From an uncultured delta proteobacterium (GTDB taxonomy: Bacteria > Desulfobacterota > Binatia > UBA9968), in assembly GCA_963771465.1 (NCBI GenBank), contig CAVYTU010000001.1, forward strand, positions 59,279 to 123,278: DNA of 64,000 nucleotides, in the 5' to 3' direction. The notes beneath the pieces were generated by a model, which saw only the letters and a program-made list of their open reading frames with translations, did not search any database and was not told where the DNA came from. Each line of letters begins with the position of its first letter. Within the stretch, counting starts at the first letter, position 1. A program made the translations under genes and the position numbers. This document shows, piece by piece, positions 1-64,000 of this stretch.

Positions 1-863
1 CTCCGTGCCCCCGGCAGCGTCGGCTCTTTCAGCGCCCAAGGCATCCTATGAGCTGGCAATACGGCAAGTTGTAAATCCTCTGCGACTTCGTCGATAGTTT
101 CGACTCCAACGTGGCGCTGCGACGTGGCGCATGCGATCAGCAGAGCGTTATCGCAAATAACATTGATCAGCCGAGGAATGCCAGATGAAAATGCCGTGAT
201 CCGTTTGATCGCCGGCGTTCTAAAAATCGTCTCCCCGCTGTATCCTGCCACCCGCAACCGGTATTCGATATAAGAACGAATCTCTTCACTCTCCAGCGCC
301 CGTAGCTTGGAGCGCAGCGTCACGCGTTGCCTGAGATCAAACGACGGCGTTGATAATCGCGTGTCGAGGAGCGGCTGACCGACCAACACGACCTGCAAAA
401 GCCGCTCGTCGTTCTTTTGGAGATCCGAAAGCAGCCCTAGTTCATCGAGCATCGCATCGTCGAGATCCTGGGCTTCGTCGAGTAGCAGCGTGACGATGCA
501 GTTCTGTTCGTGTTGATTGACGAGATAGCTGTTAAGTTCCTGCACCATCGTCACGCGATCGGGAGAGCACGGTGACAAACCAAAGGCGCCCAAGGCGCAC
601 TGCAACAATTCACCAAAAGTCACATGGGGGTCGAGAATGCACGCTGTATGCACACGACTGGGAGAGTTCTGAATGAAACGCTTGAGCAGCGTGGTTTTAC
701 CGGTACCGGCTTCGCCTGTGATGACGATTATCCCCTTGCGCTGCTCGATACCGTGGCAGAGCGTCGCGAATGCCTCCTGAAGCGACGCGTTGAGGAAAAA
801 AAATCGCGGGTCAGGAGTCAGATTGAAAGGCGATTCGCGTAGATTGAAATAGTCCTCGTACAT
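1..863 (-). CDS. ExeA/GspA-family AAA ATPase (3' end runs off the window; missing from the ORF track)
   Basis: Manual translation from the ATG at 863: MYEDYFNLRESPFNLTPDPRFFF, Walker A GEAGTGKT, Walker B LLLDEAQ, LQVVLVGQP, LRQRV, GIPRLINVICDNALL. Confidence 0.9.
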   Translation of the reverse strand, partial: MYEDYFNLRESPFNLTPDPRFFFLNASLQEAFATLCHGIEQRKGIIVITGEAGTGKTTLLKRFIQNSPSRVHTACILDPHVTFGELLQCALGAFGLSPCSPDRVTMVQELNSYLVNQHEQNCIVTLLLDEAQDLDDAMLDELGLLSDLQKNDERLLQVVLVGQPLLDTRLSTPSFDLRQRVTLRSKLRALESEEIRSYIEYRLRVAGYSGETIFRTPAIKRITAFSSGIPRLINVICDNALLIACATSQRHVGVETIDEVAEDLQLAVLPAHRMPWALKEPTLPGAR

Positions 864-960
864 TGTCGTGTGCCGCGCTATGAGTATCGGTCGTGACGAC
901 GATCTAAAGGCGCATTAAATTGTGGAATTTGGTGACGGCCAGAGTAGGACGGACTGCCGG

Positions 961-2487
961 TTATTCCTTGAACACCTTCTTGTCCAAACCATATAATCGC
1001 ATCTTACGGGAAAGCGTACGCACGCCAATGCGGCAGATTTTTGCGGTCAGACCGACGTTACCGTCGAAAACTTTCAGTTTCTGGGAAATGTAGAACTTCT
1101 CCCTTTCCCGCAGCCAGTGACGCAGCGAACCCGAAGTGGCAATTTCGCTCCTATCTTGGCCTGAATCGAGAGTCCCGGCGGGCAGTATGACATTTTCGAT
1201 GATCCTACCGGGTGCCAACATGATCGCGTGATCGAGCACATTCTGCAGCTCGCGAATGTTGCCTGGCCACGAATAGTCCATCAATTGGCTCAGCACTTTA
1301 GTCGACACATTGACGATCCGCTTACTCTTCGCCATCGGATGATCCTGCAAATAGTTCTGAATCAGCAATGGAAGATCGATTTGACATTCGCGCAACGGGA
1401 TGAGGTGGATCGGCAGCGCATTAATCTTCTCATAAAAATCCGCTCTCATAGTCCCTTTGGCAACATTGGCTTTAAGCGATGCGCTGCTGCCAGCGACCAG
1501 GCGGATATCGACGTGGACACTATCAGCGGCGCCGCCGCACCGAAGCCTTCGCGCTTCGATCAGTCGCAACATCGTTTCTTGCACCGCCAGCGGCATTCTG
1601 TCGATCTCGTCGACGAACAGCGTGCCGCGGTGCGCTGCTGCAATCTTTCCGGGTATAGCTATTCGGTATCCGTTTAGCGCACCCGATTCAGATCCGAATA
1701 GCTCACGCTCCAGCATCTCTTCTGAGAAATCCGCGCAACTAATGGCCACGAACGGGCCGTTGCGGCGCGCGCTACGATGATGAATCGCATGGGCGACCAA
1801 TTCCTTGCCGGTGCCGGGTTCCCCGTGCACCAGGACGGTGGCGTCATTGGGCGACGCCAAGCGGATGATTTCGAAGACACGCTGCATCTGCGGCGTCTGA
1901 CTCAACATTTCGCTGAACTGATAGCGCTCCTTTAGCCAGCGCCGCAGCTGACGAATCTCCATGGCCGCTCGAGTACCTTCCAGCGCAGCGCGGGTTGATT
2001 CCAACACCGCTTCCGGATCGAAAGGCTTGGAGACGAAATCTCGGGCGCCGAGTTTTAACACATCCACGGCGGTCTGAATTTCGGCATCGCCGGTAATTGC
2101 GATAACCGGGAGCTCGGGATATTTTTGACATGTTCGCGAGATAAACTGCACACCCTCCATGCCCGGCAGCTTGAGATCGGTGATGACAAAATCAATATCG
2201 TCCTCTTCGAGCCGGTGCAGCGCCTCTTCCGCGGAGGATAGCGTGACCACCGAATAGCCGCTTTCCGCGTACGCGCGTTGCAACTGTTGGCGCGTCGCTG
2301 GGTCGTCGTCAACGACCATCACGTTAGGGCGCGGTCCGTCATCGGCACGAGGCGCGCTGCAAATTTGACTTTCGTTTGTGTGCGGCTCCGGCGAAACAAG
2401 AGCCACGCCGTCCATCCAGGCTCGCGCTGCTTCAGACGGCGCGGCATACTGCCACTTTGGCAACATCAAATAGCCACCTTCCGACAC
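961..2487 (-). CDS. NtrC-family response regulator (receiver + AAA + Fis-type HTH) with degenerate GAFTGA loop
   Basis: Receiver VVDDD...TDLKLPG...KPF, Walker A GEPGTGKE, Walker B FVDEI, WPGNIRELQN and a C-terminal HTH. GAFTGA is replaced by GALNGY. Start is uncertain (2487 or 2466). Confidence 0.92.
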   Translation of the reverse strand: MSEGGYLMLPKWQYAAPSEAARAWMDGVALVSPEPHTNESQICSAPRADDGPRPNVMVVDDDPATRQQLQRAYAESGYSVVTLSSAEEALHRLEEDDIDFVITDLKLPGMEGVQFISRTCQKYPELPVIAITGDAEIQTAVDVLKLGARDFVSKPFDPEAVLESTRAALEGTRAAMEIRQLRRWLKERYQFSEMLSQTPQMQRVFEIIRLASPNDATVLVHGEPGTGKELVAHAIHHRSARRNGPFVAISCADFSEEMLERELFGSESGALNGYRIAIPGKIAAAHRGTLFVDEIDRMPLAVQETMLRLIEARRLRCGGAADSVHVDIRLVAGSSASLKANVAKGTMRADFYEKINALPIHLIPLRECQIDLPLLIQNYLQDHPMAKSKRIVNVSTKVLSQLMDYSWPGNIRELQNVLDHAIMLAPGRIIENVILPAGTLDSGQDRSEIATSGSLRHWLREREKFYISQKLKVFDGNVGLTAKICRIGVRTLSRKMRLYGLDKKVFKE

Positions 2488-2862
2488 CCGGACACTGTGC
2501 CAGGGGTCTGATCAGATTAAAAAAGTCCCCAATTGTCGTGCTAGTTTTTAGACAGAATAGCGCTTTGGGCGGCGCACCATTTGCAACTCAACCCCTTGGC
2601 TCAGTCAGTCCGCTAAGATGAACTTACCATTATGTATGTGGAATCCTGATAGATTTACCGCAGACGACAAAGCTGGGATTTACGCACCGAGAAACCGGCA
2701 GGTTCAGGCGGCGAACACAGCCCCCGGGTGTGTTATCAGCTATCGTTGATTGCACTTAACAAAGCTACGGTGCGATCTATGCGAGCTAACAAGTCAAAAA
2801 ATCGGCCACCGTCGCGCCAACCAACTCGGCGCTCACGGGTGCAGCGATCTTAACCGCTTGAG

Positions 2863-3057
2863 CTATGCATGCACGCGATGGTCGTCGTGATAAGAATCGC
2901 CCGGCACATTTTTGGCCGTAAGCCCGAGCCGCCGCGCCTCAAGGAAGCAGTAATAGCAGACCGTCAGATCGAGAAGGAGTAGTCCGCCATCTTGGCTCAT
3001 CACGCGGTACGTCTTGCCGTTAGTCAATCCGCCGCAACGCTGACATTCACAATTCAT
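2863..3057 (-). CDS. Small 64-aa CxxC...CxxC protein (putative Zn-binding)
   Basis: MNCECQRCGG...TVCYYCFLEARRLGL. The ATG lies just downstream of a consensus sigma54 promoter. The 3135 start in the track lies upstream of that promoter. Confidence 0.6.
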   Translation of the reverse strand: MNCECQRCGGLTNGKTYRVMSQDGGLLLLDLTVCYYCFLEARRLGLTAKNVPGDSYHDDHRVHA

Positions 3058-3071
3058 GATGGAACAAGACC

Positions 3072-3086
3072 GCAAAGAATGTGCCA
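3072..3086 (-). promoter_or_regulatory. sigma54 (RpoN) -24/-12 promoter
   Basis: Minus strand reads TGGCAC-ATTCT-TTGC, an exact TGGCAC-N5-TTGC match, in a spacer. Confidence 0.75.
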
Positions 3087-3291
3087 CCAGCTTGCGACTA
3101 ATATCGCTTTTAAAAACCGTCGGCAACAAAAGCACTTACGGTCAGAGTGCCATCCTACGTCTGATAATCCCATCAATTCTGACCGGTTTTACCGACAGAT
3201 TGGTTTGGCATACAGAGGAAAATTACTATCGAGCTGACCCAACGAATAATTCTCCCCGTTCTGCGGCGTCATCCATACTTTGTTCGTTCTA

Positions 3292-4656
3292 TTAGAGCAA
3301 CGCAACGTTGGTTTGGCCAAGGTCCTTCACTGCGTTACGTGTGTCGAAGATCAACGGGCTAAATTTTGCGATCATCGCATAGTCAAAAATGGAGTGATCA
3401 GTCAGAATGGCGATCAGATCCATCGACTGCATAAGCTGGGGAGTCAGCTCTTGTGAGTCGATCAATTTTTCATTGACGGAAATTGTCGGAACGTAGGGAT
3501 CACAAAAGTGAATCTCGGCACCTTTCTCGTCCAAACCGGCGAGAATCTGCAGCGCCGGCGACTCGCGTACGTCGTTGGTGTTGCGTTTATAGGCGACCCC
3601 CAAAGCCAATATCTTCGCGCCGTTCAAACATTTGTGCTTCTCGTTGAGCGCGTCGCTGATGCAGCGGATGACAAACGCCGGCATTTGACTGTTAATTTGG
3701 CGGGCGAGTTCGATCAGCCGCGGCTCGCAGCCTTTCATGCGCGCTTTCCAAGTCAGGTAATAGGAACCGACCGGAATGTGGTGGCCGCCGAGTCCGGGAC
3801 CTGGATAAAACGGCATAAACCCAAACGGTTTTGATTTTGCTGCTTCGATCACTTCCCAAACGTTGATGCCGAAGCTGTGACAGGTCAACGCCATTTCATT
3901 AGCCAGCGCGATATTCACGCTGCGAAAAGTATTTTCCAGCAGCTTCACCATTTCGGCGCAGTCGGTGGACGACACCTTGAGCACCTGGTCGATGAACTGC
4001 CGGTAGAACGCCTGCGCCACATCGGCGCACCGCGGTGTAATTCCACCGACGACTTTGGGAATACTCCTAGTTCTATAGATCTGATTACCGGGATCGATGC
4101 GCTCCGGCGAATAAGCCAAGAAGAAATCGCTTCCCACTTTGAGACCCGATTCGTTCAGAATCGGTAAAACCACTTCGCGAGTCGTGCCCGGATAAGTCGT
4201 GCTCTCGAGAATGATCAACTGGCCAGGGCGAATGTGATTGCGGATCACCTCAACGCCAGCGATCACGTAAGACAGTTCGGGATCTTTGTTTTTTCCGAGC
4301 GGCGTCGGTACGCAGATATTGATCGTGTCGAGATCACCCACCGCCGCCAACGACTGGGTCGCCCGAAGTTTTTTCTCTGCGACGAAAGACGCGATCATTT
4401 CGCTGGGCACGTCTGGGATATCGGAAATCCCGGCATTGATCGAGTTGACTTTTTCTTTGTTGAAGTCGATGCCGGTGACCTGGAATCCCGCGTTGGCCAT
4501 CTCGACGGCCAAAGACAACCCAACGTAGCCCAAGCCAATGACGCCTACCTTGGCCGTGTGACCGCGGATCCGGCGCTTGAGCTCCCGCATCAGACGGGGC
4601 GCTTGCACCTCAACGGATTCGGCATGAATCAAAGTTGTCTCACGCTTAGCCGCCAT
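3292..4656 (-). CDS. Nucleotide-sugar dehydrogenase homolog (WbpA/WecC/Ugd family) lacking the catalytic Cys
   Basis: GLGYVG Rossmann motif, CVPTP, ESTTYPG, SPER, KLLENTFR, AYK..DVRESP. Reads GGHHIPVGS where the family has GGHCIPxDP. Confidence 0.9.
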   Translation of the reverse strand: MAAKRETTLIHAESVEVQAPRLMRELKRRIRGHTAKVGVIGLGYVGLSLAVEMANAGFQVTGIDFNKEKVNSINAGISDIPDVPSEMIASFVAEKKLRATQSLAAVGDLDTINICVPTPLGKNKDPELSYVIAGVEVIRNHIRPGQLIILESTTYPGTTREVVLPILNESGLKVGSDFFLAYSPERIDPGNQIYRTRSIPKVVGGITPRCADVAQAFYRQFIDQVLKVSSTDCAEMVKLLENTFRSVNIALANEMALTCHSFGINVWEVIEAAKSKPFGFMPFYPGPGLGGHHIPVGSYYLTWKARMKGCEPRLIELARQINSQMPAFVIRCISDALNEKHKCLNGAKILALGVAYKRNTNDVRESPALQILAGLDEKGAEIHFCDPYVPTISVNEKLIDSQELTPQLMQSMDLIAILTDHSIFDYAMIAKFSPLIFDTRNAVKDLGQTNVALL

Positions 4657-4831
4657 GAAATATCCTTCTAAAAACGGGTTGCATCGGAATTTTCAGCCAA
4701 TTTTGCAATATCGCTAAAAGCACTCCTGGGTTTTGGCTAGCTGGACACTAGGGTAATCTCGGATCATGTTGTCGAATGCGCCACCGGGCAACACCGCTTC
4801 GGCCATCTTCCTTCGTCGATACAACGATCCA

Positions 4832-6754
4832 TTAAATCGACTGACTGGCGACGCGCCACTTTCGCACGGCGGCTTTCTGAGCCTGTTGGCGTCGGATGAA
4901 ATCCGAGGAGTCGGCATCGAGCGGCCGATAAGTCGGCACCATTTCATACAACATATCGAGCGCCAGGGGGGTTTTACCGTTGAGCGCCAGCTGTTCCATC
5001 TCCTCAACTTTGCGCACGACATCGTCGAAATCAGGAATCCAGCCCGACTGCACGCGCGTGATCTTTTCCGCTTCGGCGAGCACGATCTTTTCATCCATTG
5101 CGACCAGTTCTTCGCGCAGCTTCTCGCCCGGTCGCAGTCCAACGATCTGAATGGCGATATCGTCCTCGGGAATGAATCCGGCCAGTTGAATTAAGTGGCG
5201 TGCCATCTCCATCAAGCTGAGCTGCTCGCCCATGTCGAGCACGAAAATCTCGCCGCCGCGCGCCAAGGAGCCCGCTTGTAAAACCAACTGCACCGCTTCC
5301 GCGATCGTCATGAAGTAACGGCAAACCTCAGGGTGAGTGACGGTTACCGGCCCGCCCCGCTCGATTTGCTTGAGAAATAGCGGCACGACGCTGCCATTAC
5401 TGCCGAGCACATTACCGAAGCGTACGGCCGCAAAAATCGTTTCGCTAGTTTGCCTGGCCAGCGCTTGAACATACATTTCGCAGAGGCGCTTGGTTGCGCC
5501 CATGACGTTGGTCGGATTGACGGCTTTGTCGGTTGAGATCAATATGAAACGCTCCATTTTTTTGCGCAGCGCGAGTTGGATCAGACGATGCGTACCGACC
5601 ACATTATTGAGCATCGCTTCGCCGGGGTAGTCTTCCATCATCGGCACGTGCTTGTAGGCGGCGGCATGGAAAATAATTTGGGGCGTGTACTCCGCATACA
5701 TTTTTTCCAATGAACGGACGTTTTTGATATCGGCGAGAACCGCCACTTGGCGCACCTCCGGACGGGCGCGGCGCAATTCCATGTTGATGTCGTAGAGCGC
5801 GCTCTCGGCATTATCCAGGAGGATCACGCACGCCGGCTCATATTGGGCGATCTGCCGGCTCAACTCCGAACCGATGGAACCGCCGGCACCGGTGATCAAC
5901 ACCCGTTTGCCGCGCACCAGTTCGCGCACGGGTTCGAGGCTCAAGTCGATCGGCGGGCGGTCGAGCAAATCCTCAATCGAGAGCTTCTGAATCTGACTAA
6001 CCACGACGCGGCTGTCGTCAAGTTTCGCCAACGGCGGTAGAGTTTTGATGGGAATTTTATAGGCCGTGAGATCGTTTAAAATCTTGCGTACTTGAGCGCC
6101 CGTCGCGCTGGGAATCGCCAGCAGGATTTCATCGGGATGAGTTGCCCCGACGATTCTTTGAATGTCGACGCGCGACCCGAGCACCGGAACGCCATGGATA
6201 TGCTGACCGATCTTGGCCTGATTGTCATCGATAAAACCGATGGGTTCATAGCGATAGAGCGCGCCGTTGTTGCGCATATCGCGCACGATCATTTCGGCCG
6301 CGTCACCCGCGCCATAAATTAAAACACGGCGCCCGTCTTTTAAGTGAAATGCCATCGATGGGAGCCGGCGGCTAAGTCTGACCCCACCCATAAAAAAGAT
6401 CAGCACCAGCGAGTCGATGATGAAGATCGACCGGGGATAATCGATTTGACCCAAGTAAAAGTGGACAACACCGTAGAAGATCGCACTGCTGAGGGTTACG
6501 CCGGCGATAATGTTGCGCAACTCGAGGATGCTGGTATAGCGCCACAAGCCTTCGAACAGCCGAAACGGTATGAACGTAGCGGCGCGGATTATAATCAGCC
6601 CGAGAAGCATGTCGAGGAAAAGTGCGATTTCCTTTGCCGGAATGTTGCCGTCAAACTTGAGCCAAAAGGCCAAATAGTTCGATACCACGATTAACCCAAG
6701 GTGAAGCGCAACGATGGGCAACCGCCGGTACTTGATGAGTGTAGCTTTTAACAT
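4832..6754 (-). CDS. Membrane-anchored UDP-GlcNAc 4,6-dehydratase (CapD/PglF/WbpM family)
   Basis: Four N-terminal TM helices, GAGDAAE, TGAGGSIGSEL, HAAAYKHVP, STDKAVNPTNVMGATK, RFGNVLGSNGSV, GLRPGEKL. Start chosen from the GGGAG SD. Confidence 0.93.
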   Translation of the reverse strand: MLKATLIKYRRLPIVALHLGLIVVSNYLAFWLKFDGNIPAKEIALFLDMLLGLIIIRAATFIPFRLFEGLWRYTSILELRNIIAGVTLSSAIFYGVVHFYLGQIDYPRSIFIIDSLVLIFFMGGVRLSRRLPSMAFHLKDGRRVLIYGAGDAAEMIVRDMRNNGALYRYEPIGFIDDNQAKIGQHIHGVPVLGSRVDIQRIVGATHPDEILLAIPSATGAQVRKILNDLTAYKIPIKTLPPLAKLDDSRVVVSQIQKLSIEDLLDRPPIDLSLEPVRELVRGKRVLITGAGGSIGSELSRQIAQYEPACVILLDNAESALYDINMELRRARPEVRQVAVLADIKNVRSLEKMYAEYTPQIIFHAAAYKHVPMMEDYPGEAMLNNVVGTHRLIQLALRKKMERFILISTDKAVNPTNVMGATKRLCEMYVQALARQTSETIFAAVRFGNVLGSNGSVVPLFLKQIERGGPVTVTHPEVCRYFMTIAEAVQLVLQAGSLARGGEIFVLDMGEQLSLMEMARHLIQLAGFIPEDDIAIQIVGLRPGEKLREELVAMDEKIVLAEAEKITRVQSGWIPDFDDVVRKVEEMEQLALNGKTPLALDMLYEMVPTYRPLDADSSDFIRRQQAQKAAVRKWRVASQSI

Positions 6755-6885
6755 CAGAAGATCTCCCATATCGCTAGGAAGTCGCGGCAATGACCGCCCG
6801 CGCTGCTAGTGGTGGCCCGCATGGAATAAAAGAGCCGTTAAAACAGCCGACAGGTAATTAGAAAACTCAGAACGTTCGCTGGCGC

Positions 6886-7872
<987 letters not shown>

Positions 7873-7904
7873 TTATCCTCCTATTCTGAGTGCGCCTTGG
7901 GCGC

Positions 7905-8050
7905 GAGCTATTCTCGATACCTCGATGCGTTAGCGCCCAAGTTTGAAAAACCGCAAACGCTAGCGGAAGTCCTTCGTTGGTTTCGGCAAGCTGACCTAGC
8001 CAATGTCCGGGTCAAGTATGGCTCGAATGGTATTGTCGGAAATGCCCACC
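7905..8050 (+). pseudogene. C-terminal relic of a class I SAM methyltransferase, in opposite orientation
   Basis: With one indel it reads ILDT(F)DALAPKFEKPQTLAEVLRWFRQADLANVRVKYGSNGIVGNA. This resembles the LDTFDxLxPxYxxPQTxxEVxxWF tail of polysaccharide-locus methyltransferases. No N-terminal part is present. Confidence 0.55.
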
Positions 8051-8089
8051 CAAATTGGCGCGGTGTATCCTTCATTCTGACAGTTCCGT

Positions 8090-9175
8090 TCAACCGGGGA
8101 CGCTGGAGGTGGATCGACAAAGCGCATTCGTTATTTGGCAGCCAGACGAACCAATCTTAAATTTGTGTCGTCGTACTTGTTCGTGTGCGCCTCCCTGCGG
8201 GCTATCTTCCAAGTCCGCATCCACCAGCAGTCGAACCAGATCTTTGAATTGGGTCTCGGCTTCCCAACCCAAATTGTTTTTTGCTTTGGTCGGATCGCCG
8301 ATCAAACAATCCACTTCGGCCGGGCGATAATACTTCGGATCGATCTCGATGAATTCGCGCCAATCCAAGCCGACGCAGGAAAACGCTTCTGACACAAATT
8401 TCTGAACTGAGTGAGTTTTGCCGGTTGCGATCACATAGTCATCGGGCTCGTCTTGTTGCAGCATTAACCACATCGCTTCGACATATTCTTTGGCGTAGCC
8501 CCAATCGCGCTGAGCATCGAGGTTGCCGAGGTAAAGCTTGTCTTGTACACCCACCTTGATACGGGCCGCGGCGCGAGTGATCTTGCGGGTCACGAAAGTC
8601 TCTCCACGTCGGGGTGATTCATGGTTAAACAGGATGCCATTGCAGGCAAACATTCCGTAACTCTCACGGTAATTGACCGTGGCCCAATAGGAGTACAGTT
8701 TTGCTACGCCGTAAGGACTGCGTGGATGAAACGGCGTCGTCTCCCTTTGTGGTGTTTCTCTGACTTTACCGAACAATTCCGAGCTGCTCGCTTGATAGAA
8801 CTTTGCTCTAAGTCCCGTTTCTCGAATCGCTTCTAAAATTCGTATCGTCCCAAGTGCCGTGACATCGCCGGTGTATTCTGGAATGTCAAAACTTACGCGC
8901 ACATGACTTTGTGCCGCCAAATGGTAGATCTCATCCGGCTGAATCCGGTAGAGTAACTTAATCAGGTTCGTCGAATCAGCGATATCGCCATAATGTAAAA
9001 ACAGTCGCACGCCATTGATATGTGGATCTTCATAAAGATGATTTATCCGTCCCGTATTAAAAGTTGATGCCCGACGAATAATGCCATGCACCTCATAGTC
9101 CTTAGCCAAAAGTAACTCCGCCAAGTACGATCCGTCCTGCCCGGTTATACCGGTGATCAATGCTTTTTTCACCAC
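8090..9175 (-). CDS. gmd: GDP-mannose 4,6-dehydratase
   Basis: [67 protein letters not shown]. Confidence 0.96.
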
Positions 9176-9242
9176 AGTTCCTCTGCTGTTCTGGAAATAG
9201 ATTTTGCCACTCTCGTTGGCAAAGCCACGATCTCAAGGAAAG

Positions 9243-10016
9243 TTAAACGGCCCGTGCCACGGCCAAGGCATTCCACGTTGTCGTATCGGGATCTCGATCA
9301 AATTCGGGAAACGCTCCTAGTCTCACCGGTATGAACCCGGAAGATTCGAGAAAGAGATCGAGCTCGAGGGGAAAAAAATAACGCATACGATGAGTCTCTT
9401 CGGTTTGCCCGGCCAGCCGCTCCCCTTCTATTTTCCACAACCGATAGCTCACTTTGCACAGATGGCGTTGAATATCGAGTTCACCGCTTGCAACGCGCAG
9501 AATTTGGCAGCGGTCCGTTGGAATCACTTTAACGCGCTCGCTTGGGCCCTGGCAGAGTACCGCCGGACCGTACCAGACATCAAATATGAAAAGCCCCCCG
9601 GAGTGGAGGTGCTTTCTGGCCGTGCGCAGCGCAGCCAGGACGTCCCTATTCTCCAACTGATAACCCAGTACCGCAAACATCATGATGGACGCGTCAAAAG
9701 CCCGTTGCAATTGCACACTGCGGATATCGTCTTGATAGAAATTCGCTTTGCCATTGATTTGCTGGCTGATTGCTTTCTTGCGGGCAGACTCGAGCATTCC
9801 TGCGGAACGGTCTACCCCCACGATTTCATAGCCTAGCTGAGCAAGCGGCAGAGCATGGTTCCCCGTACCACATCCCAAGTCCAACACCGTGCGAACTGGT
9901 CCATTTCCGTAAGCCTGTAGGAGGCGATCGATTAACTTACATTCCTCGACGTAATCTTTGTCTTGATAAAGCGTGTCGTATGCATCGGCATATTCGGCGC
10001 CGAACAGCTCGCTCAT
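9243..10016 (-). CDS. Class I SAM-dependent methyltransferase
   Basis: YDTLYQDKDY, VLDLGCGTG, VGVDRS, GGLFIFD. Confidence 0.9.
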   Translation of the reverse strand: MSELFGAEYADAYDTLYQDKDYVEECKLIDRLLQAYGNGPVRTVLDLGCGTGNHALPLAQLGYEIVGVDRSAGMLESARKKAISQQINGKANFYQDDIRSVQLQRAFDASIMMFAVLGYQLENRDVLAALRTARKHLHSGGLFIFDVWYGPAVLCQGPSERVKVIPTDRCQILRVASGELDIQRHLCKVSYRLWKIEGERLAGQTEETHRMRYFFPLELDLFLESSGFIPVRLGAFPEFDRDPDTTTWNALAVARAV

Positions 10017-11146
10017 GAAAGCACCTCGTGAACGGCGTCACAGACTTGGGCAATTTGTTCCGCTGTTAGCGCCAGTCCAGAAGGAAGATACAAGCCCTGA
10101 CGCGCAATCCGCTCGGCTACCGGATGTCGGTCGACCAAAAACAAACCCCTTTGATGAAACGCCGGCTGTTCATGTAATCCCAGAAAAAACGGCCTGGTCT
10201 CGATGCCCCGTTGCTTTAACCTCTCAGCAAGCACGGTTGCGTCCATGCCGGCTTCTTCAGTGAGGACAACACCGTACATCCAATACACGTTGCGAGCCCA
10301 GGGCTCTTCCACCGGCAACTGCAGATTTTTTGTGCCGGCGAGGCGACGGCTGTATTCATGGCCCATCCAGCGCTTGCGCGCGATAATTTCCTCAATGCGT
10401 TCCACCTGGGCAACTCCAAGCGCTGCCTGGAGGTTTGTCAAACGAAAATTGAATCCGAGTTCGTCGTGATGAAAACGGCGATTTCCCTTAAAACAAAGAT
10501 TTCGCATAGAGCGGACTTTCTGAGCGAGTTCCGGATCGTCAGTAAGAACCATGCCGCCCTCACCGGTCGTGATAAGTTTGTTGGCGTAGAAGCTAAAGCA
10601 GCTTAGGGTTCCAAAACTGCCACAACGCCGCCAGGTAGGATGAGTCGTATGGCGGCCAGCCAGATATTCAGCTCCGTGAACTTCCGCCGCGTCTTCAATA
10701 ACGGCGAGTCCATGGCTCTCAGCCAAATCTAAAATCGGATCCATGTCGACCGGATGTCCGTAGATGTGAACCGGCATAATCGCACGAGTTCTATTGGTGA
10801 TCTTGTCCTTAACCTGGGCCACGTCCATACACCATGTGCGCGGATCGCAATCAATCAAAACCGGAACCCCGCCGTTATAAACTACAGCAAGCGCGCAGGA
10901 GATAATCGTAAAAGTGGGTAAGATGACCTCCTCTCCAGCTTTCAACCCTAGACACGCGACTGCTGCTTGCAAAGCGACCGTGCCATTGCTCACGCCAATG
11001 CCATACCGACGTCCACAGTAGCTGGCCCAGCCATTTTCAAACTGGTCAATGTAACGCCCCGCAGAAGAAATCCAGCCAGTGCGCAGACAGTCCGCGACAT
11101 ATTCTGACTCACGTGGGCCTAACAGTGGCTCATTCACCGAAATCAT
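10013..11146 (-). CDS. DegT/DnrJ/EryC1/StrS aminotransferase, GDP-perosamine synthase-like
   Basis: GWISSAG, SNGTVAL, MPVHIYGHP, IEDAAE, SFYANK(PLP Lys)LITTGEGGM. Located near gmd. Confidence 0.88.
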   Translation of the reverse strand: MISVNEPLLGPRESEYVADCLRTGWISSAGRYIDQFENGWASYCGRRYGIGVSNGTVALQAAVACLGLKAGEEVILPTFTIISCALAVVYNGGVPVLIDCDPRTWCMDVAQVKDKITNRTRAIMPVHIYGHPVDMDPILDLAESHGLAVIEDAAEVHGAEYLAGRHTTHPTWRRCGSFGTLSCFSFYANKLITTGEGGMVLTDDPELAQKVRSMRNLCFKGNRRFHHDELGFNFRLTNLQAALGVAQVERIEEIIARKRWMGHEYSRRLAGTKNLQLPVEEPWARNVYWMYGVVLTEEAGMDATVLAERLKQRGIETRPFFLGLHEQPAFHQRGLFLVDRHPVAERIARQGLYLPSGLALTAEQIAQVCDAVHEVLS

Positions 11147-11156
11147 TGCTGTGGTT

Positions 11157-11558
11157 CTAGAACCGCTCTTTTTCGTCTTCGCCGGTGTACGGGCCCTGCT
11201 TTATCTCTAGAAATACCGTGTCCTCGAGCATACGAAAACCGTGTCCTCCAGCGACCATCAGCATGATATCGCCCGAACGAAGCTCGCGAGTAGCAACCAG
11301 TTCCCGGCTGTCGTTGTAGATGTCGATCTCACAATGCCCGCGCTGGACAACCAAAACCTCCGCGGTGCCCACGAGGTGACGTTCAAGAGGCCGGTGATCA
11401 TGGCGCTGAATTACACCTCCAGCGGGATAAACGACAAATCCGACCTGCTGCTTAAAGTCAGGCGGAGTGACGAATGTGGTCTCGGCCGGCCTCGCCTCCG
11501 CTCGAATAATGTAAGCCAGCGGTTTTTCGTCACACACGATCTGCTCAAGGTGTTCCAT
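11157..11558 (-). CDS. Cupin-fold protein (WbuC-like), common in O-antigen loci
   Basis: HDH...EVLVVQRG...GGHGF...EIKQGPY. Confidence 0.8.
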   Translation of the reverse strand: MEHLEQIVCDEKPLAYIIRAEARPAETTFVTPPDFKQQVGFVVYPAGGVIQRHDHRPLERHLVGTAEVLVVQRGHCEIDIYNDSRELVATRELRSGDIMLMVAGGHGFRMLEDTVFLEIKQGPYTGEDEKERF

Positions 11559-11740
11559 AAAAATAACGATCTTTTCTGACTCCGAGAAGTCAAGGATTCA
11601 ATGCGTGTTTTCGGTGATCTGAATATCTAGGTGGTGACTCACTTGATTTCCAAGGTACTCGATCAGCTCTCGAATAAAACGAAAGTGTTACCTGCACGCA
11701 ACCTATACGCGGCCTAATCCGGGGATATGGGAATCAGCAA

Positions 11741-13738
11741 TCAATTGGTTGGCGTATTGATCTCCACTACCGGTCCCTTCTGCCCCTGGAGATTTAAAAC
11801 CCACCGGCTTGCCACCTGCACACGGCCGCCGTCGCGGCTGGCATGCAGGAGTTTGCCCTCCCATCGTCCGCTTTGAACGAGTTCGGATTCGATCTCTTGC
11901 AATGGTTTCGGAAATTGCGTCTGCAGAAGATCGTGGCTAACTTTGCCTAAGGCTTCCTCTTTCCTCCAGCCATAAAGCTCCTCGGCGCGGCGGTTCCAGG
12001 AGTTAATTGTACCCTCCATGGAGCGAACCATGATGCTTTCGTTTAGGGGTTCGAAAAGATCCTCATGCTCTTTTCCGATCACTTCCGGCTGCTCAACCAA
12101 TAGCTTTTCGCGAATAGTTGAGCGCGCGGATTTACCCGTGTTGCGGTTGACAATCCAATTGGGCGGTTTTAGGTAAACTGCACGTGGAGTCAGGCCTAGT
12201 TTTGCTACGATTGTATTACGCACCGCTCGCTCAATTTCGAGGGTGGATTTCAGGCCTTCATCGGTTTCCGCCTCAGCCACAACGATGACATCCTCCGTCG
12301 CGAACTCGGCATTATGCAAGCCAAACGCTACGGATCGCCCCGCAGAAACGGCAGGATGATTGCAAACGAGCTTCTCAATATCGTGGAGATTAATGTTCTT
12401 CCCTCCGGCAGCCATACCTCCAGAGCGAACACGATCCTTCGCTTCTTCCAGTATCTCGATCAGACGGTTACGAAAATCATCCGGAGTGTAAGAAGATAAT
12501 CGGCGGCAGCCCGCGTCCATCAAAGCACGTCGCAGATTCTGGTCAGTCCAGATTCGATAAATACCCTCAGCTATAGATTCCACCGATCGTGGATCCACCA
12601 ACACCGCGGCGTCGCCAACCTGTTCGCGAACACCGCGAATGTCCGAGGTCAGCACCGGGCATCGAAAAGCCCAGGCTTCCAACACCGGAATGTTTGTCGG
12701 GCCAAAAAAAGTCGGCATGACCAGCGCGATCGCTTCAGAATAGAGCGCCGACATGTCTTGTTCCGGAACATACCCGAGATCGTGTATCTGATTTTCTATT
12801 CCTAGGTTGGACCGGAGCGACATAACCGCATTGTAGGTATTCTCCCGTATGTCTCCGCTGTGAGATCCGCAAAAAACAATGGGAACATTTGTATGTTGTT
12901 CCCTTTTCAACAGGCTCAGCGCCTGCACAATACGCGCATGATTCTTGTGTGGCCAGAACTGCGCCGGATAGAACAGGTACCGCTCCGGCAAATGATAAGC
13001 TGTGCGAACTCTCTTTCGCTCGGTTTCCGATATCCCTGTGGCAAGGTACGTTGCAGACAAGTACGGTAGTATTTTAATTTTATCTTCGGTGACTCCATAC
13101 GGCCCATAAAAATTGAGAATGTCTTCCTTGCCCACTTCGGATTCGGCAATAATCAACGTCGCACAACGGCAGGCGTTGCGAAACATATACTCGCGATATT
13201 CCCACTCGCCGTTTGCCGAAACCTCGGGAAACTGCGGTTGAAGTCTATGTTGTAGGTCGTGAATCGATATCACGTAAGGCATTCCGGCCTCAAAACAGAT
13301 CGGCGTCGGGTAAGTATATAAAAGCAAGTCCAGTTTTGCCCGTAGGAAACAATCCCGCAGATCGCCTCGATACTTGATGACTTCCGGATCGGGAAGCGTC
13401 CGCGGCTCGGGTTTCGGACCGTTTCGCGAGTTAACTAATTGCCTTCGTAACCATCGCAAAGCTTCACGGTGCAGGCCTTCCCCGATCAGCCACCGTATTC
13501 CATCCGCGACACGTTGGCTCCATGGAAGTGGTGGGACTGTGATAATCGACTCCATTTCCCAACGGTCCCGCGTTAATGAGATCAAAGGCGTATCGCGCGT
13601 CGTATTATTTAAGAGCAGAACAAACTGATCGTTACAGCCGTTCTCTAACCAGGTATTTAATCCATGGACTATATTCTGGCTGTACTGGTACACACCACCG
13701 CCCTCAGGATTCCAACTCGGAAGAATTCCGATTCGCAT
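11741..13738 (-). CDS. GT4 glycosyltransferase fused to an acyl-AMP-ligase C-terminal subdomain and a terminal PAS domain
   Basis: GT4 part: IHDLQHR, FYPAQFWPHKNH, PTFFGPTNIPVLEAW. Then GGKNINLHDIE...GRSVAFG...VYLKPPNWIVNRNTGKSAR. Then PAS: INSWNRRAEELYGW...WEGKL...RDG...SRW. Confidence 0.88.
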   Translation of the reverse strand: MRIGILPSWNPEGGGVYQYSQNIVHGLNTWLENGCNDQFVLLLNNTTRDTPLISLTRDRWEMESIITVPPLPWSQRVADGIRWLIGEGLHREALRWLRRQLVNSRNGPKPEPRTLPDPEVIKYRGDLRDCFLRAKLDLLLYTYPTPICFEAGMPYVISIHDLQHRLQPQFPEVSANGEWEYREYMFRNACRCATLIIAESEVGKEDILNFYGPYGVTEDKIKILPYLSATYLATGISETERKRVRTAYHLPERYLFYPAQFWPHKNHARIVQALSLLKREQHTNVPIVFCGSHSGDIRENTYNAVMSLRSNLGIENQIHDLGYVPEQDMSALYSEAIALVMPTFFGPTNIPVLEAWAFRCPVLTSDIRGVREQVGDAAVLVDPRSVESIAEGIYRIWTDQNLRRALMDAGCRRLSSYTPDDFRNRLIEILEEAKDRVRSGGMAAGGKNINLHDIEKLVCNHPAVSAGRSVAFGLHNAEFATEDVIVVAEAETDEGLKSTLEIERAVRNTIVAKLGLTPRAVYLKPPNWIVNRNTGKSARSTIREKLLVEQPEVIGKEHEDLFEPLNESIMVRSMEGTINSWNRRAEELYGWRKEEALGKVSHDLLQTQFPKPLQEIESELVQSGRWEGKLLHASRDGGRVQVASRWVLNLQGQKGPVVEINTPTN

Positions 13739-14615
13739 GAGTCAACCTCTTCGATAGGTGCTTTATAAAACGTCTCTTTGCCGCGGTGATCAGCCCAAGG
13801 CCGAATGGCCACCAGATCACCGCCCGGATGGAGCAGCGACTCGCGTGTTTCTCTTCTTTAGCTTTGTGATAGAAAAACGCTGCCCGTTGGTAATGATGGG
13901 CCAGAACTTTCGGCCCTAAGTGCCGAAGGATCGACCAACGATGTTTTTGGATAATTTGCTCATAGCCCATCGCTTCTTTGCGTGAGTCTTTTGAAATGGT
14001 ATTTGCATGGCGACAATCGTATAGAAACGTTGGCTCGGGCACGAACTCAAAAGTAAAATGCCGAGCAAGTTTGATCGCGGCATCCCATTCTTGATATGCA
14101 ACGATGTTTTCATCGAGGTAGCCGAGACGGCCAAAAGCAGTCCGGGAAATGAAAAGTCCCTGGAACATTGGCCCAGGCCTCCGCAGGAGTTCGCGATAAA
14201 CATGGCCTTCTAACGGTGGCACACCGAAGAGTTCCATGTTTTCTTCTTTCAAGACATAGCATTCCGAGTGCACCACCTGAGACCCGTTTTCTGTCGCCTT
14301 GAACCTAACCTCCAGACTATGTGGAAGCCATCGGTCGTCAGAGTCCAGAAACGCAATCCAATCGCCGCGGGCAACACGAAGGGCTGTGTTACGAGCTGCC
14401 TGCGCGCCTTTTCGCTCGTTGTGCTCGATCAGGCATATTCGACTGTCCTTCTTCATCCACTCTCGAACGACTGAGCTTGTAGCATCGGTAGAACCATCAT
14501 TGACAATTAGAGCTTCCCAGTTCTGATACGTCTGGCTTACGAGACTTTCTAGCGCTTCGCGAATTATGAAGTCTCTATTAAAGGCGGGGACAACAACGCT
14601 AACTAACGGCGGCAT
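13704..14615 (-). CDS. GT2 glycosyltransferase
   Basis: VSVVVPAFNR, VNDGSTD, GAQAARN, IAFLDSDD. Confidence 0.92.
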   Translation of the reverse strand: MPPLVSVVVPAFNRDFIIREALESLVSQTYQNWEALIVNDGSTDATSSVVREWMKKDSRICLIEHNERKGAQAARNTALRVARGDWIAFLDSDDRWLPHSLEVRFKATENGSQVVHSECYVLKEENMELFGVPPLEGHVYRELLRRPGPMFQGLFISRTAFGRLGYLDENIVAYQEWDAAIKLARHFTFEFVPEPTFLYDCRHANTISKDSRKEAMGYEQIIQKHRWSILRHLGPKVLAHHYQRAAFFYHKAKEEKHASRCSIRAVIWWPFGLGLITAAKRRFIKHLSKRLTHANRNSSELES

Positions 14616-14757
14616 GGCTTTACCTGACAAGAATCCCAAATAGGATCCACTAAATTATGTTCTCCCTGCAGAGCGTCTACTAGCAGATCTCTGTTGATTA
14701 AGTGAGCTGGCCGCTCGCCGGATATCCAACGGTACGAGATTTAGAAATCAGAAAAGC

Positions 14758-16087
14758 TCATTGTACCGCGTGCTGAGTACGATCATGTGATGCTTGAACA
14801 CTTATTTCTCCGGCAACAAAAACAACGCCTTGTGTTTGAGATTCCGGAATCCGTCCCGACCGATATACGTCGGCCGGTTCCACATTAAGCACTAGCGCTC
14901 TTTCGACACGGTCAATCCAATCCCTTTGATCTTCCACCAAGCTCAATGTAATGAAATATCTTCCCGGTAATAGAGGCACGTTCGGAATATGGAGAGACGC
15001 AATGCCGCTATCCGCGGCTCTCAAAACATTTCTGTCGTTCGCGGCGATATAGTTATCCAATGTAAGAATTCGCCGATGATATTGATCTTCGAGTGCAAAA
15101 CCGAAGATGGGATTCCTGATCGCACGACTGCACTGAAACTGGTAGTATATTTTTACACTTTCTCCCATCATAATAGAGTTGTTTTTGACTCCGTTCCGGT
15201 CCAAAATCCAAGCCTTTCGCAAGGCTTTTTCCTGAGAGTGAGATCGTCTAGAGTACTGAGTTAGATCAATTTCTGGCCGCTCTCTATCCATACTATCTGT
15301 ATCCAAGCCAGCTTCGAGGTAACGTGAAGTAACCGTGCGCGTGTCGCCGTCTTGTTTAAGCCCCCCTTCTTGAATCCAGAGTATTCGCTGACAGAGTGCT
15401 TGGATTGCGGGCATACTGTGGCTAACGAACAATACGGTTCGCCCGCCTTTGGCGACATCGCCCATTTTTCCTAGGCATTTTCTTTGAAAGGCGGCATCGC
15501 CGACCGCTAGGACTTCGTCGACAATCAAAATTTCCGGCTCCAGATGTGCGGCAACGGCAAATGCCAGGCGAACGTACATCCCGCTCGAATAGCGTTTAAC
15601 CGGGGTATCAATAAACTTTTCGATCTCGGCGAACGCGACGATGTCGTCGAATTTCTTTACAATTTCTCCCTTCCTCATGCCTAAGATCGCGCCGTTGAGA
15701 TAGATGTTCTCGCGACCCGTAAGCTCGGCATGAAACCCGGTCCCCACTTCTAGAAGTGATCCAACCCGTCCGTAAATTTTCTGCTCTTCCCGTCGTGGGA
15801 TCCGTGATGCGCGAGAGGATCTTGAGAAGTGTGCTCTTTCCGGCACCGTTTCGACCGATAATTCCGACGACTTCTCCCTGCCCGATTTCGAACGAAACAT
15901 CTCTGAGCGCCCAGATGCTATCCGGCGACTCCGACCGCTCACCGGCCGCAAGATCGTGGCCATTGGAGCGAAAGAGGGACCGCAGGCCATCTGTAATCTG
16001 ATCGCGCAGTGTATCGTGCCGCTGTTTTACGAGACCGATCTTGTATTGCTTGGACAGATGTTCAACTCGAATTGCAGTATCGCTCAT
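14758..16087 (-). pseudogene. wzt: Wzt ABC ATPase with C-terminal carbohydrate-binding domain, split by a +1 frameshift (real or sequencing error)
   Basis: MSDTAIRVEHLSKQY...GRNGAGKST continues after an extra base in the T4 run at 15777-15780 as [16 protein letters not shown]...YSSGM...[10 protein letters not shown]. The span is 1330 nt = 3n+1. Confidence 0.85.
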
Positions 16088-16129
16088 TTTCGCCGTTAAA
16101 CCTCGGCTTAATTTCAAATGTGGCGTTAA

Positions 16130-16385
16130 GTTCCGTCGGCTCGGTAATGCGGAGAGCCATTTTAAGGAGCGCGCTCTTTTTCTTAGCAGTCTCGATTGGA
16201 GTGCCAAGAACGTCTCCTCTGTTGAATTCCAGGGAGGCATCTTTAGACATCCAATATCGTAGCCTGATAAACGCGAGTCCTGCTTGCTTAGTGTGGAGGT
16301 GTTGCCCTTGGGATGAAACCACCGACAACAGAATGTCCGGAAGTGATCGCGTAAGGCGTCGTGCACGGGTTGCGCATTCCTTCAC
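16130..16385 (-). pseudogene. Decayed copy of a wzt 5' end
   Basis: HDALRDHFRTF and YWMSKDASLEFNRGDVLGTPIETAKKKSALLKMALRITEPT align to Wzt [10 protein letters not shown] and [40 protein letters not shown]. Walker A is destroyed. Confidence 0.7.
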
Positions 16386-17245
16386 ACCACATCGGCGAAT
16401 GTACGCTCTGTATATTTAAAATATATAAACCCGGGAACCAGCAGGGCCAACACCATAAGAGCGCTTGTGAGAATCACTCCAAAATCAGGGCTCTCTCTCC
16501 CCAGCAGAGCCCACCGAAAACCTTCGATGACTCCTGCCATCGGATTCAGACTGTAGAGACCACGCCAATTTTCTGGAATCAGACTTACCGGATAGACGAT
16601 CGGCGAAGCGAACATCCACAACTGGATCACAAAGGGAACCGTGTGGCCGACATCCCGATATCTCACGTTGAGTGCTGAGAGCCAAAGCCCCACCGCCAGA
16701 GACGTGAATATGACAATTAACAAAAAGAGCGGCAGCGCAAGAATTCTCCAAGTGGGCATGGTGCCGAACCAGATCATCATAGTAACGAAAATGACAAGCG
16801 ATATGGCGAAATCGACCAGCGGCGATAAGATTCCGGAAATGGGGAGAAGAAGCCGCGGGAAGTATATTTTTGAAATAAGTTGTGCATTGCCGACTATGCT
16901 GTCACTGCCGCGTGTAAGCGAGCTGACGAAAAGGCTCCATGGCAGCAGCGCTGAGTACGCAAAGATAGGGTATGGCAGTCCGTCGGATGGAATTTTAGCA
17001 ACTCTGCCAAAAATAGCGGTGAAGAGAATCACAGTTAGCAGGGGCTGAAGCACGACCCAACCGATACCAATGAAGGTCTGGCGATATCGGACCTTCAAAT
17101 CGCGCCACACAAGAAAATAAAGCAATTCCCTGTATTCCCATAAGGCTTTTAGGTCCAGACGTAGGATAGTCTTCCGAGGCTCAATCACGATTGTCGGTTC
17201 GCGAAAGACAGGAAACGAGGATACTTCTGTCATTCTGCTAGACAC
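16382..17245 (-). CDS. wzm: ABC-2 type polysaccharide exporter permease
   Basis: LWEYRELLYFLVWRDLKVRYRQT, KIYFPR, NVRYRDV, SPIVYP, LNPMAGVIEGFR. Six TM segments. Confidence 0.95.
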   Translation of the reverse strand: MSSRMTEVSSFPVFREPTIVIEPRKTILRLDLKALWEYRELLYFLVWRDLKVRYRQTFIGIGWVVLQPLLTVILFTAIFGRVAKIPSDGLPYPIFAYSALLPWSLFVSSLTRGSDSIVGNAQLISKIYFPRLLLPISGILSPLVDFAISLVIFVTMMIWFGTMPTWRILALPLFLLIVIFTSLAVGLWLSALNVRYRDVGHTVPFVIQLWMFASPIVYPVSLIPENWRGLYSLNPMAGVIEGFRWALLGRESPDFGVILTSALMVLALLVPGFIYFKYTERTFADVV

Positions 17246-17483
17246 TCTATGTATTCTCCCTAAGTTTCGTTTGGTGTCGTTTCATCATGAGTGAGAATCC
17301 CAACTATCATCAATCGCTAGGTGTTTGCCCCAATTCAGGCCCGCATAACTGAATGTATTCCGAGGTGCTAGACGAATGAGTCTGCTGGCTCCGAGCACCG
17401 TTTCTCTATGCCTCCTGCGGCTCATGCGCGTCGGATGAAACGGTATCGTTTGTAGCCTTTACTCTGAGCAATAGCTGCGCAAG

Positions 17484-19046
17484 CTAGGTGCCGTTCGGAT
17501 CGGTAAATGCCGATGATGAGGGTTTTTTCATAGAAACGTCGGCCGGTTTTGGCCAAATGGATGATCTTACATGGGTACCGTTCGGAGAGGCTGTGGCGCG
17601 AAGCAGCTCTTTATACCAATCGAGATAAGTCTCCACCTCCAGGTGCAAGTCAAATCGCTCCCGAGCGTCTTTTGCCGCGTTTTGGCCGAGGCGCGCGCCC
17701 AATGAAGGGTCGGCAAGCAGCCGTCTGATGCCGATGGCCATAGCTTCAGGATCTCCCGGCGCGACTAGCAGCCCCGTCGCCTGATCCATAGGATAGGTAT
17801 TGAGGCGCGCGCCCTGGGAAACGGCACCGGCCAAATCCAGCCCTTTCACCTGCTCCGGGATCCCCCCGACAGCCGACCCGATCACAGGCGTGCCACAGGC
17901 AAGCGCTTCTAGCACTGTGTTAGGAAAGGTATCGACCTTGGCGCCGTGGAGATAGAGATCCGCCGCCTGATAATAGCGCGCCACCTCGGCGGGATCATTT
18001 TGATAAGGAACAAATCGCACTTCTCCTTGGCCGATTCGTTCTGCCGGTGCGCTCTCCCCGACTGCTAGGAAAATCAGCGGCCGCTCCGTCGCCCTCGCCG
18101 TGACTCGGGCAATCGCTTCTCGCATGGTCTGATAGTCCTTGAAAATATTTCTCCGGATGCCGTTAGCCGTGAACAATACGATGTCGGCGTCCTGAGGCAG
18201 CCCTAGTGTCGCCCGTGCTTTATCTTTGGGCGCGGCGCGAAACACGCTCAAGTTTATGCCGTAGGGGATGACCCTCGCTTGATCGATTGCTGGAGCAAGA
18301 ATCGATTGCTGCACTTTTTCCATCAACCAGCGGGACGGAGTCGCCACGTGAAACCGACTTTTTAAAAAAATTCCGCGCTTGCGGCGCCAGTTGCGAGCCG
18401 TAGCATCGCGGCTGATTGCCGGATAAATCGTCAGATCCGGACAGTTACCACAGCCGATTTTCCAACGTTCACACGCGAACGAATGAGCGCAGTGCCCACT
18501 TAGCAGCCAGGCGTCATGCAGCGTAAAAACCAGCGGTGCGCGGCGCGAGAGCCACGCCAGTGCGCGGAGATCAAAGTACCCGCCATGGAGATTGTGACAG
18601 TGAACGATGTCCGGTTCATGGGGTGGCAATTGAAGCAGCCGATGGGTGCCGGGATAGTTGAAGTTTTCCACACCGAGCCGCGCCTGCAGCTCACGTCGCG
18701 GATCCACCAGGGTCCGCAAGAGAGCTTGAACCCGGCTAACCGCAAGCTCTTTTATTCCGTAGGACTGCAACCGCTTCTCCACACAGAGCAAGATCCGGCC
18801 GCGGGAATTTTTATCATTCGGTCGTGGTATCGGGATGATGTTTGGGTCGTTGCTGCGTTTTTTGCCGACGGCCAGCCATGAATCATGTTCAAGCACCCGA
18901 TAGCTCCGGAAGAGATCCCAGGCCACTTTCTCTGCGCCGCCGCCGATATCGACGGTACTCACCTGAAGGATGCGTAACGGTGGCTCGCCTCGTATGGCGC
19001 GCGCACGACCACAGGCTAAATGTTCTTCTTCAGTGTTGGTTGGCAT
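17484..19046 (-). CDS. GT4 glycosyltransferase (WcaC-like)
   Basis: GGGAEKVA, HCHNLHG, TLHDAWLLSGHC, C..GCGNCP, DTFPNTVLEALACGTPV. Confidence 0.92.
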   Translation of the reverse strand: MPTNTEEEHLACGRARAIRGEPPLRILQVSTVDIGGGAEKVAWDLFRSYRVLEHDSWLAVGKKRSNDPNIIPIPRPNDKNSRGRILLCVEKRLQSYGIKELAVSRVQALLRTLVDPRRELQARLGVENFNYPGTHRLLQLPPHEPDIVHCHNLHGGYFDLRALAWLSRRAPLVFTLHDAWLLSGHCAHSFACERWKIGCGNCPDLTIYPAISRDATARNWRRKRGIFLKSRFHVATPSRWLMEKVQQSILAPAIDQARVIPYGINLSVFRAAPKDKARATLGLPQDADIVLFTANGIRRNIFKDYQTMREAIARVTARATERPLIFLAVGESAPAERIGQGEVRFVPYQNDPAEVARYYQAADLYLHGAKVDTFPNTVLEALACGTPVIGSAVGGIPEQVKGLDLAGAVSQGARLNTYPMDQATGLLVAPGDPEAMAIGIRRLLADPSLGARLGQNAAKDARERFDLHLEVETYLDWYKELLRATASPNGTHVRSSIWPKPADVSMKKPSSSAFTDPNGT

Positions 19047-19090
19047 TAAGAATCTATCCCGGCTGGCGCAGTCAAATAACGTTACTACAA

Positions 19091-20125
19091 TCAGATGGGT
19101 TGAGTAGTCGCCGAATGAGATTGGCTGAATTCGGCGGATGCAAAAGGCGTGAGGCTCCCCAGGCGCTCTCGCTCGTGTACGATGATGTTACTAAGCAGTT
19201 CGCGAAGATCCATCGATGGTTCATATCCAATGACGCTCTCAACTTTGGTTAAATCCGGCAAACGCCGCCGCATATCTTCGAAACCCTCCTCATAGGCTTG
19301 GTCGTAGGGAACAAATACGATCTCGGCGGAGCTATGGGTCATTTCCTTGACCATTTTTGCAAGCTCAAGGATCGATATTTCTTTCGTATGGCCGACGTTG
19401 AAAACTTCTCCGTAAGCTCTGGGGTGTTGAATCAGTTTGATCATGGCGCCGACAACATCGCCGACCCACGTAAAGGAGCGTTGCTGTTTTCCGTCACCAT
19501 AAACGGTGAGCGCTTTGTCGGAAAGAGCCTGGCGCACGAAACGCGGCACAACCATTCCGTACTGCCCGGTTTGCCGCGGGCCGATGGTGTTGAAAATCCG
19601 CAAGACGACAGTAGGTAATCCCTTTTCCTTGTAATAGGCCTTGGCGAGAAACTCGTCGATAATTTTTGACGCGGCATAACACCACCGCGACCGCGAAGTC
19701 GCTCCCAATATCAAGTCGTCTTCCTCGTTAAACTTTACGCGCTCCGACTTTCCGTACACTTCCGAAGTCGAAACGAGCAGCGCAGGCTTACGTTTGCGGG
19801 CGCAGAGTTCAAGGATCAGCTCAGTGGCCTTGATATTCGTTTCGATCGTCCTGACCGGCTGTTCGACGATTAGCCGCACGCCCACGGCGGCTGCGAGGTG
19901 GAACACGAGATCCGCGCGGTCCACCAATTCCATCAGCAGGGGGCGGTTCATGACGGTGTCGAGCGCGTATGAGAAATGCGGGTTTGCCTTGAGATGCGCT
20001 ATATTTTCGATGCCTCCAGTCGATAGATCGTCGATCACTTCCACGCGCCACCCCAATCGTAGAAGAGCGTCGGCGAGGTGTGATCCGATAAAACCCGCGC
20101 CTCCCGTAATAAGTGCTGTAGTCAT
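19091..20125 (-). CDS. NAD-dependent nucleotide-sugar epimerase/dehydratase
   Basis: TGGAGFIGSH, HLAAAVGV, STSEVYG, YAASK, FNTIGPRQ. AGGAGG SD before the ATG at 20125. Confidence 0.92.
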   Translation of the reverse strand: MTTALITGGAGFIGSHLADALLRLGWRVEVIDDLSTGGIENIAHLKANPHFSYALDTVMNRPLLMELVDRADLVFHLAAAVGVRLIVEQPVRTIETNIKATELILELCARKRKPALLVSTSEVYGKSERVKFNEEDDLILGATSRSRWCYAASKIIDEFLAKAYYKEKGLPTVVLRIFNTIGPRQTGQYGMVVPRFVRQALSDKALTVYGDGKQQRSFTWVGDVVGAMIKLIQHPRAYGEVFNVGHTKEISILELAKMVKEMTHSSAEIVFVPYDQAYEEGFEDMRRRLPDLTKVESVIGYEPSMDLRELLSNIIVHERERLGSLTPFASAEFSQSHSATTQPI

Positions 20126-20157
20126 TTGTTCCTCCTGATTGTTTGAATACTTCCTGG

Positions 20158-21201
20158 TTAGCCGCCCAGCCATGCGCCGAGGCGACGGCTAAATTCATCT
20201 CCGCCCCAATCCCGCACCAGGAAACGAGGTAGCTGAAAGCGATCGGTGGTCGGCTCGACAACTGCAGGAAAGTTCGCGCAAGCGCCGAGATAACCCGCAT
20301 GCGCGACGAACCCCGCTGTCTCCTCGGTATAATCCGACTTCGCACCGAATGGGTACGCAAAACTTCGGACTGGCCGGCCGAGGATTTCCTCTAGATTGCT
20401 TTTGCTCCGCTCTATTTCCACACGTTGAGCACGTGCTGGCAGATGGGAAAAAACCGGGTGGGTTACCGAATGCGAACCAACCTCGACCAGATCTCCTTCA
20501 GCAAGATCGATGACTTCCGCGGGCGAAAGTGCCGCGCGGTGGCTCAGCGGGACCGCTCCAGCACCTACCCATTTGGTCAACTCGTCCAATACATGACGTC
20601 GCTCAGCTTCATGTAAAGGGCGAAGCAGTCTGTGCAATTCGCGATACACTGACTGCCGCGGGCCGGGATCATGGCGCTCCGAGATATTCCAACGCCGCTC
20701 GCAAGCGCCTCGGCCACATGCGTTTGCCGATGGGCTCAAATTCCACTGATGAAGCTTTCCTGAAATATCCAAACTGAGGGTTGATGGTAAGGTGGCATAT
20801 TGAAGCAATACCTTCTCCAATTCATCCCACCAAAAATCTCGTTCGCCGCCGAGATAGCCCGTCGTGACAAAGACGGTTGCCGGTACATCATAACGTTCTA
20901 GTACCGGCTTGGCACTGATCAAGTTGTCCGCATAACCATCGTCAAAAGTCACGATCACGCCACGAGGAAGAGACTTTCCGTCGCGCACTGCGGTGATCAA
21001 ATCGAGAAGGCGAACGGGATAACCTTCTCTGCGCAGCACTTCAACTTGTTCGGCGAAATGGCGCGGCGTGACCGCAAGCAACTGCGGATCGGAAGCCAGA
21101 TCAGCCACGCGATGATACGCGAGAACAACCGGCCCGGGAAAAAAAAGATTGGTATACGGCTGCGCGAGCCGGCGCAATCTTCCGAGGCCCCGTATCGTCA
21201 T
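20158..21201 (-). CDS. Polysaccharide deacetylase (NodB/CE4)
   Basis: LAYHRV, VTFDDGY, VGSHSVTHP, FAYPFG, LPRF. Confidence 0.92.
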   Translation of the reverse strand: MTIRGLGRLRRLAQPYTNLFFPGPVVLAYHRVADLASDPQLLAVTPRHFAEQVEVLRREGYPVRLLDLITAVRDGKSLPRGVIVTFDDGYADNLISAKPVLERYDVPATVFVTTGYLGGERDFWWDELEKVLLQYATLPSTLSLDISGKLHQWNLSPSANACGRGACERRWNISERHDPGPRQSVYRELHRLLRPLHEAERRHVLDELTKWVGAGAVPLSHRAALSPAEVIDLAEGDLVEVGSHSVTHPVFSHLPARAQRVEIERSKSNLEEILGRPVRSFAYPFGAKSDYTEETAGFVAHAGYLGACANFPAVVEPTTDRFQLPRFLVRDWGGDEFSRRLGAWLGG

Positions 21202-21965
21202 AAACTGTCGACCTTCTTCACCGCTCTGACCGTAATCAACAACTCGTAATCAGGATCACGAAATTCAAGTTCGTCAGGGCGCAGCTCTTCCTGGGCTAAT
21301 CCGTGTAGAAACGCGTTTGCAGCGAGGACATTCCCATAGCTTTCAACGCTAACGTTCTCCGGCCCGAACACTTCTTCAAAAATCCTTCGCGCGGATGCTG
21401 TAGTAAACCGCCAGTAATCGCCCCATCGATCCATATCGTAACGACTGATTTGGCTGATACCCGGAACAGTCGCCAGGAGAACGCCGCCGGGCCCGAGAAT
21501 ACGGTGCAGCGACAAGATCGCGGCCTGAAAGTTGTAAATAAACTGCAAGGTCTGGGTAAAGATAATGCAGTCAAAACTGTCTGATGGAATAGAGTTCTCG
21601 CCGGCCAAATCGCCGACGAGCGTTGCTTTGGGATTTCCTTCCTGAACGTAAAGCACGTCCGATTTGATTACGCGATCGCGACCGAAACGAGTCGTGTAGG
21701 CATTATCTGCGACTTCGAGAACGCGGCCATGAATATCGCCTGCGTGCCGGCCGAGAAATTGTTCAATATAGTAGCGATCGATGCACAGGCCACGATCGAA
21801 TCCGAAGACCCGACTGACCGGCGTAACGCGTCGAAGATTTCCGAAACGGACCCAACCGATCAAGGGGGACAAGCACACAGCCCGCTGTTGCAATCGCAGC
21901 CATTGACGAATGGACGACGGCAATATTTGGCGAGCCAAATCTAGCGTTTGAGTGGTCGCGGTCAT
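21198..21965 (-). CDS. Class I SAM-dependent methyltransferase
   Basis: FGFDRG..IDRYYIE, GRVLEVAD, FDCIIFTQTLQFI, PGGVLLATVPG, DYWRFT. Confidence 0.88.
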   Translation of the reverse strand: MTATTQTLDLARQILPSSIRQWLRLQQRAVCLSPLIGWVRFGNLRRVTPVSRVFGFDRGLCIDRYYIEQFLGRHAGDIHGRVLEVADNAYTTRFGRDRVIKSDVLYVQEGNPKATLVGDLAGENSIPSDSFDCIIFTQTLQFIYNFQAAILSLHRILGPGGVLLATVPGISQISRYDMDRWGDYWRFTTASARRIFEEVFGPENVSVESYGNVLAANAFLHGLAQEELRPDELEFRDPDYELLITVRAVKKVDSL

Positions 21966-22003
21966 TGTGATTCAGACTGTCGCGCCGAACACGTTACAAG
22001 GAT

Positions 22004-23953
22004 TCAATGAACTTGCAACACCTGATACGGCCCGAAACGGCGTGCGAGACGAAACCGATTGTCGGCCGGAACGTCAACGTGTTGATGGGCGGCTTCATCT
22101 TTCGCAGTCGTGCTGGTTTGTACGATGCGGTATTCATCCTCAGATGAAACACCTTCCGCGCATTGATTCTTGTTGGTGATGTCATGTCGATGTTTGAACA
22201 GCAGATCAAAATCAGCTCCAACTTTATAGCGGGGGTCGATGCCGTGATAGGTAGCCATAAATCTGTAGATATAGGTCTGGTAACCGATCGCCACGTTCTG
22301 TTTACCGTATAATTTGATTTGGTCGGCTAAATAGTCGATGACCTGAATCTGCTCGCCCTTTCTTCCCGACCAGCCTTCAGTTAGCCATGCGCTAGCCCGC
22401 GCGAGCAGCAAGGAGTTGCCGGCGATCCCCATGATCACGAGAATGGAAACTATACGTGTGACAGTCGGGGAAAACCCCAGTTTGGACGGCAAATAAGTGA
22501 CGGCGGCGGCGAGGGTTATAACTTGCAGCGGCCACAACCACCAAAATCTTTCGAGACGCTCTAGCTCAGTCAATGCGAGCATAATCATCCACGGTACAAC
22601 GAGGCTGGTCACGAAAACTCCCATTCTCCACGGCCGCTGTGCGGCGCCTCCAACCAAAACCGCAACGAGTCGACCGAACCCACCGGCTATTGTCTGTTTA
22701 AGCATTACGAGTATAAAGCCCGCGAACAGAAATATCGCCTGCAGGATCCGTACGTTCATAAGCGTCGAAGCCTCCAACCTCTCGTCCATACTCAAAAAAC
22801 GCGCGACCGTGAGTTCATTCACCAATAGACCCAGGAGAAGCGCGGCGATACCAACATAATTAAGAATAACGGGCCAGGCGATCTTTCGGTTGGTCGACTC
22901 GAAGCTGAAATTGCTTAGGCTCTGAGCGAGCAAGAGGAAAAGTCCGATCACCATCAGTACGAGGAGCGCGGCGTCCACTCCGGAAAATTTTGCAGCATGA
23001 TGAAAATTAGCGATCAAAAGATGATTCATTATGAGACTGGCGCGGCCCCATAGTGGACTCAGTCCCTGGACGAAGTTGCGCCAAATACCGTCGTAACGGT
23101 TCGGCGGTGGTGGCGCGGTGAAAACCGCGGAGGCGGAACCGTTCTCCCAGCTTTTCGGCGCCAAGCCTGGATCACACCAAAATTCCTTGAAATTGCTCAA
23201 GCGCATTTGTTGACGATAGACTTGGGATTTAAGATCGGCGAAATCTCGGCTTGCTTCGAATCGCAGATAAGGGTACCAAACAGCTGCAGCAAGAACCGTG
23301 ATGAACGCTATGGGTGCCAACCGCACCGGAGGACGATAGAGAAACCAAACTACGGGAATAATGAATAAAGCCGGCGCCATCTCTAAAAACATGTACATCC
23401 CGACAGCCCAGATGAAAGCGGCGGCCGCTAGATACCATGGGTTCTTCCTTTCCACCCACTTTCCAATCCAGTAGCTCATCCACACGTAAAAAAAAGGGTG
23501 AGAGCGCACCCAGGAGCTTTGGGCAAATAACAAACCCAACTCCGACAAACCCCACAGCGTCACGGCCAAGTAGGCGCATGCGGTTCCGAAAAAGTCACGC
23601 GCAAGAAAGAAAATACCAAACAAAGTTCCGACATATAGCAAAGCGGACGCGGGGAACTCAAAAAGTCGAGGATCGCTGAAACTCACCGCACCTGGAATCA
23701 TCAACCAGGTGATTCCGGGCGGCGTGTAGGAGCCAAAGCTCGTCAAGGTGCCTTTGTGCGGAATCTCCCCTGCGTTTACGAACGCCTGGGCGTCATCCAT
23801 GTAAGGGATCAGATCGAAATTGAAGGTCCTTGTATTCCATCCCTGAAAAGCCAACAGCAAGCCGACCGCCGCGACGAGACCAATAAGAATTGTGGAACAA
23901 ACGATAGGCTTCGGCAGATTCATTCTCTCGGCTGCCATAACGGGTATTGTCAA
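22004..23953 (-). CDS. Multi-pass membrane protein, possible GT-C (ArnT/PMT-like) transferase
   Basis: Many TM helices. N-terminal periplasmic loop FNFDLIPYMDD...GSYTPPG, and a soluble C-terminal domain. Confidence 0.65.
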   Translation of the reverse strand: MTIPVMAAERMNLPKPIVCSTILIGLVAAVGLLLAFQGWNTRTFNFDLIPYMDDAQAFVNAGEIPHKGTLTSFGSYTPPGITWLMIPGAVSFSDPRLFEFPASALLYVGTLFGIFFLARDFFGTACAYLAVTLWGLSELGLLFAQSSWVRSHPFFYVWMSYWIGKWVERKNPWYLAAAAFIWAVGMYMFLEMAPALFIIPVVWFLYRPPVRLAPIAFITVLAAAVWYPYLRFEASRDFADLKSQVYRQQMRLSNFKEFWCDPGLAPKSWENGSASAVFTAPPPPNRYDGIWRNFVQGLSPLWGRASLIMNHLLIANFHHAAKFSGVDAALLVLMVIGLFLLLAQSLSNFSFESTNRKIAWPVILNYVGIAALLLGLLVNELTVARFLSMDERLEASTLMNVRILQAIFLFAGFILVMLKQTIAGGFGRLVAVLVGGAAQRPWRMGVFVTSLVVPWMIMLALTELERLERFWWLWPLQVITLAAAVTYLPSKLGFSPTVTRIVSILVIMGIAGNSLLLARASAWLTEGWSGRKGEQIQVIDYLADQIKLYGKQNVAIGYQTYIYRFMATYHGIDPRYKVGADFDLLFKHRHDITNKNQCAEGVSSEDEYRIVQTSTTAKDEAAHQHVDVPADNRFRLARRFGPYQVLQVH

Positions 23954-24124
23954 TCTCTCGAAGCTCGTCGCCGCATACTCATCGACACCGGTCCCTCTGC
24001 AGATTCCAGATGGGAATTTGTAGAATTGAGCCGGGATAGTGAAGGTAGGTCAATTAGGTGCTGCTCATCTTACACCGGCAGGCACCACGAACAGCGGCAT
24101 GTTCCTAAGCGCGTAGTGTCGGTC

Positions 24125-25114
24125 TTAATTCCTCAGGGTCGTAGCGCAAGCCGTCTTAATTCGATTGCTCAAATAGGTCGCGGCCTCAGTCAGGAGACTT
24201 CGGCTCACGGCGCTGTAATACGCCGGGATAAATGGCAGCGCGAAGGCTGCTTTAACCCATACGGGGAACGAAAGTCGCTGCCGATAAATGCCGCTCCAAC
24301 GTTCGTAATAACAACCCCAGTTCATTCGATCGATGGTATCTTTTACCTCCCGCCATTCGGCGGGGTGAGCGGCAGCAAATTGCTGAAGCTTTGGATCGGA
24401 ATTGACGAATTGCAATAATTCTCGGGTTGCCCGGGCTATATCGTCGATGCTGATAGACAATCCATGGCTTGCTTGATAGACCCGAAAGCGGAAGGTCGCG
24501 CGCGAACTCATGGCAACATGATTGTCTAAGCAAAGCTTCACCACCAGAGCATCATCATGGCTATGGCCTCTCCATAATTCCGGGTATCCGCCGCACGCCC
24601 TTAAGGCCTGAGTCCGGGAAAAAAACGACGCGAGTCCGGCAAATTTGTATTGAGAGGTTCGCCATAAGCTTTGGATAAATTCCGGACCGCTGACGATAGG
24701 CGGAAGATCGTCGCTTGAAGTTCTGATCGTCTTTCCGGACTCGTCCATGATTTCCTGTCTCGACAAAGCAACCGACGCGCTGGGATAACGGGCCAACAAG
24801 GCGGCCATTTCGGAGACGAAATTGGGGCTGATTTCATCATCATCGCACAAAATCATGAAATATTTTCCTGATGCCCGCTGTATAATCTGATTGAAATGGG
24901 TCGGCATGCTGACAATGGAAGGGCTTTGGCGAAATTTAAAAGGTTTCGAATAGTGTCGCCGAACCAGCTGCGGCACCTCGCCGCCGTTGAGCCCGTTATC
25001 CGACACTATCAGTTCGATCGCGGGATAGTTTTGTTCGCTGACGCTTCGAAGAACGTTCGGAAGAAATCCAAGTCGCTTGTAGACAGGAACACCGATAGTA
25101 ACTAAGTCGCTCAT
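24125..25114 (-). CDS. GT2 glycosyltransferase
   Basis: VTIGVPVYKR, IVSDNG, GKYFMILCDDD. Confidence 0.9.
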   Translation of the reverse strand: MSDLVTIGVPVYKRLGFLPNVLRSVSEQNYPAIELIVSDNGLNGGEVPQLVRRHYSKPFKFRQSPSIVSMPTHFNQIIQRASGKYFMILCDDDEISPNFVSEMAALLARYPSASVALSRQEIMDESGKTIRTSSDDLPPIVSGPEFIQSLWRTSQYKFAGLASFFSRTQALRACGGYPELWRGHSHDDALVVKLCLDNHVAMSSRATFRFRVYQASHGLSISIDDIARATRELLQFVNSDPKLQQFAAAHPAEWREVKDTIDRMNWGCYYERWSGIYRQRLSFPVWVKAAFALPFIPAYYSAVSRSLLTEAATYLSNRIKTACATTLRN

Positions 25115-25133
25115 AAAGGTTCAGCCACAGGAT

Positions 25134-26060
25134 TTAGCAGCCAGAGGGCGCTTCAGCGCCTGATTCTTCTCTGAGCTTGCCGCCTTCACGGTGGCGAGCC
25201 GGCTTTACCAACCCGTCAGCCGCCGAATACAACGGATGGTCGAAGAAATGGGCCAGATAAACCATGTCCACCCATTCTTGTTGATCGTATGGCTTGGGCA
25301 GAAAATACTTGAGGCCGTACATCGGCGAGATTTTTCTCATCGCGTGCGCCGCGTTAAACTCCCGGATGGCTAAACGCTCGCCCGTGAAATCCGAATAGAT
25401 ATGCCCCAAAATATCGTCGAAGTAACAGTAGATGCGCGGCAGAAGAATTTTTCTATCCGCCTCAAAAAGCTTAAATGCCTGCATCGTTGAACTGTAATAA
25501 TCGAGATCAAAAGAAATGAACCCGACCGGAGCGGGATTAGAAGCCAGAAATGCTGGGAGGGTATTTTCGACCGGACCCAGCACCAGCTCCGCCCTTGTAA
25601 GACGCTTTTTAAGCCGTCCCACGTCCATGGGAAATGCTCCTTCCACCCACAAACTGGGCAGGTCGCGATAATCGGTCGGCTTGGGCAATCCAATCCCGGT
25701 GTCGAAACCGTAGACACTGATACCAACGCCTAAAATCGCCTCGACCTTTTCGGCTATCTGATCGAGGGCAACCAAACCATTGCCTCCCGCCACGCCAAAC
25801 TCGATCACCGATACCCGTTTCATACCGAGCGCTTTGGCAAGATGCGCAGCTTGCAAAACGCCCCACGCGTAATTAGGTCTGAAACCTGATGTGCTTTCCT
25901 GATGGATTTGCGTGAGTAACGAATTCAACCAAGGATAAGCAAGATCGCTATCTTCAGTTATCTTGGGACTCACGACGACCGGTTCTTCCGCCCAATTTTT
26001 CAGCAACCGAATGCCTCCGAGTGTTTTTCTAAGCAGCCCCTTCGTCACCTTTTTTAACAT
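25134..26060 (-). CDS. TylF/MycF-like methyltransferase-fold protein
   Basis: IEFGVAGGNG, YGFDTG.GLP, FISFDLDYYSST, YFDD, GERLAIREFN. AGGAGG SD. Confidence 0.8.
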   Translation of the reverse strand: MLKKVTKGLLRKTLGGIRLLKNWAEEPVVVSPKITEDSDLAYPWLNSLLTQIHQESTSGFRPNYAWGVLQAAHLAKALGMKRVSVIEFGVAGGNGLVALDQIAEKVEAILGVGISVYGFDTGIGLPKPTDYRDLPSLWVEGAFPMDVGRLKKRLTRAELVLGPVENTLPAFLASNPAPVGFISFDLDYYSSTMQAFKLFEADRKILLPRIYCYFDDILGHIYSDFTGERLAIREFNAAHAMRKISPMYGLKYFLPKPYDQQEWVDMVYLAHFFDHPLYSAADGLVKPARHREGGKLREESGAEAPSGC

Positions 26061-26116
26061 GCATCTCCTCCTTCCTAGAAAATTTTTTCTGTCACGATTA
26101 CAGCTTATAGGATTTA

Positions 26117-27172
26117 TCACTCATTCAATGGCGTGTTGATCTCCACTACCTTTCCCGAATACGCCTTTGGATCATCCAAGACCCACCGACTTTCTACCAC
26201 GATCCGACTACCGTCGCGGGCGGCATGCACCAGCTTGCCTTCCCATTTTCCGTTTTGAAGGAGTATGGCATCGATCTTTTCCAACGGTTCGGGAAACTCC
26301 GTCCGGAGAAGGTTATGGCTTACCTTGCCTAGGGCCTCCTCTTTCCTCCAGCCATACAATCGCTCTGCGCCATAATTCCAGAAATTAATTTTACCATCTA
26401 TGGTGCGAGTCATGACGATGTCTTTACTGTCAGATTCTTCAGTTGACAAACGATTGATGATGAAGGCTTTGCCGTCCCAGCCAAATTCTTTGTACGGTGT
26501 TGCCTTCAGGCGCGGATTTCGTTCCAGCCATTCGTTGAAAGCTTTCTGTTCTCCCAATTCTTCACGGTTTGCAAAACAATACCAATCATCGAAAATGATT
26601 ATACTGCCATCTACAAGATAGGGTTCGACGAAGGTCAAAACCGGCACTGTTGACTCATAGACATCACAATCCACATTTACGATGGCCGCAGCCCGGAGAG
26701 CGAGTTTTTCTTCCGTTTCATGATTGAGTGTATCCGAGTACCAGCCGGGGATCAGCTCCACTCGGCTCATATCCACATCGGCGTGCACAAGGTTGTTACG
26801 CACCTCGAGCAAGCCGCCGGAAAAAATTCCCGGCGGAAACGCTTTTGCTTCACTCTTGTTCACATTGAGTGTAGGAATTCCTTGAAAAGAATCGAAGCCG
26901 TAGAACTTCATATCCGACAGCGATCCAAAGCGTTTGGAAAGATGATAGGCGGCAATCATGCTACCACCCATCCACATGCCAAATTCGAGATAGTCGCCTT
27001 TCACCTCGGCCCAATGCACGTATTCGAGACATGCACTGAGCATTGCCTCTTTTCGGTTATATTGCACCAGCTCCTGGATTTTAGGTAGGTACTTATGTCG
27101 CACCGCTGGCTTGTTTAAGTAGTTGATAATCGGTCGAGCGATAAATTTGAGAAGTCTAGACAAAATTTTCAT
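26117..27172 (-). CDS. TylF/MycF/NovP O-methyltransferase fused to a terminal PAS domain
   Basis: GDYLEFG, YGFDSFQG, GWYSDTL, VNVDCDVYES, IIFDDW, GEQKAFNEW. Then PAS: INFWNYGAERLYGW...WEGKL...RDG...SRW. Confidence 0.9.
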   Translation of the reverse strand: MKILSRLLKFIARPIINYLNKPAVRHKYLPKIQELVQYNRKEAMLSACLEYVHWAEVKGDYLEFGMWMGGSMIAAYHLSKRFGSLSDMKFYGFDSFQGIPTLNVNKSEAKAFPPGIFSGGLLEVRNNLVHADVDMSRVELIPGWYSDTLNHETEEKLALRAAAIVNVDCDVYESTVPVLTFVEPYLVDGSIIIFDDWYCFANREELGEQKAFNEWLERNPRLKATPYKEFGWDGKAFIINRLSTEESDSKDIVMTRTIDGKINFWNYGAERLYGWRKEEALGKVSHNLLRTEFPEPLEKIDAILLQNGKWEGKLVHAARDGSRIVVESRWVLDDPKAYSGKVVEINTPLNE

Positions 27173-27242
27173 CCTCTTGGCAGGAGATTACTTTAGATCC
27201 ACCTGTCTGGCTATTATGAGTGACCTAAAGCGGTGGACTGCT

Positions 27243-28217
27243 CTAAGCAACGAGTGGAGAGTCCCAATGGGACGTGCTTTGTAACCGCTCTCTGTACCAA
27301 TCGATCGTATGCGCCAAACCCGTTTTCAACGGCGTCCGTGGCTTCCAGCCGAGCTTTGCATCGGCGGCGCTCATGTCCGCCACCCGCACGGGTTCAGCGG
27401 GCCGGTCCGGCAGCGCGTTGAATTGCGGCGCCACTTCAGCATCCATTAGCTCGACGATCTGATTAACTACGACGCGAATCGGGACAAGCACACCCGAGCC
27501 GAGATCGATCGTCTGCCCTTCGATGTCCGGCGCGCTTGCCGCGGCCAGAAAGCCGTCGATGACATCGTCAATGTAAACCCAGTCGATTTCTTGGCGGCCG
27601 CTTGAGAGCGTCGGCGCCTGATTTTTTAGCAGCGACAGTATTACGTGAGGGATCAGCTTCCGTTCGTCCTGACGGGGACCATACGTCATAAACGGTCGCA
27701 CCATGACCACCGGAAAATTGTAAAGCTTATGAAACATTCGCGCATAGGCGCCGCTCGCCCACTTGGCTGCGGCATAAGGCGAACCCGGTGTAATGTCAGA
27801 TCCGTCCTGCGGCGGCTCGGTCAAGGAAGCCGCAAGAATCAACCGGCGGCAACCGACATCTGTGGCGGCCGTGAGCAGATTAACGGTACTGACAAGTAAG
27901 CTATGGAAGGTCGGCAAAACCAATTCGCACTCGGGATGGGCAGTCGCCAAACCGGAGAGATGAAAAATAGTGTCAGGTTTGATCTCCTGCAATAAGCTGC
28001 GCGCACTGGCACCATCGGCCATATCGCCTTGCCACCAGCGAATGCTATCGGCTTCTGAATCACGCCGACCACGGGAAACGGCATGAATCTCCGCGCCCTC
28101 TTTGACTAAGCTGCGGCACAAATGAGAGCCGAGAAATCCACTGGCCCCCGTGACGACAATTTTTGCCGCGGTAAGGTTCCTTGGCCGAAATTGCGCATGT
28201 GTCTTGCCTGCTGTCAT
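27243..28217 (-). CDS. NAD-dependent epimerase/dehydratase
   Basis: TGASGFLGSH, SPYAAAK, RPFMTYGP, DWVYIDDV. Confidence 0.9.
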   Translation of the reverse strand: MTAGKTHAQFRPRNLTAAKIVVTGASGFLGSHLCRSLVKEGAEIHAVSRGRRDSEADSIRWWQGDMADGASARSLLQEIKPDTIFHLSGLATAHPECELVLPTFHSLLVSTVNLLTAATDVGCRRLILAASLTEPPQDGSDITPGSPYAAAKWASGAYARMFHKLYNFPVVMVRPFMTYGPRQDERKLIPHVILSLLKNQAPTLSSGRQEIDWVYIDDVIDGFLAAASAPDIEGQTIDLGSGVLVPIRVVVNQIVELMDAEVAPQFNALPDRPAEPVRVADMSAADAKLGWKPRTPLKTGLAHTIDWYRERLQSTSHWDSPLVA

Positions 28218-28248
28218 TCGCTTACTTTTTCGCGCGGCTAAAGGCGGA

Positions 28249-29076
28249 TTAGCTAAGAACGGCGAATCTTCCAAGTGCCTGAGTTAAACCTTCTGGCGTA
28301 CCGATATCGCAGTATGGCTTGGCGGAAACCGTTACGGCTTGGGTCCGCACCCCATCGCTTATTGCGGCCTGAATCACGTGGCCTACAGAAAGCTCCGATG
28401 GAGTGGTCGCAAACTTTTTCTTGGCTGCGAGATAAGCGTGCATGAACTCCGTGAAAGCAGGCGTCCAAACGGCGACGTCCCAGCTGTATTGCAATTGAGT
28501 TTCTCGCGGTTGAATGAGCAGGTTCGTCACCCGGCCATCTTCTGTAATCTCAACCATATCCATTTTTTGTGGCCGGTCTGCGGGGAAAACGCCCAAGACA
28601 ATATCCGCGTGGCCGCGCGCCTGCTGTGAAAGCAATTCACAGAAAGCATCGTCTCCTTCAAACAGAATATCGGGAAACCCAAAAGCGACGACTGAATGGC
28701 GCACGAACGGATAAGCTTCATCTAAAGTATAAGGAGGACCCGAAGTCGCGCCAACGACACAATAGCCGAGATGCATGCCAAGCATCGATCCATCGCGCAA
28801 ATATGCCGGAATGTCCCATTTTCCTTCTCGTACCACGATATAGGCCTTGGTAATATCCGCCCGCCGCATCTTCTCTAGTAAGTAATGACACGCCACCTTT
28901 GGCCGTTGCTCGTTTCCATCAGCGCCCCGCTTCCATCCAATCGGGTACAACTCCTTACTAAAAGGTAGCGGTGCCAAGCGGGTTGCATGCCCGGCCGCGG
29001 GAATGAGACCCAGCACTTCGTTAGGACGCGCGATTGGACCCGTGCTCCTGCTTGCAAATAGCGGTTCCGAGTTCAT
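28249..29076 (-). CDS. Sugar-1-phosphate nucleotidyltransferase (RmlA-like)
   Basis: GLIPAAGHATRL.PLPFSKEL, FGFPDILF, DIGTPE. Confidence 0.88.
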   Translation of the reverse strand: MNSEPLFASRSTGPIARPNEVLGLIPAAGHATRLAPLPFSKELYPIGWKRGADGNEQRPKVACHYLLEKMRRADITKAYIVVREGKWDIPAYLRDGSMLGMHLGYCVVGATSGPPYTLDEAYPFVRHSVVAFGFPDILFEGDDAFCELLSQQARGHADIVLGVFPADRPQKMDMVEITEDGRVTNLLIQPRETQLQYSWDVAVWTPAFTEFMHAYLAAKKKFATTPSELSVGHVIQAAISDGVRTQAVTVSAKPYCDIGTPEGLTQALGRFAVLS

Positions 29077-29204
29077 AACTAAACAGGAAAACAAGATGAG
29101 CAATCGGAGTGGCCGGCATCACATGACTCTTGCTCCGCACCGCCGCAAAGCGATGGCTCAGAGAGCAACCGCGGTTGTTGGATGATGGCGGCCGTATTTG
29201 AGAC

Positions 29205-29520
29205 GTAATACCGCCTCGATATGCTCTGGAGTTTTGGGCGCATCCGACAAACTCACGATCCATTCGTCGACTTGAGAAGCATAACTGAAGCGGCGTCGGC
29301 GATTTAGAGGTTCTTTACCATGCCGTTCTTAGCCGTCGGTATGTACTTACCGCGCATTTCGGCGCAACCGAGCGTCTCGACAGCGACTATCCTGCTTCAT
29401 CAGGATGGCGACACCGACCAAGCCGTAGTCGCCCTATTTGTCCTTGACTATCGCGACAACCAGCGACCGCGCTCCTTGCGCCACAAACTCATAGCAACCT
29501 GCGAATGCACACTCTCATCC
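29205..29520 (-). pseudogene. Decayed C-terminal part of an FkbH-like (HAD-IIIC/GNAT) protein
   Basis: VKDK*GDYGLVGVAIL (29401-29460) and LGCAEMRGKYIPTAKNGMVKNL* match the FkbH motifs DKFGDYGLVG and GEYIPTxKNxxVKxxY. Stops replace the aromatic codons and there is an internal deletion. Confidence 0.7.
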
Positions 29521-29526
29521 GATTAG

Positions 29527-30462
29527 TTAAACGGTAGGTTTTTCTAAAAATGGCGGCTGAAAAACTAGCTCTCCGTCGCCAAGCGGTTCGTCGTCATAGA
29601 GGCCAATGACCTTCTCAGGAATACGGGAAAAATCGGTGCCGCGCATGAAGTCTCTCAGGGAAGTTCCGGTAGCAGCGGAATCCACATTGAGCGCGCCTAT
29701 CTTGGCCTTGACGTCGTCAATATGGACGGTCCGGAAGTCGATGCTGAATCGCGTCTTTCCCGAGCTATTGGGGACCGCCGAATGCAACTGAGCTCCGGAA
29801 AATAAAATGACTCCACCCACAGGCGGGATCGGCCGTAACTGCGGCTCGAGCTCAATGGCTTCTTCGGGCCGGGGCTGGTTCTGCAAATAATCGTCGAAAT
29901 TATCGGCGGCCGACTTACGCGCGTATTTGTTCCAACGATAGTGATTGAACTGGCTCGAACCGTTGCGCACCGGTTCCTTCCAGTAGCGTGGGTGAAAGGC
30001 CAAGGCGCTGGTCATTCCAATAGGATAAACGGGCAACCACCAGTTCTGCTGGCAAAAAGGCGCTGAATACCACGTGTCCCTGTGCGGATGAATGCCATAC
30101 GTCAAGCCTGACGCCTGCTGGCCCGCATGCGTAACCGATTTTAAACGTGGAACGTCGAAATAGGTTTTGCTCAGATCGCAGCCAAATTCTTCGAGGATTC
30201 CCTGCAGCAGGCCTTTTGATCGCGGATGATGGACAAACCTCGGCTTGAGTCGAGCCAAAATCGCCACGTATTCATCGGCCGGCAGGTGGTGCTGCGCTAC
30301 TTGAGGATCGAAAGAACCGAACGCTTCTTCAATCAGCTCGCGAGCAAATTCGCACAATGCCAGTATGCTGGGGCGTGCGGAGAACACAAAGAGCTCGCCC
30401 TCATAAATAGATTGTCGCCGCACCCGATCATCGACATCGGAATCAATATAGATTGAATCCAT
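29527..30462 (-). CDS. Hypothetical protein with 2OG-Fe(II) dioxygenase-like motifs
   Basis: IHPHRDTW (HxD), NWWLP, FSGAQLHS (distal His), TRFSIDFR (RxS). Confidence 0.75.
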   Translation of the reverse strand: MDSIYIDSDVDDRVRRQSIYEGELFVFSARPSILALCEFARELIEEAFGSFDPQVAQHHLPADEYVAILARLKPRFVHHPRSKGLLQGILEEFGCDLSKTYFDVPRLKSVTHAGQQASGLTYGIHPHRDTWYSAPFCQQNWWLPVYPIGMTSALAFHPRYWKEPVRNGSSQFNHYRWNKYARKSAADNFDDYLQNQPRPEEAIELEPQLRPIPPVGGVILFSGAQLHSAVPNSSGKTRFSIDFRTVHIDDVKAKIGALNVDSAATGTSLRDFMRGTDFSRIPEKVIGLYDDEPLGDGELVFQPPFLEKPTV

Positions 30463-30667
30463 CTTGCACGCTCCTAGGTCAAATCTTCGCAGAGCAGGTG
30501 TATCGGTCTAAGCCGCAGGGTATCGATCAGAACAGGGTGTAAATAAAAGGCGCCATGTTCGAACTTTGACCAAAAAAACTCAAACTCGTCACCATCAACA
30601 ACAGCGCGAAAACCGGAGTCCCGCGTCTACCCATATCCGCTTCTGGGGGATCGCCAATAACATGACG

Positions 30668-31972
30668 TCACACCCCGTGTGCAAGCAAACCCTGGTCAAG
30701 CAGGCGGCCGGCCGCCTGCTTGACCAGGGCGAAACTCAACCCCGATTTCGCGGCGATATCGAGCAAAGAACTTTCTCCGTCGGAGTAGTTGAGAATCCAG
30801 AGCATGGCCAACTGATTGCTCTTGTCGTTGGCCTCACCGCCGACGCTGCCGTACAAGCCGCGCTTTCCTAGCTGCGGCTCGCATTTCGGATTTCGATTGA
30901 TGTAGCGGTGATTGTTTTCAAGGAGATCAAAGATCGATAGGCATTTATTAAAAGAATCAACCAGAGATTCGCTTTTGAGAAACTCAAGATTATCGGCCGA
31001 CGTATGATATTCGGGAAAGCTGTCATGAGGGGATCGCATAAAGCAACCCACGGGCAGATTAAAGCCGGGTGAACAAAACTGTCTCTCGTCATAGCCGAAA
31101 GGTGAAAACTCGAGAATCTTGTGCGGCTCTCCATAATCTTTCAGTACCTGAATAGCCGCACGATCAATCTCCGCGTCGCCGCGCCGGCTTTTCTTGTAAG
31201 TGATTTTGCCCGAGTCACCGACACACGCCAGGATCAGCCCGTGCTTGATCTTGCTGACCCGCGTCTCATTCAAGCTCAACCAGGCAATCGAGCCGATACA
31301 TCCCGGAGTATAAAGGAAGCGATATGAATATCGTTGCGAATCGGGATGCAGCGTTGCGGCCAAAAAGACCGCCAACGCTATGCCGGAGAGATTATCGTTG
31401 GCGAGGGATGGATGGCAGATGTGAGTGGAAACCAAAATCTCATCATCGGTCTGGCCGGGGACAAAATATTCTCCATAGGTCAGCTCGCCGTCTTTGAGCG
31501 ACGAGTTGATGAAGACTTCATACTCACCATCCGGCAGCGTCGCAAGCTGCTTGTGGCTGAGGCAAAACCCCCAATTCTCTTTATAATAGGAGGTGCGATA
31601 AGGGATCCAGTCGGGGTGTTCGGGTAGAGTAAACAGGTGCGATTTCAATTCTGTAAAGGAGAGTTTTTGGTTCACAGGTGTGCTGTAGTTTAAAACATGA
31701 AGATTACAATTTTGAAAATCGACGATTTTTTGCCCGCTGGGATTTTTGATGTAGGCACCCGTGATGTTCCATTCCTTAGGGATCGTCCAATCAAAAACCG
31801 TCGTTCCACTGGGCACGCTATGAATGGTCAATGGAATATAATCCTGAAGGATCTTGAGCGTCTCCCGCACACCGTCACCTGTGAGACTGCGGCAAATCGG
31901 ATAAAGCCTCCGGATGAGTTGGTACATTCCTTCAGCAAAATCCGGCTCCTGGAAAGAAAGCAGATTGCTCAT
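30668..31972 (-). CDS. DUF4910/DUF2172 M28 aminopeptidase-like protein with C-terminal winged helix
   Basis: LYPICRSLTGDGVRETL, FDWTIPKEW, IPYRTSYY, HICHPSLANDNLSG, GYDERQFCSPG, EYHTSAD, CEPQLGKRGLY. Confidence 0.9.
   Translation of the reverse strand: MSNLLSFQEPDFAEGMYQLIRRLYPICRSLTGDGVRETLKILQDYIPLTIHSVPSGTTVFDWTIPKEWNITGAYIKNPSGQKIVDFQNCNLHVLNYSTPVNQKLSFTELKSHLFTLPEHPDWIPYRTSYYKENWGFCLSHKQLATLPDGEYEVFINSSLKDGELTYGEYFVPGQTDDEILVSTHICHPSLANDNLSGIALAVFLAATLHPDSQRYSYRFLYTPGCIGSIAWLSLNETRVSKIKHGLILACVGDSGKITYKKSRRGDAEIDRAAIQVLKDYGEPHKILEFSPFGYDERQFCSPGFNLPVGCFMRSPHDSFPEYHTSADNLEFLKSESLVDSFNKCLSIFDLLENNHRYINRNPKCEPQLGKRGLYGSVGGEANDKSNQLAMLWILNYSDGESSLLDIAAKSGLSFALVKQAAGRLLDQGLLAHGV
30690..30729. 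repeat. Perfect 40-bp palindrome with no spacer, inside the DUF4910 CDS
   Basis: CCCTGGTCAAGCAGGCGGCC followed directly by its reverse complement GGCCGCCTGCTTGACCAGGG. Confidence 0.97.
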
Positions 31973-32137
31973 CGAGTTCCTAAGTGAGAAAAACACCTAC
32001 ATTTCAGGGTCACCAGGTGGTTCATTCTTTCTTTAAGCAATCCTCATTCTTTGACCAGACCACCGTCTCCACGAACCGTTTTCAACTGAAAACACGCGTT
32101 TCTCGCTCGCCTCAAGTTTGCGTGCAAACGCCGGACA

Positions 32138-32956
32138 TCACATTCGAGAATTGCAAATCAGCGGATCTTCCTCGGTTGGTAGCTTAAGGATTATCGCCTG
32201 ACCGGTGGGTAGCGTTATGGGAGATTCCGGCTTATCCGCAAAATACTCGTCCACCGCGTCTTTTTCGCCGCGCGCCGCGGCGAAGGCGTATTCATCAAAC
32301 AACAAAACACCCCCCGGAACGAGCCGTGGGTAAAAGTAACTGCAGCAATCCAACGTCGACTGATAAACATCGACGTCCAAATGGGCGAAAGCGTAGCGGT
32401 GGTCCTCCAGGCCGCGAAAGGTCCCCGGAATCCAGCCACAGCGAACGTCGATTATATTTCTAAATTCGCTTAACAAACCTTCCACTTTTTCCAGCGATTC
32501 GGCGGCATACTGTCCTTCGAAGAACCACTGATCCTTTTCGCCGCTTAGTTTGGGCAATCCTTGAAAGCTGTCAAATAGATACAGCTTTTTCTGCGCCCCA
32601 TTGCCGAGTATTCGAGCAAGCAAAAGCGCGGTGCCGCCGTTCCATACTCCGCATTCGGCAAAGTCTCCCGCCAGATGACGCGCGTAACGCGCCAAGCTGA
32701 TCAATATGTAACAGCGGTCGGGTGAAACCAATGTGTAAGGCTCAGCACCTTCATAGACGGATTGAAATTCCGGGTGTCCCGACCAGGGACTGAAAAGCGG
32801 ACAAGGACCCACCCATTGAGAATAGTATTGTGACTCTTTAACCGTCATTGCCGCTTTGAAGTCCACGTCTAAAACGTTCGGTTGACTCAGAGCATGAATC
32901 TCATAGCCCAGCCGATGTAAAACCGCTTTGCAGCCGCGCTTTATATGCTGGATCAT
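32138..32956 (-). CDS. TylF/MycF O-methyltransferase
   Basis: GDFAECGVWNGG, LFDSFQGLP, GWIPGTF, AHLDVDVYQS, GGVLLFDEY. Confidence 0.92.
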   Translation of the reverse strand: MIQHIKRGCKAVLHRLGYEIHALSQPNVLDVDFKAAMTVKESQYYSQWVGPCPLFSPWSGHPEFQSVYEGAEPYTLVSPDRCYILISLARYARHLAGDFAECGVWNGGTALLLARILGNGAQKKLYLFDSFQGLPKLSGEKDQWFFEGQYAAESLEKVEGLLSEFRNIIDVRCGWIPGTFRGLEDHRYAFAHLDVDVYQSTLDCCSYFYPRLVPGGVLLFDEYAFAAARGEKDAVDEYFADKPESPITLPTGQAIILKLPTEEDPLICNSRM

Positions 32957-32969
32957 GACGTTCTACCGA

Positions 32970-34229
32970 TCAACCGATCACCCTCACCTTGGGAACAGGA
33001 AGAATAAACTTTCCGCCGCGGCGTAAATACTCTGCTTGCTGCGCCATAATCTCTTCGACAAAATTCCACGCCAGCAGCAGCACGTAGTCAGGCTGGTCCG
33101 ATAGCAATCGCTCTGCAGGCACAACAGGAATGTGCATTCCCGGTGTGTACCGTCCCTGTTTCAACGGGCTGCGATCGGCGATGTACTCGAGTAGATCGGA
33201 GCCAATCTCCAAAAAACTGAGCAGTGTGTTGCCTTTAGCCGGCGCTCCGTAACCGACCACGCGTTTACCTTGATCGCGGAGCCTGCTTAGCGTTCGGTGC
33301 AAATCCTCTTTGATGGTCATCGCCCGCTCCGCCAGACGCTGAAAGGTCCTAAACTGGTCCAGCCCATTAGCCCGCTCATTGTCGAGAAGAGCCACGACTT
33401 CCGGCTCGACATCGCCCTCGCCGTGGTTTTTGACAAATACCCGCAGCTGCCCATGGTGGAGTGGTAGCCGTTCCGCGGCGACGACATGCATCCCATTGGC
33501 CGCGAACAAACGGCGCATCGGGTCCAAGGCCCAGTAAGACACATGCTCATGATAGATCGTGTCGAACGCGACTTGTTCCACCAGATCCAAGAGATAGTGC
33601 GCTTCGATGACAAAAGTGCCACCGGGCTTCAATACCGTCTTGATACCGCGAATGAAATCCTCAAGATTCTGGATATGGGGAAACGTGTTGGTGGCGGTAA
33701 TCACGGATGCTTTGCCCCATCGCTCGACGACCCGCTTCGCGGTTTCCAAGTTAAAGAGCGCCGTGCAGCGCTCGAGGCCGTTTTGTGCGGTAAGCTCAGC
33801 CAGATTTTGCGCCGGATCGACACCCAAGGTTCTCACCCCGTACCGTTTGAATCCCTGGAGCAGAGTCATGTCATTACAGCCAATGTCGATGACCAGATCA
33901 TCCGCGCCCAACCGGCAACGTTCAGTGATATTGTCGCTGAGGTCCCACAAATGATTCTTTAGGGTTTCTGAGGCCGACGAAACGTATAAATAGTCATCGA
34001 ACATCGCGTGCGGCGGCACCTGTTCTGTCAATTGCACGTGGTGACAACTGTGACAGAAGCCGATTTTCAGCGGAAACTTGGGTTCCTCTGCATCGATGTC
34101 CTCTTTGGCGATAAACTTATTGGCGAGCGCAGTACTGCCGAGATCTAAGAATTGTTCAACGCTGGGCTCGACGCAGAGAATGCATTGACCGCGACTCTGG
34201 TGGTTTTGTTCCATTTGAACTCCGTGCAC
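32970..34229 (-). CDS. NDP-sugar C-methyltransferase (TylCIII/EryBIII/NovU family)
   Basis: Zn site CILC...CHSC, DIGCND, FDTIYHEH, HHGQLR, YGAPAKGNTLL, D.SPLKQGRYTPG, LLAWN. Confidence 0.9.
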   Translation of the reverse strand: MHGVQMEQNHQSRGQCILCVEPSVEQFLDLGSTALANKFIAKEDIDAEEPKFPLKIGFCHSCHHVQLTEQVPPHAMFDDYLYVSSASETLKNHLWDLSDNITERCRLGADDLVIDIGCNDMTLLQGFKRYGVRTLGVDPAQNLAELTAQNGLERCTALFNLETAKRVVERWGKASVITATNTFPHIQNLEDFIRGIKTVLKPGGTFVIEAHYLLDLVEQVAFDTIYHEHVSYWALDPMRRLFAANGMHVVAAERLPLHHGQLRVFVKNHGEGDVEPEVVALLDNERANGLDQFRTFQRLAERAMTIKEDLHRTLSRLRDQGKRVVGYGAPAKGNTLLSFLEIGSDLLEYIADRSPLKQGRYTPGMHIPVVPAERLLSDQPDYVLLLAWNFVEEIMAQQAEYLRRGGKFILPVPKVRVIG

Positions 34230-34232
34230 GAT

Positions 34233-35255
34233 TCAGTGGGCGAACGGCAACACCAAATGCGATCCATGCACCTCATGCGTGACTGGTACTTCGGTAAGAG
34301 TGCAGAGCGCTTGGCGCACGCTTTGTTGCTTTTCCGGCTTGACGATAAAGAGCAAAAACCCGCCTCCGCCAGCGCCGCAAAGCTTGCCTCCCTCCGCTCC
34401 TGCCGACATCGCTCTTTGATACCATTGATCGATTTGCCCGGTGCTGATGGTGCTCGCCAGCTGCCGTTTCAATTGCCAGCTTTCGTTTAGTATTTGACCG
34501 AATTTTTCCGCATCAAAGTGCCCGTTAGAGGTCAGCGCTTGCAACTCGTACGCGTGGTTTCGCATAGTGAGCAAAGACTCCATTTGGGCCGCAGTATTGG
34601 CCTTCTGCTCGCTCAGCACCGAACCGGAATCGCGCTGATGTCCGGTCCAAAACATCAAAATGTTGGCGAACAGCTCTGTGAGCCCCCCGTTCGCAACGCG
34701 CTGCGGCTCGACGGTGACGGCGCCACCGGGTTTGAAGCAGAAGAAATTGAGCCCGCCGAACGCCGCCGCATATTGGTCCTGTTTGCCAATGGGTTGTTTC
34801 AGGACGTCGATCTCGATGTGGCAGGCTTCTTCGGCCAATTGCCCTGCCGAAACGCGCTCGCCACGAAACGCATGGAGCGCATTCAATAAACCTACGGCAA
34901 AGCTGCTGGAGCCGCCGAGACCCGTGGAGGCAGGCAGATCGGCGACTGTACTGACGTAAATGGGCGGCTTGATTTCCAGTAACTGAAGACATTCGCGCGC
35001 GATATCGTTCTCGATCTCGTTGATTGAGTTCACTTGCTCGCTTTTGGAGTAATTGACTCGAATGGCTTCGTTGAAAACGCTGCCATGGCGTTTAACGGTC
35101 ACATAGATATATTTGTCGATAGCGGTGCTAAAGACTGCGCCGTGTTCGCAATTGTAGAAGTCCGACAAATCAGTCCCGCCTCCCGCAAAACTGACCCGCA
35201 GCGGGGTCCTCGTGATGACGAGACCCGGATCGTTAATGTTCAACCGATTAACCAT
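34233..35255 (-). CDS. hddA: GHMP kinase, D-glycero-alpha-D-manno-heptose-7-phosphate kinase-like
   Basis: RTPLRVSFAGGGTD, PASTGLGGSSS, GKQDQYAAAFGG, GGKLCGAGGGGF. Context includes gmhA and hddC-gmhB. Confidence 0.85.
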   Translation of the reverse strand: MVNRLNINDPGLVITRTPLRVSFAGGGTDLSDFYNCEHGAVFSTAIDKYIYVTVKRHGSVFNEAIRVNYSKSEQVNSINEIENDIARECLQLLEIKPPIYVSTVADLPASTGLGGSSSFAVGLLNALHAFRGERVSAGQLAEEACHIEIDVLKQPIGKQDQYAAAFGGLNFFCFKPGGAVTVEPQRVANGGLTELFANILMFWTGHQRDSGSVLSEQKANTAAQMESLLTMRNHAYELQALTSNGHFDAEKFGQILNESWQLKRQLASTISTGQIDQWYQRAMSAGAEGGKLCGAGGGGFLLFIVKPEKQQSVRQALCTLTEVPVTHEVHGSHLVLPFAH

Positions 35256-35697
35256 TCTTCAGCGACCAATCATAGGGAATTTCCGAACTAAACGGGTCCA
35301 TGCGAATCATTTCGTCCGGGTCATGCGGCTCGGTGGCGCAATTGGCGAGGATTACCATTTTATCGCCGAATGCCTTATAGCCGTTGGCGATGCCCGGCGG
35401 CATTTGCACCAAGACATAATTGTCCTCGCCCAGAAACACTTCCTGGAGCTCGCCACGGGTCGGCGACTTTTCGCGTTTGTCGTACATGACCAGTTTGGCG
35501 CGACCCGACAGGACTGCGTTATTGATGGTCATCGATTTGTGCACATGCCACGCCTTTACGACACCGGGCCAGGCGCAGGAAAAATAAATTTCCCCGAAGC
35601 GAATGAAATGCGGGTCTGTCGCTTTCACCATGTGCATGATCTTGCCCCGCTCATCAGCGATTTGCCGCAGAGGAATGATTTTGACTCCGTCGATCAT
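35248..35697 (-). CDS. RmlC-like 3,5-epimerase (cupin)
   Basis: DERG, FGEIYFS, VKAWHVH, D.R..SPT.G, PPGIANGY. ATGA overlap with the upstream gene. Confidence 0.88.
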   Translation of the reverse strand: MIDGVKIIPLRQIADERGKIMHMVKATDPHFIRFGEIYFSCAWPGVVKAWHVHKSMTINNAVLSGRAKLVMYDKREKSPTRGELQEVFLGEDNYVLVQMPPGIANGYKAFGDKMVILANCATEPHDPDEMIRMDPFSSEIPYDWSLKNG

Positions 35698-36770
35698 CGC
35701 AGTGCCCCCGCTTCTGAATAGGCTTCGCGTTGCGCCGGGCGATTCCATTCGAGGGATTCGTCCAGCTGGTCGGTTTTGAGCAAGTGGCGCAGCCAGCGCA
35801 GTCGAGTAAACCGCTTGTCCGCCAAATCATCGGCGCTTAGGCCGATCTCCAGGAATTTTCGCCAGAGATCTCCAGCCCCGCGTTCGGCGGTCCAGCGAAA
35901 TTTGAAATCGGGAAATGTGCGCGCGAATTTGCCGAAGTCGGCTTTATACGTGCGCTGATCGGCGCTGCTTTTGGCCTCGAGCGTGAGGCTGCAGTTGGGG
36001 ACGGTTTGGGTGACGATATAGGCTAGGTCGAGAATTGTATAATTGAGCTCATTGGCTCCACTGTTGAACGCCTGGTTGTGAACTTGTTCAAGCGGTGCCT
36101 CGAGGACGGTCATGAATGCCGCTGCCACGTCTTGAATATGGATCACCGGTCGCCACGGCTTGCCGTCGCCGTGCACTACCACCCTGCCTGTGGTGTGCGC
36201 AGTGGCAACCAGGTCATTCAAGACCGTGTCGAAGCGCATTCTGGGCGAGATCCCGTAGATTGTGCCATTGCGCAAAAACGTAGGCGAAAAGCTGTCAGCG
36301 GCTAATTTCGCGATTGCTTGCTCGGCCAAAACTTTCGAACGCGCATACTCTGTGCGCGGGTCGAGGGGCGATGTTTCGTCGACCACGCTGGCTTCGGACA
36401 TGCCGTACATGATGCAAGATGACGAAAACAGAAAGCGCTCGACTCCGGCCGCTTTAGCGTATTCAGCCAAGCGGACGCTGGCTTCACAGTTGATTTGACG
36501 CGTCCAATTGGCGTCGAGGTTGCCGATCGGATCGTTGCTCAAAGCGGCAAGATGAATCACCGCGTCGTAACCGCGCAAGTCGTCGGGACGAATCTGGCGA
36601 ATGTCTTTGTTGATGGAACGAATCGGCATCGGATCGGGGACCAGCGTGCAGGAGCTGAAGTAGCCCGTGTCAAGGCCGACCACGTCATGGCCCGCTTGCA
36701 CCAGCAGCGGCGCCAGCACCGAACCGATGTAACCTTTATGACCGGTGATCAAAACTCGCTTTTGTGTCAT
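35694..36770 (-). CDS. NAD-dependent epimerase/reductase (SDR)
   Basis: TGHKGYIG, HLAALSNDP, SSCIMYG, YARSK, RFDTVLN, WRPVIHIQD. Confidence 0.9.
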   Translation of the reverse strand: MTQKRVLITGHKGYIGSVLAPLLVQAGHDVVGLDTGYFSSCTLVPDPMPIRSINKDIRQIRPDDLRGYDAVIHLAALSNDPIGNLDANWTRQINCEASVRLAEYAKAAGVERFLFSSSCIMYGMSEASVVDETSPLDPRTEYARSKVLAEQAIAKLAADSFSPTFLRNGTIYGISPRMRFDTVLNDLVATAHTTGRVVVHGDGKPWRPVIHIQDVAAAFMTVLEAPLEQVHNQAFNSGANELNYTILDLAYIVTQTVPNCSLTLEAKSSADQRTYKADFGKFARTFPDFKFRWTAERGAGDLWRKFLEIGLSADDLADKRFTRLRWLRHLLKTDQLDESLEWNRPAQREAYSEAGALR

Positions 36771-38001
36771 TGCTATTTCCTTTCGGTGAAGTCCGCTTGA
36801 TTAGTTCTTGGGCACAGTGGAAGATGGTTTTGGTTTCCGACACTCGAATAAAGGGACAACCTGCCGCCTCTGCCGCCTCACCGTCGCGCTCGTCATCGCC
36901 GATGAACGGCGTACGGCTCAAATCGAGATCGAATTCCCTTTGCGCTTGAAACAACATGCCAGCGCGCGGCTTGCGGCATTGGCAACCGGCATCCCAGTCG
37001 TGCGGACAATGGTAAATCGCTGCGATATGGCCGCCGGCCGCTTCGGCCTCCTGTTTCATATGGTCGTGAATGTCGTCGAGGTCCGCCGCCGTCATGGCGC
37101 CCCGGGCAACGCCTGCTTGATTGGAGATGACGATCACCTGGAAGCCGTTTGCCTGTAACAGCTGCAACGCCGCCTGGGCGTCGGGCAACCACTGGAAGCC
37201 ATTCCAGGATGTCACATACTCCGCCCGCGGCGGTTTGCGATTGAGCACGCCGTCGCGATCGATCAGCACCGTTTTCTGACGCTGAAAAAAACTCTCTGTC
37301 AGCGGCAAGCGATGCAGCCCGCCAACGCTATAATAGCGATGATCGCTGACGTAGCCGGCCAACTTTTTCTGTTGGATTAGAGCCGGATAGATGGCGGTCT
37401 CGAATAGACAGTTGTCGCCGTTGAGCAGACCAATCACTTCTTTGTCGATAATCGCGTAACTGATCTCCACTCCGTTCAATGACGGATCGCTGCAGCTCTT
37501 GTCATAGAGCGAAACCATGCCGTCGGCTTCGACGCGCACGCTGTTACGAGTGTAGCGGTCTTTATTGCTGTAAACCGTGATCATTGCGGAAGCGCCACTC
37601 GCCTGAAAGCGCTGCCACATGCGGTCGAAATCCATCGGCCAATAGTTGTCGCAATACATCATGAGAAAACATGGATCCAAAAACGACTCGGCAAGTTTGA
37701 GTCGCCTGCCGGTTTCATCCGCCACATCGGTCACGGAATATTCGATTTTGATCCCCCAGCGCCCTCCGTCGCCAAAAAAGTCCTCGACCACTTCGGGCAA
37801 ATACCCCAGCAGTAACAGCACTTTTTCAAATCCTTGCTCGCGCAATTGCTCGATTTGATATTGCAAGAACGGCTTGCCACAGATGTCGATCATCGGCTTG
37901 GGCCGAGTATCGGTGAGCGGCCGCAGACGCGTGCCGCGGCCACCGGCGAGGATAACCGCTTGCCGAGGGCGCTCTGTTAGCTGAGATCGATGGAGTTGCA
38001 T
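36736..38001 (-). CDS. Heptose-1-phosphate nucleotidyltransferase (HddC-like) fused to heptose-1,7-bisphosphate phosphatase (GmhB-like)
   Basis: ILAGGRGTRLRPLT..PKPM, then HAD motif DRDGVLN, SNQAG, CPH...CQCRKP, IGDDERD. Confidence 0.9.
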   Translation of the reverse strand: MQLHRSQLTERPRQAVILAGGRGTRLRPLTDTRPKPMIDICGKPFLQYQIEQLREQGFEKVLLLLGYLPEVVEDFFGDGGRWGIKIEYSVTDVADETGRRLKLAESFLDPCFLMMYCDNYWPMDFDRMWQRFQASGASAMITVYSNKDRYTRNSVRVEADGMVSLYDKSCSDPSLNGVEISYAIIDKEVIGLLNGDNCLFETAIYPALIQQKKLAGYVSDHRYYSVGGLHRLPLTESFFQRQKTVLIDRDGVLNRKPPRAEYVTSWNGFQWLPDAQAALQLLQANGFQVIVISNQAGVARGAMTAADLDDIHDHMKQEAEAAGGHIAAIYHCPHDWDAGCQCRKPRAGMLFQAQREFDLDLSRTPFIGDDERDGEAAEAAGCPFIRVSETKTIFHCAQELIKRTSPKGNSNDTKASFDHRS

Positions 38002-38015
38002 GAGAAGATTCGGCT

Positions 38016-38648
38016 TTAGATGACCGGTAGCCTGGCCCGTCTGTTCCCGAACTCTCCGCTTTTATGCCTTGTAGTGGAATGGAAAATATAGCGGAGCGCG
38101 GCATTGACGTTAGCTGATAAATTACTTTCCGTATCAACTTCCAGGTGAGCAAAAGGAATAGGCGCGAGACTGGGCTGTTGAGTCAAAAACTCTTCCCAGT
38201 GGGTCAATTTCCACCTGTCTTTGCTTTCCCCACGAGACTTAAGCCGCGAGCGCAGCACGGAGTCCGCGCAGTGACATCTGATCACGACGAGTCTCGCTTT
38301 TGTTTTTCCAGCCAAACGCTGGATTAAACCGCGCCATTTGGGATCCCTCATCTCCCTCATGTGAGGCACGTCCAAGATGACTGAGTTACTGACCGCCAGA
38401 TTTTCACTGACGATCCTATATAGCGCCTGGTAAAAATACGGGCGCCGTTTTTCGTAGTTTCTCCCCGTGCGGGTATGTGGGAAAAAAGCGTCAACAATGT
38501 GGTCGTTATCAAGGTAGACGGCCCAAATGCGACGGAGGATTTCTTTAGCCAGCGTCGTCTTTCCGGAGCCGGCGACTCCCATAATTAAGATAAGACAAGT
38601 TCTCTGCAAGGGCTGTCTCGGCGGCACCGGCGATCGTTCGCGTGTCAC
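38016..38648 (-). CDS. Small P-loop kinase (AAA_33/gluconate-kinase-like)
   Basis: LILIMGVAGSGKTT, SVILD, lid motif LRSRLKSRG, EVDT. Confidence 0.8.
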   Translation of the reverse strand: MTRERSPVPPRQPLQRTCLILIMGVAGSGKTTLAKEILRRIWAVYLDNDHIVDAFFPHTRTGRNYEKRRPYFYQALYRIVSENLAVSNSVILDVPHMREMRDPKWRGLIQRLAGKTKARLVVIRCHCADSVLRSRLKSRGESKDRWKLTHWEEFLTQQPSLAPIPFAHLEVDTESNLSANVNAALRYIFHSTTRHKSGEFGNRRARLPVI

Positions 38649-38662
38649 GGATCGTGGTTTGG

Positions 38663-39307
38663 CTAGTTATTTGCGGCAACGCGGCGACGTCTATAGGGAT
38701 AAGCCGTGCCGGCTTGCTCGTCGTCCTGTCGTGCCGGCAAATCTCTCGCGATACAATCCGTTAGGATATGGCAAAGCAGCGTGTGGAAGCTTTCGACTAA
38801 ACCGTAAGCGCCCCTCTCCGTCGGAACCCATAGAGAATCATCGACTTGTTTTTTTAACACGCCACCGTCGAAACCCAAAAGGCCGATGGTAGTTATTCCG
38901 CGGCTCTGGGCCAGTTCGACCGCTTTCACTAAATTCGGCGAGTTGCCGCTGGCGGAAATGACGATCAGCACGTCTCCCGACCGGGCGAAGTTTTCCAACT
39001 GCCCGGCAAATACACGATCGTAGCCTTCGTCGTTTGCTAACGCCGTCAGCCATGACACGTTATCGCTCAAGCTCATCACGCGCATAGGCGGGCGCTCGGC
39101 GGCTTTGGTCGCCTTGCCCAAATCATTGACCCAATGGGAAGCCGTGGCCGCGCTTCCTCCATTGCCGCAAATGTAAATCGTCGCCCCTTGGTCGCGGGCT
39201 TGCCGCAGCCGTTGAATGACCCTCTCTACAGAATCCAGATCAAATTGCTGCATCATGGTCTCAAAGGCATGGAAAAGCTCGGCAACATCTACACTCATAT
39301 GTTTCAT
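38663..39307 (-). CDS. gmhA: SIS-domain phosphoheptose isomerase
   Basis: CGNGGSAATASH, TALAND.GY..VF, ISASGNSPN, GFDGG, VESFH...H. Confidence 0.85.
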   Translation of the reverse strand: MKHMSVDVAELFHAFETMMQQFDLDSVERVIQRLRQARDQGATIYICGNGGSAATASHWVNDLGKATKAAERPPMRVMSLSDNVSWLTALANDEGYDRVFAGQLENFARSGDVLIVISASGNSPNLVKAVELAQSRGITTIGLLGFDGGVLKKQVDDSLWVPTERGAYGLVESFHTLLCHILTDCIARDLPARQDDEQAGTAYPYRRRRVAANN

Positions 39308-39372
39308 AATCGACCTCGTGCTGATTTAATCAATTCGTCAAAGCAGGCCCACGCAAACAATGCGATTTGGAT

Positions 39373-40545
39373 TTATTGCAATACACCGAATTTTCGTGCA
39401 TCTCCGGTCCGAATCGAGTCATAAATAGTTTCCACAAGCTGCACGGTTCGCAAGCCTTCGTAACCCGACACATCGGGTCTCTTTTTCATCCTCACGCACT
39501 CACCAAAATGTTCCAATTGCTTTCGATAGGCATCTTCATCGGCGCCCCAGATGCTGCGCCAGCGAAACTTCTCGATGACATCTTCAGGCTCCGAATAGCT
39601 ACAGATTGTGAGACGATTTGATAAATCGGCGTCGGGGAATTGAATGTAACCCCCGGGTCCCATGATGTCGATCGACGTGCGGTGCTTTCGACACGCTTCA
39701 TTGTCCCAGCCGAAGTTTTTGAGCGCATAGGAATCGCCGATCAACGCTCTGTCTCCGGAAGGAAAATTCATGGACACGGCGTACGTATCCAACGCCGAGG
39801 TTTTGTTTGGCTTATAATGGCCCCCGATGCCGAATACGACCTCCGGATCACCTAACGCATAACGCGCGAAATCAATGCTGTGAGAGACTTCCCAGAGGGG
39901 TCCGCCACCGAGCTCATGGTCGTGAATCCACAACTGATCTCCGCCTGCTCTGAGGCTGATAATTTCGCGAAAGAAAATGGGACGGCCGATTTTGTTGTTG
40001 CGAACGGCGTCGATGATTTGGCCGCGCTCGGTCGCGAAACGCAGCATGTATCCCACCTGAAAAACGACTTCCGCTTTTTCCACTGCTTCCAACATCTCCA
40101 TGCAGCGAGACGATGTCATCGCCATCGGTTTTTCACAGAAAACGTGTTTTCCGTGTTGCGCGGCTTCAATTGTAATTTGCGGGTGAAACGCGGGCGGCGT
40201 GCAAATTAGAATCGCGTCGATATCCTTTCGGGCAAGCAGTTTTCTATAGTCCGTGCAGGTATGTGGAATGTCGTGATTTTGCACGGCCCACGCTAGGCGG
40301 TCTTCATCCATATCTGATACTCCGATGATTCGCAGTGCTTCTATGCCAGGATCAAATGGACGCGATGGTTCCGGGCTGTCTTTGCCTAACATCTTGCGGA
40401 CGAGACTTCGGCCCATTTGACCCAGATTCTGCTTAGCTGGAGTTTCAGGCGTCTGCGGCCGACGGCGATCGCCTTGGATCACGCCAATATGATGTTGGCC
40501 ACTTTCACCCAGCCCAACAATGCCAACGCCGATTGGATTGCTCAT
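39373..40545 (-). CDS. Gfo/Idh/MocA oxidoreductase
   Basis: GIVGLG, ICTPPAFH, GKHVFCEKP, VGYMLRF, GGGPLWEVSHSID. Confidence 0.9.
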   Translation of the reverse strand: MSNPIGVGIVGLGESGQHHIGVIQGDRRRPQTPETPAKQNLGQMGRSLVRKMLGKDSPEPSRPFDPGIEALRIIGVSDMDEDRLAWAVQNHDIPHTCTDYRKLLARKDIDAILICTPPAFHPQITIEAAQHGKHVFCEKPMAMTSSRCMEMLEAVEKAEVVFQVGYMLRFATERGQIIDAVRNNKIGRPIFFREIISLRAGGDQLWIHDHELGGGPLWEVSHSIDFARYALGDPEVVFGIGGHYKPNKTSALDTYAVSMNFPSGDRALIGDSYALKNFGWDNEACRKHRTSIDIMGPGGYIQFPDADLSNRLTICSYSEPEDVIEKFRWRSIWGADEDAYRKQLEHFGECVRMKKRPDVSGYEGLRTVQLVETIYDSIRTGDARKFGVLQ

Positions 40546-40721
40546 GCTTCCTCCGTTCTTAAGTTCGACTTTCTACTAATAGTCCGCTTTTCAGACGTTC
40601 TGTCCGCGCGCAGTCTCCTAATGGTCAATGCGTGATTCGTTAAACTGGAGGGAGACCTGTTACCGCGACAGGATAGACTGGCCCACGTGCGATGCGCTTT
40701 TAAATACGAGGTTTTGAGTCG

Positions 40722-41993
40722 CTATTGGAGATACCAATGATGCTCAAGAACAATCAGCCCGTTCCAAGGCGATCGGCCGGTACCATAATAATCGGAGTCG
40801 AGAATTTCTAACCGCGCGGCGTCTTCGACCAAGTCTGTCACCCCTCCAGCACTGCCGATCGCCACGAGAATCTTATAGAGGCCGGCAACCAAGGTGAGAC
40901 TTGGAATTTCGCAGACGTACGTTCGCTTGCCGACACATTCGGCATCTCCACGGCTCGGCTCAAACCAAGTGTGAGCGGTGAAAACGCGCTGGCCGGTGAG
41001 AGTTTCGAAACCGATGCACGCGTCGATCGCTGGCAAGGGGCGCTCGAGAAAAAAACCGATCGCGACTTTTAGCGGTCCGGCAATTTTGACTCCGCCGCGG
41101 AGCGGTTTACCTTCGCCGTCAAAGAACTCCAGACTCTGCAAAATTGGTTTGTAGTTGGCAGGCCGTCCCCGATGACGCGCCAAATCAACTTGGACGGTGT
41201 TACAATTAACCGAATCGCCCGACACAGTCTTGAAGTAATGGTCGATCCCTTCCTTGGTCTCGCCGGAGAAAGCAATTTTGCCGCCCTCCAGCACAATGAC
41301 TCTTTTGCACAGGTGTTGGACGGCGGCCATGTTGTGACTAACGAACAACACCGTCCGTCCCTCTTTGGCGACACCTTGCATTTTTCCGAGACATTTATTT
41401 TGAAATGCCGTGTCGCCGACGGCTAGGACTTCATCGACAATCAACACCTCAGGTTCTAGGTGCGCCGCGACCGCAAATGCCAGACGAATATACATGCCGC
41501 TAGAGTAGCGCTTGACCGGTGTGTCGATGAATTTCTCGACTTCGGCGAAGGCAACAATATCGTCGAACTTGCTCGCTATCTCCGCTTTTTTCATGCCGAG
41601 AATCGCGCCGTTCAAGAAAATGTTTTCGCGACCGGTGAGCTCAGCATGAAAGCCTGTCCCCACTTCTAGAAGCGAGCCGACTCGACCATGAATTTCGACG
41701 ATGCCGGCTGTAGGTGCCGTGATCCGCGAGACTATTTTCAACAGCGTAGTTTTTCCGGCTCCATTACGGCCTACGACGCCGATCACATCGCCGGGTCGGA
41801 CTTCGAAAGAGACATCTTTGAGGGCCCAAAATTTTTCCTGGCGAACGGATGAACCATCGCGACGAAATAGCGACTTACAGGCGTCGGCAATTTGATCGCG
41901 CAAGGTATCATGGCGATTTTTCCCCAACGTGATTTCGTATTGTTTGGACAGGTTCTCTACGAGGATTGCAGGATTCATGGGATGTTGCCTCAC
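40722..41993 (-). CDS. wzt: Wzt ABC ATPase with C-terminal Wzt_C domain
   Basis: [36 protein letters not shown], and a beta-rich C-terminal domain. Confidence 0.95.
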   Translation of the reverse strand: MRQHPMNPAILVENLSKQYEITLGKNRHDTLRDQIADACKSLFRRDGSSVRQEKFWALKDVSFEVRPGDVIGVVGRNGAGKTTLLKIVSRITAPTAGIVEIHGRVGSLLEVGTGFHAELTGRENIFLNGAILGMKKAEIASKFDDIVAFAEVEKFIDTPVKRYSSGMYIRLAFAVAAHLEPEVLIVDEVLAVGDTAFQNKCLGKMQGVAKEGRTVLFVSHNMAAVQHLCKRVIVLEGGKIAFSGETKEGIDHYFKTVSGDSVNCNTVQVDLARHRGRPANYKPILQSLEFFDGEGKPLRGGVKIAGPLKVAIGFFLERPLPAIDACIGFETLTGQRVFTAHTWFEPSRGDAECVGKRTYVCEIPSLTLVAGLYKILVAIGSAGGVTDLVEDAARLEILDSDYYGTGRSPWNGLIVLEHHWYLQ

Positions 41994-42029
41994 ACGATCA
42001 GGACACGATCCGATGCCGAATGCGCGCTT

Positions 42030-42920
42030 CTAGATGACATCGGCAAAGGTTTCTTCCATTCGTTTAAAGAAAACGAGACCCCCGTATAATAAAGCAATGA
42101 CCATGATTGTGCTTACAGCTATCGGAACGATCGGCGGGCTTTCACTTGTCGTCAGCGCCCATCGGAACCCTTCGACGACCCCCGCCATCGGATTGAGGCT
42201 GTACACCATCCGCCATCCCTCGGGTACAACGCTCACAGCATAGGCCACCGGGGAAGCAAACATCCAGATCTGGATCAAAAACGGCACTGCCTGGCCGACG
42301 TCCCGATACCGAACATTGATGACCGATAACCATAGACTCACGGCTAAAGCGGTGAGCATTGTCAAAACCACAAAGAAAGGTAGATATAGAATCTCCCAAT
42401 CCGGAACTATGCGATACCAAATCATCATCCCAATAAGGAAAACAAAACTGATGGCGAAATCGACGATCCCGGAAACAACTGCCGAGATAGGCAGAAGCAA
42501 ACGAGGAAAATAGACTTTGGTAATCAAATTCGCGTTTCCCACGACACTCAAAATGCTTTGATTGAGAGATCTGGCGAAATAAGTCCAGGGAAGCAGCGCG
42601 ACCAAAGTAAAGATAGGATAGGGCAATCCGTTGCTGGGCATATTCGCAAACTTGCCGAAAACCATGGTAAAAATAACCATGGTCAGCAATGGTTGGAGTA
42701 CCGCCCACGAAGCTCCGATTGCGGTTTGTTTGTAGCGGACCTTGATGTCACGCCAGACCAAGAAATAAAGCAGCTCTCGGTACTCCCACAGCTCGCGCAG
42801 CCCGAAGCCGCGGTTCGCACAAGCATCGATCCGAACAAACGGCAAATCATCAACTCGCTTGCGTTCAAAAGTCTGCACGTGTGGCGTACGCATTGGTGCT
42901 TTGGCGTGAGATGTAATCAT
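42030..42920 (-). CDS. wzm: ABC-2 type polysaccharide exporter permease
   Basis: ELWEYRELLYFLVWRDIKVRYKQT, KVYFPR, NVRYRDV, LNPMAGVVEGFR. Confidence 0.95.
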   Translation of the reverse strand: MITSHAKAPMRTPHVQTFERKRVDDLPFVRIDACANRGFGLRELWEYRELLYFLVWRDIKVRYKQTAIGASWAVLQPLLTMVIFTMVFGKFANMPSNGLPYPIFTLVALLPWTYFARSLNQSILSVVGNANLITKVYFPRLLLPISAVVSGIVDFAISFVFLIGMMIWYRIVPDWEILYLPFFVVLTMLTALAVSLWLSVINVRYRDVGQAVPFLIQIWMFASPVAYAVSVVPEGWRMVYSLNPMAGVVEGFRWALTTSESPPIVPIAVSTIMVIALLYGGLVFFKRMEETFADVI

Positions 42921-42955
42921 GCGCGATCTCCGGATAGAATTTATCAGAGAGTTTG

Positions 42956-43555
42956 CTAGAGCCGCTTGTATTCGAACACTCTAAAGATCGTCTTTACGAT
43001 AACGCTGAGATCGAACACAAATGAGGAACGTTGAAGATAGTCCTTAGCCATCTCAATCTTGTCGGGTAGCACATGATTCACGTATTCTTCTTCCGGATTT
43101 ACGGCTTCTCCTAACAGCGACGCTTCGTCCCGATATTTGAGCGAAGCGAGATCGGTAATTCCCGGACGGACCGTGAGGATTTCCATGTAGTCCCTGCGAA
43201 AAAGCTCGACATATTGAGGAACCTCGGGGCGTGGGCCAACGAAGCTCATGTCCCCTTTCAAAACGTTGATCAACTGTGGCAGCTCATCCAATTTGGCCTT
43301 GCGCAAGAGCCGTCCCGCGCGTGTAATGCGGGAGTCATTGCCATAAGTGATCGGTTTGCCCAGCTGTGAAGCCTTTTGGACCATCGTGCGAAACTTGTAA
43401 ATTTCAAACGCACGAAAATTTCTTCCGATTCGTACCTGTCGAAAAAAAACCGGCCCGTTGGAGTCCAATTTAATGAGTATGGCAATCAACAGTAACAGCG
43501 GCGCGAATAAAACCAACCCCATCGCGGCCACAAAAATATCGAAAGTACGTTTCAT
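42956..43555 (-). CDS. Priming phosphoglycosyltransferase (PglC/WcaJ catalytic family)
   Basis: MKRTFD, GPVFFRQ.R.G, KFRTM, KLDELPQLINVLKGDMSFVGPRP, RPGIT. Confidence 0.95.
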   Translation of the reverse strand: MKRTFDIFVAAMGLVLFAPLLLLIAILIKLDSNGPVFFRQVRIGRNFRAFEIYKFRTMVQKASQLGKPITYGNDSRITRAGRLLRKAKLDELPQLINVLKGDMSFVGPRPEVPQYVELFRRDYMEILTVRPGITDLASLKYRDEASLLGEAVNPEEEYVNHVLPDKIEMAKDYLQRSSFVFDLSVIVKTIFRVFEYKRL

Positions 43556-44745
43556 CAGCGGCGGTGCTGTTCAGCCGTATTTCTTACAGCGTCGATCACC
43601 TGCTCGACGTTGGATTGCGTCATTTTGGGATAAATCGGCAGTGAGATAATTCGGCGATAAGTCTTGGTTGCGTTTGGGAAGTCGTCCGGACGATGGCCAA
43701 ACCGGTCACGATAATAAGGATGCAAGTGCAGCGGAATGAAGTGCACCGACGTGCCGATGCCGTGTTCTCTCAGGGCTTCGATGAATTGATCACGGCCGAC
43801 TTTCAAGCGTTCGAGCCTCAGCTGAATGACGTAAAGGTGCCAGGCATGCTCAATGTCGGCTTTGCATAGCGGGATTTGCACCTCCGGCAGGTCGGAAAAC
43901 GCTTCGCCGTATGCCATCGCGATGCGCTCCCTAGCGGCGCCAAACGCAGTGCATTTTTTCAGTTGCTCGACACCGATCGCGGCGCCGATGTCGGTGAGAT
44001 TATATTTGAATCCAGGGCGAACGACCTCGTAGTACCACGAGCCTTCTTTCGTATAGCGCTTCCAAGCATCGTGGCTGATTCCATGCAGACTCATCATTCT
44101 CATCCGGCTTGCCCATTCGGGATTCTCCGTGGTGGCCATGCCGCCTTCGCCGGTGGTAATGGTTTTTGTGGCATAGAACGAAAAACAGGTAATGTCGCCG
44201 ATGGTGCCAATCTTTTTGCCGAAGTACTTCGCCGGCAGCGCGTGCGCGGCGTCTTCAATGACATAGAGTTGGTGACGTCGGGCGATCTCTAGAATTTGCT
44301 CCATGTCACAAGGCTGGCCACCGAAATGGACCGGTATTATCGCTTTTGTCTTGGACGTGATCGCCCGCTCGACGCTCTCGGGATCCATATTGAAGGTGTC
44401 AGGAAGACAGTCGACGAACACCGGGATAGCTTTGAAATACAAAACCACCTCTGCGGTAGCCGTGAAGGTCATCGTCGGAACGATCACTTCATCGCCCTCT
44501 TGAATCCCCACCGCATCCAAAGCCAGGTGAAGCGCGGCGGTGCACGAATTGACTGCCACCGAGTAACGGCTCCCCACATAGCGGGCGAATTCTTCCTCGA
44601 ATTGCTTGGCCTTCATGCCGGTCGTCAACCAGCCGGAACTGAGTACCTCGACCACTGAGCGAATCTCGTTCTCGTCAATCTGCGGAACATGGAATGGAAT
44701 GAATTCCGGTCGCTTAAGTTGCTTAGCCACAGTATTGGTGCGCAT
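43555..44745 (-). CDS. DegT/DnrJ/EryC1/StrS aminotransferase
   Basis: SGWLTTG, NSCTAALHLAL, PVHFGG, IEDAAHA, SFYATK(PLP)TITTGEGGM. The track start at 44907 is probably too far upstream. Confidence 0.93.
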   Translation of the reverse strand: MRTNTVAKQLKRPEFIPFHVPQIDENEIRSVVEVLSSGWLTTGMKAKQFEEEFARYVGSRYSVAVNSCTAALHLALDAVGIQEGDEVIVPTMTFTATAEVVLYFKAIPVFVDCLPDTFNMDPESVERAITSKTKAIIPVHFGGQPCDMEQILEIARRHQLYVIEDAAHALPAKYFGKKIGTIGDITCFSFYATKTITTGEGGMATTENPEWASRMRMMSLHGISHDAWKRYTKEGSWYYEVVRPGFKYNLTDIGAAIGVEQLKKCTAFGAARERIAMAYGEAFSDLPEVQIPLCKADIEHAWHLYVIQLRLERLKVGRDQFIEALREHGIGTSVHFIPLHLHPYYRDRFGHRPDDFPNATKTYRRIISLPIYPKMTQSNVEQVIDAVRNTAEQHRR

Positions 44746-44821
44746 GGATTTGCTCCGGTGAGTGGTTACGTAAGCGAAGAAAGGAGTTGCTTGCGCAGCG
44801 CAAGCACAGTCGCGCGCCTGG

Positions 44822-45595
44822 CTATCGCAGCGAATTCGCCGAATCAGTTTTTTTGAAGATTGGGTCTGAGTCTGAAGAGGTTTCCTGGCGTTGCTTTCTG
44901 ATCGCACCGATATAATGGCTGCACAGCCACGGAACTTTGTTTAGGACGTAGCACAGGAGCCATGAATAGGGCGCGATCGCGCGCGTAATCGGCGGAGCAA
45001 GAGTGATCCGTTTCATGCGGATTTCACAATTCGGAAACAAGCTTTTGATTTCCTGCAATTTGACACCCTTGACGTCAGGATTTCGCGGGTTGTTCATGTG
45101 GTAATCGTACCAGAGAATCAAGCCGTTCGGTCGCAATACCCGACACATTTCGGCAGCCATTTGGGTCTTCATGCGGTGATCGAGCACTGAGGTAAACACA
45201 GTAGACTGGAGCACCAAATCGAACATCTCATCGGGGAATTGCAGGCTGGCCGCATTGCCCTGGCAAATCTTCACAGCTTTGGGACAGCCAGCAATCGCCT
45301 CGGCGACGCGGTCTGCGAGCAGGTCTACGCCAAATAGATTTTCCGGGCGTGCGCCCCATTTGACCAATTCACGCAGCACGTCACCGTTTCCACAGCCAAT
45401 TTCCAGGGTTTTTTTGCTTTCCAGTTGCGTGAATCCGTACTCCGTCAGCAGGCGAAGGATATGCCGTTCGCGTTCCTGCACGATGAAGAGGTAGGCGAGG
45501 TTAAAACGCGAATAGAGAAAGCCACTTCGTCGCCTTGCATATGCCTCGTGGATACGCTTCTCTTCGGCGCTCAAAGATTCCGCAAGCAAAGGCAT
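44822..45595 (-). CDS. Class I SAM-dependent methyltransferase
   Basis: LEIGCGNG, GVDL, FDLVLQSTVFTS, RVLRPNGLILWYD. Confidence 0.9.
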   Translation of the reverse strand: MPLLAESLSAEEKRIHEAYARRRSGFLYSRFNLAYLFIVQERERHILRLLTEYGFTQLESKKTLEIGCGNGDVLRELVKWGARPENLFGVDLLADRVAEAIAGCPKAVKICQGNAASLQFPDEMFDLVLQSTVFTSVLDHRMKTQMAAEMCRVLRPNGLILWYDYHMNNPRNPDVKGVKLQEIKSLFPNCEIRMKRITLAPPITRAIAPYSWLLCYVLNKVPWLCSHYIGAIRKQRQETSSDSDPIFKKTDSANSLR

Positions 45596-45779
45596 AAGTT
45601 TTTCCGCAAATAGAGAACGACAAGACCGTGCGTGGCGACGAGTTTTAGGGCTCTTAATCGCTAAGTACAGAAATAAATACGTAGATGAATGCTGTAACCG
45701 GGTTCTGTACGTGAAGCTCTCTAGATGCCCAGTCACGCACGAGCGAGAACTGTATCACCGTGATAAATGACCATAGCTC

Positions 45780-47027
45780 TTAACCGACCGACTGGCGAGA
45801 CGCCAATTTAGTAGCTCTTCGCGCCATATGATAATGAGCACTTGACCGCGTGGGCTTTCTGTCTAGTTGTTGATTCCCGAGACCAAAATTTTTAACCCAA
45901 TCCTCAAGAAATCTTCCTAATCTTTCCGCTTGTTTTGCCCAATTGTATTCTTCCACCGCCGCTCGGCGTGAATTTTTTCCGAGTCTCTCGAGGAGTGATC
46001 TATCCTCGCACAACTGCTTTAACGCGACCGCCATGTCGCGCCAATCTTTTACCGAGACCCCGCAATTCCACTTCGCTAGAATGTTTGAAGTCTCGGTCAA
46101 TTGCATCGATAGGATTGGAAGTCCTGCCGCCATGTAGGTTGCCATCTTCGTTATCGACATGTAGTCCCAGTAATCTTTGTCAACGTAAGGTATAACGCCT
46201 ACGTCGAACGTTCCCAACAATTTCGAAAAAGACTCGAAGGATTGTAGTTCATGCAACCGAACCCAAGGGAAATTTCCTAGATTGATGTTTTCCGGATTAC
46301 TGCCGTTGATAACCAAATCTATAACAAGCCCTTCTCCGCGCAGATGATTTACAATTTCGATGAAATCGGGAAATCCTCTGGCTCTGCCGATTGTGCCGAC
46401 ATACCCCACTCTTACCCCGTTTCCCGTCACCGCTGACGGCGTCGGCGTAATAAGATCGTCATGAGCGGCCATCGGTATTACGATAATTCGTTGGCGTATT
46501 CTCCGCGCAAAGAGCTTCGCGCATTCCGTAGCGTTAAAAATAAACAATGCGTGGAGATAGTAGAGCTCATCTACGATCCGCCAGAGCACATATCCCGCCG
46601 TGCCCGGAGTTTCACGGGGCAAGTCTTGAACGTCAACAACCGTGGTCACCCGAAACGGCTTTATTAAAAAGAGCAAGCTCGCGATCAACAAGCTGTTAGG
46701 AAAATATGGATACGAAACGATAAAGATCTTGTGTGCTTTCAAGTTACCAAGACAAAAAAAGAGTATCATTTTGATCAACGAAAGCCGGCCATGGTTTTCT
46801 ATATCCGAAGATAACGGCTGCAAAGTATTTGATTCCGCTTGGTATTTATAGGTCTTTCCATCGGTCCCGCTGTGCCAATAAAAATCGTATTTAGATCGAA
46901 ACCGTTCCATAAACGAAAAATATAGGCCCGCATATCTTTCCCCCACAGGGCCGAGAAAATCAACGCGGCTTCGACAAACGTACTTGGTTAAAAACATGAT
47001 CTTGGTTCGCTGGGAACTCAAAGTCAT
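45780..47027 (-). CDS. GT-B (GT4-like) glycosyltransferase
   Basis: YVGTIGRARG, FDVGVIPY, SITKMATYMAAGLPI, LGKNSRRAAVEEYNW. Confidence 0.8.
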   Translation of the reverse strand: MTLSSQRTKIMFLTKYVCRSRVDFLGPVGERYAGLYFSFMERFRSKYDFYWHSGTDGKTYKYQAESNTLQPLSSDIENHGRLSLIKMILFFCLGNLKAHKIFIVSYPYFPNSLLIASLLFLIKPFRVTTVVDVQDLPRETPGTAGYVLWRIVDELYYLHALFIFNATECAKLFARRIRQRIIVIPMAAHDDLITPTPSAVTGNGVRVGYVGTIGRARGFPDFIEIVNHLRGEGLVIDLVINGSNPENINLGNFPWVRLHELQSFESFSKLLGTFDVGVIPYVDKDYWDYMSITKMATYMAAGLPILSMQLTETSNILAKWNCGVSVKDWRDMAVALKQLCEDRSLLERLGKNSRRAAVEEYNWAKQAERLGRFLEDWVKNFGLGNQQLDRKPTRSSAHYHMARRATKLASRQSVG

Positions 47028-47154
47028 TTAGTGGACTCCGTAAATCACGCGTTAATAAATAAATAATATAAGAGATGGTGAAATCGTCTTCTCGGCATCT
47101 AGTGGGCCGAGAATTGGTGTTTGGATTCCACATGACTCCTTGATGATGACGTTT

Positions 47155-47500
47155 CAATCGAAAGCCGAAGCACCAGAAACGTGTTAATTCACGGCCAAAT
47201 CGTCCACGCTGTAGCTTCGGAACCGCTTGCTGAGCGAAATCTGTCGAAGCGCTTTAGGGTCCTTGTCTGTGGCCGCTTTGTGTTGGTCTTCCGGGAAACT
47301 CCCTCAGATTGAAAGAGTTCTATGTAGCAAAATCGAGCGTATCTCCACCGGCGCAATATGCTCCAAAGTCGATGTAGTCCACCGATTGCGAAGGTAGCCC
47401 GGTTTGACTGGCGGCATTACAGGTGCTCGGTAGTCGATACCATATTGTTGCTTTAGGGCGTGGCGGAAACCATATTTTTCGCCAATTAGCCGGGCCCCTC
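47155..47500 (-). pseudogene. Decayed class I SAM methyltransferase
   Basis: Across frames: LKQQYGIDYRAP / CNAASQTGLPSQSVDY / TSTLEHIAPVEIRSIL ... ALRQISLSKRFRSYSVDDLAV / NTFLVLR. Same architecture as the intact gene at 57057 (YRAP, SLDLIFSQAVLEHV, LSERFRTL..EDA...IVVLRK). Confidence 0.65.
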
Positions 47501-47506
47501 CAAACC

Positions 47507-48594
47507 TCAAGGCACAAGCTGTTGCTTCGAGGGGCGTGTCAGGGCGCTGTGCGATCGATCGGCCTTACGCCGTAGAACGACGAAATCGGCAAATCCTTTC
47601 AGAAATCCCAGACCATACGCGACATGAAATATTGCAAAAACGCACGGAAGAAGTAGGAAACAAGTTCCAGCCATTCGCCGCTGCCGTTACCGCCGAAAAC
47701 GAAAAATTGACGATGACATACAGGGCAAGCAGCGAAGTCCACGCGTACAATGCAAGCGGCCAAATAAAGACAAGACGGGCAGAAATGCCAGTGCAAAAAC
47801 GAAGGTACTCGGAATCAAATGACGTAACGATCCCGGAACACGATGTTTCTGAATGACGCGCACTTTCCAGTAGCCGTACTGCATGTATTGAGCGAAGAGA
47901 TGCCGCAAACTTTCTCGGGGGTGGTACCAACTCCTGACTTGAATCGATTGCCAAATTTTACCTCCGCTACGAACAAGCCTAAGATTGAACTCGTCGTCCT
48001 GATTCCGAACAAGCTCCTCATCAAATAAGCCAATTCGATCGAAAACTTCGCGCCGCCAACAACCGTAAGTTACCGTGTCCACATAACCTCGATAGTCTGG
48101 GTCATGGAACCGAGCCCCCCCGCTGAAAACGCCGAGCGATAGGCGGCCGAAATCGCCCGTTGCACGTAGCCTGAGCTCCTCGTACGCGCGGCCCCGCCTA
48201 CATTATCTGCGCCTGTTTCCTGAAGCACGCGAACGCATTGCCGAATATAATCCGGAGCGTAGCTTGTGTGCGCGTCCATACGGATGATGATCGATCCCCG
48301 TGCATCACGGAGCGCGGCATTGAGACCGCTGGAAACGAAACCGCCGGGATTGTCAACGACCGTTAGCCGCGAATCTTCCTTAGACAGTCGTTTAAGAATC
48401 TCCCGCGTGCCGTCATCCGACATCCCGTCGGCAACGATCACTTCGAAACCGCCGGGAATTTCGCATTGGTCAAATATCGAGGATAGACAATTTGCAATGT
48501 GGTCGATTTCATTTCTGCACGGAATGATGATCGAGACGGACGGTGACGTATTTGCCGTGCTTTGTATCGAAGCGAATGTTTCGGTAGGCGCCAT
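47507..48594 (-). pseudogene. GT2 glycosyltransferase (ExoA-like) split by three frameshifts
   Basis: SIIIPCRNE, ADGMSDDGT, RMDAH | ARFHD...VDTVTYGCWRREVF..IGLFDEELVRNQDDEFNLR | WPLALY... | LPCVFAIFHVAYGLGFLKG. Shifts at C7 48115-48121, ~47762 and ~47657. Confidence 0.85.
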
Positions 48595-48789
48595 TAAGAC
48601 TACTCACTCCTTCGACGTGGCTTTTGCGAAGACCAGGACATTAATTGTCCAATGTGGCCAACGATCGTTTTCTGCCGATCAAAAATTGCACAAAGAGACT
48701 ACCAATTTGGGCCGATGCATGTTGGTTGATTAATAGAAAACGGAGGAGTTTTAGACCCCATAGTGTAGAAATTTCCCTCATCGGTGCTA

Positions 48790-48804
48790 TGGCACTGAAC
48801 TTGC
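48790..48804 (+). promoter_or_regulatory. sigma54 (RpoN) -24/-12 promoter
   Basis: TGGCAC-TGAAC-TTGC exact consensus. The predicted start at ~48816 lies just 5' of the riboswitch. Confidence 0.8.
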
Positions 48805-48835
48805 GCTCGCTACTTTTCATAAATTGAATTTGGAC

Positions 48836-48923
48836 CCCTCTCCGACAACGGCAAACCAGCTGTGAGGCTGGGACGCAAAGCCACGGGTCAGGAATATCCT
48901 GATAGCCGGGCTACCGAAGAGAG
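48836..48923 (+). ncRNA. c-di-GMP-I (GEMM) riboswitch aptamer
   Basis: CGACAACGGCAAACCAGCT-GTGA-GGCTGGGACGCAAAGCCACGGGTCAGG-AATAT-CCTGATAGCCGGGCTACCGAAGAG. It has GGCAAA/GACGCAAAGC, P2 with a GNRA loop, P3, and ACCG closing P1 with CTCTCCG. Confidence 0.92.
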
Positions 48924-48927
48924 ACGC

Positions 48928-48972
48928 ATAAGCGCACTCCGGAACAGGGTTCCACTCAAGGAGTACGCTTAT
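48928..48972 (+). promoter_or_regulatory. RBS-sequestering hairpin (putative expression platform)
   Basis: ATAAGCGCACTCC (48928-48940) pairs 12/13 with GGAGTACGCTTAT (48960-48972), which contains the GGAG SD. Inner hairpin GGAAC-AGG-GTTCC. ATG at 48974. Confidence 0.7.
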
Positions 48973-48973
48973 C

Positions 48974-51900
48974 ATGTCCAGCCATGTTTTTTCCCGGCAA
49001 ACGTTCGCGAGGAAACCTTTTGCTTTCCTCTCGCAGTGCTTCTCAAAACTAGTATTTACTGCAATTGCAGCGTTTTTGATGGTTTCGACGGCTCAGGCCG
49101 CCGGTCCTCTAACCGTCAGCCCCGCTAACCCGCGTTATTTCTTTGATTCGAGCGGAGCGCCCGTCTATCTCGCCGGAACTTACGTAGGGCAAGATGCGAT
49201 TCAGCCCGGTACAGACGATTTCACTACTTATCTCGATTTTCTTCAGCAGCAAAAACACAATTTTACGCGGCTCTGGGCTTGGGACCAGACACCCGAGTCG
49301 GCGAAAATCCCACGATTGATTCTGCCTTATGAGCGGACTGGCTCGGGTCTGGCACTTGACGGCGGCTCCAAGTTTGATTTGCGTCGATTGAATCAAACGT
49401 ATTTTGACCAATTGCGCGCTCGGGTTTTGCAAGCGCAGCAACGCGGAATTTACGTCTCCGTGGTTTTATTTCAGAGTCTGAACGGTTCTTCGAATAAGAA
49501 AAAAAGCGATCTCTGGTCCGCACACCCCTTCAATCGCGACAACAATATTACTGGGATGAACGGAGACGCCAATGGTGACGGTATAGGAAACGAAATATTC
49601 ACGGCGGCGATTCCCGCCGTGACGTCATTGCAGGAAACTTACATCCGCAAGGTCGTCGACACACTGAATGATTTGGACAACGTGCTTTACGAAATCAACG
49701 GCGACGGGCCGCTTGGCAATGCAGCATGGCAATATTACGTCATCAACTATCTCAAAAATTACCAGGCGACCAAGTTGAAGCAGCATCCAGTGGGCATCGG
49801 TCATCTGTCGGGCTCCGATAGTGATACCGCATTCAATAGCCCCGCCGATTGGATCGCCTTTTACAGTACCGACCTGAACCCGCCGTTGGCGCTTGGAAAA
49901 AAAGTTCTCGTTCTGGAAACGAATCCCAGCCTTTTAGGTGACCGATTATCGCATCAGTCGATCTGGAAAAGTTTTGCGCGCGGATTCAACATTATCGATA
50001 GGGAGCCGGACTCGCTCACGCCGGGAGTCAATGAGAATCTGCATGCGGCAATAACTCAGTCTCTTGCCTATTCTGAAATTATTAATCTTTCCGCCGTGAC
50101 GCCAAACGACGTTGTGTGCTCGACCGGATACTGCTTGATGAATCCTGGGACGGAATATCTCAGCTACTTGCCTGTAGGCGGCAGCGTGGTCGTAGACCTC
50201 TCCGGCACTGGGCAAAGATTTCTTGTTAACTGGTTTAATCCGATCAGCGGTGAAACGGTGGCTGCAGCCAGCACCGTTGGCGGGAGCCAGGTAACACTCA
50301 AATCTCCGTTCACCGGAGAGAGTGTGCTCTATCTGTTGATGCAACCTCAAACGCAGAGCCAAAGCGTGACCTCGTCTAAACCGAGCGGCATCTCAAGCAG
50401 CGCTACGGCTCAGTCGAGTCCCAATCCGACGGCGTCATCGTCAACCGTCAGCACGCCGACGATAACGCCCAATGGCGGTTCCTTTACCGGCTCAGTGACT
50501 GTGTCCCTAGCGGACGCAACAGCGGGTGCGAAAATCTATTACACCGTGGATGGATCGACCCCAACACAGTCGTCGAGCCAATACTCATCGCCAGTGACCA
50601 TCTCAAGCAACGTGCTGCTCAAAGCCATGGCTTTCAAGAACAAGCTAAACCCTAGTGCGGTATCTAGCGCATGGTTTGCCAAGACAAGCGATTTCGATTT
50701 TACGCTCAGCAACTCCAGCAGTGTTTCAGTCATAGCCGGATCTTCAGTTAGCAACACGATTAGCGCAACATTGGCTAATGGCAACAGTCAACCGGTGTTA
50801 TTCACGGTGTCGGGATTGCCATCGGGCGCGACCGGAACTTTTTCCGCGAGTTCATGCAACCCGACTTGCTCTTCAACGCTCGCCATTAGCACGGCTGGTG
50901 CGACCCCGGCGGGAAGCTCGACGGTCACAGTCAGCGCCAGCGGCGGCGGCGTCACCAAAACTAAAACTTTCACCCTGACGGTTAGCGCGCCGGTGGCACT
51001 TACCGTGGCATCGCCGACGATTTCACCCACCGGGGGAAGCTTTACAAATTCGGTCGCCGTGACAATGGCAACGGCGACTTCCGGGGCATCAATCTATTAC
51101 ACCACCGACGGCTCCAGCCCGACTCAGTCATCGAAACTTTATACCGGAGCGATGACCTCTGACAACCAGCGCGGTCGTGAAAGCCAAGGGTTTCAAGAGT
51201 GGGTATAACCCGAGCGCAGAGGTTAGCGCGTCGTTCACATCTGATCTCGTCGCCTATTGGAAATTTGACGAGGGGACTGGAACAACAGCTGCCGATTCCT
51301 CGGGAAATGGAAATACCGGAACATTGGCGAATGGATCCTCAGTGGACAACTGGAATTGCCGGCAAAGCATTATACTTCGATGGCATTGACGACAATGTAA
51401 CTGTGTCTGATTCGGGCTCGCTAAATCTGTCCACTTCATTCACTCTTTCAGCTTGGGTAAATACGATCATTGCCCCAAATACCTTCACTGCTGCGATCTC
51501 AAAAAATTCGGCTTCAGACCATGTGTATTTTCTTTATGCAACTACCGGGTCTGGTTATTGCGGCAATGCCGGCGCCCCGCTCGCGGGTGCGAATCTGATA
51601 GGAATACAGCAAGCGATTTGCGATACTTCCGCTCTACCTCAAAATACATGGAAGCATCTAACTTCTACCTACGACGGATCAAACTTGAAACTGTACGTAA
51701 ATGGGTTACTGAGTCAGAGTATTCCTGTGAGCGGAACAATTGACTCTGGCACGGGCCCGCTCCAGATAGGCGCAAGCTATTTTGGAGAATATTTCAACGG
51801 ACTCATTGATGAAGTGCGCATTTACAGCAGAGCATTAAGCGCCGTCGAAATTCAAGCGGTTTATCAGCAAAATGCTTTCGTATCGACTGTAGCGGCACCG

Positions 51901-53808
51901 GTCATCTCTCCCAGCGGCGGGAGCTATAGTGGTTATGTCCAGGTGTCGATGCAAACGGCGACTTCGGGGGCTTCAATTTATTACACGACCGATGACTCGC
52001 CGCCATCACAGTCCGCGACGCTCTACACTGGACCGATAACCATGAGGAGCAGTGCGATGATGAAAACGAAAGCGTTCAAGAACAGTTACAATGCGAGTCC
52101 CGAGGTTAATGCTTCGTTCACTGTGACACAGCCCTTCGATTTCTCGATCTCGAATTCTGGCAGCAGCTCACTTATAGCAGGATCTTCGATTAGCAACTCC
52201 ATCAATGCGACCTTGGTATCGGGGGTCGGACAGCCAATCTCATACTCGGTTTCTGGACTTCCTTCCGGCGCTACGGCCTCTTTCTCCTCGCCTTCTTGCA
52301 GTCCTAGTTGCACGACGGTATTAACTGTTAGTACCAACGAGTCTACGGCCAGCGGCAGTTTTCCGGTAGCTGTCAGCGCCGGCGGAGGCGGTGTGACACG
52401 GACAACATCGTTTATACTTAACGTTAGCGCGGCCGTCGTATTAACTGTGGCGACACCTACAATAACTCCCAACGGCGGTAACTTTGCAGACTCCGTCTCG
52501 GTAAGCATTCAGTCAGCAACCTCAGGCGCTTCAATTCACTACACAACCGATGGATCGACTCCCACACTCTCGTCGGCCCCATATATAGAACCTATGATGC
52601 TCACCGGCAGTGCGACGCTCAAGGCCACCGCTTTCAAGAGTGGCTACACTCAGAGCGCGATGGCATCTGCTTCGTTTACAAAGACAGCGTCTTCGGTAAT
52701 CTATTTTGTCGGCAAAAATGGTAGCGACTCGTATAGCTGCACGCAGGCAAGAAGCTCAAGTACACCCAAGTTGACCATCGCCGCCGGAATGGCCTGTATT
52801 GGAATTTCGCCCGGTGCGGGTGCCGGTAAGATTGTCGAGATTGCGGCCGGAACTTACGCTGAGTCGATTACAAATAATCTTCCAAGCGGTACCTCTTGGA
52901 GCGCGCCATTCACCTTGCGGGCTCGATCGGGTGATGTCGTCACAATTCGAGCAAATGCACAATCAAACGTTTACATTTACCTTCCGACTAGCCTCGCTTT
53001 CTTTTCAATTATTCAGGGATTCATATTCGACGGGATCAATCTCACGGGGACTCAGATGTTTTTTGGCAGTTGCTGTGACGCCCCATCATCGATACGCGTA
53101 ATTGGCAATGAGCTTATCAATACGAATCGCGAAAACGCGATTTACATTGGCTCGCAATCAATGGATATCCAGATAATCAACAATAAAATCCACGGCGGCT
53201 CGTTTACTACGACGTCCAATGGCATTGGACGCAACCACGCAATTTATCTCACTGGAAGCAACTCCCTGATTGAAGGCAACGAACTGTACGACCTTCCGGC
53301 ATATGGCATACATCAGTACAGCGAGCACACGCCACTTCCGAGCAACAACGTAGTAAGAAGAAACAAAGTGCACGATTTCGCTAAACAGGCCTGTTGTGCC
53401 GCCGGCATTCTCCTCACTTCTGGCCCCGGAAGTACGGCTTATAACAATTTGGTATATAACGGTGCGGTTGGAATAGTTGTTGGCGCCTCGACAACCGCGT
53501 ACAATAATACCGTGTATAACCAGAGCTATGTTGGAATTGATGCCGCAAAGGGAACTAATTCCGTCGTAAGAAACAACATCGCCTATCAAAACAGTAATAA
53601 TATGTGGACAACTGCCTCAGGAGTTTTCTCAAATAATCTCACTGTGGACCCCAAATTCATGAATGCCGCAGGAGGCGACTTTCGTCTGCAATCAACAAGC
53701 TCAGCAATTGACGGCGGCGCAGCGCTGAGCGAGGTCGTAGATGATATTGTTGGAACAAAGCGCCCAATGGGTCGCGCCTATGACATCGGAGCGCACGAGT
53801 CACAATGA
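48974..53808 (+). CDS. Large secreted multidomain protein (~1,610 aa after removing two +1 frameshifts): signal peptide, GH-like barrel + collagen-binding-like domain, 4 chitobiase/FN3-associated repeats, 2 Ig-like repeats, LamG, right-handed beta-helix
   Basis: AQA|AGPLTVSPANPRYF; PTITPNGG..IYYT.DGS.P repeated four times; FDF.(L/I)SNS..(V/L)IAGSS..N twice; AYWKFDEGTG...FNGLIDEVRIYSRALS; YNN repeats; C-terminal RP.G.AYDIGAHE. Shifts at ~51158 and ~51336. The span is 4835 nt = 3n+2. Confidence 0.85.
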
Positions 53809-53895
53809 TGGGTAGGACGACCGCGCGATCTTTCACCACCTGCAAGTTACCACCCGATCTATTCGATGGACATGCTCAGAAGAGGCACTAGTCCG

Positions 53896-55776
53896 TTACG
53901 TTGAAAGATACCGCTCGAAGCGTCTGGCCCAGATTTCCAGTGCAACGGGAGCAAAAATGTCCTTGAATCCGAGCGGGCTACCGTTAGACGGTTGCCGTAG
54001 ATAAGCTTCGTATCGCTTTTTAAAATTCACGCGATCAATCAGAGAGAGCCGCTCAGTTATCAAGTCACCTTTAAGCAGCGTCTGGATCTGCGGCCGCAGC
54101 TCGGACCTAAACCATTCGTTTTGCGGCACGATGAACGACTGTTTGTCCGTACGCCAAGTAATTTTCTTGGGCAGCAACGGCTCCATAGCGCGTCGTAGAA
54201 TCCACTTAGTCCAGCCTTCTCTTAGCTTGTATTTTACAGGCAGAGGAACCAACAAGCTGACCAGCCGATAGTCCAGGAACGGCAGCCGTATTTCTCGGCC
54301 CGCGGACATTGACATCCTATCCTCATAGTGAACTAGCGCGGGAATCGATAGGGCCTCCAGATCATCTATCTGCCGCTGGATCAAACTTTGTCCATTTAGC
54401 CCAACTGGGACAGCTCCATTAAGTCCCAGAAGTCCTGGGCCACGAATATCAATCTCCGGTATCCGCAACCAACGTGGAAGATACCGTTTCGTCTCTCGGT
54501 AATCGATCTGTGACAATACTGAGCCCGTTGAAAGAAACGACCTGATCACTTGAGTCGCCAATAGCCATTGCCCCGATGAGACTAGTTCCTGTAGATAGAA
54601 AAAGAGATACTTTCTGTAACCACATAAGATCTCGTCGGCACCCTGTCCGCTGAGGAGAACAGTTATACCTGAATCTCGCGCATGATTCATGAGCAAAAAA
54701 TGTGCAATAGTAGAGAAGCTTCCTACAGGTTCGTCGTTATACCAGCTCGCCTCACCTAACAGATTGAGTGCTTTCGACGGAGGATAATCCAGCACAACCT
54801 TGTCAACCTTGCGCTTAAGATGATTTGCGAGTGCATCTATGAATGGCTGCTCGTCATTCCCATATTGCCCCACAGCCGAAAACAACTTGATGTCATTCCG
54901 GTGGGGGGTTAGGTAGTGCACGGCTGCAGCAATCGAAGATGAATCCATTCCACCTGACAAGAGCACCCCTACGGGCACGTCGCTTCTGAGTCTGATCTTA
55001 ACCGAATCGATAAACGTGGATCGAAAAAGTTCGATCAAGTCATCTTCGTTCGAGCAGGTGAGCGGAGTCGTAGGTACTTCCCAATAACGACCCAACCGGA
55101 GTGCTTTTTTGCTTGGCTCATTCAAAGAAAAGACTGCCCAATGTCCCGCCGGAAATTCTTCTATGCCTTGAAAAAATGTTTTTCTGCCGGTGCAGAGGAG
55201 ATTCTGACGAAGAAAAGCATTAGCTACACTGTAAGTCACCGAGAATTTTTTACCCGTGCTCTCGAGAATTGCTTTAATCTCGGACGAAATGTAAAAGCCC
55301 TGATTGTCTGCATAGGTGTAAAGAGGCTTAATACCAAACCGGTCACGTGACACAGTTAGCTCTCTGGTTTCTCGGTCGAGAATTGCCAATGCCCACATCC
55401 CATTAAAACGGGCGAATGCCTCCGAACCCCACCTAATTAACGCCTCCAGTACGACCTCGGTATCACTCTGGGTCCTGAATACCGCACCGGCCGTGGCCAA
55501 CTCCGAACGAAGTTCAACATAATTATAAATCTCGCCGTTGAATACGAGTACGAACCGGCCATCTTTCGAAATCATCGGCTGATTCGCGTCGTCCGATAGA
55601 TCGAGAATCTTCAACCGATTGAGTCCAAGACCTATAGAAACGTCAGAGATAGTATCATACCACGCGCCCCAATTATCGGGCCCTCGGTGGCGCTGCACCC
55701 GAAGCATCTCTTCGAGACAGTTCCGAACCCGATCAGGTCCAAAAGTAACGCTAAATAAGACGGCCAATCCGCACAT
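53896..55776 (-). CDS. asnB: Asparagine-synthase-like glutamine amidotransferase
   Basis: MCG N-terminal nucleophile (start 55776), HRGPD, RLKILDL, NGEIYN, SDTEV, LSGGMDSS, SGQGADE, EIRLPFLD. Confidence 0.93.
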   Translation of the reverse strand: MCGLAVLFSVTFGPDRVRNCLEEMLRVQRHRGPDNWGAWYDTISDVSIGLGLNRLKILDLSDDANQPMISKDGRFVLVFNGEIYNYVELRSELATAGAVFRTQSDTEVVLEALIRWGSEAFARFNGMWALAILDRETRELTVSRDRFGIKPLYTYADNQGFYISSEIKAILESTGKKFSVTYSVANAFLRQNLLCTGRKTFFQGIEEFPAGHWAVFSLNEPSKKALRLGRYWEVPTTPLTCSNEDDLIELFRSTFIDSVKIRLRSDVPVGVLLSGGMDSSSIAAAVHYLTPHRNDIKLFSAVGQYGNDEQPFIDALANHLKRKVDKVVLDYPPSKALNLLGEASWYNDEPVGSFSTIAHFLLMNHARDSGITVLLSGQGADEILCGYRKYLFFYLQELVSSGQWLLATQVIRSFLSTGSVLSQIDYRETKRYLPRWLRIPEIDIRGPGLLGLNGAVPVGLNGQSLIQRQIDDLEALSIPALVHYEDRMSMSAGREIRLPFLDYRLVSLLVPLPVKYKLREGWTKWILRRAMEPLLPKKITWRTDKQSFIVPQNEWFRSELRPQIQTLLKGDLITERLSLIDRVNFKKRYEAYLRQPSNGSPLGFKDIFAPVALEIWARRFERYLST

Positions 55777-55947
55777 ACAGGGTCTCGCAAAAAGCCTTCG
55801 CGATGAATTCTCCCCTGAGAGTCGATTCACACGTCGGGAGTTGCAGTCGCGCTTCAAACATTTATTTTGATCTGATTCGGGATGTCCGTAAGTTTGCAGG
55901 TCCGGCATCATCTATACTTTGAGAATGGAACCTCACATCAATTGCTG

Positions 55948-56994
55948 CTAGAGGCTTTGCTTTATTCGAGGACGATCAACCTGCATCGTTCTTTGCCCTT
56001 GCCGCGACGAAAGAACTTCGTCGTAAAACTCCTTCAATTTAACGGCTATCCTTTCCAAGGAAAGATCCTCAACTTTACACCGGCTATCCACTCGGCCAGA
56101 TCCACGACTGACCAATTGTAACTTCCGAGCAAGGTCGTTGGGCTCTGCATCGGCGATGTGGCATCCGGAAACCCCGCGCAGACGCTCGCTTACATCACCC
56201 ACGTCCACTGACACCACTGGAATGTTGCAGGCAAGTGCTTCCTTAATGATATTGGGTGAGCCCTCGTGCAACGATGTGAGAAGGACAACATCGCTAGCGT
56301 TGAGCCATATAGGAACCTGGGGATGGGGCACGCCTCGGAGCTGATGCAGCTCGATACTGAGCCCGTTACTCTCGGCTATATTTACAGCGGCGCGTGCTAG
56401 CTCTGGCCGCTTGCGAGGATCGCCTGTGTTTGCAGGAAAAAGCACGTTTAGACATTCAGGGCGCCATCCGAGTCGACTGCGAGCTACCCCAGGGTCCATC
56501 GGCTTAAAGCGTTCAAGATCAACACCATTGGGAATAATTCGGATTTTTGAATCGGGCACTTCCTCCGGCAACGCATCTCGTAAGTTTTTAGATTTAACGA
56601 CGATTCCATCGGCTCTTTTTGCCGCCCTATAAGACGCCAAAACACCGTACTGGGAAATAATTCTTCTCACAGGACCCGAAAGCAACTCTCCTAGAAGGTC
56701 ATCTCCACAAAAAGACACGACTGTCGGCACATCCTCCGCCGCACGGGTCACCATCTCTGCCATGACTCCTCCATAAAGTGAGTGGATTATGTCAGGCGCG
56801 CAGCGCGCTTTAGCGGCACGGACCTGCCGAGCGACGCCAAAGTATACGGCCATTCCCTTTGAGATCCGGTCGATAACACTTACTTCAACGCTGAGACCTA
56901 TCCGTTTGAGGCCCCTAATCTGCTGTTCCACAAATGTGCCGTGTGTAGGATGTTCGGAGGTCGGATACATGTTCGTAATAGCGAGGATACGCAT
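55948..56994 (-). CDS. GT4 glycosyltransferase (TuaC-like)
   Basis: TNMYP...GTFVEQQ, IPNGVD, TSLHEGSPNIIKEALACNIPVV. Confidence 0.92.
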   Translation of the reverse strand: MRILAITNMYPTSEHPTHGTFVEQQIRGLKRIGLSVEVSVIDRISKGMAVYFGVARQVRAAKARCAPDIIHSLYGGVMAEMVTRAAEDVPTVVSFCGDDLLGELLSGPVRRIISQYGVLASYRAAKRADGIVVKSKNLRDALPEEVPDSKIRIIPNGVDLERFKPMDPGVARSRLGWRPECLNVLFPANTGDPRKRPELARAAVNIAESNGLSIELHQLRGVPHPQVPIWLNASDVVLLTSLHEGSPNIIKEALACNIPVVSVDVGDVSERLRGVSGCHIADAEPNDLARKLQLVSRGSGRVDSRCKVEDLSLERIAVKLKEFYDEVLSSRQGQRTMQVDRPRIKQSL

Positions 56995-57056
56995 GGGGAC
57001 TCGATTTCACCTCGAGCTGTAAATACCGAGGACTATAGCAATTCGATTGAATATGT

Positions 57057-57995
57057 TCAGCGGTTACGAGTTGGTCGAGGCTTTCGCAGCACGACAATGG
57101 CGCCGCGAGTTTTGGCATCTTCGGACCCAAGGGTTCTGAACCGCTCCGACAAAAAGTCTTTTTCCAATCCATTCTCGCTATAAACTCGTTCCACAGCTAC
57201 GAGATGAAATCCGGCTTTTTGCGCAAGTGCAAGGTGACTACTGAGTGGTTCACGATTTAACAGAAATTCTCTATGGCCTCTCACTAGTTTCCATTCCCGA
57301 TTTGAGTAGGCCCAATGTCCGTTCCAAAAAGGCGATAAATGATGAGCGCTAAAGTCAATCACATGAAAACCCCATCCACCCGGCTTTAGCCACAAAAACA
57401 TCGACCTGTAAACGTGCTCCAGTTCATCGACGTGCTCGAGAACGGCCTGCGAGAAAATCAAATCCAAAGAAGATCGAGCAATCTCTTCCGGTGATGACCA
57501 GGGAGCGCGATAAGTGACGAGTGACCGGGTAGTGAGGCTAGCTTCTATTTCCGCGCGGATACCTTCCACTCGACTCACAAACTTTGTCCATTCAATCAAC
57601 CGCTCGGGAAATTCGTAAGAGCACAATGAGGGCCGAACATGCGGAAATTCCCTATTGTCTGGAATAGGTTCTTTCTTTAAAAACATATCAACCAGGTCAT
57701 CAAATAACGTGGCCAACTCAGCTCGCACGGAAAATGGAAAAATATCCAACCCTACGTATTGACTGGCTCCAGAAAGAAGGGCTGCCAGACCCGCGCCAAT
57801 ACTGTCACCCGGCCCCAATTCGCCAATGCGCATGCCAGCAACCCTGAATCCATACGAATTGAGTCTGACGAGATGGCGAAACCAAACCGAGTAACAATAT
57901 CGAGCGGAATCGGAACCTCCGGTTGTTGCCCGATGCCTGCGCCACGCGTTCAAGACAGGCACAGAGGTTAAAGACCCCTTGATGAGGTGCGGCAC
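57057..57995 (-). CDS. Class I SAM-dependent methyltransferase (start uncertain)
   Basis: ARYCYSVW.RH, ELGPGDSIG, DLIFSQAVLEHV, LKPGG..HVIDF, LNR. Confidence 0.85.
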   Translation of the reverse strand: MPHLIKGSLTSVPVLNAWRRHRATTGGSDSARYCYSVWFRHLVRLNSYGFRVAGMRIGELGPGDSIGAGLAALLSGASQYVGLDIFPFSVRAELATLFDDLVDMFLKKEPIPDNREFPHVRPSLCSYEFPERLIEWTKFVSRVEGIRAEIEASLTTRSLVTYRAPWSSPEEIARSSLDLIFSQAVLEHVDELEHVYRSMFLWLKPGGWGFHVIDFSAHHLSPFWNGHWAYSNREWKLVRGHREFLLNREPLSSHLALAQKAGFHLVAVERVYSENGLEKDFLSERFRTLGSEDAKTRGAIVVLRKPRPTRNR

Positions 57996-58020
57996 TTTCC
58001 AAGTTTGAAGCAATTCTTCC

Positions 58021-59250
58021 TCAGTCCGTTTGCCGGGAAAGACAAGCATTACGGTCCATACCCGTGGATTCAGCCGGTGGTTCGAACGAGTCTTTCCAGC
58101 CAGCAGACCTGTAAGCATTCAACGTGTTGCAAACCAGCCGATCCAGTCCAAATTCTCGTTCAGCTTTCACACGACCAGCTTCTCCCATTCTTCGGCACAA
58201 CTCACCATCCGTTAACAAAGTGGCAACTCGCTCCGATAGCATCGCGTCGTCTTCGCGGTCCACCACAAATCCAGATTTACCGTCTTCAACCAAAAACCGT
58301 ACATCGCCCACGTCCGTGGCCACCACAGCTCGCCCACATGACATTGCTTCCATCACCGCGTTGGGAGTTCCCTCTGCGTCCGCCGTGTGAACAAGCAATG
58401 ATGCAGACGAAAGAACCGAAGGAATATCATCAATGTGACCTCTAAATACGATACGATCAGAGATTTGAAGCCTCCGTACCTTCTCGTCTAACTGGTCACG
58501 TAATGGCCCGCTACCGACGATCTGCACGTCAAAATCAAGCCCGCGCCACTTCAATTCTGCCGCCATTGTCAATAATTTATCCCAGCGCTTAATAGCCACC
58601 AGTGATCCTACGCCCACTATCAGAGCGGACGTTATCGTCGCCGGTATAGGTGTTATGGAAAACCGACGCAAATCGACGCCATTCTGAACGACTAACAACT
58701 GTCTTGGTATAAACCAGCTCTTCGAGCGTAACGCCGAACTTTCACCATCGGAGCTGTTATAAATCTGCGTATTAGGCCAACGCGCGCTCAACTTACCCAG
58801 AAACCAGCCATTGACCTTTTTATCCAAATCAAAAGAGCTGCGCATCGACCCAATCGCAATCACGGAACTTCCTCTGACGCTCCAATAGGCCGCATAATTT
58901 AAATAAAAACTGAAAGAGTGAATTATCTGGGGCCTTAGATTTCGGACCAATCGGCGCAATGCACCTACCTTTGCGCTCGGCGTCCACACGTTCGGTAGCG
59001 CATGTATCGGAACACCAAGTTTGCGGATCTGAGGCACATAGGTTTCTCGCTCACAATAATTCCATACAACCACCGCGGGCCGATAGCGGTCCCTGTCCAT
59101 ATTTTCGAGTAAATAGTAGAGTTGTCGCTCTGAACCACCGCTGTGTAACTGGCCAATCAGATAGAGAAGCCGACAATGTTTCTTTGGTGGTGCAGCGACA
59201 CGCAAGTCATCCGCATGGCACGAAACATATGAATCAAAAGCGAACTTCAT
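58021..59250 (-). CDS. GT4 glycosyltransferase
   Basis: GGSERQL, QNGVD, VGSL..IKR, EGTPNAVMEAMSCG.AVVATDVG. Confidence 0.93.
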   Translation of the reverse strand: MKFAFDSYVSCHADDLRVAAPPKKHCRLLYLIGQLHSGGSERQLYYLLENMDRDRYRPAVVVWNYCERETYVPQIRKLGVPIHALPNVWTPSAKVGALRRLVRNLRPQIIHSFSFYLNYAAYWSVRGSSVIAIGSMRSSFDLDKKVNGWFLGKLSARWPNTQIYNSSDGESSALRSKSWFIPRQLLVVQNGVDLRRFSITPIPATITSALIVGVGSLVAIKRWDKLLTMAAELKWRGLDFDVQIVGSGPLRDQLDEKVRRLQISDRIVFRGHIDDIPSVLSSASLLVHTADAEGTPNAVMEAMSCGRAVVATDVGDVRFLVEDGKSGFVVDREDDAMLSERVATLLTDGELCRRMGEAGRVKAEREFGLDRLVCNTLNAYRSAGWKDSFEPPAESTGMDRNACLSRQTD

Positions 59251-59415
59251 GCGGCAGATTTATAAAATTAAAATAGGGAGCAGTCGAATTGATTTGATCG
59301 GGAGGAGGTGTCTAAACAGTTATTCCAGCGAATTGGATCGACGATTTGGACTGATGTCAAGATTTACGGCAGCCCCATACACAAAAGCACCGTACCGAAA
59401 ACCCAATATCTATTT

Positions 59416-60624
59416 TTAGTTACGTATAGTCCGCTGGGGATTAAAAACGCGTGGCTGTCCACGTCGTGTTATGATAGCGTTACGCCGCGAACCATGCTCT
59501 TGTCGCGGCAATAGATTTCTCCACGCGGGACTTAGAAAAGTTGACTGCGGACTTCTCGCCATGCTCGCACTCGCCACCAAGGAAACTATTAGGAGACCGC
59601 TCAACGACATGAAACCCGTATCGCCCAACAATAGTGATGGCCATATAAACGCTAAGTAGGGCACCGAGGGGTCATTCAACCCCGCGGAGTGTGAAACCGC
59701 GGTTCGCCAACTTACCCTGATCCAAAAAACCGCAAACCAGAGCATGGAAAGTATCCCGGATGAGAGCGCAAGAAATAAGAAACTATTGTGTGGGTAAGCA
59801 AACTTATTGGGTCCCAATGCGATCAGCGCCTGGGACTTGCCTTCGCCAAAAAACGGCGCATCCCAAATCCGCTCGATTGCTTCCGGCCACAAAATCTCGC
59901 GACCGGTATGCTCCAAGCCGCGTTCGCTGTAGCTCGAGATTGCGCCATCGAACACGCCGGCGAAAGAAATGACCGCGGCAAAAAGCGTGACCATGAGTAG
60001 CGGCAGGAAAGCACGCTTAAGCAACTTACGAAACGCTAAAATCAAGCCGAGCGCGGTTGCCAATAACGGTCCTCGCTCTACCGAAAGCGTGACAAGAAAC
60101 AAACACATAACCATCAGGCCCCAGGCGCCAATTTTAAAAGGCGTCCGTCTGCTCTCAATGCCGAATATCGCAAAGAAAATCGCGGAGAAGCCGAACCACT
60201 CCGCGAAACCTGCAGGATGGTTTAATCCTCCCTGCACAGCTGTGTCAATACGCGCCATCTCAACGGCGGCAGAATTGAAAGCAAGAAACGGCAGAGTTGC
60301 CACCCCAATAATGAAGAGGAAAAGTGGGAAACGAATGTGAAATCCCGGTCTCAGCGTAAGCGACTGCACGATCATCAATCCCATCATCCACGTTATGAAT
60401 GCGCGAAGGTCCGAATCCAACATGGATTCGCCGTGGACGCCGACCTGTATGACGATGTACGATATTCCGCAGGCCAGCAACAAGGTAATCGGCGCAAATA
60501 CTTCTCTCGCGGTCGATCGCACGCGCAGAACGCAAAAGAACCATACGGTGAGTATCAAAATGCCCGCGAGAGCGGGAATCTCAAAACCCAATGCAGGTGC
60601 CAGCACAGAATACACAACTGCCAA
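59416..60624 (-). CDS. O-antigen polymerase/ligase family (Wzy/WaaL-like) membrane protein
   Basis: About 11 TM segments, SVERG, TGREILW, PFFGEG, PHNSFL..SSGI. The frame stays open upstream to ~60738. Confidence 0.85.
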   Translation of the reverse strand: MAVVYSVLAPALGFEIPALAGILILTVWFFCVLRVRSTAREVFAPITLLLACGISYIVIQVGVHGESMLDSDLRAFITWMMGLMIVQSLTLRPGFHIRFPLFLFIIGVATLPFLAFNSAAVEMARIDTAVQGGLNHPAGFAEWFGFSAIFFAIFGIESRRTPFKIGAWGLMVMCLFLVTLSVERGPLLATALGLILAFRKLLKRAFLPLLMVTLFAAVISFAGVFDGAISSYSERGLEHTGREILWPEAIERIWDAPFFGEGKSQALIALGPNKFAYPHNSFLFLALSSGILSMLWFAVFWIRVSWRTAVSHSAGLNDPSVPYLAFIWPSLLLGDTGFMSLSGLLIVSLVASASMARSPQSTFLSPAWRNLLPRQEHGSRRNAIITRRGQPRVFNPQRTIRN

Positions 60625-60734
60625 GTAATAAGCATATTCGATTCTGGCCGTGGGGATACGAATCCGCCTATATAATGGGCGCGGTGGATGAAGCGTTGAG
60701 TGTTGGGCAGTAGCTCGGACACTGCCCAGGTGAT

Positions 60735-61859
60735 TCAGTCTGTAATATCGCGTAAAGCGTCCTCAAACAATTTAACGACGGTCGTCGCACTATAGTTTTC
60801 GGCGATGAAACGCCGCGTGCGAGCCGCAATTTCATCACGTCGTTCAGGCGATTCCACAAGATCGCTAAGGTCCGCAACGGCGTTATCGATGCTATCCGGC
60901 ACTCGACCCATCCCGATTCGCTCAATGAGATGGTCGGGGTCGAGCCGTAAACTTACAACCGGCGTTCCGACCGACCAAGCTTGAGTAAATGTATTCGGGA
61001 AGCCCTCCTCTTCGGATGTGGAAAGAAATACGGATGCGTCCGCGATGACTTTCATCGCTTCCTTGGGCGAGACTTGTCCGCGATAATCAACATTTGGCAA
61101 GGTTCTTAAATCATCCACCACACATTCGCCGAAGCCCGCAGGCGTGCTAGACGTAGTCGTTCCGCCGCAGACAACGAAGCGAATATGAGGTGCCCTGCGC
61201 GCAATTTCAACGAGAATATCTGGCCGCTTATGTTTTCTTAGCATTGCCACCCACGCCACGTAGTTTGCCCGATCTGCGTGCGGTTTCGCCGCTAGCAAAT
61301 CGCCCACGGACTGAGATAACGTGCACACTTTCGGAAGAATACGTGCCTTTGATCTCCATCTAGTATTCAAGCCGGACAGTTGTCCTTCGTGTTGGACAAA
61401 GATTCTATCGGCGCGCGATAAGCCCCACGCATAGAGTGGCCACCATCGACGGCGCAGATACAAAGCTTTTCGCGGTACAAAATCGGTATCAAATGCCGCG
61501 TGATAGATCGTTCGTACTCTTGAAATCTTCGCAATCTCAACCAGCGCTCCCCATAGGTGAGAAGCACACTCCCAAAATAGCCAATCTGGCTGCTCGGTTG
61601 ATAAAAACTTATGCCAAGCGAATAACACTTGTCCCTGATCGATGCCGATGTATTCCACCCCGTCGATGAATTTGCGTTCCCCCAATTTCAATTCTTTGCG
61701 CACACCGACTATGCTCGACCAACCCGCAGCGGCTAGAGCCCGAGCCAAAAGCCACTGGTCTCGTTCGGCACCTCCTACGGCTCCAGGTGAGCCCGATGCA
61801 TATGGGTAAATGCCCTCATTGACAAATGCGATCTTCATATGCTTTTTGTCTTGCAGCAC
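60735..61859 (-). CDS. GT4 glycosyltransferase
   Basis: GGAERDQ, WVAMLRKHKRP, TSEEEGFPNTFTQAWSVGTPVV. Confidence 0.92.
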   Translation of the reverse strand: MLQDKKHMKIAFVNEGIYPYASGSPGAVGGAERDQWLLARALAAAGWSSIVGVRKELKLGERKFIDGVEYIGIDQGQVLFAWHKFLSTEQPDWLFWECASHLWGALVEIAKISRVRTIYHAAFDTDFVPRKALYLRRRWWPLYAWGLSRADRIFVQHEGQLSGLNTRWRSKARILPKVCTLSQSVGDLLAAKPHADRANYVAWVAMLRKHKRPDILVEIARRAPHIRFVVCGGTTTSSTPAGFGECVVDDLRTLPNVDYRGQVSPKEAMKVIADASVFLSTSEEEGFPNTFTQAWSVGTPVVSLRLDPDHLIERIGMGRVPDSIDNAVADLSDLVESPERRDEIAARTRRFIAENYSATTVVKLFEDALRDITD

Positions 61860-61944
61860 AGAGACACGAGACAGCGGCTCTAGCTTAGTGAGTCCTAGTC
61901 ACCAACCCTTTAGCCAATATTTTTTAGTAAGACGAACTGATCAC

Positions 61945-63852
61945 TCAGGTCTTTGGGTTCAGCGCCAACTGAAGAGAAAGAAGCATAATCGCGCGTTGAT
62001 AGAGACCCTCCCGGGAGACGCCGGCATAGCAGCGTTGTTCACAAAAGGCTCTAACCAGAGGCTCGTATGCCTTTGGCGTCAAGAATTCGCTCAACCTGCT
62101 ATTGGATCCAAGAAGGATATCTTTCAAGCGTGCTTTGAAGTCCACAGTAACCCACCTGTCGACCGGAATCCCAAATCCTCGTTTGGGTTTGCTCGCTACT
62201 TTCGGCGGGAGCCGGCGCTCCGCAATGGTGCGCAAAACCCTTTTGCATGTGCGACCTGTCACTTTAAGACGGTGCGGGAGAGAAAGACCGAAACTAAAAA
62301 GATCTTCATCTAACATTGGTACGCGAACTTCCAAATTTTCTTTCATGCTGGCTGTGTCGACCTTGAACAGAAAATCATTAGGCAACACCAAACGAGTGTT
62401 AACTTCTGTAGCGTGAGCCGAGAGGCGCTCTAGCCTAGAAGCAGTTCGGGGTAATTGATGCTCCCACTGCGGCTCGAAAAACCTCCGGATAGGAAGAACG
62501 CCTGTGATCCGGCAGAGCCTTTCGTGCTCCTCTTTGCGCACCCAGCAAAATAAATCCTGGATAATAGAGGGGTCGTCTGCGTCAGCGATTTCCTTTGCCC
62601 GTTGAGGCCACTGTCGTCGGACAAATCCCAAATGAGCGAGCGGGGCAAGCGCTAGAGAAGCTTGACGCAAGACCGGCGCCGGCAGTCTTTGCACAAGATC
62701 AATTCTGGCTATTTGCCAGTAAAACTCGTAACCGCCGAACCCTTCATCGCCACCGTCGCCGGAAAGCGCAACGGTGACGTGCTGCCGCATCAGCTGGCAC
62801 ACCGCATTGACGGCAAACAGCGACGTATCAGCAAAGGGTTGACCCGCGTGAAGAAGGAGAGCCGTGACATGATCCCAACTTCCTTGATCGTCGCCCATTT
62901 CCAGAGTTTGATGACAAGTCCCAATGTGTTTTGCCACCTCTACCGCAGCCCATGTTTCATCATACTCCTTGTCTGCAAAGCGCACATTGAAGGTGCGCAG
63001 TTCGCCATTTAACGCACTCTGCGCTGCCGCACTGACAAGGCTGGAATCGATACCGCCGCTAAGTAGAGTGCCGAGCGGCACGTCGCTTTCCATCTGTCGA
63101 CGAACCGCGGTTGTAAGTAATGCGTCTGCGCGATCCGCGGCGTTATCTAGCGTGAGAGTTAGATCCGGAGCGATCGACCATTGATGATACTTTCGTTTCT
63201 CCCAGCATATTTTGCCCGAGTTAATGTCTGCCTGAAGCATCTCTCCTGGCTCAAGCGCTCGAATTCCTGTATAGAATGTTTCCGGGGCAGGGATATAGAA
63301 CAACGCCGCAAAATCGTAAATTGCTTGTTTGTCTGGTTCCGTGTCAACACCTGGCAGTTCCAAAAGCGCTCTAATTTCGCTCGCGAACGCGAGTCGGTCG
63401 GCGCTGGAAGAATAGAAAAGCGGCTTAATACCAAATTGATCGCGAGCTAATAGCAAACTCCGCTTTCTGGTATCGTAGATCGCCAGCGCGAACATGCCCC
63501 GCAGCCTATTGAGAAAGCCGGCCCCTTCTTCTTCATAAAGGTGCGGCAAGATTTCCGTATCTGAGCGCCCCCTAAATAGATGACCGCGCTTCTCAAGATC
63601 TTTCTGAATTTCACGATGATTGTAAATCTCTCCATTGAGAATGGTCCAGACCGTTTCATCTTCATTCGCCATCGGCTGGGCTCCAGCGGGCGTCAAATCG
63701 ATGATGCTAAGCCGTGTGTGAACCAAAGCCGCCTCAGGCCATGACTTAACTCCACTAGCGTCGGGACCCCGGTGCCGCATAGCTTCGGCCAAATGCGACG
63801 CATGCTTTTGGCTATCGGGGACAATTCCTAGCCATCCTGCAACCCCACACAT
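61945..63852 (-). CDS. asnB: Asparagine-synthase-like glutamine amidotransferase
   Basis: MCG, HRGPD, RLSIIDL, NGEIYN, SDTEI, LSGGIDSS, SGDGGDE, KVDTASM..LEVRVPMLD. Confidence 0.95.
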   Translation of the reverse strand: MCGVAGWLGIVPDSQKHASHLAEAMRHRGPDASGVKSWPEAALVHTRLSIIDLTPAGAQPMANEDETVWTILNGEIYNHREIQKDLEKRGHLFRGRSDTEILPHLYEEEGAGFLNRLRGMFALAIYDTRKRSLLLARDQFGIKPLFYSSSADRLAFASEIRALLELPGVDTEPDKQAIYDFAALFYIPAPETFYTGIRALEPGEMLQADINSGKICWEKRKYHQWSIAPDLTLTLDNAADRADALLTTAVRRQMESDVPLGTLLSGGIDSSLVSAAAQSALNGELRTFNVRFADKEYDETWAAVEVAKHIGTCHQTLEMGDDQGSWDHVTALLLHAGQPFADTSLFAVNAVCQLMRQHVTVALSGDGGDEGFGGYEFYWQIARIDLVQRLPAPVLRQASLALAPLAHLGFVRRQWPQRAKEIADADDPSIIQDLFCWVRKEEHERLCRITGVLPIRRFFEPQWEHQLPRTASRLERLSAHATEVNTRLVLPNDFLFKVDTASMKENLEVRVPMLDEDLFSFGLSLPHRLKVTGRTCKRVLRTIAERRLPPKVASKPKRGFGIPVDRWVTVDFKARLKDILLGSNSRLSEFLTPKAYEPLVRAFCEQRCYAGVSREGLYQRAIMLLSLQLALNPKT

Positions 63853-64000
63853 CGTTAGTAATCCATTTACAAAGTAAACTGAGCGAGCGGCGCAAGACCC
63901 TTCCGTGGGGAATTCTCGCTTAGGGCTCGATCTATTGCGACGAAGCCTATAAGTCTTTTTAAGCAGCCTGCTATGTCTTGGCGGGATATGAAGCCATTCC

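Follow-up and report, generated by a model that had tools for sequence, protein, structure and literature searches.

An output-less PAS lineage on surface-polysaccharide enzymes of uncultured Binatia and its possible use as a portable tag

Introduction

The usual view of PAS domains is that of sensors connected to kinases, cyclases, and regulators. The locus considered here raises the question of why two unrelated glycan-building enzymes, a GT4 glycosyltransferase and a TylF-type O-methyltransferase, should each end in such a domain. Both are encoded in a 64,000-nucleotide stretch of DNA from an uncultured member of the Binatia (hereafter, the window). The initial annotation proposed that one PAS module had been grafted onto several polysaccharide enzymes, providing either direct sensory control or a means of docking the glycosyltransferase to the methyltransferase. 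A search of the literature found no description of PAS-tagged polysaccharide enzymes of this kind.

Two Fusion Genes in One Polysaccharide Locus

The first fusion is a 665-residue open reading frame on the reverse strand (11741-13738). Residues 1 to ~440 (12419..13738) form the GT4 (GT-B) part, matched by Pfam PF00534 (E 3e-26), PF13692, and PF13439; residues ~443-553 (12080..12412) hold the remnant of a fatty-acyl-AMP-ligase-like C-terminal subdomain; and residues 561-665 (11741..12058) constitute the PAS domain (PF00989 at residues 563-647, E 1.1e-6), as further indicated by trees and by an AlphaFold2 model with five strands and helices (pLDDT 89). Foldseek matched this model to PAS structures at the top of its ranking (probability 1.0), with 3LYX, 5IU1, and NifL 2GJ3 as structural neighbours, while a sequence search of solved structures gave 4 distant PAS entries. 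The second fusion, of 351 residues and also on the reverse strand (26117-27172), comprises a TylF/MycF-family O-methyltransferase part (residues 1-241, 26450..27172; PF05711, E 1.5e-21) and a C-terminal PAS domain placed in the same clade by the tree (residues ~250-351, 26117..26425; PF00989 at residues 248-331, E 6.6e-7). Both PF00989 matches lie above the cut-off. In the TylF model, the Rossmann-type domain is predicted well and the linker after it has low confidence; at full length, pLDDT falls below 50 at residues 245-262 (pTM 0.63), and the PAS is covered by only 8 of 27 alignment rows, so that the model does not inform on domain packing. Each host is assigned to its family by catalytic-domain profile, and activities and substrates are predicted.

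Between the two fusions lies a wzm/wzt ABC exporter (14758..17245, reverse strand; Pfam ABC2_membrane, ABC_tran, and Wzt_C), with wzt split by a frameshift near 15780. A second TylF gene of the same cluster (32138..32956, reverse strand) matches only TylF and Methyltransf_24 in Pfam and carries no PAS. PAS domains were found on 2 of the 50 window proteins scanned with Pfam, and these two are the only copies of their lineage found in the source genome, where three SGNH queries found no PAS-tagged membrane anchor. A scan of positions 11500-11800 returned no promoter-like or terminator-like site.

The resemblance between the two domains is correct in its reported details: the 15-residue identity, the WEGKL, RDG, SRWVL, and VVEINTP segments, and the TP ending are all present in the translations, the DNA agrees at 30 of 32 nucleotides (11943-11974 versus 26325-26356), and both proteins stop 3-5 residues beyond the last PAS strand, leaving no output domain. 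The pair is related but not near-identical, however, with 62% identity over 98 residues, 74% over 287 nucleotides, and a dS of 0.67. Direct duplication between the two genes was rejected on the basis of this dS and of their different tree neighbours. An assembly artefact was likewise rejected: the fusions are found again in other assemblies, with the GT4-ligase tail-PAS architecture in 4 further protein clusters (73-95% identical) and TylF-PAS in 7, and contigs from rhizosphere run X4 span the two junctions within the GT4 gene (12297-12630 and 11805-12227), giving this fusion the read support on which the initial annotation had made its proposal depend. The TylF PAS is 98% identical in the independent contig L118. 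RNA runs X13 and X16, in which DNA carry-over was uncontrolled, contain pieces on the GT4 gene, none of them 31 nt into the PAS.

A PAS Lineage Without an Output Linker

In a first tree, 116 domains labelled beforehand as enzyme-type were set against 195 other PAS domains; 114 of them, together with one low-scoring fragment, formed a single group (SH 0.90; core 0.99). A second tree, from a quick IQ-TREE search, placed all 25 kinase-type rows on one side of a branch (SH-aLRT 95). The nearest sequence relatives are PAS domains of FixL-like histidine kinases (~45-58% identical). The D, I, and T of the DIT motif, fixed at 97, 74, and 90% in 155 kinase-type domains, are variable in the 114 clade domains, and the arrangement typical of kinase- or cyclase-linked sensory PAS domains, DIT plus a coiled coil leading into an output domain, was not found in the clade. 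Judged by sequence, both window domains belong to one lineage that has lost this output linker.

The clade is carried by ten named host families (SGNH/AlgX, RfbG, Ugd, acyl-AMP ligase, SDR, GT2, GT4, TylF, pyruvyltransferase, and TOD1/MUCI70) and one additional unclassified host, most commonly by SGNH proteins and nucleotide-sugar enzymes. Among the clade hosts scanned, none was seen to contain a kinase, cyclase, or DNA-binding domain. The PAS may be N- or C-terminal on SGNH, SDR, and GT4 proteins, and many hosts bear two or three tandem copies. A tag would be expected to behave in this way, joining unrelated members of one process without regard to position, and the trees and host survey give the outcome that the initial annotation had named as support: a PAS clade that is monophyletic and has been fused time and again to polysaccharide enzymes of different kinds. 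In homologous SGNH proteins, the PAS lies on either side of three predicted membrane helices, so that clade members probably occur on both sides of the membrane.

Within a single family of uncultured soil bacteria, its relatives titled Candidatus Binatia, clade PAS domains were found in 16 of the 90 genomes, and their host loci are hypervariable surface-polysaccharide loci. Apparent spread across phyla was rejected, as L038 and L042, titled as other phyla, hold the same proteins as loci L206 and L207 of this family (f1). L059, on a 4.7-kb contig, is a possible case outside the family. None of the 30 pattern matches from a viral collection proved to be a relative, and the ESM Atlas returned generic PAS clusters only.

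Capture, Exchange, and Loss

The GT4 protein does end in a PAS, as annotated, but the two are not joined directly. GT4 homologues without PAS (378-471 residues) end at approximately residue 440 of the fusion; residues 445-544 then match PRK07768, the C-terminal subdomain of a fatty-acyl-AMP ligase (E 2e-10), and share 62% identity with the corresponding subdomain of the ligase-PAS protein L150. The tail can be aligned with L150, P0116, and L158, the junction coincides with the ligase hinge, and L150 carries the sister of the window GT4 PAS in the trees. The tail thus appears to be the end of a fatty-acyl-AMP-ligase-PAS gene, of which the ligase C-subdomain and the PAS were captured together, and the likely donor combines the ligase-PAS gene with an acyl carrier and an MBOAT. 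The idea of a split ligase, its N-domain encoded at another place in the genome, was rejected, the best matches being 24-27% identical.

The TylF PAS lacks the N-terminal flanking-helix sequence present in most clade members and clusters with the C-terminal PAS domains of SGNH proteins P0072, P0086, L130, L119, and P0079. With such different nearest relatives, the window copies give no support to one recent graft; the trees instead indicate two separate captures from different donors. Among TylF fusions, linkers range from ~10 to 40 residues, catalytic domains 70-80% identical to that of the window carry PAS subtypes only 58-64% identical to its PAS, and monophyly of the TylF-borne PAS is marginally rejected (AU p 0.039); the domain appears to have been captured by TylF more than once.

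Loss accompanies gain. PAS was present on 4 of the 120 best GT4 matches and 7 of the 120 best TylF matches (absent from 116 and 113), and PAS-bearing proteins of both families are interspersed among PAS-less relatives, marking the domain as dispensable in close kin. One GT4 protein, P0275, keeps ~20 residues of the tail before a stop, which points to secondary loss. Donor remnants preceding C-terminal PAS domains are graded, from the whole ligase C-subdomain of the window through ~35 residues (P0119, L121) to ~15 (L219, P0147). The dS between the PAS of the window GT4 and that of SDR L140, an unrelated host, is only 0.34, which suggests recent exchange. As reconstructed from these junctions and trees, recombination in hypervariable loci carries the PAS from one gene to another nearby, frequently together with fragments of the donor.

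These patterns lend weight to a reading that we regard as quite possible, in which the PAS is a tolerated hitchhiker: a portable 300-bp region of homology in shuffled clusters, specifying a harmless terminal domain selected for folding only, with fusions born of read-through and recombination with neighbours. Every named host is typical of the same variable loci, loss is frequent, tandem duplication has been repeated, and C-terminal copies bring graded donor remnants. Variable C-terminal tails occur on other genes of these loci too, and both the low dS across unrelated hosts and the placement of the PAS on either side of the SGNH membrane helices fit a passenger. Moreover, over the GT4 fusions the ligase remnant is as conserved overall (69-91%) as the PAS (68-97%); constraint alone is therefore no proof of function.

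Selection on the PAS Domain

Selection on the clade PAS is purifying, with a median dN/dS of 0.21 over 952 pairs; values near 0.2 reject neutral decay, a prospect raised in the initial annotation. Measured against contig L118, dN/dS is 0.14 for the TylF PAS and 0.27 for the catalytic part. Against a mere passenger, conservation is higher in the PAS than in the SGNH protein carrying it in each of the 66 pairs compared, for which exchange is another possible cause; ~20 PAS positions are 98-100% fixed across hosts; and fusions persist to 73-75% divergence for GT4 and 82-85% for TylF. In the five GT4 fusions, the catalytic-loop motifs of the remnant have eroded while the clade-invariant PAS residues are kept. 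Synonymous sites vary along the whole domain, so that nothing points to a motif or element conserved at the DNA level. Together with the lack of a relative in the viral collection, this also speaks against a passenger; selfish or mobile DNA would show DNA-level conservation or fixed boundaries, whereas the junctions here carry variable donor remnants.

Fixed Residues and the Case for a Sensor

Six polar residues, H602 (in the E-alpha helix), H632, S644, W646, E659, and N661 in GT4 numbering, reach 98-100% fixation within the clade, compared with 84-93% among kinase-type relatives, and likely line the pocket. A pure docking tag would not need such fixed pocket residues. Elsewhere, a Glu fixed at 93% in kinase-type PAS domains is replaced by Lys or Arg in the clade, and three hydrophobic strand positions, M570, V658, and I660 of the GT4 copy, are more fixed in the clade (Met 84%, Val 96%, and Ile 90%, versus 29, 34, and 45% for the top kinase-type residues). 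From strand alternation, the side chains of these three positions would point outward. Lower entropy in the clade is partly to be expected, the kinase set being the older of the two.

Three cofactor signatures of known PAS groups were not recovered. Heme-binding PAS domains of the FixL/DosP type carry their heme-ligating His in the F-alpha helix, and no His was found in this long helix of the clade. A 99%-fixed His, H602, sits in a short helix (model residues 49-52) and may or may not correspond to the His that Aer2-type domains have in the E-alpha/E-eta helix. No conserved Cys column of the LOV type is present; a Ser (99%) follows the G-K/R-V motif, at what we take to be the LOV Cys position. 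In FAD-binding PAS domains of the NifL, Aer, and MmoS clusters, a Trp occupies the F-alpha helix (PMC10468136), and no Trp was found in the long helix of the model (residues 61-71).

It is unlikely, in our estimation, that the domain serves as a ligand sensor which retains the pocket of its kinase-linked ancestors and in which a small molecule or metal alters oligomeric state, stability, or activity, resulting in post-translational control of glycan synthesis and decoration. The fixity of the putative pocket favours such a sensor, as do precedents of signalling domains acting directly on enzymes, described for All4160 (PMC13555669) and PAS-PGK (PMC7729029). However, the FAD Trp, LOV Cys, and FixL-type heme His, the PAS cofactor signatures named in PMC10468136, are missing from the corresponding helices, and a sensor would have to be coupled to ten folds unrelated to one another, attached at one end or the other by linkers that vary, and probably facing either side of the membrane. 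Because the usual PAS signal path, DIT and coiled coil, has been lost and attachment is to unrelated folds at either end, direct sensory control of the host enzyme is disfavoured. A role as a protease-adaptor signal, as in PdeA/CpdR, was not borne out by the portion of PMC11519897 available.

A Proposed Portable Tag

By sequence comparison, then, a lineage related to the PAS of FixL-like kinases has become a portable appendage of ~100 residues without an output linker. We favour, tentatively, the view that this appendage is an optional self-association or localisation tag. No allosteric signal would pass from the PAS into each host; rather, a tagged enzyme would self-associate or collect, where the polysaccharide is assembled, with other proteins that are tagged or act as partners. 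The outer side of the PAS beta-sheet is the most likely contact surface, and tandem copies would add avidity. The benefit would be modest, and for that reason the tag would often be gained and lost. In the source genome, the GT4 and the O-methyltransferase might each oligomerise and possibly co-cluster, with no obligate pair.

The dedicated pair initially envisaged, in which GT4-TylF docking couples elongation to methyl capping before Wzm/Wzt export, is far less credible and strikes us as very improbable. The two genes do flank the wzm/wzt pair, a Wzt_C domain is present in its Wzt, and both PAS domains fall in one clade. Yet the copies come from different donors, the commonest hosts are SGNH and nucleotide-sugar enzymes instead, and no other genome or locus among those examined holds both fusions. 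Of the 16 carrier genomes, 6 tag two different enzymes, in keeping with a shared tag; the other 10, several of them fragmented, tag a single gene, so heterotypic pairing cannot be general. These single-tag genomes, the PAS-less state of most close relatives of either enzyme, and a remnant conserved like the PAS make a capping pair unlikely. A complex prediction for GT4-PAS with TylF-PAS (90-row alignment each) scored 0.27 (mark, 0.32) and weighs neither way.

More doubtful than the tag itself is its fullest form, in which a sensory PAS has been domesticated into a transferable address tag that yields self-assembling polysaccharide clusters, possibly ligand-gated via the conserved pocket. If true, a pathway could be re-routed by moving the tag between genes with catalytic domains unchanged, and the surface glycans of this soil lineage would gain one more means of varying.

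Significance and Comparison with Known Systems

The clade places one output-less PAS lineage on at least 10 unrelated biosynthetic folds within a single process. As a tag, it would provide a small, transferable part for dimerisation and an unrecognised mode of organising polysaccharide enzymes; as a sensor, it would regulate glycan synthesis independently of the fold that carries it. A passenger would still be an instance of domain shuffling that is clean and can be dated, in which donor remnants, recurrent capture, and later loss are all seen. Enzymes of this lineage are concealed under automatic labels such as 'PAS domain S-box protein'.

Cohesin-dockerin pairs and PKS/NRPS docking domains are likewise small terminal modules with flexible linkers, common to unrelated enzymes of one process, and they have complementary partners and tag most members. 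The clade differs in fold, places one domain type on 1-2 genes per locus, and has no scaffold that we could find. With the PAS of FixL-like kinases (DUF4118-PAS-HisKA-HATPase; L008, L214, and P0184-P0263), it shares the fold and most core and putative pocket residues, but it forms a separate branch without DIT/coiled coil or a kinase, cyclase, or regulator output, and is often C-terminal on biosynthetic enzymes.

Kinetoplastid PAS-phosphoglycerate kinase similarly carries a PAS on a metabolic enzyme without signalling output, and the domain is reported to mediate the effect of pH on activity (PMC7729029). That case is one stable N-terminal fusion to one enzyme, whereas the clade occurs on at least 10 unrelated enzymes, at either end, with repeated gain and loss. 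The STAS-fused glycosyltransferase All4160 of Anabaena also bears a signalling-type domain directly on a polysaccharide enzyme; it is reported to be a phosphorylation switch with a known kinase and phosphatase, confined to one enzyme family (PMC13555669), in contrast to the clade, which has many hosts and no phospho-acceptor or cognate regulator. Finally, acyl transfer of the DltABCD/AlgIJ type combines a ligase, carrier protein, MBOAT, and SGNH protein, a layout that the likely donor of the GT4 tail shares. The clade departs from that type in placing a PAS on the ligase or SGNH member, and the window keeps only the ligase C-subdomain and the PAS, now on a GT4.

Two PAS fusions in a surface-polysaccharide cluster

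The window is made up of a long surface-polysaccharide cluster on the minus strand. Pfam scanning detected a PAS domain in only two of 50 window proteins, each time at the C-terminal end: a GT4 fusion (11741-13738, minus strand, 665 aa) and a TylF fusion (26117-27172, minus strand, 351 aa). The second TylF and the five other GT4s of the window had none in the same scan. The initial annotation reported shared short motifs and a 30/32-nt match, both confirmed by the translations and the nucleotide comparison; its "near-identical" domains, however, share 62% of their residues across 98 aa and 74% of their nucleotides across 287 nt, and are thus better described as related. The PAS model, built from a 90-row alignment, has the canonical fold (pLDDT 89), with 3LYX, 5IU1, 3BWL and NifL as best Foldseek matches. 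In a six-frame profile search of the genome, these two copies were the only members of their clade (168-174 bits), followed by a kinase-type PAS at 84 bits.

An assembly artefact is ruled out by recurrence of the fusions and by rhizosphere contigs (run X4) spanning both junctions of the GT4 fusion gene. The GT4-ligase remnant-PAS architecture occurs in four other protein clusters (73-95% identity); TylF-PAS occurs in seven clusters and on contig L118, where its neighbours are those of the window.

Several other features of these loci were recorded. A frameshift near 15780, directly downstream of the Walker A region, breaks the window wzt (14758-16366) and reflects either an assembly indel or a pseudogene; a second, intact wzm/wzt pair lies at 40722-42920. 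Three long ORFs of the cluster lack Pfam or NCBIfam matches: 29527-30462; 22004-23953, which resembles a multi-pass membrane protein; and 25134-26120, which adjoins TylF-PAS and is conserved in L118. A DUF4910 gene (30668-31996) also lies near PAS-tagged genes in many loci (L040, L119, L123, L130 and L156, identified there by sequence). The minus-strand cluster is broken up by two plus-strand genes (48974-53808), whose products combine CHB_HEX_C/Fn3 repeats with DUF6298, LamG and beta-helix domains.

A PAS clade on diverse polysaccharide enzymes

Searches of relatives, 1.84 billion representatives, genome and metagenome contigs, and a 90% database yielded 538 distinct PAS domains passing the length and score filter, with nearly bimodal scores that followed presence of the DIT motif. 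In a FastTree phylogeny of 312 domains after redundancy reduction, 114 of 116 enzyme-type domains and the fragment L182 formed one group (SH 0.90), with an inner group of 110 (SH 0.99); because the enzyme-type labels had been assigned with a profile made from clade members, this tree confirms the clade rather than discovering it. All 25 kinase-type rows split off in a quick IQ-TREE analysis of 89 selected rows (SH-aLRT 95). Both domains of P0012, an AlgX-like SGNH protein that ends in two PAS domains without DIT, fell outside the main clade in FastTree and look like a separate capture, possibly a convergent one of a kinase-type PAS.

SGNH/AlgX-like membrane proteins account for 77 of 134 host records, some of which repeat loci. 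The remaining named hosts are RfbG, Ugd, acyl-AMP ligase, SDR, GT2, GT4 (tagged N- or C-terminally), TylF, pyruvyltransferase and a TOD1/MUCI70 glycosyltransferase; the host P0147 has no assigned family, and about 30 records are short fragments without an identifiable partner. No kinase, cyclase or DNA-binding domain was found in any clade host scanned. The listed neighbourhoods are polysaccharide loci (selected neighbours confirmed), with a less clear context in genome G004, beside housekeeping genes and a transposon. Trees and hosts together bear out the suggestion of one PAS clade fused to diverse polysaccharide enzymes.

At E 1e-36, 18 of 90 genomes from the family gave a match; the matches in G080 and G026 are kinases, leaving 16 carriers. 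Two different tagged genes are present in six of these (G000, G075, G106, G109, G110 and G112), a tandem pair within one gene in three and a single copy in seven, these counts being lower bounds because many genomes are fragmented. The 24 genomes taken from two further families of the order gave no match, and titled relatives carry, for the most part, the names Candidatus Binatia or unclassified delta-proteobacteria. An RfbG-PAS gene beside dnaK (L059, 704-2332), on a 4.7-kb contig titled Chrysiogenales, is the sole candidate from elsewhere and reflects either transfer or mis-binning.

Some enzymes bear a further appendage, a polar linker that leads into a short hydrophobic tail at the C-terminus, either in P0402, P0404, P0411, P0412 and P0418 or after the PAS (P0431, L129, P0080, L059, L140 and P0149). 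It looks like a second interchangeable module on enzymes of these loci and may serve as a membrane tether.

Donors and separate captures

Approximately 110 residues between GT4 and its PAS, overlooked in the initial annotation, match the C-terminal subdomain of fatty-acyl-AMP ligases, and the fusion junction falls at the ligase hinge. Intact ligase-PAS genes are present in L038/P0116, L150 and L158, followed in L038 and L150 by an acyl-carrier-like gene and then an MBOAT gene. The window remnant is 62% identical to the corresponding part of L150. Both trees place the GT4 PAS of the window beside the L150 PAS as its sister (SH-aLRT 82), whereas the TylF PAS clusters with C-terminal PAS domains of SGNH proteins (SH-aLRT 90), so the window holds two separate captures. 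A dedicated GT4-TylF capping pair, offered as an example in the initial annotation, is unlikely. C-terminal PAS copies bring along ligase remnants of graded length, and in G075 one ligase-remnant PAS gene and an intact ligase-PAS gene are about 10 kb apart.

An orphan 36-codon fragment (G000:C19:39505-39612), 83% identical to the acyl-carrier protein 3' of ligase-PAS in L150, is possibly a donor-block relic far from the cluster. DltABCD-like acyl-transfer modules comprising a fatty-acyl-AMP ligase, carrier protein, MBOAT and SGNH lie within polysaccharide loci (L038 6279-11674, L150 6273-9021, L119, and L130, which adds an FkbH-domain gene), suggesting fatty-acylated glycans.

Gain, loss and selection

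In 66 of 66 SGNH pairs, PAS identity exceeded host identity. TylF proteins with 70-80% identity carry PAS subtypes that are only 58-64% identical to that of the window, and an AU test on 50 rows, which left out 19 enzyme and 20 kinase rows for speed and was run with the earlier trees known, marginally rejected monophyly of TylF PAS domains (p 0.039). Among the best 120 hits each, 116 GT4s and 113 TylFs lack the PAS; tagged and untagged forms interleave, and P0275 retains no more than ~20 residues at the start of the tail. By these comparisons, PAS loss is as evident as gain.

The neutral decay considered in the initial annotation (dN/dS near 1) was not seen. The Nei-Gojobori median was 0.21 across 952 pairs from 60 nucleotide domains (of 1770, after excluding dS outside 0.05-1.5); 0.5% of these pairs exceeded 0.5, and the window copies gave 0.41 against each other. 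Synonymous sites vary along the whole domain. In five GT4 fusions, however, the ligase remnant is conserved much like the PAS (69-91% versus 68-97%), so purifying selection alone is insufficient to establish a PAS function. The PAS may be a tolerated hitchhiker, a possibility that fits nearly as well as the tag discussed below: the PAS is dispensable, donor remnants are carried along, and that passenger is equally conserved. The hinge and catalytic-loop motifs of the remnant erode, whereas clade-invariant PAS residues do not.

Anatomy, topology and possible function

Comparison of 114 clade with 155 kinase-type domains revealed loss of DIT, replacement of a Glu fixed at 93% by Lys/Arg, and tighter fixation of several hydrophobic strand positions. 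His, His, Ser, Trp, Glu and Asn are retained at 98-100% in the clade. The primary determinants of FAD and FMN binding, as defined in PMC10468136, are absent. The His in the E-alpha helix could mark an Aer2-like or a metal site. These conserved polar residues keep alive a ligand-gated sensor, which is nonetheless rather unlikely.

Hydropathy indicates about three N-terminal membrane helices in SGNH hosts irrespective of PAS position, the PAS preceding them in L043, L123 and P0114 and following the catalytic domain in P0072, L119 and L130. If the helix count is right, and SGNH acyltransferase domains are oriented to the outside like those of DltD/AlgJ, the same PAS would occur on both sides of the membrane, which speaks against a signal specific to the cytoplasm and against one scaffold located there. 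An optional tag that would mediate self-association or localisation is, tentatively, the best fit to the PAS being free in position, joined by variable linkers, present in tandem, captured repeatedly and devoid of the signalling linker it once had.

Comparison with known systems

The lineage is real, promiscuous and broader than first annotated, with a well-supported evolutionary history, and is apparently undescribed: full-text searches, mostly of non-subscription papers, found no description of it in titles or abstract beginnings. It is most closely related to kinase-linked PAS domains. Signalling domains on enzymes have precedents in PAS-PGK (PMC7729029) and the STAS-fused All4160 (PMC13555669), each a stable fusion to a single enzyme family. 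The present clade, by contrast, is shown by its sequences to be a portable, output-less PAS, constrained at the protein level, that has been shuffled among polysaccharide enzymes.
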